The translations under genes and the position numbers were made by a program. A stretch of DNA of 64,000 nt from Antedon mediterranea (taxonomy: Eukaryota; Animalia; Echinodermata): NCBI RefSeq assembly GCF_964355755.1, contig NC_092679.1, forward strand, positions 1,146,201 to 1,210,200, read 5' to 3'. The stretch's first letter is position 1. Every line of letters begins with the position of its first letter. The notes under the pieces are model-generated. The model was not told the origin of the DNA. It worked only from the letters and a program-made list of their open reading frames with translations, and did no database searches. Shown piece after piece: positions 1 through 64,000 of this stretch.

Positions 1-160
1 AACTCATATTATTTGTAACCTCAGAATTTGCAACTCATCTAATTGCAACCTTACAACAACTTTGGTGACGACCAACTCGGGAATCTGTAAAAAAGTTTCC
101 AGTGTAGACTTTTACTAGCAGAAAAGACGGTTGGTAGAATATGTTGTATGGATGTCTTAC

Positions 161-3100
161 CGATATTTTTGCAAGAATATACAACAACAATGAAAGAAAC
201 GCCAGGTAAACACGAATCCTTTGCCCTCCATACCGTTTCTTCATGTATTCAGGCAAAGTATTAATCTGAAAGAAAAACAAACGTTAGGCCTATTATTACA
301 GTATATATTATTATTACTGCCTTTCCGCTGAAAAGTCTGCCGACATTTCCGCTTGAGCTGCTCCGTAAATCTCTTTACCAGTTTCTTCCAGTCTGATCTT
401 TCATTGGCTAGTTCTTTAAGTTGTTTCATGTCTTTCTTGGTTTTCAATTGTCCGGGATACTTAAACGTCTGCGTTATGCTTATAAAGGGTGAGTAGGTCG
501 TTGCTGAGAGTTATTGGTAGGGTGGTTCTCGGTCTTCCTCGAAATTTTATATTGGTAGTGTTGCTGAAATAATAGCTTATTGCTGTGTTGGCTGCTGTAC
601 ATGGGTCTTGTCTAAGTATGTGACCTAATAGTCTCCATCTTGCGTCCACTATTTCTAATGAAATCGGTTTTGTTCCTGTCCTGTATAAATATTTATGTTC
701 GATATCCTGTCTGGGAACCTGATACCTATGATTTTGCGAAGTTGCTATCTGTGAAATGTGTCGAGTTTATGTGCTTCTTCTTTTGTGAGTCCCCATGTTT
801 TAGAGTTGTATAGTAATATACTTTTAACTAGTGAGTTGTACAGCTTGATACGTATTTTTAATTTAATTTTATCTTTTCGAAGCCACATCGAGTTTAGTTT
901 GGTCATTGCTACACGCGCTAGTTGTTTTCTTCTAATTATGTCTTGTCCAAGGAGCGATTCTACGTTAGGCCTATAAAGTTTTAAATTACAACTACTGTGA
1001 AGAACGTATGTTTGAAAGACAAATACAGAGATACTTACCCCACTCGCGATGTACACTGGCAAAAACACCCATCCAGTGAGCTGTAGCAGAATGCACGCCT
1101 GTAATTCAATAATTGACAATTTAGTTAGCTGTATTATTTTGTTTTATTTCATTACTGTGCCAAGCAATATGATTGTTTTCTTTGGAGAAAAAAAGGCATA
1201 ATTACGTTGAGCTCGAATGCCCCGACACCAATACCAGAAGCTGCCCCAGATCCAGCTAAACCAATAAAATGCTCAGTACCAATGTTACTGACAAACAGTG
1301 ACGCACCAACCTATATAAAAAACAGGGCATTTTATTTTTGATAAAAACTTTGAAGAATCAAGACGGAGGTATAACCTCCATAGATTAACGAAGACAAAAA
1401 ATGAGAAAAATGATAGGATGGAGCATGGATTAAGGAATATTCCTTAATCCATGGATGGGGATAAAATGAACAGCGGTCTCTGAGTACCTGAAAGATAACA
1501 GTTGGGAGAGGTGGAACGAAGATGGAAATTGAAAATGAATCAGCGAGTTTTTTATTTCTAAAAGCTAAAGGGAAAGTGAAAAACATAGAATTAAAATATA
1601 TATTAGGCTTTACAAATATTTTGTTTCAATTATCATTCAATGTAAGTCACCTTTTGACATCTATTATGAATGTATATCTATAAAGTGATTTTTGTTTGAT
1701 TGATTGATTTAGCAGGCTTTTTTGCGAACATTAAAGCGTATTGCGCCTACAATATAATGTGCTGGTACGGTATATACGCTACCGTATGCAGTTAGCAGAT
1801 CAATTAATGCCAACACTCCTCGAGGTCGAGAAAATGTAGCACAATGAACATAAAAATGTAAGCACGTGATTTTTCACAAAAGAGGACACAATATTGCACA
1901 CGGGACACAATTGCACTTACCGGGAGCCAGAACATACTACGACCAGCAAGAAAGTAACCGGAAACCGTCCCACGATTCGATCTACACAAAGACTGTTTGT
2001 GAAAAGAAAAAAGACCGTATAGTGTTAAAGAATAGATTGCCTGTATTAAAGGCCCGTTTATACTACGGACGAATAGATTGCCTGTATTAAAGGCCCGTTT
2101 ATACTACGGACGAATAGATTGCCTGTATTAAAGGCCCGTTTATACTACGGGCGAATAGATTGCCTGTATTAAAGGCCCGTTTATACTACGGACGATCGAC
2201 GATAGATAAACAATATACCGGTACAGACTAACAAAAGAAATCGATCAAAATATATTTTGTAAATATTATTAAACAAAAGAATCAACGTTAAAGGATAAAT
2301 ATTATGTTTACAGTAAATAGATAGTAAGGAATAAGAAAGAATATGTATTGTTAAATGAAAATTTGTTTGCATAGATAAATCCAAAGAAAAATAAAATAAG
2401 ACAAACCCATAGGAGATGTTAAATTAGATGATTTTATTAAACATAAAATGCCTTTTATAATAATTGTATGAAATAAATATGCATAGATGAAAAAAATGGC
2501 TATGTAAGAAAAAATAATTGCTTGTTAATGAAAATGTATTATAGATAATATGTATAAAAAGAGGAAACTATTAAGAGAAAAGATAAAACAAAAATCAATG
2601 AGATCAAATGAACAAAATTCTTTAAAAAAAGTGTATGTAAACAGATGGTGAAAACAAACATTGTTAATATAATATATGTATAGTGTATTGAAATGTAAAT
2701 GTTTAGAGAAAAATATATGTAAAGAGAACATAATGTATGGAAATAAAAGTAGGATGAACCCATCAGTTTTCATCTTAATTTAGGATAACCATTTATGCTT
2801 GATGAAAATATTAGGCAATTTAAAATCCAATTAAAAACAAAAAAAGCGTTGTAACGTAACGAAATCACTCTTTCATGACGTCATTAATTTGATTGAACTT
2901 GTGAAAATATTATTTTCAAGACAGCATCAAATGGTTATTGTTATGCGATTTCTTTTGTTTTAAAAATGCATATTTATCTATTTATCGTCGATCGTTATCG
3001 TTATCGTCCTTGTCCTAGTTAGTAGACTGGTAAAATAGACGTCTTGGTTCTTTGACGCAACGCAGGCTACTGGCGCGTAGCGCAGATGAGTTGACCAATC

Positions 3101-3664
3101 ACGCGTTTGATGTAAATTGCTCGTGCGCAAGCTTCGAATAAAAGCATTAGAAATACCACCAGAGGCTCCTAAACAACTAAACGGATGCTGGATAAATAAC
3201 CTTTGACCTACAGATAGTATAATAAATAACATTTTGTCATACATTAATCGTTGAGAGTTGAGAGATATGATACATTTGAATTTAATGTGGTACCTTCCTC
3301 CTATTTCATCATAACATTAAAACTCATCAGGGACTCAGGCGTGAAATCCTGGCGCCTGTTCATCGCATTTACAAACACAAATTGCATAATGCCTACAACA
3401 AACAATATCCTTATGTTTATAATTTTATTTTTAATAACTTCGCCTAGGTATATTTAGAATTGTAGATGCTTGCTGTAACAACCCATCGCCAAGACATAAT
3501 TACGTGTTTATCCGCATCATTCTTAAAACAACAACGCTGAAATAACACAACAGTACATCTTTCTGAAATGTCATTATACTTACATACATGGCGACTGCTA
3601 ATACAAGCAATATGTATATTGCAATTGCAGCAAAATCCCAAGCATTTAACTGGTTTGTTGCCAT
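161..3664 (-). CDS. SLC5A3-like: Sodium/myo-inositol (SGLT-family) cotransporter, first five coding exons; continues beyond the left edge
   Basis: Exons 3664-3584, 1992-1921, 1310-1206, 1098-1039 and 265-161 are all phase 0 with GT-AG. They translate to [141 protein letters not shown], a classic SLC5 N-terminus closest by recall to SMIT1. The exact paralogue is uncertain. Confidence 0.93.
294..961 (-). mobile_element. 5'-truncated RTE-type LINE in SLC5 intron 4
   Basis: RT C-terminal motifs ([42 protein letters not shown]) with stops, a (TAA)n-type tail, and a 13-bp TSD ACGTTAGGCCTAT at 281-293 and 962-974. Confidence 0.88.
2030..2193. repeat. 41-bp tandem repeat, about 4 copies
   Basis: Unit gaatagattgcctgtattaaaggcccgtttatactacggac. 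Confidence 0.95.
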
Positions 3665-5075
3665 GATTATTAAACAATCTATTATCGGCGATGCAGTTAT
3701 GTTTCTCCTCGTATCGTATTCCGTGTTTTCGTACTAGTGGGTGAGGTCGAATCTATAAAACACGCTTGGCCAGAGATGTGTAAACGCAACACGCATGATT
3801 TAATATTACTGTGGTTAACCATGGCACTAACCATGGGTTAACCAATCACAATCAAGATCTCAGCCAGAGACAATAAACCATTTTTGGCAAAAGTTGGGGA
3901 TTAGCGTTGTTTTTTTTTTAAGCCAAAGGCATGATCAAAGTTAATCAGAATGAGAAAACCAGAAATTATTTATTTGATAAGAATAATATATAACAGATGT
4001 TGTTACGTAAACACGCAGTCAACTTGGTGATGATTATGCCTAGCCGCCTATTTACGTACATTTCTGTTTCTGCTGCCAAGTACCGGTATTTAATATTGTT
4101 TGAATACCGACGTATGTAGGCATTTTTTTTTTTCAAAAAATAACTTTTCGGACTTCCAGTCAAAGTTTTCGATCAAAACATATCTCAATGCAACGCGCCT
4201 GTTTGGCTACTCTGTATGCATAATCATAAAACTTCTCGCGATCTGTTTGAAAACACCTTCTCAACCGTGAAGTTGTAAAAAGTTTGGGGGGCATTTTTTG
4301 TTAATAGCAGGCAACCATGTTGAATGTATCCTTTGTGGGGTGACAAAAACGATAGGGGTGGATGCCATCTTCAGTTTTGGGTTTTAAGGTCAGTTTATGT
4401 GGTCAAGAGGTCAAGCAAGGTCAAAATATAGGATTTTTTTTTATTCACGGAAAATCATCTACATCATCAGATCTATCCAAAAAAGTATATCTGAAGATCA
4501 ACTGAAGCTTCATATTATAGTAATTATGAGAGAAACATTTAATTTTACACATAAAAACATAGGAAATTAAATATAAAAGTGTCATTTTCTCAAAATGTTG
4601 TTTTCACATATTTCTGTAAAGTACACACAGTTTTTTAATAGGCTTTTCCCAGTCTGTTGTAAATTTGTCTTTTTTATGTTGCCCACCAGTCATCGTTTTG
4701 ATTTTTGTCGGAAAAAATAGGTCAAGTGTTATGTATGAAACGCCATATGTACCAAAAGATTGGTCTTTTACTATAGTATTAATATTACTTATAATAATGT
4801 AATACAGTAATATTTAGAAATTTGTTTTTAGAAAAATTATTAATATTACCTATAATAATGTAAAATATTTAGAAATTTGTTTTTAGAAAAATTTCGAAAA
4901 CAGAGACCCCCTATATGACCTAATGTCGAGATGTTTTTGTTTGGGTCAGAGACCCCCTATAATGTAATTATTTAAACATTTTTTCATTATTTCAATGATA
5001 CAAGTTTTTATTGAAGTTTGTTGAGAAACCTGGGTATCGAGTCTTTGTTTTCAAAAACCCTAACTATTGGACTTT

Positions 5076-6940
5076 GGATAGACCTTTAGAATTAAATTGG
5101 GTAAAACACCCGATCAAAATTTTAGGCATATATGTAGGGTATAATACAGAAGAATGTACCAGAAAAAACTGGGATGTTAAATTAATAGAGCTAGAAAAGA
5201 CTTTAAAACAATGGAATGCTAGAAATCTCTCAATTTTTGGTAGAATAATAATCCTGAAAAGTCTTGCACTATCTAAATTAACATATGCTGCAAATATCAC
5301 TGATGTTCCAAAATATGTATATACACAAGTTACAAATCTAATATATAATTTTATTTGGAACAATAAAAGGGAAAAGATAAAAAGAAAAACTCTAATTGGT
5401 GATGTTGAGATGGGAGGCATTAAAATGCCTGATTTTACTCTTCATGTTAACGCACTCATGTGTGGCTGGCTAAAAAGAATTATGAATGATGATGGTGCTA
5501 AATGGAAAAATATTCCAATGTATTATATTTAAAAAATATGTGATGTTAATGTTTTACTTAATATGTCATGTTATAACATTATTGATGTTAATTCTGATAA
5601 AATTCCACTGTTTTACAAAAATATGATAAAAGCCTACATAAATTATAACAGAATCTCTAAAAAAAAACCTGAAACTTATAACGATATAATGAATGAGCAA
5701 CTGTGGGGAAACCACTACGTTAAACTAAAAAAAAAATCGCTTTTCTACAAGCATTGGATTGACAGTGGCATTATCAGTATTAAAGACATTGTTAATAAGA
5801 ACACTTTTTTTAACATCAAACGAAATACTGGTGAAACTACAATGTAAAACAAACTGGTTAAATGAGTATTTGTGCATTATTAAGGCAATACCAATTCAAT
5901 GGAAACGTATTATTAAGGAGGTAGATATTTTCAATTGTGATGATAATGATGAATTAGTTGGGACCAAGTATGAGATTAATACTACCAAACTAATATACTC
6001 ATGGTTTGTGAAAGAATATTTCATTACTCCAATGTCACAACTAAAATGGGAAGAGTACTTCAATGATAACAACATTGATTGGAAAACTTCTTGGTTATGG
6101 AAAGTATGTAAAATGAAAGATAAGAAACTAGCACAATTCAATTATAAGATGTTACATAGAATACTGCCTACCAACAAACGGCTGTATCAGTGGAAAGTTA
6201 AGGAAACACAAACGTGTGACAAATGTGGAGAAATTGAAAATGAAAATCATTTGTTTTTTAGTTGTAGATTTATTCAGAAATATTGGAGGAAAATGCTTAG
6301 TATCTTTGTAAGTTTAAATCACAATAATATATCATTTAAACAATTAATACTAGGAACGGGAGATAAGCTAATAGATTATATTTAAACTTTTGCAGCATTT
6401 ACTATTTATAGAATAAAAATGTTATCTGCACTAAATAAGCCAGTGGGTAAATCTTTATGGAATTCATTTAAAAGCAATATGTTATATAATATTGAATGTG
6501 AAACATATAACAATAAAGAAACAAGTATAGAAAAATGGGTAGCTTTAAGAAATAAGATTATGATAATATAATTTCTAATTTGATACGATCAACCGAAAAA
6601 GAATTACAGTGATACGGGTTACTGGTGGTACTGAGCTATTATTGTTTTTTTTATCATGTACATAAATATATTGTATAATCCGGGTTGTAAAATGAAAACA
6701 AACAAATGAAAATGTGTGAACTATTTTAAAACGGGATAGATGATAATGATGATCCTGTCAAGTGTATAACAAAATATAAGAAAATTAATGAAAAAAGGAG
6801 TAATACAGAATTCATTATGTAAAAATGTTACTTATGAACTGTAACGACATTTACAAGTTAAATAATACGATTTTATGTAATATGAGATAACATGAATGTG
6901 AATAAAAGTGGTGTTTGTGCCACAAAAGAGAAAAAAAAAA
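5076..6940 (+). mobile_element. 5'-truncated L1/Tx1-clade LINE (frameshifted ORF2 C-terminus)
   Basis: ORF pieces (IKILGIY, WNARNLSIFGRIIILKSLALSKL, GGIKMPD, zf-RVT-like CDKCGEIENENHLFFSC), AATAAA at 6901, a poly-A tail, and a 14-bp TSD AACTATTGGACTTT at 5062-5075 and 6941-6954. Confidence 0.92.
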
Positions 6941-7149
6941 AACTATTGGACTTTATCAAGGTTGGAAGGAGTGGTAATTGGGGACTTCTTCTTGAGGCCT
7001 TCGCATCTATGCTATCATGGCTGATGGTGAAAACTCCTTAAGTAATTAAGAAGTCCTTTATAGATAAAGACGGTTTTAACGTTATTTACAAACATTACGT
7101 TACGTACTGTGTCCAGGTATGAAATCCATTTCTCCAAAAAGACATAAAC

Positions 7150-7505
7150 GCACTTGAAGAGGACAACGTCATGCGACAAATCAAATTCCAGCTATCCATT
7201 CTTATTCATATGAAGATCGTTTAAAGTTTCTTGGCCTAACAACCCTGTATGGTGGTGACTTGATTGAAAATTTTCAAAAGATTTCGAGGGTGTAGCCAAG
7301 GAAAACTTCCTTCAAATGAGATGCAATCTAAGCAGAAATACACGAGAACACCAGCTTAGACTTTTTCAACCTAAATTTCACAAAGGACTGATAGGAGATC
7401 CACTTTTTCACAATTAGTAATTATATATTTGAATAGTTTGCCAACCAAAGTCGTCATTTCTGAAACCACCAACACATTTAAAAACTGATTGGATTCGTTG
7501 TAGAA
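7150..7505 (+). mobile_element. Degenerate CR1 LINE 3' fragment
   Basis: Relic translation SYEDRLKFLGLTTL, GDLIE, TREHQLRL, NSLPTKVV, NTFK is typical of the CR1 ORF2 end. Confidence 0.65.
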
Positions 7506-10500
7506 ATTAGGTTAAAAGGGTAAACAAGTTTCAGAACCAAATATTCTAAACACTGAGTGGATGATTGATCAATTCAAAATAGAATCATTGGTATAACAAG
7601 AAACGCTGTAATTCATTGATAGGTTCTGCATGACATGATCAGACTGATCACGAATCACACATAATAACCAATATTCTTTTGAACTGACAGATGATAAGAT
7701 CTTATATTTAAAGTAACAACTTATTGAAAGAAAAAAAACAGTAGAACTTAAAACTTCATGAGCCACTGAGAAAGCATTGCTCTAAACCTTTCTATAAGGC
7801 AACTGTTTCGATAAAGTATACTTAAAACTGACAGAAAATCTGGTGATCAACCATTGGAGTATGATCATAGCCCAATTTTAATATCTTTAACCAAATATGA
7901 CTTCACATATCTTGATGGATGGCGTTGAAATACCCACAGATGTTCCAGAAGAAAACTTACTGTAAAGACATGATGGCCATGCACTATAGGATGCAGTAAA
8001 CATGGCTGTAAACATTTGGTGACAATGCAAGTATTTATGCAAGTTACCTAGATATTTCGTCATTTTGTTGTATTTGATCATTACATTGGAAAGGGGTGGA
8101 TAAAAGCAGTGACACGATTGAAAGGATAGTCCCAATGTACTAATCTGTACTTCCGTACGTGTTTTGGGCCACACTCATCGGTTTGGAGGAGAACAAATAT
8201 CACAAACTTTTTAGACATTCTTTATGTCAATAACAAAGAGCTTGCAATTATACGAAAGTTGATGTTAATTAATAATATGCACTTTGTAACAGTAGCCTAC
8301 AAAAGTATGGACGATGTCTGGTATAGTGAACAATAAAGTGGTTGAAAAACTATTAAGAATAATCTAACCAGCTTCCATGCCATTACAGGTTGCAGCACGT
8401 CATTATTTGCTGGTTATGGGAAATCATTTGTAACGCATCCACTCCTTGTAAATGGAATTGATTAAGATTAAGACTTTCCACGTACAGTGTACACTAAAAT
8501 TTAATATTGCAAAATATATGGTACTTTTGAGCAGATAACTGTATAATAACAGACTACTCTTTGGTGCTACCTCCATCTAGACTCAGTGACCATATACCAT
8601 TAATACTAGTGATGTATATTTCCCTTAAATATTAAGTATTTCACTTCACTCAATAAATATTTAAGGACTGTATTTCTACTTCGGGAAACACTTAAAATAA
8701 AAAAAACTCACCTATGGTGAATACAGACATCATAGAACCTAAACATACGAGCCAACTATCAGGCAGAGATCAGTATGTGGCCTAAATGAATCGGGTCGTA
8801 AGCCCCTAACCCAGTTGTCAGTTTGGAACTTGTTACATGTGTATGTAAACTAAAGAGCCAGATGAAGTTGTTACCGAAAGCATGCATGTGGTTGTGATTC
8901 AATCGTTTGCCGTTACCCAGATGGCCAGTAGGCATTATATATCAGTGCTTGAAGAAATACCCACCTCCGAGCGTTACCTCCTTCCATCCCAGAAAAATTT
9001 AGAATATTGGCATTTGCCCTTGCCGCCCATTACTCCCAACCCACAAACCCTCTGTGACCGTTTTTAAATGAAATTTAAGACATTCCAGTAGGCCTCCAAT
9101 TTCGGTTATATTGATACTCTAGGACTCATCCTCTCCATTCCTTGAACACCTTCCAGGAGTGACTCCAGTTTAAAATCTTCCCAGTACAATTCTGGTCTTT
9201 TTGACACCAAACTATAACCATCAGCTCCAGGCTATCATGAAAATTATATTTATTTCAATTATTAATACCGATAATTAACAGGTCTGTGCTCTATTTGACC
9301 TTATGACCTTGAAAATGACCTTTAAACTTGTAAGTTGAAAAATTGATGGACTTCACCATCTAGCAATATGTCAATAATGATCCAATAATGGTTACATTTC
9401 TTTTAATTAGCTTATATGTTGTTGAAAACAGCTTAAACCTCTATTTTACCATATTTGACCTTATAACCTTGAAAATGACCTTTGACCTGAAATTTGAGAG
9501 CGGCATCCACCCCTATCTTTTTTGTCATCCCATAAGGGATATATTCCACATGGTTGCCTGCTATTAACAGAAAATTCCCCCCATGATGAAAAAGCTCACA
9601 TTGGCCGCCCTACTATTTCGCTCGCGACGATTTTCCAGACGAAATGTAATCAAACTAATTTACCTGTTAATTACATAAACTTGTTGTTTTTGGCTCAAAT
9701 TTTCGATTTAAAGTGAATAACTTTAATATTACTTTGATATGGCCAATTTAAATTTAGAAAATTTTGACCTTGATTTTTATGTGTTTCAAGAGACAATACA
9801 AGTTTTTCTCGCACAGCTTGTGAAACACAATGAACAATGCAGTTTATTCTTTGTACAGTACTACTGTTGCTGATCACAATAGTACCAATATTGTCTTTTC
9901 TAGAATAAAAAGCAATTTTAGGCTTAATATTAGAAAGTTGTCCTTCAGTTGTGAAAGTGTACTCGTGGAATAGCCTAGCGGGAGAGTGGGGTTGGTTGAA
10001 TCGGGGGCACGTTGAATCAGCCCTATTATTTGAGAAATTACAATGGTTGAACTATCTCGCATTGTTCTAAAAATCCAGCTAGGTTTATGCCTGTAAATAA
10101 ATGTTAGGTTTTTGAAAGATTTTCGTTTTATTTATTTATCATGAATATTTTCCTGAAATCTATAGTAGGCCTAGCCTTACACATTATATTAGGGCAAAAT
10201 ATTATATGATTGCTTCTTGTAGAGCCACGTATTTGTAATTGTAAACTCAATATTAAATATAGAAATGTTCTTGTACAGAAAATAGAATTTTAAAATGGAA
10301 GAAATTGTTATTATTTGGGCCTATTGTATTTTTTTAAAATATTAAATAATTAACCCTCTTTCTTTCATTTTTACGGTTTAGCCTATAAAATAGTTATCAA
10401 TTATTTAAAATATGCAATATAACAACGTATCTTTAATTATTAATATTATAATCATTCTATGAAATAAATAAAATTAAAAGGCTGGTGGCTACTTTCATTT

Positions 10501-11065
10501 AATATTATACTAGTCGCTTCAGTGCTACATATTTTCCATATTAATCCTAATTATTGTCGCCTCCTCTTGGTAAGTTGCTTCTAACTTCTAACTTCTAAAT
10601 ATGTTGTCTGATGTCTATATCATTCATTGTGTTGCCTAAAGGAATGTTAGGGCCAGTGGCCTATATTGAATACAAGAATGAACGAATGATTAACATATAC
10701 TGTTAATTACAGCTTCACAAAATAAAAATATGATAAAAAATAGGTTCGACCTACACAAAGGCTGTGACGTGTGCAAAGAAGAAGAAGAAAAAAAAACTTT
10801 GCAACATTAATTAAAAGTTAAGAATGAATGATTGCCTATAATTAAATCTTGGTTCCCACTGCTAGTAGAGGCGCGCCGCGCAAGTGAGTTTACCAATCAC
10901 AGGCGACAGTTCGCGGATTATCCTCCAATCATCGCGTCGTGTATGTGTGGTATGATATTACTTGCGTTGCGAGTTTTAAGCTCTATACGTAAAATTAGAA
11001 ATACCACAGATACATAATAGCTCCTGCAAAATGAACTAAACTGGAATAACAATTAAAATACTTAC

Positions 11066-11145
11066 ATACATGGCGACTGCTAATACAAGCAATATTATAT
11101 TACAATTGCAACCAAATCCCAAGCATTTAACTGGTTTGCTGCCAT
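11066..11145 (-). pseudogene. Duplicate of SLC5 exon 1 with a 1-bp deletion
   Basis: 80 nt versus 81 nt at 3584-3664; reads MAANQLNAWDLVAIVI*. The GTAAGT donor is kept, and the flanks (~10990-11045, ~11215-11250) resemble ~3145-3190 and ~3735-3775. Confidence 0.85.
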
Positions 11146-11714
11146 GATTATTAAACAGGATTTACAGTTTGTCGGATTCCGATGTCGAGCTGGTGGGTGA
11201 GGTACTGCTGAGCTTGTGGGTGAGGTCCTTCGTAAACATGCTTGACCAAACACACATACAGTATATACCTCGTGTTTAACCAATCATATAAGATCAATTC
11301 AATCAAATAATTAATTCATTAATTCGCCAGATATAAATGATCCCGTATCCCGCAGATATGAGTTTAAAGAACTATTATAAGCCTAGGCATATTATATTAA
11401 TCTTAAAAATGAATCGAAATAGATATAAATATTATAAGTCCAAAAAGAGACCGAAAGTATTTATAGGCCTATTTATTTTTTCCATCTTGTTCATCCTACC
11501 ACCTGGTATTGAGTGGAAAATGCAGTTTATAATTCTACTATACCGCCCTCATAATATTAGTTAGTATATCGATAGATCGGAACATGGAGCTAGCCTGATA
11601 TATTGTTGTTATTTTGTCTGATTTTTTTTGGTTAAAAATGACCGTCATCTTTAATTATTGATAGTACATATTAAAGTGATTATTCCTATAAGAATCACTA
11701 GTTTAATTAGAAGC

Positions 11715-14700
11715 ATGTTTGTATTACACAGAAAAGCGATGGTATTGTACATTCTGTTTGTTTTTAATCAGCCTGTTTCAAGTTTGTTCGACCCGATGAT
11801 AGATCCATTTTCACCTAGTGAGTATTACGCGAGCCCCCCAACCTCTAGGCCTAGGAGGCGCGCCTTAGTAAGATGAGGCTGCTGGGTATGATTTAGCCAT
11901 CGTCGTCAGAGCTAGACTAGAATATGATTTAGTGTAGAAGAGAAATAGTCTAGTAGGCCTAATTAATATGTCATTTTTTTCTCAATGTGAACAAAGACAT
12001 ACAATTATAGTCATCATAGTGTTGTTACTAAACTAAATGCAAGTAAGTAGTCTACTCTATACTCTACTACTAGACGATTGTGTTTCTGATTTCCTTAATA
12101 TTATTAATATATTATTGATTTTTAGTTTCAGGTAATGAATTTTCAGCAGGCACTTGTCCTGGCCTTTATTGCGGACGAGTCTTATACAATGAAACGATGC
12201 CAGACAACTCCAATTGGACTTATACGGAGTGCCGGGTACTGACTATAATTATTCAGCAAAGTTTCTCTAAAGTAATCATCAAAAATTATATTTTAATAAA
12301 TCATAAAATCAACTTTTTTTCCTTCATTGCAGGCTTGTCCAAAAGGTGAACGACCAGATGAGTACTCGATCTGCCAGTCATGCTTGGGTGATCCGGACTT
12401 GTACGCATGGCTGTACCTTGGCTTTATGTTCTTGATTACACTTGTACTTCATTTCTTTTTCATAGATCACTTTTCTAAGGAAGTCAAGTAAGCTATCTCT
12501 GGTCCATAGAAAGTAAAATTATGTAGTATAAATTAACACAAAACTGTACAAATAATTACTACACGCTATATTGTTTGTTTCTAGAGTTGTAATATTACAC
12601 ACATCTTCCTTCGTTGAGTGTGTTGCTGCTGCAATATTTACTTTACTGTCGGTTGAACCTGTAGGTAAGGCAATTTATTAACTTTATTAAAATTAAATAT
12701 TACATTTTTAGTGTTAAGATTATTACCGATTAATGACTTAAATATTTCAACTTCTATCATTAATGTTGTATGTTAATGTAAAGATAACATGACATTCTTT
12801 ATGTTTTTAGGTGATTTGAAAATTCAGTCATGTAAAGTGAACATGGTATCTGATTGGTACACCATGTTTTCCAATCCAACTCCTGACTACAAACACAAAA
12901 TTCATTGTACACAAGAGGCCGTATATCCTTTGTAAGATTCACCTTTGAAATTTGATTAATTTAAAGCCCCATTCCCTACGTTTTTTAGATCTAATTTAAG
13001 ATCACAAACTATATTTAATGTAAAAATAATACTATATGGTCTTATTGCGATAACTTTTTTCGTCTTTAAACGGTTAAAAATGTTAAAAATAAGTCGATTC
13101 TAATAATTATAGCGGCCCGCTATAAATCCCAAAATGCATTGCGCGCGGATTGATATTTTTGTTTTTCACCTGTAATTCGCCCACTTTTCGATCGATCGTG
13201 AGGCCAAAACAAATGGAAGACTCCTAACTTTTCAGCGAAAATACCGGGTTTTCCCCAATTTGTATCAACGGAAATAGAAAGACAATTAATGCAGCAACTA
13301 TACAACGTCAGGCTAGGTATATAGCTAGCGTATGATGTTCGTACGTTACCGATGTTTACCAGCTAGGCCTACAAAACTTAGCCTAGCTAGGCTAGGCCTA
13401 AGACCGTCCACGAGAGGTCGATCGCCGCGAGCTACTTAGGTAGTGCATTGTTTTTCACTTTTTATCATAATTTACCATAAAACGTACATTTAAGACAAGG
13501 AATGACATGGTTTAATGTTTTTAAAGTGATATATATGTATTATTTTCCAAAAAACGTCCAAAATTGCAGGGAAGGGGTCTTTAAGCATTTGAGACCACTT
13601 TCTGTAGTAGTACAGTAGTATATTAAGCTCTTTTTCCACTATCAAACTAGTTTGACAAAAAAAATGTGGGATGTTCCCAAATATGGTAGTGATATGACAT
13701 CAACATGTCCATATATGGGCACATCACATTTTTTGTCGCATAAAGTTTGATAGTGTAGACAGAGCTTTAGGAAATACTCAAAACTCTAGAGGGCATCCTT
13801 CTTGACAGTAATTCAGACTAACCATTAAAATCAATTTACATTTGTAAATGATTTAGCTCTAATTTTATTACACAGACTTTTTGTTTGTTTTTTTAGGTAC
13901 AGTATGGTGTTCATATTCTTTGGCTATCAGTGGGTTTTGATGGTTTTGTTTCGACCTCTGTTATCTGTAAAACTGTGTAAAAACCAAGGTCGAAATTCAA
14001 TATATGCCGCCCTCTATTTTCTGCCGATTCTTGTGGTAATTCATGCAGTGTTTGCTGGAATTATTTGTAAGTTCATGCTAAGTTCGCGCAAGTCAAAATG
14101 GTGAGGCTCACAAACCATACAATTGCTACAGCTGGGTTCAATGCACTTCTCGACCATTGTTCTTGTTGTAGAACATGTCAGGTCAAGTGTACACACTTGG
14201 CTTGCTATGTTTTCTCTTTTAAAAAACCCAGTTGATCTTTCGGAAGAGTATGGGTTACCCTGGTGTAATCATTATATAATATAATATTAACATTGTATTT
14301 ACAATTTTATTGTATTATATTGATTTAAAATTTTCTTTTTTTTCAGATTATTCTTTCCCATTTGTGGTGATTGTCATTTCTCTGATCACAAGTACAATAC
14401 ACTTTCTTAAACAACAAGATTCTGTAAGATATTGGTTATGTTGTTCTTGGTGCATCATTGTCACTATACTTCAATATCATTATCATCATCATTGTTATCA
14501 TTATCATCTCCATCATCATTGTTATCATTATCATCATCATCATTGTTATCATTATCATCCTCATTGTTATCATTATCATCATCATTGTTATCATTACCAT
14601 CATCATCATTGTTATTATTACCATCATCATTGTTATCATTATCATCCTCATTGTTATCATTACCATCATCATCATTGTTATTATTACCATCATCATTGTT

Positions 14701-15165
14701 ATCATTATCATCCTCATTGTTATCATTATCATCATCATTGTTATCATTACCATCATCATCATTGTTATTATTACCATCATCATTGTTATCATTGTTATTA
14801 TATCATCTTTATCATCATTGTTATCATTATCATCTTTATCATTGTTATCATTATCATCTTTATCATTGTTATCATTATCATCTTTATCATTGTTATCATT
14901 ATCATCTTTATCATTGTTATCATTATCATTTTCATAATTGTTATCATTATCATCCTCATTGTTATCATTATCATCTTTATCATTGTTATCATTATCATTT
15001 TCATAATTGTTATCATTATCATCCTCATTGTTATCATTATCATCCTCATCATTGTTATCATCATCATTATTATCATTACCATCATCATCATCATCATGTT
15101 AATGTTGTTGTCTGTATGTTAATGTTGTCTGTATTCCTGGAAATTGAATAAATAAAAAAAAAAAT

Positions 15166-15221
<56 letters not shown>

Positions 15222-15616
15222 GTCATCATCATCATCATTATTATTATCATCATCATTGTTATCATCATCATCATTGTTATCATTATCTTCATCATTATTG
15301 TTATCATTATCTTCATCATTATTGTTATTATTATCTTCATTATTGTTATCATCTTCATCATCAATACTCAATATTAATAGATAAATTATCAATCTCTTTT
15401 TTCTTTAAGCTGTGGCACATATTTCGTGGCAAGAGGAACATCATAATCCTGTTACTACATTGGTTGATTCACGCGTACGGAATCATATCATTCACAGAAC
15501 TCCAGAATCTCAAAGTGCATCTTCCTCTTCTTATCCTCGTCATCGTTCCATCACTTTTTTTTGTACTCACATTCAAACTATCGGAACCCACTAGGATCCT
15601 GTCCTTCCAGCCATGA
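11715..15616 (+). CDS. JKAMP: JNK1/MAPK8-associated membrane protein
   Basis: Exons 11715 (or 11796)-11817, 12132-12235, 12333-12487, 12585-12664, 12811-12931, 13897-14066, 14347-14423 and 15410-15616 join in frame. Motifs: CPGLYCGR, WLYLGFM, SDWYTMFSNPTPDY, HCTQEAVYPLY, SIYAALYF, HWLIHAYGII. Confidence 0.95.
12965..13580. mobile_element. Non-autonomous TTAA-flanked (Kolobok-type) element in a JKAMP intron
   Basis: TTAA|agccccattccct ... agggaaggggtct|TTAA, imperfect TIR. Confidence 0.6.
13626..13766. mobile_element. ~145-bp Harbinger/Tourist-like MITE family A (representative copy)
   Basis: Family TIR agctctgtctacactatcaaact with TTA flanks. Other copies at ~24051-24204, ~27893-28003, ~30609-30748, ~36129-36263, ~40113-40275 and ~48796-48948. 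Confidence 0.85.
14090..14270 (+). mobile_element. Degenerate copy of the tRNA/Deu-domain SINE
   Basis: aaaaacccagttgatctttcggaagagtatgggttaccctggtg resembles the central domain of the SINE at 43597-43958; B-box-like gggttcaatgc upstream. Confidence 0.5.
14452..15362. repeat. (CAT/TAT/TGT)n compound trinucleotide satellite in the last JKAMP intron
   Basis: Units such as cattgttatcattatcat and a pure (CAT)n run; it explains the low-complexity ORFs in all frames. Confidence 0.95.
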
Positions 15617-15720
15617 ATAAAACAGTTTACTATGTTACATTTTATTCTCAGGGTGTAAAGGAATATTATTGGTAGAAATGCGGGAGTTTCATTTGGATCT
15701 GTTAAGGAATCTATTAATTC

Positions 15721-15901
15721 CAGTGGCGTAACGGCTATAAGCACTTACTGGATAATTGGGGCTTCAGCAGTGCCCATAGGAAAAAACAAGCATTCAAATA
15801 TTTTTAAAAATGCTAAAAACAACCGAGGCTTCCCGGGGAGGGGGGAGAGGGCACGTACAGTTCTTAAACCAGAGGCCTTGGGTCTCTATGTGACGCCACT
15901 G
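15721..15901. mobile_element. hAT-type MITE
   Basis: TIR CAGTGGCGT...ACGCCACTG with 8-bp flanks attaattc/attaattg (7 of 8 match). Confidence 0.75.
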
Positions 15902-17186
15902 ATTAATTGCCATAGCCAGCACACTCATTTTAGGTAATAAGATATGTGTGCACTTCAGCAGCCCTCTTAACAATGTGAGGCAATGGTTGTAAATATTGTA
16001 TATTTAATAAATAACATCATACTACAAGCTTGTGAATGTGTCTTTTGCGGGAAAAGATGGCGCTACCATGTAGATTTTGATTCGATTTAAAGACAATTAT
16101 TAATGGTAAGACTTAATAATGATGCATGAGGAACCTCAATGGGGCTAATTCTGAAGTTGGAGGTTTTATGACAAGCTTTTTAGTCATTGACGTCATGAAA
16201 TTGTTCATTAATTTTCATTCCATTTGCCGAATTTATTTGCGTGAAAAGAAAGCTTCAGCTAATTAATATGCATGCGTATTATACAAGCGCTTGTGAACGT
16301 TCTAGGGAGTCAAACCATGACCTTGGTGCACAGATAAGTGTCGAACATACTTTTTAATGTACAACGCGGTCATGTCAGCTATTCCTGGAATTACAATCAT
16401 GTCATTAGGCCTATCTTTACCACTTGTGTGGGCGTGTCTATCACATACAGTTGCCATTCACACATGGTTGAATGATTCCCAAGCGTACGCGGATTACCCA
16501 CACGTCTTAAAGACGCGTCAAACTAATATACCGTAAACTGAAGAGAGGAAACTTTTATAGTCTGTCTTAGTCGAGATTTCCCGCTTGAAACCACATGAGT
16601 ACCATTGCAGAAAAAAAAACCCGGCAAGGAATCAACATGGAAACATTATGATGATAAGGGGAAATAATCTAGACATGATTATAGCACATGAATTGTTAAT
16701 GTTCCCCACTTAAATTCCATATAATTATTTCAACTTTATTGATTAAAGTTTTAATTGCACATACCTTATTTGGAAGAATTAATAGATAATTCGGTGGATT
16801 GTTATGGTAGGCCTTCGTACACGTGGTAAATTGCCAAAAACAGCTCATGATTACCAAATTAATGTTAGTGAGAGATACTAAGAAAGCTTTTAAAACGCTA
16901 AATTATTTTAAATAAACAAATAAAATATTGCAAATTTAAAATTTGATTGGAGTTTTGCCTGGGTCACTCTTCTGAACTTCCGAACTTCTTTAATTCCTCC
17001 TCGACATTTCGAGGTCATCATTCGTAACAATTCTTTTGTTTTTTACTTCATCCACGTCTGCTAAATCGATTATCGAGATAATAATGACAGGAACTGTAAA
17101 AACTCCATCGTCGCACAATTGTCGTGTTTCTCTGTGTCTGATAAGACGACCAGTACTTTAGGTTCGGCAGTCTGTGAGCCATCATC

Positions 17187-19365
17187 ATGAATGCAAAACT
17201 GTGCGCGTTGTTTTTTACCGTCTGCCTGGTGTACGTGGTGTCCGCGCGAGAAGCGAACCGGTGCTGTTTCCCCAAGAGGTACAGGATTGATTATGGTAAC
17301 GTTAAAATTTATTTTTATCGAATTTCTTTTTTTTATTGGAAACTTTATTGTTGTTTAAAACCGTAATTTATTTACTTGTGTGATAACGTAAACGATAACT
17401 ATGAAAAATTTCAACAATACCATCGTAGATAATATTTAGAATGGGTACGTTTCTCTCTTTAGATTTAGATACCGTATTTACAATGGAAAATGGCTTTTTG
17501 GGTTACTACCCAACCAACTTCAGCATCACGTTCGACTTCACCAAGCCACGGTCCTTGTTCACAACTGGTAGGTTCGACGTGGAAACTGGATCTACAACTT
17601 ATACAAATCGCATACGTCATTATTCTAAGGTCAGAACCTAAATAGCTCATTGGCCACTACGCACAGTAGAGACGCGCGCGTTCAAACGATGATATCAACG
17701 GTATGGGGTTGTACGCGCGCGTAAATAATGTGCCTCCTCTTTCGAAGAGTCACTGACAGTTCGTTAATATTATCTTTTTTTTGATACGACTTCTTTGTTA
17801 AATAAATTAATGAATTCATTCTACATTATTTTAAAAAGAAATTGGAGTGGATATTCAGTGACAGCTCTCCAAATTGTACTTTACGAGAACTGACAGCACC
17901 AGATCCACTAAAATGCATTCCAGGTTTGTAGTCTATCTTATTATATCTTAACAAGTACGTTGAAACCTCGGAGCTGGCATTGGGCGTGGTTAGTGTGAGG
18001 GACCCTAACCCTAAACCACCACATTATGGCATCAATTATTCCCTAATTCGAGTAATGTAATAAATAATAGTAAGCCTAAAGCTTTGTCGATCCCCAATAT
18101 GAGGACGTAAATAAAGTCTGTAAACGCAACGCAATTAATTTGACCAATCACGACGAGATGGATCTTCTAAACTGTCGCCTGTGATTGGTCAACTCATTAC
18201 TTGTGTCCATGGTGGGAACCAAACTTTTAACAAACTTTTGTAATTGTAGACACTGCGGAACTTATACAAGAATACCACATGATGGAGAACATTGAGATGG
18301 CAGACTGGGAGATTCAGTTAAATAGATCAGGGATTATCGGTGAACAGACATTGTCAGTTACTAAAGAAGGTTGTTTGCCCGTCTCAGAAATGTTCCATCT
18401 CATTAATTTTAACGTACCGCAACCGGGTGAGTGTTATATGAATCCGATTTCAATGTATTATTGATTTTTGGTCAGTGTTTCGCTCTACTCAGACCAATTA
18501 CACCGGCCGACATTAGGTAGTAGTAAGCACCTCTATGGTCAAAACTATTATCATGTTGTCGAGAACTCTCATGGCATAGACCTACATTTTAAAAATCTGT
18601 GAATAATGGTATAGTTTGACATCACCACCTTTATGCATCATCGTCATCGTCATCAGCATCCTTAATTATAACATTTTAAATCAAATTTCTCTACTTAACT
18701 TAACTAAGAAACACAATCTACTTTCTTTAGCCCCCTTTTTCCAAATCGGAAAATACAAGAATTTTCAGAAGATATCACAGTCGCGTACAAATAAGGACTT
18801 TAAGTTGCCCAAGAATTGTCCGAAAGAGCTTGCATCGACACTGAGAAAACGAAGTATTGACGACGACCAAGAAAAGGTATGTTAATTATCTTAAATTTAG
18901 TTCACCCACTGTTGGACGGATGTGCAACGTACGGTAAGTGATTTGACCAATCACAAGTGATTACTGAATTTATTGGTCAACTAGTCGATTACGTTGCGTC
19001 CACGTACGTCTTTGCGTTGCGCTATACGAACTTTCTCGACCTGTTTTGTGAAGTTTTGTACTATAAGTTGAGAACACTTCATCCAAACCAGCCTCTCATT
19101 AAGGCGTCCTATGAAATAATCTATAGTAGGCCTAGGCCATATTTACCAGCAATTTCTTATCTTATAGTTTTAGTGAAAACCACTCAATTTTGAGTTAATG
19201 CTGAGCATTGCTGGATTGAGCCGGTATAGTGTAGAGGCTGAGTGACCTAAGTAAAAAACTGAGATCGATGTTAATTAATGAACACGTGACTTTTGTTTTT
19301 AGGAAATCGATATTGAGAAAGAAATGGAAGAATTTATGATGATGCAGCCGCTCGCAAACTGGTAG
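17187..19365 (+). CDS. Ependymin-related protein (EPDR family), secreted or lysosomal
   Basis: Exons 17187-17295, 17463-17629, 17839-17923, 18250-18426, 18731-18876 and 19303-19365 join in phase. Signal peptide MNAKLCALFFTVCLVYVVSA followed by CCFP, CTLREL..PLKCIP, VTKEGCLPVSE and FKLPKNC, the ependymin Cys pattern. The last exon is less certain (alternative stop at 18885). Confidence 0.85.
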
Positions 19366-20407
19366 TGACGTCATTGTGGAGCACCACACGTATTTGGAAT
19401 ATTTCTATATAACACGTTTTAATTTTAAACTCTTAAGTTATAGGACCATTTTATTTACATTCATCTTGAATCATTTAAACTCTGTAAATTATGATATATA
19501 CACAAAACAATAAAGTTAAAAACAGTTAAAATTATGATTTCTATTTTTTAACGCGCGCGCATGCCAAAATCGTCTGGTGACTTACAGGCCATCTAGAATG
19601 AAACTAAAAACTCCGAAATAGTCTTCTATACGATAAGGTCAGTTTACTTAACGGTAAGCGGAAAACCGCATAGCCTTTGCCACGTAGAATCTATCCTGAG
19701 CGCAAACCGCCCCTCCCGCTACGTGTTGTGTGTAAATGGTTGTGTCTGAACGGTTTGATTGTGGTACTTCCCGCTCTTCGTTTCACTGTCTTCATATAGT
19801 ATGGGTTTCTCAAAGGAGAGGTACTCTACTGGACAATTGAGTGCTCTGTGTACGATACAGGACACCGGAAACTGTATTTCTGTGCTACTCAGGCTTAAGC
19901 CTTACTTCCTTAGATGGTCAAGTAGCCTCCAGTAAATTGTTGACAAAATATTATATTACATTATTATTCGTTTGTGAATGCAGCCCGCAGCCTTACGCAT
20001 ATTTTATTGAGACAAAATTTTCGGTCCGTACGTTGGCCCTTTTCTTTTTTTCAGGACTTTTTTAAAACAGTCAACAATATTAGCAAAACATTAATTGGAG
20101 CCATACTTATAAACAAATAATCATATCAATTTTATTCATTTACTAGCATATAACATATAATATATAACTTCAGTACTGTTGTAATTAAAGTACAGCTAAG
20201 AGAAGAAATTAGACAACAAATTTACTACACTACTCGTAGATTAAAATATCAGATTATGCAATGAACAAATGAACACTATACATTACCCTGGATATACCAC
20301 CATGTTTCCTCCATATACCACCAACTGTCAATCAACACACGTGACAGTGTTATATCAGTGTGCAGCAAATTATGTGATAAGCTAGCTATGCTAAAACAGC
20401 ACCTTAA

Positions 20408-20615
20408 AAGGTAGCTCCGGGCATAAAATTCCAATATGTATATTATGAGATATAAACCTTTGAAACATTACAAAAAAAGTCCTATAGCAACATTTTTTTA
20501 ATAAAAAGGATTATTTAACGATGTTTTTTCTGCTTTTCTTTATCAGAAAATAAGTGGGGTTATTATCAATGTTGATGCAAAGATTAAAATTTTTTTTAAA
20601 ACCCAGAGCTCCCCT
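20408..20615. mobile_element. Probable TTAA-flanked MITE at the start of the PLD3 3' UTR
   Basis: TTAA|aaggtagctccggg ... cccagagctcccct|TTAA (11 of 14 TIR positions match). Confidence 0.5.
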
Positions 20616-20619
20616 TTAA

Positions 20620-23600
20620 CTAAATGGAGAGTTCTTCGGCATATTTAGATTCCCAGTCTCGATTAAATACGTCACGTAATTGATCCTGAAGACTGTTGGA
20701 ATCATTTGAGGTTGAGTGAGTGTTGTTAACAATTAGTCCTACACCACCAGTCAACGTGAAGTAGCTCCCATCCCAGTTTGAAGTACCTATTAATCATCAC
20801 AACACAAATCAATGCATAATAATCACAGTTAATTAAATTATTACTCAACAGTCACATAATCAAATTTAATTAACAAGATTAATCATTGAAAATGACAATC
20901 AATAATACTTAGTTTAATAATCAACATTTTAAATGATAATATTGAATTTCTGGAAAAAGATGATAAGCTGATGATGAGTTGAATGGGTTAATTGTAATGG
21001 TCAAAGGTAACAACTTAGAAAAATGAAATATCAGGAAAGAACTTAAAATCACTCAAAAAGTTGGGAAACTATCGGGAGACTTGGGAAATTATCAGGAGAC
21101 TTGGGAAACTATCGGGAGACTTGGGAAACTATCGGGAGACTTAGGAAACTATCGGGAGACTTGGGAAACTATCGGGAGACTTGGGAAACTATCGGGAGAC
21201 TTGGGAAACTATCGGGAGACTTAGGAAACTATCAGGAGACTTGGGAAACTATCGGGAGAGTTGGGAAATTATCTGGAGACTTGGGAAACTATCGGGAGAC
21301 TTGGGAAACTATCGGGAGACTTAGGAAACTATCGGGAGACTTGGGAAACTATCGGGAGACTTAGGAAACTATCGGGAGAGTTGGGAAATTATCTGGAGAC
21401 TTGGGAAACTATCGGGAGACTTGGGAAACTATCGGGAGACTTAGGAAACTATCGGGAGACTTGGGAAACTATCGGGAAACTTGGGAAACTATCGGGAGAC
21501 TTAGGAAACTATCGGGAGACTTGGGAAACTATCGGGAGACTTGGGAAACTTGGGAAACTATCGGGAGGTCTTCATTAAACATAGACTGTTAAAACTCACC
21601 AATATAAGCCGCATTGTCTGTCACCATATATTTATTATGGTTGACCCTTGAATATGGAATATACCTTTGATCGTCAGGAACTCTGAACAATTTCTAATGG
21701 CAAAGAATTGAATTCATTAGAACACTAAATGTAAAATCTTGTAGTATTTCTATACCATGCCTAACCTGCTAGGATACTCACAACATCAACTTTGTTTTCA
21801 CCAATTTCATTTATGACTTTAAATGACCGCAGGTAAGGAAGCATTTTGCTGGAAGTATGGTTCCATATGCTGCCTAGAATTTGAACTTCAACCCCACGCT
21901 CTATCGCTGCTTTTCTAAGACGATCATCAATCACTGGCCAAAACCTAAAAAAAACCAAAAAAAACAACAAAATGAAATAAAAAAATTAAATTAAAAAAAA
22001 GTACTTGTAAGAAACATTTTCTCTGTAAAGAATAATTAATAAAATGGCTGGCAAATATAAAATATTGAATTCCTATTTTAATTGTATTCATTGTAATTTA
22101 CACGAGTTTCTGCAAAAAAGAAATATTTTTGTAGAAATTTGGTTGGTCACTTAATTAATTAACACAAAAAGGAACATACAACTGCTCTGCTTCTCCTCTC
22201 CTATATTCTGGGATAATTGGCAAGTAGTCCATGACAGCCACCTTGATAAATGTCTTTGCTCTGTCAATCACATGAAGAATGGCATCAATGTCCGACACCC
22301 TTCCTTTGGGGCAAAACGAAGGAGGGGAACTCTATAAAAAAAAACACGAAAGAACAATTTTGAAAGAGGTTTACTACACAAATTAGTGTTAAAATTGCTC
22401 CATAGTATGAATGAACTACTATATGGTTGTTTTGTTTCTGTTTTTGTTTGCATTGATATGGATATAATAAAACGGGATCTCCTCTCCTATATTCTGGGAT
22501 ATTTGGCAAGTAATCCATGATTAGTTTCATTTAAATAACTTGATATATAATGAAACTAGTGAAAGGTGACTGAAACTTACCGAGAGAACTACCCTTGCAT
22601 TAGTGTTATTAAAAGGGACAGGCATTGTGTTGTTAAAGTTATAGTCCGTATTGAGATCTTGTGGCCAACTTGACGGTACATAGGCATCCTTTTCACCAAG
22701 TTTCCAATACACTTCAAATATTTTAGCCATGTCTTGAGCAAGACAACTGCAATTGTAAACTGCTGCTCCTAGTTCTTTTACCTAAGTATTCATAAGAAAT
22801 AAAAAGTAACAATGAAAGATAATCAAAAGGAAAATTACTGGGAAAAAGAAGACAATGCTGTGTGTATCAGTGGTTGGATCACAATGAAGATAAAAGTTAA
22901 AGATGTATTGTCCCTTTGACTAATCCCCAAAAAATAAAAAATAAAAGATTTCGAAAAAAGGTGGGTCATTTTGAAGTATCATAATAGTTATTAACTATCA
23001 CCAAAAATTTGTCGAAAAAAAAATCATTTAACTAAAATACAGACGTTTTTTTGTTTAAAAAATAACTTTGACTTCCAGTCAAAGTTTTCCATCAAAACAT
23101 ATCCCATAATGAAACGCGCTTGTTTCGCTACTCTGTATGCATATTTCATAAAACTTCTTTACGATCTGTGTGAAAATACCTTCTCAACTGTGACAAGTTG
23201 TAAATAATCCTAATTAGCATATGCATAATGCATACTCGTGGTTTGAAATCTTTGTTTACTTTCACTCGCGACGATTTTCCAGACGAAATGTTATCAAACT
23301 AATTTAGCTGTTATTTACGTACTTGTTGTTTTTGGCTAGAATTTTCGACTTAAAGTGAATAACTTTAATATTACTTTGATATGGCCAATTTAAATTTAGA
23401 ATATTTTGACCTTCATTTTTTTGTGTTTCAAGGGACAATACATCATTAAACAAAAGGCTAAAATAAAATCCAGAATATCCGAATAAGAAATTGCAGAGCT
23501 TCCAGGTAGCACTAACCATTTCTTCAGTTAACAATGAAAATATAAATAATAATAAATACAACTGTTACCTGAGCTACTATACCTTTAATATTTCATTTGT

Positions 23601-24836
23601 TTATTATTTTTATTTAGTCTGGTGGCCATGACTTAAAGTTTGCCTCCAAACTCTATTTTGGCCTTCTGTGTAATTTTAATATTTTAAATTGTAAATGTTA
23701 TGTGTTCGTGTGCAGAGAAACAATAAAAACAAACAATTAACCTCTGCAAGAGAACGAAAATCAATATTTGCACTTCCAACATAGAAATGTGTATCGTCAA
23801 CAAGCAGCATTTTGGTGTGCAAGATGCCTCCGTTCATTAGCCTGGAAAAGTTCAATGACCTAGCTTCCACGGCTTTTGCTTTCACAAGATCTAAGACATC
23901 CCAATCTGGAAATTTAGTAGATGGCATGTTGTATGCAATACGGATGTCAATGTTTCTGGTCGTACCAGCTTTCAACAGCTCCTTATAGATTGTTTCTCCC
24001 TAAGAAAAAAATATATTACTGTTAGAATCTGGCATAAACAATCCTTCTTAAGCTCTGTTTACACTATCAAACTAGTTTGACAAAAAAAGTGTAACCAAAT
24101 ATGGTAGTGATATGCCAAAATATGGTGTAGTGATATGGCATAATCATGTCCATATATGGGACATCACATTTTCTTGTCCCAAGTTTGATAGTGTAGACAG
24201 AGCTATATTGATTACTAATATAATTGTGTTGTTTTCACTTTTAATCTGACAAAAACATAACATAAACAACTGTGACAAAATAATTCTATTGTACATCAAC
24301 TGTAGAGGGAGACTCAGTGACGTTGACATCTTGAGCACGTAACGTCCAATAAAATGAAGCAACATCTATTTTGGTTTTAGCAGACTGTATCAAGTTCATC
24401 CAAGTATTGAAAGTGGATACGTGGGATGGAGCGCCCTCAGCGTATGTCAGATTCTTAGGAATGCTTTCCACAAGCACAACTCTAAACAAAAAAATAATTA
24501 AGATAAACATTATTCCAAGGGAACTATTAAATCTATAATAATGGCATAGTTAAAGGTAGCATATAGTTTTGACTGGATGGACCACCCTCGTAAAATATTG
24601 AATATTGAAATAAGAATGTTTAATTTGCATATATGTAAATTAGTTCACCTGCATTCACTGGTACATACAGTATCTTCTGTCGACGGCTTGTTGTTTAGAA
24701 AAGGAAGCACAAACAGATAACATATACCAAACAGTGAAAACATTAGAATAACTATTTGTACAACAATCAGAAGTGAGAGTTTCTTCTTTGGTATTTTAAG
24801 TTCTTCCTCATACTGTGTTAAGAGAGGCGTGTTCAT
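20620..24836 (-). CDS. PLD3: Phospholipase D3-like lysosomal 5'-3' exonuclease
   Basis: Exons 24836-24649, 24481-24295, 23999-23742, 22781-22581, 22331-22180, 21944-21782, 21693-21600 and 20786-20620. Type II TM N-terminus, [59 protein letters not shown] probable non-coding exon has its donor at 25557. Confidence 0.96.
21061..21567. repeat. 20-bp minisatellite, about 25 copies, in the last PLD3 intron
   Basis: Unit ttgggaaactatcgggagac. Confidence 0.97.
22901..23445. mobile_element. Non-autonomous Kolobok-type element in a PLD3 intron
   Basis: TTAA|agatgtattgtccct ... agggacaatacatca|TTAA. The same sequence occurs split at ~4130-4279 and ~9616-9800. Confidence 0.8.
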
Positions 24837-25557
24837 TTCATTCAGTTTCTGAAAAATAAAAGACTCAATTTGTTGTCAACAACTTTCTTAAGATGAACAT
24901 AACACTGTATGAGGTAATAACAACTTCTTTAATTACAACTTTAACTTCCTGTATTCATAAGGAAATGATATTAATATCTAACAATGGACCCAAACAAAGA
25001 CCAACAGTTAGACCCCAATTATTACATCGTAAACTTGGATATTAAATATTATATATAGAATGTTTACACATCAAAAGAGTTGTTAGTACCTGATTATTTT
25101 TATCACACATTCTGATGCTATTACTGTACTTATAAAACCTTGGTTTCAAGCTATGTGTTTATATGATTTGTTGATGCTCTAGTCTAATCAATTGGTTTTG
25201 AATCTTGTCATTATACTTGGACAATCTATAATGGAACATAAATGGAACATAATTATTAATAGCAAGTAGGCCTACATAGGCCTACTGGCTGTAGTGTAGG
25301 CACTGGAGTAGGCAAACTGCATAAAAAAAACCATGGAGTAAACTCCATGAAAAAATCAAGGAAAGTGAAACCTATACAATTCTACTTAGTCTTGTTAGAC
25401 TTAGAGTAAAATCTAGATGTTGTTTGGTAGGCCTATTATATAATAATAGGGCCTTTAAATCCATTACAGAGCTTTCGGGCAGCACTAGCCCTTCCTTAGT
25501 TAATATAAAATATACATTAAAATAAGAAAATGAATTTCTTGCAAAAGAGGAACTTAC

Positions 25558-25755
25558 CTTGTTTTGTGTTAGTGTTCAAATATTTATTTTTTATCATGGG
25601 ATAATTTTCATTGTGCTATGCTCATTCAAGCGTGAAAACTGACCTGAACAATTAAATCGAGTCTGTGATTGGTCAGTCATTTTAACAATAAACAACAAAA
25701 GCAACTGTCACATGTCATAACGTAGCAGCGAACAACTGCGTAACAAAAATTCGTC
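25558..25755. promoter_or_regulatory. Compact bidirectional promoter and 5' UTR region for PLD3 and CTSF
   Basis: The PLD3 5' exon donor at 25557 (-) is ~200 bp from the CTSF ATG at 25756 (+). Contains ATTGG (CCAAT box) at 25668 and the E/M-box GTCACATG at 25707. Confidence 0.65.
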
Positions 25756-30875
<5,120 letters not shown>

Positions 30876-31660
30876 CACTCTACAGATCTCCTCTGAAATA
30901 CAAAATAATATCTACTCAAGAGTATCATTTTAAATTTTAACTTGTAAAATGTTCTTTGGACACATTTTAAATTATTAGATCTAATTATAAATATATCAAA
31001 ATTTTAAGGTAAACAATAACAGGTTTTTAAAAATAAATTGTTAAATAATAAGGAATATAATGATAATACAATAATAATATACTTTTATATGAATTTTGAA
31101 AGTATTTAGTATTTTAAATTTTAAAACGTTTTTTTGGACACATTTTATCTATTATTTAAGTAGGTATGAGATCTAATTATAAAGATACAAACATATTAAG
31201 GTAAACAATAACAGGTTTTTTAAAAATAAAAGATTAAATATTAACGAATAATATAATACAATAATAATAATTCTTAAATATATGAATTTTGAAATAGCAA
31301 TAGGATCAATATTTTTATGAAGAGTAAATATTAGATGAAAAGATTTTATACATTTAAATTACAGTATTGTGAATAATTGATATTTGTAAGTAAAATGTTA
31401 TCAACTGGATAATAATATTGTTTTATGTTTTTTATTGGTAGTATTTAGTGGTCTCTAGGTCCATTCATTGTTTCTATTTGATGTCGAACACGTTTATCAC
31501 ACATTTTAGCATAAGACAACTGGATACATAACAGTTGATCTGTCGATTGTGATTGGTTAAAACAATGTGCGTACAATATTGCAGTATTACTCCACATCGG
31601 AGATTTGACCAATCATAAGCGATGGATTATTGGAACTCGTCATTAGTCAACTTGCTTAAG

Positions 31661-32135
31661 ATTGGTTCCCACTGAGACGCAACGCTAGGATGTAAGAGAA
31701 ACGCAATTGATTTGACCAATGTCACGCGATAGTTTGATAATCAAACGCTTGTCAAATTGCTTACGTTCCTGCGTTACGTCCTAGTGGGAACCTATCATTA
31801 CGTTGCGCGTCTACGTCCTTGCGTTGCGTCCTAGTGAGAACAACAATCATTACGTTGCGCGTCTACGTCCTAGTGGGAACCAATCATTACGTTGCGCGTC
31901 TATGTCCTTGTGCGCGTCCTAAGTGAAAACCAATCATTACGTTGCGCGTCTACGTCTTTGCGTTGCGTCCTACAGTGGGAACCAATCATTACGTTGCGCG
32001 TCTACATCCTTGTGTTGCGTCCTAGTGTGAGCCAATCATTACGTGGCGCGTCTAAATCCTTGTGTTGCGTCCTAGTGTGAGCCAATCATTACGTTGCGCG
32101 TCTACGTCCCTGCGTTTCGTCCTAGTGGAAACAAA
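31661..32135. mobile_element. Hairpin MITE family B copy followed by tandem amplification of its right arm
   Basis: ttggttcccact..gacgcaacgc..ccaat...ttgcgtcctagtgggaacc, then ~7 units of ~47 bp. Related copies at ~10848, ~18087, ~18900, ~35270, ~46490, ~49525, ~50565, ~53000 and ~55165. Confidence 0.8.
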
Positions 32136-33479
32136 GTTTAAGCAAGACCATGTTGCTTGGCTGTCCTAGTGCTGCTAAGTCTATTATATTGGACATTGTA
32201 TATGCTAATCCATATCGTATTCTTCCGTCGGTTTGTTTGTTTTCATCACGTACGTACCAGCCATATTATTTTATTGCAAATAAATGTATTGTGTTTGATA
32301 TTGATGAAATAAACAAGTAAAATAATAATAATATTTGTGGTTGGGAGACGGCAAAGGCCATGTTGGGTCGCAAGTACAAGGATTTTGATTATTGTGCTTC
32401 ATTAAATTATATTATTTCTGTATTTCTACTATGACCTCACATTAGAATAGGTCAAGGCATTATTTTCACATAAAAACAAGATTACATACCGGTAGAATTT
32501 GTTTTCCAGAGGGAAGAAACATTTTACTATATAAAACACACCCATGATACATGCACATTTTAGAAAATTAAATAGGGCGTAACGTATTTTTGCGATCTGA
32601 CGCCGCCGAAATGAATGATGAACCACCAGACAAATAAAATAAATGATGAATTATGTAGACTATTATACTGTACTACTGTTAAGAACAATTAAGGGACCGA
32701 TACAAAGCAACTAATGACAATAGCCTACTACCAGTACATATCTCGCATAACTAGTTCACTTATGCTGCGAAAACATCTATAAAATATTATTTGCTGCTGT
32801 GTTGTTGCATAAATATTAAACGGATTTTGATGGTAGTCCGTCGTCGTCGTTCAGTTAGTCGTGGCGTTATTGAATATAAAGCAACCAATTAACGCGGAAT
32901 AGTGATCGATCACGGCGCTTGAATACGAGTAGAAAACCTGACGGATTCATTTCAACTGGTGGTGGTAATACGCTATTGATAAGCGCTAAAATATTGCAAT
33001 ATTACAAATGGTGTTAATTAATAGGTGTCGTATACTTCTTGGTATTCTGTACGACATTTGTTAGTTTTTTGCTTCTGAATCTTGGAACATATTTATAACA
33101 TTGTGGAAAGAACGTTTTAAACTAACGATCGTACGTTTATGATGACAATATTTTGACAAGCAAGAAAATATACTATTGATGTTGATATGTTTACTTGACG
33201 GAAAATACGGTACCATTCCCGTAAACAACTTTTGTTGGCAGATTTTCCGAAACACTAAATTCAAATTTGAGAAAAACATCTGTACTTTTAAGAAGTTTTA
33301 ATCGGAAAAATACGAAAGTGAACAACATTGATTTGAAGAAAGCACAGAAAAAAAGGTATAGGCCTACCGATGTTTCATCTAATGTTTTTTTTGTGTGTAA
33401 ATTTTAACTGAGGAAGTATAGGGATCCGAAGTATTAGTCGTTAGTCTCATATTTGCTTGCCTTCTATGAGCCGTTATAC

Positions 33480-33805
33480 AGGGCTAGGCCTACTGCATGG
33501 CATATAGGGCTTGGCCTACTACATGACATACATGGTTTTATAGGCCTACTTCATGACATAGGGGCTAGGCCTACTACATGACATACATGGTTTTATAGGC
33601 CTACTTCATGACATAGGGGCTAGGCCTACTACATGACATACATGGTTTTATAGGCCTACTTCATGACATAGGGGCTAGGCCTACTACATGACATACATGG
33701 TTTTATAGGCCTACTTCATGACATAGGGGCTTGGCCTACTACATGACATACATGGTTTTATAGGCCTACTTCATGACATAGGGGCTTGGCCTACTGCATG
33801 ACATA
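33480..33805. repeat. 55-bp tandem repeat (dimer of aggcctactWcatgacata), about 6 copies
   Basis: Direct periodicity. Confidence 0.93.
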
Positions 33806-34202
33806 CGGTGCAGTGTACTTTTGTTACCGAAATAAAATCATTAAATACTAACACCTGTGGTGATACAAACACCATTCATGTACGTAGACACATCTATTGT
33901 TTTCCTTCTTGCAATGAAGATTAATAATACGAATTGTTGACAACGACCATATGGCTATTTTTACGTTAACTTATTTTTAGAAAAGATGAAATGATAAAAA
34001 AAAACTGTTACACATTAGTGATTTGATTTATTATTAATACGACCTAGTAATGTTTCTTCTCTTAAACGCCACAAAATGAATGAACTGGCTTTACCATGCG
34101 AAAAAATAACTTTATTCATTTTTATTCCTTATAGGATGTGTGTTATAAAAATGGTCTTAAGCTACAATTAAACAAGAGTGGAGTCTAAAGTTAAGATTTC
34201 GA

Positions 34203-34500
34203 GTGGAGCGTACAGTTAAAAAGAGTTTTAGTGGAATACAGTTAAGAGTCCAGTTGGAGCGTACAGTTAAAAAGAGTTTTAGTGGAATACAGTTAAGAGT
34301 CCAGCTGGAGCTTACAGTTAAAAAGAGTTTTAGTGGAATACAGTTAAGAGTCCAGTTGGAGCTTACAGTTAAGAAGAGTTCGAGAGGAGTTCAGTTAAGA
34401 ACAGTTTGAGTGGAATGCATTTATGAAGAGTTTTAGTAAAATACAGTTAAGAGTCCGATTGGAGCTTACAGATTTTGAGTGGAATACAGTTAAAAGTCCG
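34203..34500. repeat. 51-bp tandem repeat upstream of the KCNK start (probable 5' UTR)
   Basis: ggagcgtacagttaaaaagagttttagtggaatacagttaagagtccagtt units that decay toward the 3' end; candidate acceptor at 34134. Confidence 0.85.
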
Positions 34501-34632
34501 ATTGTTTAGTTTAGGCCTACGGTTAACTGGTTATCATCATGTGATTTTCTAAAATGCTGGTTATAAGGCGTATCCGCTGAAATAGATAGCTCCTCTCCCT
34601 CCCTACCTAATCATCCCACAATCTGGAATATA

Positions 34633-37600
34633 ATGGCTAGAACATTTAGAAAACAAGAAAAATCCGAAAAGAAGGTGAAACTCTGCTTGTTAGTGTTTCT
34701 CCTCTTCGTGGCCTACCTTCTGATTGGTTCAGTTATTTTTGGTGCAATAGAAAAAGGAAATGAAGAAGAAGCCACAAACAAACTTTTAAATGATGTAAAC
34801 TCGTTTATTGATGAACACGAATGCATTGAAGAAAGAGACATACAAAGGTTGCTAAACACGATTAGAATGGCTGTGAATGAAGGAGCATATTCTGTCCATT
34901 TTAACTCAACCAAAGGCGAGTTGGATCTTATCTGGGATGCTATCTCCGGTGTATTCTTTTGTTTTACTATAGTCACAACAATTGGTATGTACAAAGCATT
35001 TTTTTATCACTCCTTTTCTGTCACAAAAAAACATTTTCTCGCAACTTAATTATGTTTATTGCCACCTATAAAGCATGTGGCTGTATTCATCATTCACACG
35101 CTAAGGGAAACACTTGCCCTTAAAATAAAAATAAAAGTCTCCTATCTAAGTGAATACAATTTAAGGGAAATATTTATTGAGTTAGCCTAATTGAAATACT
35201 TAATATCTAAGTGAAATATCTGACTTTAAGTGTGGTTGGTGAATACGGCCACTTATTTCAACTCTTGAACAACGCAGCGATGTACGTAGGCGCAACGCAA
35301 GTGAATTAACCAATTACCAACGACAATTCATGACGTGGTCAAATTGCTCGCGATGCGCTTACGGTACGTTCAGATGTTGCGTCCAAATTGGCATCAAGCT
35401 TAATAGTGGGCAGATTGAAAATTATAGGAACAAGGAAGAACCATTCTTAAAATATTCCGGAAAACAAGTTTTTCCATCACTTTTTTCCTAGTAAAAGTAT
35501 TAGATTTTAGTATCGTCCGTGTCACCCACGAACACAATGTTCGTAAATAAAATAACAGTATATTTGTATATGTGTTTCACGTTCCCAAATTTAATGACAC
35601 AAGTTTTTTTTTGCTATCAGTTCTAATAATTCTGAATCTCTGTATACCAAACTTATTTCATTCTAAGATTCGGTCGCAATTTGATCACTTTCCATTTTTG
35701 TCAGAGTGGAAAAATATGTGTGTAGTTAGTCTGTCAGTACATTGGTAGTTGTAATGATACAGATTTAAAGCGCAGGAATAGGCCAACTTTTACAGTTTAA
35801 TTACCACAAACAGTCCTTACTTATTTTACCCCCTAAAGTAACGAGGACTTCATATTTTAGCGGTGTAAAAAAAAATGTTTAGATCTAATTATTTAATGTA
35901 CCGATGATGCTTCCATTCAGCTACAAACAATTATCAAGATGATGCTAGTTTCATCAGTGAAATTGTACAAGTAGGCGTTGTATCGGTACAAACCATAATT
36001 ACTGTACGTGATTCACATGGTTTGGTTCGCACTAGGACGCAACGCAAGCACGTAAGCGCAACGAAAATAATAAGTTGACCAAATCGTAAATTCAGATGAC
36101 GTTCGGTGTACATCATATAAATGTATACTATCTATACTATCAAACTAGTTTGACAAAAAAAGTGTGATGTGCCTAAATATGGTAGTGGTATGACATCATA
36201 ATGTCCATATATGGGCACATCACGTTTTTTTGTCACATAAAGTTTGATAGTGTAGACAGAGCTTTAAAAACTATCTTTAAACAAGCATTCAGAGATGGAT
36301 AACCTATCTTTAACACTCGTTCAAACGGCACTTTATCTTATCCATGGTAACTCACGTACTGTCAATACTTAACATTGTAGTGTACTCTTGTTTCTATGGC
36401 AATTGTACATCTAATGTTGAGGACAGGTTGAGGAGTGTAATGTCCCTTCGCGCGCCAGAGAAATGTTAACATTTTCAATGAGTCATATCATTTTTAAAGA
36501 TTGTTTAATCTTCATTTTGTAAATTTCTTTATTTGCTTTGTTGACCAAAAGCTGGGCAGGTACTAGGCGGGGTTCCGACGAACACTTAACAAGAATTACA
36601 CGTGTGATTATTCTACTAAAACCAATGCTGCTTTTAAAACATAAACGATTTATTGGAGGAGCTTGATTATGCATTTACACTTAAATAGGCCTACTATAAA
36701 TAATCTGATCATTAAAGGAATTCATTGATTGTTGCAGACTGATGCTAGCGACGTAACCACGTTAATTAACACCATGCATTAATTGCATTTTTGCATCAGT
36801 CGATAAACACATCATATTAATTTACATTTTACTTAAGTTTTTACAATGTGATTTTAATCTTAAGAATTGTCGTCATTTTTTAAGCTACTAAACATAATAA
36901 TTAATATACGTAAAAAAAATATTTTACTTTGGTGTTTATTTACTCTATATAGCCTGGGTTACTTGTTTTACATGAGGCATTTAATTAAAATCCACATATT
37001 AATGACATTGGGAGAACAGAGTACAGAGATTTTCTCCAAAAAATGGCCAAACGATTTAATAGCAGAATAGGCGCGCGCGTAAAAACAATGATAACCATAT
37101 TTTATAATAAGCATCTTCAATCCTGGTGCATATTCGAGTCAGTTGGCATCATTGGGTAACTATTAATGGCATACTGTATCATACTGTATCATACTGTATC
37201 TTACTAGAACAACTAAAGAATAGCATGTATTAAAATTGATAAAACGTTAGTGTTTTGAGTTGGTTAGTCATAAAGTCGATGTTGTGCGTTATAGATCAAT
37301 AAATGGCATGATCGCATTGTGCCATTTGTTTACTTACGCTGTTCATTTGATATGTTAAGTCCGATGCTTAGCTTGTTTATTGCAAACTTATCTGTCTTTT
37401 ACAATATTACCGAATACGTTTTAATCGATGTATGGTATCCGTCATATTTACGCTAAAGCAAACAATAATTAATTAACACTTGTAATGTAATAATATATGT
37501 TACACACAATTGTTTTAACAATGCTATTTTCTCAGCGCGCGCGCGTGTATCGTGATGCTGAAAAACTCATTTGTAGCATCCATTCATCATCATTTATCAA

Positions 37601-40600
37601 TCCATGATGTCATTAGCCCGTAAACTTGTCATTCCTCTGCTTATCCAGTAATCCTATTGACCTCCTCCTCTCTCTCTCTCTCTGTCAATCCATTCATCAT
37701 TCTTTCACCTTCTTCCTATTCACTCTATACATTATGTTCTTCCATGTATTATTCACAGAAAGTGAACATTAAGACGTACTATAATGCCATTGTGACGTGC
37801 CTACATTATTGACATTATAAGAATGCTATTTATATTTCGTACCGTGTTTTCTAGAACATGGATCGATATGTTGCCTCATTATTGTATTACTTTATTGTAT
37901 TAGACAATTGAAATTGAATTGAAGTTCCATCAAACTCGTTGGCCAACTAACCCCTGTGCTAGTTTTTTTTTATAGCCAACCATTTTGTAATAAGAATATA
38001 TGGTGTAGACATTAGTAGAAGTAAATTGTAAAATGGAATGTATGTCTAATATCATTGCGCTAAGGTGTGACTACTTTCATTGTTGTTTTGTATTTTTAAT
38101 TTAAATTATGATTGTTTTTATTCATAATTACGCATTAACCTTCTATGAAACCTCAGCCATATACACACGAACCAGATTTAATAATATTTAAAGATTTCGT
38201 AATTCCGACATAGAATACACTGATCCATTTAGTCATATTAATATAAGACCTCCGGGTTTGGTCGCGCTTAACTCAATAAAAGTAATACAAGTATAAAGAT
38301 TATTGTTAACATTATCAGCTCTTAGACGGACTCTGTCAACAATGACTAGATTTGCATACGTAAATGTAATTAGAAAACAGCCGTCGTTTGAATTTAAAAT
38401 GCAAACTTTAACATTGCATGTTTTTTATTCGATCAATCCATAAAAAAAAATGTACCAGTTAATCAATCAGATGATCAATCAATCAGTTAATCTTGAAACA
38501 TGGTTGAATAAATAAATCAATCAATTAATCAATCAGATAATCAATCAATCAGTTAATCAATAATTCAATCAGTTAATCAACTTTTTTTAACGCAAAATAA
38601 TTCATGGAAAAATATTTTAAACAGTGATTCAAAATGTATGTATTTTTAGCACATGATAATGTAATTCTACTTGATTCATGTGAACTAACATATACCAACA
38701 CATGTTCTAAATATGTAATGTGTGCGTATGATCCCATAAACACATGAAGAATGTTCTACTGTAGCCTATGTGAACGTGATGATCTAATAATTGTGTGAAC
38801 CAGGAAGAAAATAATATACTACCAACGTTAATCCAGTGATTAGGGTTATTAAGTACAGTATAGTGCGAACGGGAGCTAAAACACTGATCACGTGATAGTG
38901 ATTTACTGAAACTGTCAGTATATCAACAATAATTGGTTAAAAAGTAATTTTCACCTGTTGAGCGTGAGAAGGTGAAAGTACAATTGTAGGCTACGGTACG
39001 ATATGATATTATGGATATATACCATACTTTAGTGTCATCAATCTTATGTTCCTCGGATGATTGAATATTTAAATACATACTTAAACAAAGGCGGTGAAAC
39101 TAATTAATAAGTGCACGTATTGGAGCATCTGCTACAGTACATTGAAATTCATTTCATCATTTTAATGAATATTAGTACTGAAATACAATGACGTCAACGT
39201 TGCTATGGTATCTCCGCGCATTAATCCCAAAAGAAAACACGACAAATTTGATACACAGTGAAGTATAGTAGGTCGTCTCTCTTATCATTACAACAATTTC
39301 TATTGAAAGCATTATATTAATTACTGATTTCCAATAATATATGTGTATAAATTATCTGTTTGATACGTTGTTGTTATTGTAATTTTATTGGGGATATTAA
39401 CTATCTTGCTAATCGAATAGACGTACGAAGAATGATAATATCATTTCATGTACAAATTGATATTTTTTTGTCGTTGATCAATTAAATGGGTAATTGATAA
39501 AATTAACGAGTCACTGAATCGAAATTATAAAAGTTTTATATTCACTGGGCGTATTTGTGTCATTTTGCATTTAAAAACGAATTTGGATAAATATGGGTGT
39601 TTGAGAACATTGTTTGTTTGTTAGTTTTATTGGTTTTTCCACACATTTAAAAAAAAAAAAAAAAATTACATAAGCATTACGTTACATATCCGTTAATATT
39701 AGTTTATACTTAATTTGCACTAGCATTTTAGAAAGCGGTGCCACAGTACTCATAATCTGACCAAATCGAGTTTCTCTTTTAGATTATTCAAATCATTGAT
39801 GTGTCCCAAGAAATTTGACTTAATCACGGCTTATAACAAATTAATGAATTATTGTTTAAGATGGCCATGAAAAAAATGCACGTTCGGTTGTCATAGAAAT
39901 GCGTGGCGTCATCTTGGTACCATAGTGATTTATAATAATATAATATCAGAACCATACCACGTGACGTATAGGAAAATCCCTTAAAAAAAGTTATAGTGAA
40001 AGGTTATTTCGTTGCCGATACATTGTATGGGTTCATTGTACGTGGTCTGTGCTCGCCAGACCCAGTCATGTACCCGGCCATCAGAGGCTAAATTTTACCA
40101 ACAACTTTTAATGCTCTCTGTCTACACTATCAAAGTAGTTTGACAAAAAAAGTGTAATGTGTCCAAATATGGTAGTGATATGCTTAAATATGGTAGTGAT
40201 ATGACATCAGCATGTTCATATTATGTGCACATCACATTTTTGTTTGACACACAAAGTTTGACGTGTAGACAGAGCTTAAAATTCTTAATTCGTAGCGGTC
40301 GTTAGAAATAATTTCAGACTTTACCCTACTACGTGCTAATTATTTGTTAATAATTATTGAATATTAATTACAAATCCCATTATGGTCTCGAGTATCTAAT
40401 TGAAACATGTGTCTTTTCGTTGTACCGCTAGGGCGTCGTCATCGTCATCGTCATCGGCTTGTTCTGGTAGATTACATTGTTTACTTAGGCCTACTTATTA
40501 GTTGCATCTCAAGAGTAATACTGCTTTTAGACATCACGGTGCGCATGCGTATACAATTACAGACAAGCGCTGACATTATTATGTGAACATGTTTATTAGT

Positions 40601-43600
40601 GTGAATCCTGAGTTATAAACATCGTTCTTTGCGTTCATATTTGATTCTCATTTATTAAATTAGTTAAGAAAATCGATAATTTCTTGTACATGACTTGTTA
40701 TAATTTACATTGATAACACAATGTATCCGTTGTTAATATATGATGATACGATGATACGAGTTAGTTTTTAATTCAATACATCTCAAATAGATTTCTATTA
40801 ATATAATTAGGTTACAAATCGATTCGTTTGATTCTGGTTGGTAACTGCAGCAGATTTATTAATAATAATAATAATTTATTTGAAGTTTACTTTTTTGTAT
40901 TCATAATAAAGAATAAGGTTAATCCAAAGATTTTATAACATCGGCTTTTAACATCTCTCTGGGTTTATCGCAATATAGCGTGCGCAATGCATGATGGGAA
41001 GGATTTGGGAGCAAACGTCACACGACGCGCTTAGTACGTGATTTGTTGTTTGTGTACGTACGCGCCGTGACTTTTGCTCCGAAAACATTCCCATCATGCA
41101 TTGTGCAATGACGTTCCTCGCGAAATCAAGCTATTTGCGATAAAACATTATAACAAAATACACAATAACCTATAAAATATACAATATTTTTTTTTATTTT
41201 AGAAACAATAAACTTTTCCATTCTTTGATTGTTGGTTGAAAAAAACTTATTTAAAAAAAAAAATTGAATGAATTTGTAATTGAAATTTTGAATGCCTGGA
41301 GAGAACATTGTAACCGATCTTAGGATCTGCTGAATTTATATATAAAATGAATAAAAACTTCGATTATTATGCAAACTGTAGTAATCGTGTCAATTGTATC
41401 AAATTAAAAATGGCCGTACAAAGCTTTTATCGAAATTCAATATGGTTGTGGTTATACAGGGGCCTAATAATAGAAGGCTATAATATACCAGCAAATCTAG
41501 TTACAAGGCGCATTTTACTCATCCGTTATTGTTGATGTAGACAATCTAATTAATGCAACTGCATCAGTGATAGCATGATGCTGCTGTAGCATTTAAATAT
41601 TCCAGGCCATTTTCGTATATAATCGAATTACATTAGTTATATATTAATAGAAACAACGACATACATTGCTAGCTGTTTTATTTTCAGTCTTCCGTCAGTA
41701 TTTATAATTCTGGACGTTCACAAATATTATTTGAATATTATTGTCAGCAATCACCATAACCGTCATTATCATTATAATAATCATCCTAATTATTAATCGT
41801 CGTTATCATTTGTATTCTCGTACTCGTTTATAATCATATGCCATCATGACGTCATAATCATATATTTTTTCGTTGTGTTTTCAACCTCTAGAAACTGAAT
41901 TTGCATAAAGTAGCATTGACCTAAAAAAGAGAAAGGTACATTTGGCAAATTTACATAACAATTGTCAATTATCGCTTCTCGTTATTATTATTAATATTCA
42001 GAGATTATAAAAAAAAACCGGATAAATAATTTCAACAAAGTGTGAACGACACTTAACGATCATCGATTGTTAGTGTGAACGACACTTAACGATCATCGAT
42101 TGTTCGTAAATAAAACCTAGTGATGGTATCATTAAAAAAACCTAACAAGATATGATGAGGATTTTATATAAGAAGAATCTCTCATTTTGTAAATAATTAA
42201 GATGAAAGCGTATAATAATGGTCTCTGCTGCGCGTGCGCGTACACCGCATACATCTGCGCTCCACACACATGACACCGCGTCCTATTAAAGTTGGTAATT
42301 AAATTTACATTTTCACAATTGACAATATCTATATTATAAGTGAGAGAGTTTGTCTGTTTGTCTGTCTGTTTGTTTGTTTGTTTGTCTGTTTGTTCGTTAT
42401 ACAAAATTTTGTTACTGCACATAATCTTACATATGGGGTATCAAAATGACCGCAATTGTACCGGGAATGTTCTAAGCTATATTTCAACATCATCCGCCAC
42501 CTAGGATCCAAGTTAGGGACCAAAATGTGGTCAAAACCCCCACTTCCCCTCAGCAAGGCGTTTGGGGAAATATAGATATATATATACATATTTTATTCAT
42601 TAACCAATATGACACCTATTCAATTACACATTCAGCAACATACTTTAACCATATCTAGCTATGTATCGGTCTATTGGATTGTCTCATTAGAGAGCAGTTC
42701 TTTACTGTTACTGTGTTCTACTACCATATCACATCATCCGCCATCTAGGATCCAAGTTAGGGGTCAAAATGTGGTCAGAATGGCCCACTTTCGATGTTTG
42801 TTCGTTATACAAATTTCTGTTTCTGCACATAACCATACATATGGGGTATCAACATGATCGCAATTGTACCGGGAAGGTTTTAAAGGGTAATTGGTGGGAG
42901 AGGGAGGTTGGGAGATAGGGTGTAAAAGTGATAGTGGGGATTTTCCTTAGGCTAGGTGGGGTGGGGAAGTAGGCCTATTCCTATGACTGAAACTGTTGGG
43001 TTGGGAGTGATGGCTAACATAATTTGTCTGGAATCGTCTTAAACACATCACCCAGTATCTGGGGTGTGTTAGGAGGGAAGTATATGATTGCAATTGTACT
43101 AGGAAAAGTTACTAACTGTGAACTGTCCTGTGGTAGAGTTGTTAATTGTGGCTGGGATGGTGAGAGGAGAAAGAAGATATTAGATATTTTAATTATCAGC
43201 CAATATGACACCGATTCATTTACAAAGTTTACAACGTACTTAAACCATAGGCCTATCGTAGCTATGTACACCCTACAAAAGTTTTACAGTATTTTAATTA
43301 TCCTCAGCAAGGCGTATATAGATACACATATTTTATTCATTAACCAATATGACACCTATTCATTTACACATTTAGCAAAGTACTTTAACCATATCCAGCT
43401 ATGTATCGTCTCTTGGATTGTCTCAGTACAAACATCCATTCCTGTGTGAACATACAAACGTTGTTTACTGTTACTGTGTTCAACTACACCACCAATCCTC
43501 CAAGGGAAAAACGCCCATTGTGGGAGAGTGGGGTTGGGAGATAGGGTTTGGGTTCAGGGGATAGTGGGGGATTTTGCTTACACCAGAATTGTGGTTTATT

Positions 43601-45716
43601 TATTTATTTATTTTATTTTTATTTTATGTCTTTAGGCAATGTGGCCAAGGATTACCAATAGTGAATTAATCACTGTCCTATCAGATAGGTGGTAATCCTC
43701 CTGATACAGGGGCTATTGTGTGAACCAGTTCACCGGGGTAACCCCCTACTCTTTTTCGAATAATGAACTGGGTTCTTTAAAGTACACACAGGTTATAACT
43801 GTGTACACTGGACCTACGGTTTATAGTCCTTATCCGAGAAGACTTGTTCCACCACCAGAACTAGGAGCGAGTCGGCCTCGAACCCTTGCCGATGTTGTTG
43901 TTGGCTCTTTAGATACGGTAAACGGCGCCCCTGCCTTAACCGCTCGGCCATATGACTCGTGGTTGGAAAATGTTAAAGTATTTAATCATCCCTGGGAAGC
44001 GGATGGGAGGTTGGGGTGGGGATGTAGGCCTATCACCATGACCGAAACTGTATTTGAAAACTGCCACTGAGGGATTATGGGTTGGGAGTGATAATAACAT
44101 AATTTGTACTGGGGTGTAGTGTAGTAGGGGGAGGAGGAGCGAAAATACTAGCGTAATGAAGTAGCCTATATGATTGGATTGTACTAAGGAAAGTTACTAA
44201 ATTTGAACTGTCCAGGGGAGGAGTCAAGGTTTGTTGGTGGCTGGGGTGGTGAAAGGAGAAAGAAGGCTGGGGGGCCGCAGTATCTAAATTACATATTTTA
44301 ATTATCAGCCAATATGACACCTATTCATTTACACAATTTACAACGTACCATTCAACCATTATTAGACCCATCGTAGCTATGCATACTCCTCTCAATTCGA
44401 AGCTTAGGTTGAATTGAATTTGTCCATCACTGGGAAGAATTTGTTTTTAAGAAAGAGTATGGGGTGTTATTGAAGAGGGGTGTTATTGAAGAGGGGTGGA
44501 GGTTGGCGAGTACAGACAGATACTCATGGCGTCGGGTGTTATGTACTGAGAAGGCTGTAAACTAATTTTGAAACCCGCCCTGGGGCGGGTATAATTGCTA
44601 GTTGTTTATATCTCAATGTATTCATATTTCTATCTTTAAATACACATATTATTTTGATTCCTTGTAGGTTTTGGACACATAACACCAAAGACAACTGGAG
44701 GTCAGGTATTCTGTATCGCATATGCTTCCTTTGGCATCCCAATTACTGGCTATCTTTTGTCCCTTCTTGGCGACAATTTCGAACGCTTCTGGACATGGTA
44801 CCAACGATTATTGAACAAAAAATTGCAATGTATTCGGTCGGTGCGTTTACGTAGGATTACGATAATAGCATTTGGTATATCTATTGTTTTGATTTTGACA
44901 TTGTTTCTACCTTCGTACTACTGGTCTCTGGAGGAGGAATGGTCCTACTGGATCAGCATATATTACACTTTTATCACCATGACAACCATTGGGTTTGGTG
45001 ATTTTGTTGCGAGTATTGATGACAGTACAATACCTTTAGTAAATCGTATTTTTGATTTAATTGTAACTATTTTTACAATTCTATTAACACTGGGTTTGGT
45101 CACCGGTATTCTCAAAATTGCAGCAAAACGAATTGAAAAAAGCAAAAATTTTGCAAACTCTAGACTTAGCACAATGATGAAGAAGTTGCTTGGCAACGAA
45201 GGAATGGACGATTTGAATAATACAAGATCTATTAAAACAATATCGAATGATCTTGCTAAATGTACGCCAAACGGTAACCATAACAACCAACTGACAGTTT
45301 ATACCGGACCGTCTTCTTCTAATTCTACAGATGATCAAAATAATATACGCGTAGAAGATGATACTGTAAAAAGACGCGTAAGTGACACGTCACAAGCCAC
45401 GGACTTAAGTTGTGCCGATGTTAGTTTGGAGTTTTCCAATCGAATCGAGCTGTATTTAAACAAGACCTTGATAATATCAAAATATGGATTAACGGATGAA
45501 ATGATTGAAGACATTAAAGACGTTATCAATAATCACATTGTTGAAGCTATCGACACTGAAGCAAATATACGCAATAAACCACCGTCTAAAGGACCGGTGG
45601 CCGTTAATGGAATGGTTAATGGCGGCTTTCTTGGTGATGACACAAAGACAAGACAAGTGTGCGTTAATACACAAGATAAGCGCGTATTTGTTGATATGCA
45701 TAGCGATATTGTTTAA
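34633..45716 (+). CDS. Two-pore-domain K+ channel (KCNK, TREK/TALK-like), gene 1
   Basis: Exons 34633-34984 and 44668-45716, with a phase-1 intron of ~9.7 kb inside P1. YLLIGSVIFGAIE, cap Cys, P1 TTIG|FGHITPKT, FGIP, P2 TTIGFGDFV, long C-terminal tail. Confidence 0.93.
40964..41144. mobile_element. Fold-back (palindromic) MITE-like element
   Basis: tttatcgcaatatagc..tgcgcaatgcatgatgggaa..gagcaaacgtcac is mirrored by gtgacttttgctc..ttcccatcatgcattgtgca..gctatttgcgataaa. Confidence 0.7.
42328..44601 (+). mobile_element. Non-autonomous Helitron in the KCNK gene 1 intron
   Basis: A|TCTATATTATAA start followed by a (GTYT)n microsatellite, internal duplications, subterminal hairpin acccgccc-tg-gggcgggt, and CTAG|T end. 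Confidence 0.85.
43597..43958 (-). mobile_element. tRNA-derived SINE with a Deu/Nin-like central domain, nested in the Helitron
   Basis: Minus strand has A-box TGGCCGAGCGG, B-box GGTTCGAGGCC, core tctcggataaggactataaaccgtaggtcc...ttaaagaaccc...tcgaaaaagagtagggggttaccccggtg and a (TAAA)n tail. TSD gtggtt at 43591-43596 and 43959-43964. Confidence 0.85.
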
Positions 45717-48700
45717 AACGTGCAATGTAGGAAGATGGAGAGGAAAAAACCCGATATTAAGCACGGCTTCTGTTTGAAAATGAAAACAGCGTTGTCATCT
45801 TGTGCCCCAACCCAGTATATCCCTTCCCACTTGGACGCAACGAATTGACCAATCAAATTAGTACGTTGCCTCCAAGTATAAAACAGTTTAAAATTCACAC
45901 AAATCTTTCTTTCTTTGGACATTTTTGCGTTCTAGGTTTTCTTTTCGATGCCTACAGGTGAAATATTATTAGCTCAAATTTAGCATTAGAAATAAATCTG
46001 TTGTTTTTTGTGTGGCCAGTATTTTTTTTCGATTTACCTGACTAGCCGTCTAACAGGTTATTCAAATTCAATATTATGCAAATATCTGGCCTGTAATTCA
46101 TTGATTTGGTATTTTCTGTTAAACAGACAAACGTGTTGAAACTAAAAAAGTTTTTTTTAATATAATTGTAAATATTGCGTGGTTTTACACGTTATTTTAA
46201 CATTTATGAATTCTGATGATTATGATTATAATGGAATTATGACAGAGAAGAAACACAATACTGAAATGGTAAACTAATGTATTTAAACACTCTCATTATT
46301 AGTAAAAATAATTTCATATTGGATATTTATATTAAGTCATATTTATGCAAACACGCTCTTTAAGTTAGCATTATTTTTATTTATTCTAATTTTAGTAGGC
46401 ATGGCATAAAATGTAAAAATAAGCAAATAAAATATACAATTCGATTCACTTTATTTGAATATTATCTAACGAAATTAGTACGCACGACTTCCGAACCAAC
46501 GTAGCGTGACTAAGACGCAACGTAATTTGACCAATCACGACGCTTCGCAACGCAAGGACACATAGACGCAACGCAAGCGAGTTGACAAATGCCAAGCGGC
46601 TGTTCGAATAATCTATCGCTTGTGATTGGTAAAATCACTTACGTTCTTGCGTTGCGTCTCTGAAACCAAGCTAGCTTAATGAGCCTTCGATTGTGTACGC
46701 AAATTGATTTTGGTCACGGGTCAAGTGTTTTGATATCCAATCATCCTCTCGTCTGGTGCGCGCGCAAAAAACAGATGTCACTATATTATTTATACTGTAT
46801 AATATGTAAAATTAAAGAGTTTATAATCTATAGTATTTAATTATGTAAGCTCTTGTATCTTTTTATATCGCAATAATGATAATATAATAATGTATAAGGC
46901 CTAAAATATGTTTGATTTTGTACAGTATTTATATAATTATCCTGGGTTCTTGATTTGATATAATATTTGTTATAACTTTTATAAATAAACAGAGAAACCC
47001 TTGACATAATTGTGTTGTATTTGGTATTTCTGGTATCAAAGCTTGGTTCCTATTGGACGCAGGGAACTTTTGATTAGCGAGGACCGGAGATCAACCTAGG
47101 TCAGAGGTCAATCGATGTACCGTCGGGTCGTCGCCTGAACCACGTCTGAACCTAAACCATCAAATCTCTGTCCAGGTTGAGGAGCGAGGACATACGTTGT
47201 CCCAATATTTTCCGCATGCGCACAGTGAACTAGCATGACGTAGTAAGTTTGGTTGTCGCAATCGCAACGAAGCGCAGGCGCAATCACAAAATGTTCATAT
47301 TAAGCCGACCATAATCTAAAAGTACCATCAAATGTAAAATATTAATGGAAATCTGTTTTTTTTTTTAGTTCAAATTACAAATGAGAACTTCACAAAATTA
47401 TATATTCAACAGAAATTCACAAACTTTCATAATTTAAAAATGAAACAATTCGTTCAGAATCACGTGAATATACTTATGTTTGAAAACGATTGTATTATGA
47501 ATGATTCATTAAGTTGTAAAGTTTTATTTATTATTAGTTTAAATAACAAACAATTGATTGAAGACGTCAATTGATATGATAATTATATTCAATTAGGTCG
47601 AATAATATTGTTATAATTATTTATAATAATAATATAATGAATACGAGTAAAGTACGACGCTGGTATAAATTATAATTTCAAATATTTCTGAAATTCCACA
47701 TTAATTACTGAAACTTAACCATAGCTATGTTAATCGTCATGATCATTATGCGTATAATCATCAATATCATAATAATCAATATCATCACGACGCGCCGGAA
47801 CGAAGACAGAGTTTGATATGCCTACTTTATACCCAGCGAGCTTTCGTAGTAGGCCTATATGAAGTACCGTCCGTACCACCAGTCTATGATAACATCAATT
47901 ATTAAAAATAAATTTTGTATCAAACTCTCTCTCCCGAGACAAAAACATAACAAGCTATCTCTTCATTATATATGATGATGATGATGATTATAATACTAAT
48001 TACACATAAATAACAAATATCATTATTAATCAATACGTATGACATACATTTCCTTTCTCTCGTGGTAAACTTGTTGTTGTGTTTGTACACGAACTGCCTA
48101 CTCACTCACACTCATCACACAAATCGAACTATATTCTAGATAAATCACAACCCATCATCAATTCCGTTTACATAACAGACACTTGTGTTCATTATTCATC
48201 GGAACAAGGAATGTATTAGCATGGAACATCCTGGAGAAAAAGACATTTTTTCAACGGCACCGTCTTGTGTTCCAAGAAACGGAACAAGTGGGATGTAGCA
48301 TGGAAAAGTCGTCGAGAAAACAAATTGTAAGACGCTGTCATCTTCTGTTCCATGAAACAGCACAAATGGTTTACACATTTAGAGGATTATCACTATCGTA
48401 ACAAGCATGATTTATTAACTTTATTACACATAAAAATGCAATTTTGTGTATTATCCATGGTAGGGTGTGTATGCCTATATAGATCTGTTTCTTTCCGTGT
48501 ATCATATTCGAAGTCACACCAAAAAGACCAGGCGCGGCGCGTAGAAAACACGTACCGCGCGGTACCAGTAACCTATATTGAACGCGCAGTGTCTGTCCAC
48601 ATTATTACGCCCTAGTCTGAGCTCCAGACGGAGTTTTATTTTAATATTAGTAAAAATATAAATGTTTTTGCACATATGGCGTTTCATACGTGTATTGCTT

Positions 48701-50821
48701 GTATTTTCAGACAAAAATCAAAACGACGACGTGTGGAATGACATAAAAAAGACAATAAAACAGACTTGAAGCAAGTCTAAATTACGCCTCAGTACAGCTC
48801 TGTCTACACTCTATCAAACTCATGTGACGAAAAATGTGATGTGCCCATATATGGACATGATGATGTCATATCACTACCACATTTGGGCATATCACTACCA
48901 TATTTGGACACATTACACATTCAAACTAGTTTGATTGTAGACAGAGCTTAACAGATTCTCGGCCGCATTTTTATCTTGTCATTGCTCATAATGTTTCGTG
49001 ACACGCCGCAGTATCATAATAAATATAATTATTGAGACGTGCTGTGCTGCACTGTTTTTTTTTTCATTTCGAAATTAATATCAATCTTCATAAAAGGTAC
49101 GTTACTCAGAAACAATAATTGATCACCACGCGCGCGCACCCAAAGAGTAATACCGTAAGTATGTTTAGATTGGTCTGATCGAACGTTGTTTGTACGATGA
49201 AAACACAACAGTCATAAGACTGTGTTTACACCGACACAAAACACTTTAGGCGATATCAACCACGTGACTATTAAAGCTGCTTCACACAACAAAGCATAAT
49301 CGATTAATTTGGTAAGAATTGCCATTTTTTCTTGTATTATTGATTTCTTTAAAGTGCATTAAGGTGTGTAATATTGATAATATTAGTATTGTTCCTTAGC
49401 ACTCGTAAACTGAATATGGCATACTAATGTCCTAGTCATTTATTAATAGGCCTATATCTATTTTTTATGAAATGCCGACAATAATATGCGTCATTGAATT
49501 ATATAACAAACTTTAATACCTAAAGCTTGGTTCCCACTTCTTGGACGCAACGCAAGGAGGTTAAGCCCACGGTTAGTAATTTGACCAATCACGACTCGAT
49601 GAATCACCCGAACTGTCGCTTGTGATTGGTCAACTCATTTGCGTTGGCGCGCCTACGTTGCTCCAAGTGGCAACAAACAAACAATTTCCGAGTTGTTAAA
49701 TTTGTTGTGTTTTTTTCTTTTTATAGGCAAATTGCAAAGGATAACCACCATAAGCGAATTCATATCCTTTATAAAAGGTGTTAACCTTGTTCATATATAA
49801 AACACCATCACATAATTGTACAGCAAAACAACTTTACCGAAGTAACTTGTTTTGCCACAGAGGGCTCATCGTATATTTCGAGAAAGCGAATGTGAAAAAA
49901 ACGATTTTTAATTACCTATTTCATATACAGTAAGTTTGTATTCGTACAGATTTATTTTATCATAGCCCAGCAGCAGGCGGCGCTATAGCTTATTGTTATT
50001 GCCAAATAATCAATATTTGTTTTAGGTTTTTTCAGAATTGTAATTTTGTTCTTCCCTAGCAACCTTTCCCCGGATCTATCTGTGTCGAAATGAAATGTCA
50101 TCGACCGGTCTTTGGTCTTTGGCATGTTAACAGAGTGGACTATTTGCAATACTATTAGTAAATCGATGTAATGGCTTAATTATCAGTAGACCTATTTCAT
50201 GTTATCGAACACGTGTCTCTCACATTCAGGTATATAGGCTACTTTTACTTTGTGGATGGAAACAGTTCACAGTTGATGAATGACAACTGAGATGGTAAAA
50301 AGTAAGAAGGTAAGAAACTGGTTCATGGTATTACCTAATGAATGTTGTGTGTCTGCTGCTGGGCGCAGCTTCCAGGGCTATGATCTCTTTCAATTCCTGT
50401 TTAGTCATGACACATCCGGAGCTTGTAGTATGCTGAGAGTCAAACTGCTTTACTCCGTTCACTCTCTAATAGGCCTACACCTGTTCACCTGTATCCGATT
50501 CTCATGGTATTGTAATTTTTCCAGTCGTCATAGTAATATACTATACACATTTATTACATGTGAGTTCCCATTGAAACGCAACGCACGGACATCGCACGCA
50601 AGCGAATTGGCCAATGACAGCGACAGTGAATAATCCATCGCTTATTATTGGTCAAATCACTTTTATTGCGCTCACGACAAATTATTAACGTAAAATACAG
50701 GCGACACATGTGATACTTATATCAGGCTGTATTACAGCAGAATTCAGTGCCTGTGATACTGGGCACTAATTATATATAGAATGATGCAGTATGTTTGTGG
50801 AACATGTACTATTCAATTTAG

Positions 50822-50992
50822 AAAGATATAAATATAATCCACATAGACTTTACTTGTTTAGTAAACAGAGACATTTCACGACCTATCCAGGTCGTATCAT
50901 CAGGCCGAATGTTTACTAAACAAGTAATTCCAGTGGATTAGATTGATATCTTTCTGAACCTAATACTACCTGGATGAATGAGAATATTCATA
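50822..50992. mobile_element. Penelope-like terminal-repeat relic (inverted halves) with a hammerhead core
   Basis: Inverted ttacttgtttagtaaaca/tgtttactaaacaagtaa; minus strand CTGATGA-t-acgacct-ggat-aggtcgt-GAAATGTC; plus strand acctggatgaatgagaatattca. Confidence 0.55.
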
Positions 50993-51142
50993 TCTGTACC
51001 TACTGCAGTACGTGGTCAGGGTTCGAATCTGTACCTCAAAGGGGAGATTAGAAGCTATTGTGAATATTCAGTATCTGTACTACTAATAGTACGTGGTGAG
51101 GGTTTGAATCATGAAAGGTAAGAAATTATGAAGCTTAGCTTA

Positions 51143-51435
51143 AGCCTGGTTTCCATAAAATCGCTACACCGTGTCGCCGACTGCTGTCGCCGACAGAGCG
51201 TAGCGATTCTATGGAAACGCTAGAATTTATCGGGGATCTAGTACGCGAGCGCTAAATATTTTTTGGTACACGCGTATACGACTCATCGCCGACAAAATCG
51301 GCAAAGTTGAACATGGTTGAACTTTGCCGATTTGTCTGCGATAAATCGGGGAGACCTCCCCGATGCGCGTCGGCGACATTTGCGCGTGTAGCGATTTCAA
51401 TGGAAACGGTGTAGCGATTTTATGGAAACCAGGCT
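51143..51435. mobile_element. Young PIF/Harbinger-type MITE
   Basis: Perfect 29-bp TIR agcctggtttccataaaatcgctacaccg, TTA TSD on both sides, palindromic interior. Confidence 0.9.
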
Positions 51436-54400
51436 TTAGTACGTCATCAAAATCGAAACTTTTATAATGGCTCGATTAAGGAAGTGATTTAAAAGCACGT
51501 CTATCACTAATAAACCATTTTGTCGTTTCGTTTTTGCACGTTCACCTAGCAGCATCAGGGAAGTAATACGTCAGGAAAGTAAACATATAAACGTTAGAAA
51601 GGTAACACACAGAACGCGTTTCCTACTCTAATGTACTAAACGCAACCAGTCACCTTTCTCCTCTATATTATACACTTTTTGTTTTTAACGCAAAGAGGAA
51701 TATTATTCTGAAATGATTGTTTAAATCATGGTCTCCGTGTTTAAAGCAAGTTAAGTTTGTAATCGTTGGTGTCGCTATTCATGCTTCCCCACTGCGTAAC
51801 TGTTTTTTGACGTTAACGGTTGACTGGTTCCATCATTGTCAAGTTGACATTACTCTATTGTTAAAATAACTTGGTGTTTTGTGTGACAAAATCCGATCGT
51901 ATCACATCGTATACTTCCTTTATATATTATAGAAGCTTGACTTGCTGGAAAGAAGGCATTTGTTATGACACTCCGCTCAGGGTAAGTTTGAAGTCTCATA
52001 AATTATTCAGATTCAATGAGGTCTTTTTAAGAACATAAGCTACTCACTGGATAATTGAATTGACTATTTTTAAGTCTATACTGGCCACGTCTAAGAAGCA
52101 AGGACTCCCTGCTGAAGTTTCCAAATTACAAAGCCGTCGTACTCAGTTCAGCAGTACAACACCTTTTCCGGATTAGTCTTACATGGTCCTCCATGGATAG
52201 TATATGTCCGTTAATTATCAATACTTGGACGTATCCGGCTGCCGGACATACACCCAAATTAAGCCGTGGTTGTATACAAAGTTAAAACGTAAATAAAAAA
52301 AATGATTTGATTGTATTTTTTCATACATGATTATGTATTAAGCACATTTTTTTGATGATAGTTTTAAGCTGTTCAGTTCGTAACCTCCTATTTAATCTTT
52401 TGTTTTTTGTCGGAAGATAATTTGTTTGGAAGAGAAAATAGGTTATCTAAAATTGTCGTTGCATATAGGGTGTAACGCAATCAATTAGCCAATCACAACC
52501 AAGTAATTGTAAAGTAAATAGTGGATCCAGATTTGTGTGTGTAAAATGGACAGTGGTGGAGGAGGTAGAGGTGGTGTCTGGGAGAGGAGGTAGGCCTAGA
52601 TATGGTGTCTGGGAGGTGTATTTGGTAAACTAATATTTTAAAACGACAACGTGTGTGGAACTACTAGGAGGAACTACATATAATAAATGCTCAGCCAACC
52701 ACGAACATGTATGTACGTCACCTTTAACCTGTAAAATACCAATGAAATGACGCAATCAATCATGGGCATCAACAACTTCTTCAAAATGTTCCTCTGAGTC
52801 AATCATCATATATATATATATATATATAAACTAAAACTTTATTTAGACACGAGACTAATGTACAGTACAACTCGTTCAATCAACATTGATTGTTTTTATA
52901 CAAGTTCGTGATATAACAAAATAATCAAACACAATATAAATACGAAAAAGAAAGAAAAAAATGTGAAAAGTAATTACAGTATTCTGCGCAACTAATCTTG
53001 TTTTCCAGAGACGCAACGCGTGCGTGGACCAATGACAGCGAATGTGACGATTGTGATTGGTCAAATCACGTGCGTTGAACTGTGCGTCTCTAGTGGGAAC
53101 CAAGCAGCAAAAGTAACCACAGTATGGAATCTACTAGTATAGTTAGTTTTGCTGCTGTTATAAAATACAAATATTTTATATAATACGTCGCATTATAACG
53201 AGGCCCGTCCCCCGTCGTCGATGAGGAATATACTTTTTCAGAATTTAATCATTATGTTCATACTTTTCTAATGTTCTAAACTAAGCCCCCCCCCCCCCCG
53301 GTTTGTACGACGTGTTCAAATTCTCCCCGGGGGTTAAAAGTTGTTAACAGTTGTTTTTTCTTAAAAATAAACATCATGACGCGACAATACTTTCTTTGAA
53401 GAATTGAAATTTATTATCACGATGAATTAGCAATCTGGTTTAAAAGACATTGAATTGATACAGAAAGGTTCACCTAGGAATCACACACTGTGACTAATAA
53501 AATGTTGCACTATATTCAAAACACTAAATATAGATTTCGAAAGTGCCACTTCTTGATAAACGCTTTGCTTATTTAAAAACCATTATCCATAACTGACAAG
53601 ATGGCAATGTTGAATTACTATTTATATAGGATATTATCAATCACTGCTGCATTTGTCCCACTCCTCTACGGCGCCCCGTACTCCTCTACCTTTTGATGTT
53701 AAACGATGTTCAATCTGTTCCGATGCTGTCTTTTTTGTTAGAAAGTGATACTACGTGACATGAGCAATTGACGCTAATATTTATAGAATCGTTTTATATT
53801 ACTAGTTTTGTTTTTAAAATTATTATAGAATACCGTACATTGCAAAAATGAATTGGTATGTTTATGTAAATTTCGACAAATACAATTTACAATTGGATTG
53901 GTTAATTTAATTCATTTCAAATTGTTTTTCTCACCCCCATCCCCACAAATATATACACCTATATATCAAAATTTAGATCCGCCTCACTGTGTTGTTGAGG
54001 ACAAGATAAATCATATTCCATCATTACGTGTTAATAATGATACCATAACAACAATAACCTTGCATTTTATGTGTTATGTTACCATGGCAGCTACAAGTGT
54101 CATCCTCTAGCGTCTAACCTTTTATAATCCTGTTTTATATGCAAATTAGCCTGTGTGTTGATGATCAATAGGCCTAGTAGATTGCAAGATTACGCATATA
54201 TTATTAATTTAATAATTTTCAATTCTCTATAGATATTTAGGTTTATATATTAATTTCCGCGTATGGTTTTTATCTTAGTAAAACTATTTTCAATCGTATA
54301 CCGGTATTAATTTGCACATCTTTGGCAGGTACAGTACTTATCGTCAATTATTATTTTCTTTGGTAATTATATTCGCTAACATGCATTAGGCATTTATAAA

Positions 54401-54712
54401 AGCAATTCTGTGCTATAAAGATGTTATTGTATGTTCTTTATTCATGTATCGTATAAGTACGTTGTTGTTCTTTATTCGCGTGTCTTTATGGTGTTGTTGT
54501 TCATGTGTCTTAAGTACGTGCTGTTGTTCTTGATGCGTGTGTCTTAAGTACGTGTTCTAAACTTAGCGTATTTATTTTCAGATGGAGATACATGTTGGAA
54601 GCTTGTGAAACCAAAAACATCTTCTTGAAATAGAAACTAAAAAATACAGTTAATCAGTAGAAACTTAAAATACCAGTACTACATAACTGAGTACAGACAA
54701 CAGACACACAAG

Positions 54713-56131
54713 ATGGAACTTACTGAATTGAATTCATGGAGAAAAGCTTTGCTTAGCTTCGTCGTCTTAATAGCGTATCTGTTCATTGGTGGTGCCATCT
54801 TCCACTCTCTTGAACGCAGTGACGAGGAAGACAACAAGGGCTACATCGTCGACACCGTCTACGATTTTCTAAGTAACAACAGCTGTGTTGATAGTTACGA
54901 GCTTGGTGAATTGATAAAGACAGTTGTGGAGTGGGGTGATAGTAACTTGATTAACGAAGGCAACGTAAGCAACGTGGACGACATGCCTGATTATTGGGAT
55001 TTTGTGAGTGCCGTCTTCTTTGCCGCCACTGTCGTCACCACAATTGGTAAGAAAGATTCTAGACTGTGTAACTATTTGGCACAAATTATGAAGTTTTCTA
55101 ACAAAACTCGAAACGCCAACTGGTGCACTAAAAGACAATAACTACAGACTTGGAGCAGGTCTAGGTTTCTTACGTTGGACACAATGCAACGACAATTAAG
55201 ACTTAACGCAATGCAAGTGAGTTGACCAATTATAACGGAAGTTCGGCGGATCCCTATCATCGCCGGCGGGTTGGTCGAACTACTTGCGGTGCGCAAAAAG
55301 ACATAGACGCAACACAAGTAAGTTGATAAATGACAGGTGACAGTTCGAATAATCCATCGCTTGTGATTGGTCAAATTACTTACGTTACGTTACGTCATTG
55401 TGTTGCGTCTTATGACGATGACTAATGTACCGTTGATGTTTTATAGTATGTTCATTCCAATATTTATCTTTTTTTCAGGCTATGGACATATTGCTCCGTC
55501 AACATACAGCGGTGGCGCGTTCTGCGTCTGTTACGCGTTCTTTGGTATCCCTCTAACAGCATTATTTCTGGCAAACGTTGGTGATTGCTTTTCCGACAGC
55601 TGGAACGCTTGGAACGCGTTACTAGTTAAATACGTAACGTGTTTCTCTAAACATGAACGATTGAAAAAAGTCATATCAACGGTTGTACTTATTATACTAG
55701 CGTATTTTTTAATTATTCTGATTCCTGCCGTTATCTTCAGTAAAATAGAAGAATGGACTCATCTGTCCAGTCAATATTACTGTTTCATATCCCTTTCGAC
55801 GATTGGTTTTGGAGACTACGTGATAGGACAAAACACAGCTAAATCTTATAGTTTTTTGAAGCTGTATAAGCTATTGACAGTGCTATACATCCTGTTTGGC
55901 TTGAGCGTTTTAACTTTAAGCTTTAAACAATTGCAAGTGATCTACCAAGTTAAAGTACCACGTGTTCGTGGTCGAGTGAAACGAAAGACAATAATGGTAA
56001 ACCGGCATGATATTGAAATGACAATGAAACGGACCTCTCACGTGAATGATGACGTTGAAATAGAATTAGACCTAAGTGAAACGTCTTACACGATTGCGTG
56101 TGACGCATCCGTTCAAACTGACAATTTTTAG
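54713..56131 (+). CDS. Two-pore-domain K+ channel (KCNK, TREK/TALK-like), gene 2
   Basis: Exons 54713-55046 and 55479-56131. YLFIGGAIFHSLE, NSCV cap, WDFVSAVFFAATVVTTIG|YGHIAPST, FGIPL, STIGFGDYV. Confidence 0.95.
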
Positions 56132-56581
56132 TGATTTTTTCGTTTGGCGTTTTTTATAACATGTATTAATATTTTAAACCCGGTTGTAGATATAACATAT
56201 CCCTATCCTTTTGTAAATAAAAGGTAAGATTTAACGATTCTATTGATGCGTTATAAAAATATTATATGTAGTTTTTTTAAAAATAAATAAATAAAGTATA
56301 AATAAACAAACAAAACCCTGTTCTTATACAATTAAATAACTTTGTATTTATTGACACACATTTCTTCTACGAATGCAGTACCAATTTATAAATATACGGT
56401 ACATCTTAACTACATAGAAATTGCATAACACCGTAGACTGTTCAATAAATCCATGGAGAAATAATGTTACAGTTACTTATGGATATTCCAATATATATAC
56501 TGTATTAAAATCATCGACACCTTAAATATCGCCCTCTCGAGTCTCACTGGAACGGCAAACACCACTTGATGGTGTCATATC

Positions 56582-59500
56582 TAGGCTATGGGGCATGGCC
56601 TTCTATCGTTTCATTTCGTGATCCCCTATCGGGGGGGAGAATAAAATTGCTATGACAATTATAACAAAAATATAGATAACCTTAAACTGGCCGGTCCCGC
56701 TTGTAAATGTTACGCCTCAACGAAATATGTTTGTTTTTATATGTATTTTATTGCGATATAGAACATTTTTGTAGGTCAGTACAGGTCGCACAATTGACCA
56801 ATCAAAAAATTTGTCTTTTAACTCATGGAGCTGTGCAACAGTAACTGTCCAATCAGATTCCCTTACACAGCGGGATACGGCTACTAGACGATCGTAAACA
56901 AACATGTGTTGTTCTTCTGGAGCGCGGAGCAGGAAGATGTCATCTTCTGATGATCAAAAACGTTGTTATTGACACAATACATCTAATTCTGGGACAATAT
57001 TAACATTCACAGAAACCAAATGGAAAACTTTTTTAATGTGTACAAAAAGTTGGTGCAATCTAAGCGGCAATCAAAAGGAGTTTTGTAGCCGCAAATCCTT
57101 TTGAAAATATTGAGAGGAGCTTACCAATAATACTTGTTACCAATTCCTGGCGACGCTGGATGTCATAAAAAGATGCTATCAATATTTCACTGATTGTAGC
57201 AAACAAAGGCGAGCAGTAAAATATGAAATAGAGGATGTTAATTCATCCAACAATGAAGAAGGTAAATTCTATTTGTTTTAATGATAGGTCTAGCCTAGGC
57301 TAGCTAGGCCCAGTAATTAGTTCATATCATACTGCCTTGCTAAAAAAAGCCTAGCTAGGTAGGTTGGCGGTGGGTAGTCTACAAAGTTTATTTTTTTAAT
57401 ATGTATTAAGCCTACGTAGAGTAGGCTAGGCCTAGTATATAATTTTTTTTAAATATCTGGGCAAAAAAAAAATGAACCCATAATTACAATATGAATTAGG
57501 CCTAGCTAGGGTGGCCCCAGTATTATTGTGTAGTGGACCTAGTTTGATGGTACCTCCATCTTGGGAAAAAACATTTGCATTTTATTATTCAATGTGGTAA
57601 TGCATGCAAACCTTGGCAAGTAGCCTCAGGCAAGGACAGAATGGACCAACCTGATGCTTTATGTTGTTATTTGAGACATATTATTTGAATTCTTGTACTG
57701 CAATATTAAATAGTGTATAGATGATACTGAACTGATTATATTATTATATTTATTACACAAACATTTAGAATCATAAATATTAATTAGTATTCTTTTTTTT
57801 TACAGAAGAATTTCAAGGATTAGAGTCAACAGAAGAGTTACTAAACGAAGGAGAGTTCTGCGATCACATGTAGCAATTACACAAACTGCATAAAAAATGC
57901 TGAACGAAGTCGAAGAGTAGCCATCGGCTCACAAACAATTAAAATACCAAAAGCCGAACAGCAAATTCCAGAACAGTTGAAAACATTTTTATCTGCTAAT
58001 CAAGTTCTTCTTTCAAATATGAAGCATGTGTGAAGCAGATCACCTCAAGGGAATAAATGTATTCATAACATCATCATTATTATGCAATTCTATTTCAGAA
58101 TCAAATGGAAAAGTTTTAATCAAGAAGAGGCAGACACCAGAATGTTTCTGTATGCGAAGTATGCTGCACACCATGGTGGTAAAGATATTGTTACAATCAG
58201 CCCTGACACTGATGATGTTTTTATTATTGGATTGGCATTTTGCAAAAGTCTGCATGGCTGTCACCTATATTTCAATACTGGAAAAGATGCTAATCTCCGA
58301 ACAATTCATCTGCAGGCTATTCAGGAACATATTGGAAATGATGTTTCAAATGCATTAATTAGACTACATTGCTTCACAGGATGCGATTCAGTCAGCGCTT
58401 TTTTAGGAACGGTAAAGTGAAGGCAATGAAACTCGTAATGGAAAACTCTAATTTATGCATTCTTTTCATTGGGCAATTCTACCAGCAAACTTTCAGATAA
58501 ATTACTTTGTGATCTAGAAACATTTGTATGTAGGCTGTACAGTATTGTCACAAGAACCAATCTGTCAATGAAGTAAGGTATGCAATGTTCTCAATGAATG
58601 TAAGAGCTGAAAATATGATGCCACACAATAAAGATACTGTATATAAACATATTCAGCATGCCAATTCTCAAGCTTCAATTCACAAAGCTAGTTTTATTCA
58701 ACAACAAAATGCTCCATCTCCTGTTGGAAATGGGTGGAAGATGGCCGATAATAAACTCGTAATTGACTGGATGGAGAAGCAACCTGCTCTACACAGCATT
58801 CTCGAATTGTCATCCTGGTCATGTAAAAAGTCAAAATGCAATGAAGGGGTTGCAAATGAAAAATGCTGTGTATCCTTAGGATTCTCTTGTACAGAATTAT
58901 GCTCGTGCAAAAACTGTAACAATCTTCTTCATACATCAGATGTTTGAAATTGATGGAGATGATAGCGATGATGAGGAAGAGTTTGAGCAGGAAGAACTTT
59001 TTAGTGTAGTTTAAGTGTAATTTATGGTTTACAAATGTTCATTTTACTTGGTCTACATGATTTTAATGTAATAGGCCTATAATATGTAAATTTATATTAA
59101 ACTATTTTGTAACTTAACTATTTTGTAACGTAAAGGATGAACCACGAGAAAGTATAAATAAAGAACCCATGAGGTGATAAGCAATATTAAGACACAGGAG
59201 TATTATAAGAAAATTTCTACTTTGATGCTTACAATACATTAATATGCCTATAAAATGTAAATTTATATTAAACTATTTTGTAACTTAACTATTTTGTAAC
59301 GTAACGGATGAACCATGAGATGATAAGCGATATTAAGACACAGGAGTATTATAAGAAACTTTCTACTTTGATGCTTACAATACATTAATATGCCTATAAA
59401 ATGTAAATTTATATTAAACTATTTTGTAACTTAACTATTTTGTAACGTAACGGATGAACCATGAGAAAGTATAAAATAAAGAACCCATGAGATGATAAGC

Positions 59501-60213
59501 AATATTAAGAAACAGGAGTATTATAAGAAACTTTGCTGTAATAATTTCATTTATTTGTTACTAATTGATTATAATTCTATGTTATACATCTACAATGAAA
59601 ACAATAATGCAACATTTGATTTATTACTAATTGATTATAATTCTATGTTATGCATCCAATGAAAACAAAAAGTTGCAATTATATAGGAGAGATAATATTA
59701 ATAAATATTTTGTGACAGCATAGTCATGAATTATAAGATTGAAAATGCATCTTCTTTTCAGTGTGCTTAAATAAATATTAATTAAGGTTTACTAACAGAT
59801 ACATTTCTTACAAGGACTACAATATTAATCTCAAAATTATGATAAAAATATTGCATGTTAAATGTGAAAGAAAGATACAGTATAAGTTATTCCAATGGAA
59901 CGATTGTATTTTATCCAGTACTAACACTAACAGAAAATAATAGAAAAAATAGAAAAAAAAATAAAAAAAAAAAAAAAAAAATAAAATAAAAAAAAAATAG
60001 AGGGCGCTATTTCTATGTATTTCTTTATGTTGAGAAATTCGATTTTTTTACACCTAAAATTACACTTATTGCGTAACTTTTGAAAGCGGGACCGGCTGAA
60101 TTTGTGTTAATCTAATTATTAACTATAAACTGTGTGAATATCTTCCTCCCCCCCGTTAGGAGATCACGAAATTCGTTTTCTAGGCCTCTTTTTGGCTCAT
60201 GCCCCACAGACAA
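56582..60213 (+). mobile_element. Decayed Academ(X)-like DNA transposon (XPG-like nuclease plus Cys-rich tail)
   Basis: ~135-bp imperfect TIRs (56582-56715 versus 60071-60213) share ggggcatg, atttcgtgatc, gggggga, gccggtccc and gttacgc. The frameshifted ORF has EEADTR, DTDDV, LHCFTGCDSVSAF, PSPVGNGW and CTELCSCKNCNN. No TSD found. Confidence 0.75.
59078..59535. repeat. Three imperfect tandem copies (~150-170 bp) inside the transposon 3' region
   Basis: tgtaaatttatattaaactattttgtaacttaactattttgtaacgtaa... at ~59085, ~59255 and ~59402. Confidence 0.88.
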
Positions 60214-60218
60214 TAATT

Positions 60219-63200
60219 ATGGCAGGACAGCACGAACTAGGCAGTGGTATGTAATTTTGAATATTAGCCTATTATAGTAGCTTAAGAATGTAGTATTGAG
60301 TAGGTGCTAATTGACAACTATTGACAATTGCGCTTATGAAAATTGTTTTCGCCATAATTTTCGTCTGATTAATTAAAAGTAGGCATATTTATAATTACGG
60401 TATAGTTAGTTAACGGTAGGTTTAAATTAGTAGGCCTATCCTAGTATTCAATTACAGTTTATTAAATATAAAATATTATAAAATTGTTTCCGCCACACAG
60501 TTCACATAATACATGCAGGAGAGGACATAACATTATTGCATAAGTTAAGAGATGCTCTAGATCTAGAGAATGAAGAAGCCAACCTAGATACCAGCTGCCA
60601 TTTCAGGAGGTTCTATAGCAAAGGTAATTTTAAATAGTTTAACGATTGTGATGTCATGGGAAAAACATTTAAAATGTATTTTATTGATTGATGATTGATT
60701 GATGAGGTGGTACTGTCAACTCTCCCAAAAGTGGCCCGTCTGAAAAAGGTCCCGAATTCATTGTTAGCATACGGGGCTTTTAAAAAAACCCAGACATACT
60801 AGGCCAGCCCAAAGGTGTCCAGTATTGGATAATTGACTGTATCACAGATACTAGCACAGTGATTGATAAAGAAAGTACCAAATTACAAAGGTTACCTGTA
60901 TTCAATCATAGTTAATTATTATTAAACAGATACCAACATAGCGCAAATAATATTGAAGGATTTGGAAGATTTTGTTGCTAGCTGCAATGAAAACAAACAG
61001 AATAAATGCATGTTGATTGTCAGTGACCGTCTCAATGATGAATTGAATAAATCACCCGAATACATCGACAAAATTAAAAAATGTAAGTTTTAGAAGTTAG
61101 AAAATTGCTTAAGTTGTTTTATTCTAAATTGTATGTAAACTCCTAGCATCGAGTCAAAAGACCTTAGCCTGAATATGTTGAGTATTGTGGTTGAGGGATT
61201 CTTTATAATTCAAATTTCTACATTCGCGCCTGAATGAAATGTCAAGTTATCAATTTTTCAATCAACAACAACATTTATTTAGAAAACAGTTCATGAAATA
61301 AAAACAGCATACATTAATTACAATAACTTAAAATGGTAACATTAAATAAGAACTGTTTCAGGGATCAGAAAAAGAAGTAAAAAAACTTGTCAAATACCAA
61401 CCCCTAAACAAAAACAACAGAAGAGCAACTGCAGGACAAATCATTAGAAAATAATATTGTCTGATCTTTTTTTACATAAAATTGTACTCAACTTTCATTC
61501 TGTCATTTTTCTTACAGTAATATTGAATGACGTCACAAATGGGTCAAATTTCGTTCTAATTACTATAAATACAAACAACACCATTTTTTCTGAAAACAGT
61601 TTTGAGCAAATCAAAGTGGCACATGAAGATGAAGAAGATTATGAGGCAGTTGCAAAGAATTCCATTGCCATATGGTGTAGTAAGTGGAATAATATTGTGG
61701 AACGAAATGTTCGATAAATACACAGCATTTAAATAAATAAAAAATAATGTTATTCACACACTCTTTTAAATTCTGTGGCAATAAAATATATGAAATGAAA
61801 TAATACCGTATGACAGTAAAATTTGAATTGTGTTTCAAGAAAACCCCGTCTCTATGACCCTTTGTAAGGGGTCACAGTAACAATGAAAGCTGCTCATTTT
61901 GTATTATAAATTCAAGAAGACTTTATACAATAAAAAGCCAATTAACACCTACAGTATTCAATTTGAATTCTGCACCCTGCTAGATTTGTATTAAACCATT
62001 TGACACATATTTTGTTGATAATTATTACATAATTCTTTTTATTTATTTTCTTTTTTATTATTGTATTTATATGTATCACATGGAAAGTTTGTCTGAAATT
62101 GAATTGAATGTGAAGCATTTATCAAAATTGTATATTTTTTTTTTTATTCTCAGGAAATCAATCGGACCTATCAAAAACTTCTAAAACAGGTTAGTAGCCT
62201 AAGTCATTAAAAATTAGTATTTAGAAATAACGTATTCTATAGAATATAAAATGATAAGATATAAATGGAAAGAAAGAAAATGATATTTGATTTGTCCTAT
62301 GTCCATTTAATACATTGCGAAAGAATGGAAGTTGTTTCATTGTCTGGTAGGCCTAGTACATTAGAATAATTGTAGTATTTTATTGTTACAGTCCTCAAGG
62401 CTGCTGCTGTTGGGGCAGTTGGAGGAGTAGCTGTGGCTACTGCTGGCCCAGTGCTACTAGGTTTTGGAGCAGCTGGTATTGCAGCCGGTAGCCCAGCAGC
62501 AGCAATGATGTCCGCTTCAGCCATAGCAAGTGGTGGTGGTGTAGCAGCTGGTGGTCTGGTGGCTACATTACAGTCGATCGGAGCTGTCGGCTTAAGTGCT
62601 CTAGGTACTTTGTTTGCTGGCATTGCCGGCGCCACTGTGGCTGGTGGTACTGCTGCTGCAGTGGCTGTAGCTACTCGAACCACAGGGGCCAATGTGACTG
62701 TGACTGCTGGTTCTGTGACTGCTGGTTCTGTGACTGCTGAAAGTAAGAAGAAAATTTAAAAAATTAAATTAAATTAAAAATTTAACGCAAAAGTTAATAT
62801 TTTTTTATAATTGAAGACATAAAATAAAGAATACTATATTAAACTAACTGCATAATCATGCTTGGCCTACTGTAATAAGGGGACTCTTTTAGTAGCCTAA
62901 AATAGATTAAATTAAGTACAGTATTATTGAGTTAAAAATGTATAATATTTAGTAATATATTATAATTGCGCTTTATAAATATTGTTTGCGCCACACAGTT
63001 CACATAATACATGCAGGAGAGGATAGAACATTATTGCATAAATTAAGAGATGCGCTAGAGAATGAAGCCAACCCAGATACCAGCTGCCATTTCAGGAGAT
63101 TCTATAGAAAAGGTAATTTTACATAGTTTAATGATTGTGATGTCATGGAAAAAACATTTTCAAATTAATGTTTAGAATTTAAAACACCTTTTCGATCGAA

Positions 63201-64000
63201 TACCTGGCTAAAACAATAAACAGACATGTTAGGCCAGTCCAAAGGTGATAGTTGACTATGACTATCACAAACAAACAAATAACAGCGATTAGAGAGATAG
63301 AGAGTACTAAAGTCTAATTAGTGACCTTTCACTTCTTTCAAATTTTGCTATTTAAAAAAATTAATTTTACAACCGGAGTATTCGCCCTATTGTGAGATTC
63401 TGCCTCATGTTGGTGACATTTAAACTTAAAATCTCACAAAAATATTATTAACACTCAAAGTTAATTATTACTAAACAGATACCAACATAGCGCAAACAAT
63501 ATTGAAGGATTTGGAAGATTTTGTTGCTAGCTGCAATGAAAACAAACAGAATAAATGCATGGTGATTGTCAGTGATCGTTTCAATAATGAAATGAATGAA
63601 TCACCCGAACATATCGACAACATTAAAAAATGTAAGTTTTAGAAAGAAGTTGGGTAGCGATATTATAGTCAGGCCTTGTCTTTTTGTCAAATTGCAGGTG
63701 AGTTGCAAATTAAAATCTTGAACATTCACATTTAAGTGTGCCATAAATGCCACACCTCAGGGGCATTTTGCATGAGTGTTAAGAAGGCATCTGATCGCAC
63801 TCCTATGCCTTAAAAGACAAGGCCCGTATATTGTGTGTATTGATGTTCCTAAATGACAAACTATACAGTATTAAAAATAATATTGTCTGTTCGTTCTGTT
63901 TTACGTAATACTCAATATTTTAACATTTCATTCTGTAATATTTCTTATAGTATTGAATGATGTCAATAATACAAACGGGTCATTTGTTCTACTCGTTATG
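60219..64000 (+). CDS. Modular gene: TIR-like domain, ISG12/IFI27 domain, second TIR-like domain (runs off the right edge)
   Basis: Exons 60219-60246, 60501-60623, 60930-61082, 61518-61679, 62154-62189, 62392-62742 (or through the stop at 62759), 62999-63112, 63479-63631 and 63951->64000. All introns are phase 1 GT-AG and there are no stops. The ISG12 motif [43 protein letters not shown] is clear; the TIR-like call is from pattern only. Confidence 0.75.

What the first reader, a model, noticed from the sequence alone, without database searches (positions are those of the whole stretch)
60219..64000. Candidate new innate-immune architecture: repeated TIR-like domain fused to an ISG12/IFI27 membrane domain
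Seen: six phase-1 exons splice to [155 protein letters not shown], a linker, then a full ISG12 (Ifi-6-16) motif. A GTAAGA donor at 62743 then splices in phase to a second copy of the same domain, which has no start exon of its own, so this looks like one multi-module gene. Inference: the alternating beta/alpha pattern (VHIIH, CHF, CMLIVS, FVLITI, QIKV) with box-1-like IIHAGED resembles a TIR fold, most like the BCAP/BANK1 type. It has no WCxxE NADase motif, so it is probably a scaffold. Established: vertebrate IFI27/IFI6 are small stand-alone interferon-induced mitochondrial/ER membrane proteins, and invertebrates lack canonical interferons. I know of no described TIR-ISG12 fusion; it could be a membrane-anchored signalling adaptor or death effector.
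Basis: partly seen in the sequence, partly recalled or inferred. Interest (0 to 1): 0.85.

Follow-up and report, generated by a model that had tools for sequence, protein, structure and literature searches.

The report
Feather-star TIR-like/ISG12 chimeric gene
A feather-star gene places an interferon-type membrane segment (ISG12) between two copies of a crinoid-only domain that is likely a divergent TIR signalling domain, and its RNA can skip the membrane exon, so it likely makes membrane-bound and soluble forms of an immune-signalling damper whose function is untested.

Summary
Nine phase-1 exons give 390 residues identical to the start of a 426-aa NCBI Antedon mediterranea protein: domain D1, linker, ISG12 motif (Pfam E=5e-19), domain D2. 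One RNA run shows five of the eight introns spliced by listed joints (one copy-ambiguous) and a sixth, ISG12>D2, by depth arithmetic. The linker>ISG12 joint was seen only in a paralog, so the fused transcript rests partly on NCBI's model. D has one other known carrier among 1.84 billion representatives: an Anneissia protein with D-D-linker-weak Death domain. TIR identity is likely but unproven. No Pfam TIR hit; the HHalign match to TIR_2 is in register and beats four control families, but only at 27% probability; fold searches were inconclusive. The BCAP type is unsupported. The first exon is homologous to that of a stand-alone ISG12 paralog, so a D cassette likely entered an ISG12 gene, which then duplicated in tandem. 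Most likely role: a Death-domain-less, non-catalytic decoy whose membrane anchor is switched by splicing. It is real and new in architecture, but young, found in one species and untested.

The parts
60219..60246 (+). E1, start exon (9 codons); homologous to the first exon of a stand-alone ISG12 paralog
   Evidence: loose end before 62153 in the 1433-nt paralog contig, compared by eye; in the NCBI model; E1>E2 joint not seen in X1
60501..60623 (+). E2, D1 first exon (predicted betaA-alphaA-betaB, box-1-like VHIIH)
   Evidence: E2>E3-type joint in X1
60930..61082 (+). E3, D1 second exon (predicted alphaB-betaC-alphaC/C')
   Evidence: joint 61082>61518
61518..61679 (+). E4, D1 third exon (predicted betaD onward, poorly modelled; ends in a Trp conserved in all four D copies)
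   Evidence: X1 contig with 0 differences
62154..62189 (+). E5, 12-codon linker exon, shared with ISG12 paralogs; splices to E7 (skip) and, in the NCBI model, to E6
   Evidence: joints 61679>62154 and 62185>62995 (=62189>62999) in one contig
62392..62742 (+). E6, ISG12/Ifi-6-16 exon (351 nt, in-frame cassette); residues 172-262 carry no charged residue
   Evidence: PF06140 E=5e-19; match to IFI27L1 structure 2loq E=1.7e-10
62698..62739 (+). 15-nt tandem repeat x2.8 extending the end of E6
62743..62828 (+). GTAAGA donor lying inside the likely ancestral last exon: read-through stop 62757-62759, AATAAA 62823
   Evidence: X1 contig stops at 62742
62968..62998 (+). Acceptor of E7, a copy of the last ~25 nt of intron 1 (60476-60500): likely duplication edge
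62999..63112 (+). E7, D2 first exon (9 nt shorter than E2)
63479..63631 (+). E8, D2 second exon
   Evidence: joints 63112>63479 and 63631>63951
63951..64000 (+). E9, D2 third exon, runs 36 codons past the window to the protein's end

Best explanation
This is an expressed feather-star gene encoding D1-ISG12-D2, in which D is likely a divergent, non-catalytic TIR-like domain and the ISG12 exon can be skipped, so it likely acts as a decoy that damps TIR signalling, in a predicted membrane-tethered form and a soluble form. Shown: exon structure, ISG12 motif, spliced RNA, the skip joint, two ISG12 paralog types in RNA, and an Anneissia homolog with D-D-linker-(weak) Death domain. Inferred origin: an ISG12 gene (E1-E5-E6 with its own stop) received the three-exon phase 1-1 D cassette in intron 1. 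The unit E2-E6 then duplicated in tandem, and a GTAAGA inside the old last exon was recruited as donor. Inferred mechanism: the gene keeps the ISG12 first exon and so probably its promoter and induction. If ISG12 forms a two-pass hairpin, both D copies face the cytosol at ER or mitochondria. They would bind D or TIR partners, but without a Death domain or catalytic Glu they could not pass the signal on. Including E6 would set where the decoy acts.
For: Model = NCBI protein. RNA joints and skip. Frame kept across 9- and 3-nt indels, and dN/dS 0.39 between copies, Fisher p=0.02 over 103 codons. TIR: HHalign of 4 D copies to a 32-sequence TIR_2 profile scores 26.1, in register over betaA-alphaA-betaB-alphaB-betaC, against VWA 19.0, SEFIR 15.2, flavodoxin 11.0 and receiver 10.3. 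TIR_2 stays top in 4 of 4 leave-one-outs. Shuffles reaching the score: 0 of 100 (columns), 0 of 100 (8-column blocks), 1 of 283 (15-column), 3 of 183 (25-column); reversed 12.8. Atlas features for Anneissia residues 1-325: first hit a TIR cluster at 0.90, and 10 of the 10 best family hits share a family or clan. Atlas structure lists TIR clusters at TM 0.55-0.60 in 3 of 10 rows. Death-domain partner in the homolog. The column that is Glu in 32 of 32 TIR_2 sequences aligns to Lys in D1 and Asn in D2. Precedent: oyster TIR-only CgMyD88s damps NF-kB (PMC7381170, abstract); IFI27 damps RIG-I (PMC10175689, abstract).
Against: HHalign probability is only 27%, and the unrelated control TIR_2 vs flavodoxin scores 25.5. 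No Pfam TIR family at E<=10. The Atlas model matches VWA better (TM 0.74, 0.68, 0.67) and gave no feature hit for D1 itself. An Atlas score of 0.9 arises for 4-10 in 100 shuffled proteins. The Death hit is under its cut-off (14.7 vs 22.6 bits). The gene's own E5>E6 joint and the 5' half of E6 (62392-62524) are absent from X1: depth there equals two paralogs exactly, and the 13.3 contig may hang on a paralog-type 5' half. dN/dS on E2+E3 alone is not significant (0.48, p=0.22). Only one RNA run. No ISRE-type match near E1. No induction, localisation or binding data.
Confidence: 0.38

Rival explanations
1. A young rearranged gene whose working product is the soluble D-D protein. The ISG12 exon is a leftover passenger that is sometimes included by leaky splicing or belongs to a neighbouring allele or paralog, and the fusion has no role of its own.
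For: The contig carrying this gene's E4 unbranched goes E5>E7. The gene's own E5>E6 joint is unseen. D-linker-D mirrors the D-D pair of Anneissia. The second ISG12 copy past 64000 lacks E5 and shows a 1-nt loss. The fusion was found in no other species.
Against: E6 is intact over 351 nt with a full motif. An E6>E7 contig exists. Both NCBI isoforms include E6. Contig cleaning can drop the short branch (recalled behaviour of such assemblies, not tested).
Confidence: 0.3
2. A membrane-anchored activating scaffold or death effector. ISG12 oligomerises on mitochondria or ER, clusters the D domains, and these nucleate the D-D-Death adaptor, much as TIRAP or TRAM bridge to MyD88 or TRIF.
For: Same anatomy; bridging TIR adaptors lack Death domains too (established). 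TIR scaffolds work by self-association (PMC8635717, passages). Shrimp IFI6-16 is virus-induced and promotes apoptosis-gene expression (PMC9144789, passages).
Against: No Antedon D-D-Death protein was found to recruit (tblastn of the window; whole genome not available). No signal peptide or receptor-like input.
Confidence: 0.17
3. D is not a TIR but another doubly wound alpha/beta domain (VWA-like or an orphan), and the gene's role is not TIR signalling.
Against: Those models have pLDDT 45-52. The VWA profile scores lower than TIR_2, and 4 of 60 shuffles reach it. D is ~145 aa, against 174 positions for VWA. The Death-like partner and the Atlas features point to TIR.
Confidence: 0.15

Closest known systems
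FAM14/ISG12 family (IFI27, IFI6, IFI27L1; shrimp LvIFI6-16)
   Same: Full PF06140 motif, match to 2loq, long uncharged Gly/Ala segment; first and linker exons shared with a stand-alone paralog.
   Different: 426 aa with a globular domain on each side, against about 130 aa with a signal peptide (PMC13705193 and PMC9144789, passages). The motif is a skippable internal exon.
Anneissia japonica LOC117123096 (XP_033124816.1 / XP_033124813.1), uncharacterised
   Same: Only other known carrier of D; its second domain is 44-49% identical; tandem pair.
   Different: Ends in a long low-complexity linker and a weak Death domain, has no ISG12, and has Glu at the column where Antedon has Lys or Asn.
TIR-only inhibitors such as oyster CgMyD88s; BCAP as a negative TIR adaptor
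   Same: TIR-type domain without Death domain, proposed damping role (PMC7381170 abstract; PMC5241739 passages). A kinked third helix is seen in both BCAP and the low-confidence D model.
   Different: No sequence similarity shown; no DBB or ankyrin; tandem copies and an ISG12 anchor.
Lineage-specific shuffled TIR proteins of amphioxus and sea urchin
   Same: New TIR partner domains by shuffling in invertebrate deuterostomes (PMC2575513, passages).
   Different: Ifi-6-16 is not named in that paper's 2008 partner table (0 hits in supplement 4).
Algal/diatom beta-trefoil-ISG12 fusions (P0003, P0004, P0006, P0007, P0008)
   Same: ISG12 motif used as a module behind a folded domain.
   Different: Lectin/fascin-type partner, motif near the C-terminus in most, unrelated lineages.

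Membership tests
FAM14/ISG12 (PF06140) | ISG12 motif above the Pfam cut-off | tested here: met
   68.4 bits vs 29.1, model positions 2-82 of 84
FAM14/ISG12 (PF06140) | Two transmembrane segments | tested here: inconclusive
   No charge in 172-262; hydropathy peaks about 167-199 and 217-260; two or three passes cannot be told apart
FAM14/ISG12 (PF06140) | Small stand-alone protein with N-terminal targeting peptide | tested here: not met
   426 aa, begins with D1, sampled N-terminal hydropathy under 0.7
FAM14/ISG12 (PF06140) | Induction by virus or interferon-like signalling | not testable with these tools
   One RNA run of unknown treatment; no ISRE-type match between 54637 and 62261, which is weak evidence
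TIR domain | Match to a curated TIR HMM (TIR, TIR_2, TIR_3, SEFIR) | tested here: not met
   None among 13 families at E<=10 for P0010; none at E<=1 for P0011
TIR domain | Five parallel strands alternating with five helices | tested here: inconclusive
   AlphaFold gives four strands with helices between them in D1; the last third is unresolved; pLDDT 45-52
TIR domain | Structural match to solved TIR domains | tested here: inconclusive
   Atlas model: TIR TM 0.55-0.60, VWA up to 0.74; own models too poor
TIR domain | Profile similarity in register at box 1 and betaC | tested here: inconclusive
   Best of five families and above nearly all shuffles, but probability 27%
Enzymatic (NADase) TIR | Catalytic Glu on alphaC in a W-x-x-x-E setting | tested here: not met
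   Column is Lys in D1 and Asn in D2 on a low-confidence global alignment; no Trp there; Glu in both Anneissia domains
BCAP/BANK1 adaptors | TIR_3 domain followed by DBB and ankyrin repeats | tested here: not met
   No such Pfam hit in the 426-aa protein; no PDB sequence hit to a TIR; a direct profile comparison with TIR_3 was not possible (one search found no members to build one)
MyD88-like adaptors | Death domain joined to TIR | tested here: not met
   None in P0010; weak C-terminal one only in the Anneissia homolog, E=0.034
TIR scaffolds | Homotypic TIR-TIR assembly | not testable with these tools
   Needs binding or assembly assays

The most novel reading that the evidence does not exclude
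Crinoids have an unrecognised TIR family (D), used in a tandem D-D-Death adaptor. Antedon has captured it inside an ISG12 gene, so that an interferon-type effector locus now makes a TIR regulator whose organelle anchor is switched on and off by one cassette exon. That would be a direct physical join of the TIR and ISG arms of innate immunity in an animal without interferon.
Probability: 0.25. Interest if true: 0.75.

Novelty: new variant of a known kind. Interest (0 to 1): 0.5.

Why it matters
If D is a TIR, standard HMMs miss a whole TIR family in crinoids, so counts of immune genes in echinoderms are too low. The locus would also show step by step how an ISG12 gene becomes a membrane anchor by exon shuffling. 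The skip/include pair is a natural experiment on what the poorly understood ISG12 motif does: anchor, oligomeriser or pore. The limits are one species, no function shown, and a genome in which shuffled immune-type fusions appear to be common.

Tried and rejected
Complex prediction of D1 with D2 gave no answer (score 0.03); it is evidence neither way. AlphaFold on the whole protein (pLDDT 45) and on D1 with a 4-row alignment, one row of which did not align (pLDDT 52), gave models too poor for fold search. The P-loop ATPase and deaminase hits are treated as common-arrangement noise, and no TIR was among the rows shown. PDB sequence searches found only the ISG12 relative. NCBIfam and PADLOC gave only weak, unrelated hits. 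Weak Pfam hits to PAS_10, CZB, Alfin and 7TMR-HDED come from summing two repeats and were rejected, although PAS_10 just passes its cut-off (23.1 vs 22.1). Homolog searches with D found nothing beyond the two crinoid genes; proteins under 234 aa and over 1329 aa were covered only by the 50%-representative search. The ISG12 search scored only 7994 candidates of 213-2000 aa and is biased by low complexity, so other animal ISG12 fusions may be missed. No ISG12 relative was found in prokaryote genomes (0 of 600 pattern matches). No TIR_3 members were found in 15 genomes. No whole genome was held, so D copies and a Death-domain gene could not be counted. No listed run is on record as RNA; X1 is judged RNA from its GT..AG joints. 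The read-through form ending at 62759 and the E1>E2 joint had no cover or joint in X1, which proves nothing. Contig depths were not used to rank isoforms. The idea of two separate genes was rejected because contigs join E5 and E6 to E7. Searches for a described TIR-ISG12 fusion or this gene found none in the listings (listings only; subscription papers are not covered). No earlier scan finding matched by place, words or sequence.

Full report
1. Observation. The window is AT-rich, intron-containing animal DNA. After fixing exon edges (one search was a first, wrong try), nine exons from 60219 to the window end all have GT..AG borders and phase-1 junctions, and give an open 390-aa frame. E6 carries a complete Ifi-6-16 motif. 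A search with E6 found a 349-aa NCBI protein of Antedon mediterranea at 100% identity. Its cluster holds a 426-aa isoform whose first 390 residues equal the model letter for letter; the 349-aa form is its residues 78-426. The architecture is D1 (10-155), linker, ISG12 (172-251), D2 (285-426). The ISG12 motif is internal, and the protein ends 36 residues past the window.

2. RNA. Five runs hold the stretch and none is on record as RNA; four were laid. X1 has GT..AG joints at 61082>61518, 61679>62154, 63112>63479 and 63631>63951, and an E2>E3-type joint laid on the second copy. X2-X4 have none of these, so X1 is spliced RNA. One 269-nt contig, with 0 differences over E4, runs E3-E4-E5 and then to E7. 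The tool prints this joint as 62185>62995; the four letters ACAG are common to both sides, so it equals 62189>62999 with GT..AG ends (the tool gives the overlap as 3, which I cannot explain). This form skips ISG12 and would give a 309-aa D-linker-D protein, which is not among the two NCBI cluster members.

A second contig (248 nt, 2 differences) matches 62525-62742 and has 30 more letters. They are not printed, but the depth tables place them on 62999-63028: 54+28.8+13.3=96.1 at 63024, and 43.55 predicted against 43.5 seen. So the GTAAGA donor is used, by inference and with 30 rather than the tool's 31 bridging letters.

The joint 62189>62392 is seen only in a 1433-nt contig with 21 differences, a paralog. 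Depth over 62440-62499 equals two paralogs exactly, so this gene's own first half of E6 is missing from X1. Contig cleaning, the tool's filter or a different allele could each explain that. The full fusion thus rests on the sequence, the NCBI model and one of two junctions, from one run.

3. Origin. The 30 letters that precede the linker exon in that paralog contig read by eye as PGQQELASSS, homologous to E1 (MAGQHELGS). So E1, E5 and E6 form the skeleton of an ordinary ISG12 gene, and E6 still has its stop and AATAAA. The last ~25 nt of introns 1 and 6 are copies of each other, and introns 2/7 and 3/8 share patches. The unspliced runs continue past 64000 through an E4-like end and an intron lacking E5 into another ISG12-like exon with a 3-nt gain and a 1-nt loss (16 indel rows not shown, so the frameshift is not certain). 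The simplest history (inferred) is insertion of a phase 1-1 D cassette into intron 1, then tandem duplication of E2-E6, recruitment of a donor inside the old last exon, and decay of the second ISG12. dS between copies is 0.14-0.20 and dN/dS 0.39 (p=0.02; 0.48, p=0.22 on the best-aligned 89 codons). Indels keep the frame.

4. What D is. Among 1.84 billion representatives D hits 2 proteins: this one and a 759-aa Anneissia japonica protein; two word-seeded searches added none. The Anneissia protein has a divergent D (21-27% identity; BLAST does not link it, the alignment and motifs do), a close D (44-49%), a long low-complexity linker and a Death-like end under the Pfam cut-off. No TIR HMM hits. 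AlphaFold predicts alternating strands and helices at low confidence, and fold searches on those models are uninformative. The Atlas model of D1 matches flavodoxin-like folds, with VWA at TM 0.67-0.74 and TIR at 0.55-0.60. Atlas features of the Anneissia pair give TIR clusters first (0.90).

I built profiles from prokaryote genomes: TIR_2 32 sequences, SEFIR 5, VWA 26, receiver 25, flavodoxin 24. These were the best loci; a few weak, broken or unlisted loci were left out. HHalign of the four D copies scored TIR_2 26.1 (probability 27%, 65 columns in register from box 1 to betaC), VWA 19.0, SEFIR 15.2, flavodoxin 11.0 and receiver 10.3. The positive control TIR_2/SEFIR scored 122 and the analog control TIR_2/flavodoxin 25.5. 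Shuffles rarely reach 26.1, and the rank holds in 4 of 4 leave-one-outs. I put TIR-like at about 0.65-0.7. On the global alignment, the Glu found in 32 of 32 TIR_2 rows falls on Lys and Asn in Antedon and on Glu in both Anneissia domains. The BCAP type could not be tested directly and has no support beyond a kinked third helix (PMC5241739, passages).

5. Mechanism. Shown: the parts and two splice forms. Inferred: induction with the ISG12 cluster through the inherited first exon, membrane tethering by an uncharged hairpin (two-pass pattern for the family in PMC13705193, passages), and both D copies in the cytosol. TIR domains act as scaffolds or enzymes (PMC8635717, passages). With no Death domain and no catalytic Glu, this protein most plausibly competes for partners, as oyster CgMyD88s does (PMC7381170, abstract), and this fits the damping role of IFI27 (PMC10175689, abstract). 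Rivals: passenger exon (0.30), activating scaffold or death effector (0.17), non-TIR domain (0.15).

6. Known and new. Invertebrate ISG12 genes are described (PMC9144789, passages), new TIR combinations are common in invertebrate deuterostomes (PMC2575513, passages and supplement 4), and box motifs are often lost in divergent TIRs (PMC7075850, passages). ISG12 fused to beta-trefoil domains is already in databases: 5 of the 8 other hits. I found no TIR-ISG12 fusion in print (listings) or among those 9 hits. The protein is in NCBI as uncharacterised. Unchecked earlier notes on this genome list several other shuffled immune-type fusions, which makes one more less surprising; they are not evidence for this one.

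7. Verdict. A real, expressed, alternatively spliced chimera and a new variant of known parts; TIR identity is likely and function untested. Interest 0.5.

Noticed in passing
P0003, P0004, P0006, P0007, P0008: The ISG12 motif is fused behind ricin-B/fascin/FGF-type beta-trefoil repeats in a diatom, a green alga and unnamed proteins: a recurring lectin-like domain plus ISG12 design.
   Followed up: partly
P0011/P0012 (Anneissia japonica LOC117123096): Uncharacterised D-D-linker-Death-like protein; likely a tandem TIR-like adaptor with the order reversed relative to MyD88, keeping Glu at the putative catalytic column.
   Followed up: partly
beyond window 64000 (runs X2-X4): A second ISG12-like exon follows D2, without the linker exon and with a 3-nt gain and a 1-nt loss; probably decayed.
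   Followed up: partly
window 60967-61054: A third copy or allele of D exon 3, seen only in the unspliced runs: 9 listed substitutions, 4 residue changes, no stop.
   Followed up: partly
window 62388-62622: At least two other expressed ISG12 types in X1, one stand-alone with E1-like and E5-like exons, one with a 9-nt insertion: Antedon has an ISG12 family.
   Followed up: partly
window 57845-58947 +: Broken reading frame in several pieces with EEADTR, DTD and FTGCD motifs and a Cys-rich tail; no Pfam hit; recalled as typical of an invertebrate transposon-borne nuclease-like family.
   Followed up: no
window 34567-35049, 44658-45716, 54641-56131 +: Exons of what look like two or three tandem two-pore potassium channel genes (Ion_trans_2) directly upstream.
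   Followed up: no
window 28097-28381 +; 23676-23999 -; 4999-6385 +: Papain-family protease exon, phospholipase D exon and a reverse-transcriptase element fragment.
   Followed up: no
window 59100-59671; 14343-15500; 20941-21660: Tandem repeats upstream of E1 (146-nt and 66-nt units) and larger low-complexity or 20-nt satellite arrays elsewhere.
   Followed up: no
window 60790-60828 and about 61220-61400: Short high-copy genomic repeats inside introns 2 and 3 of the first module (depth spikes); no such spikes lie in the second module's introns.
   Followed up: no
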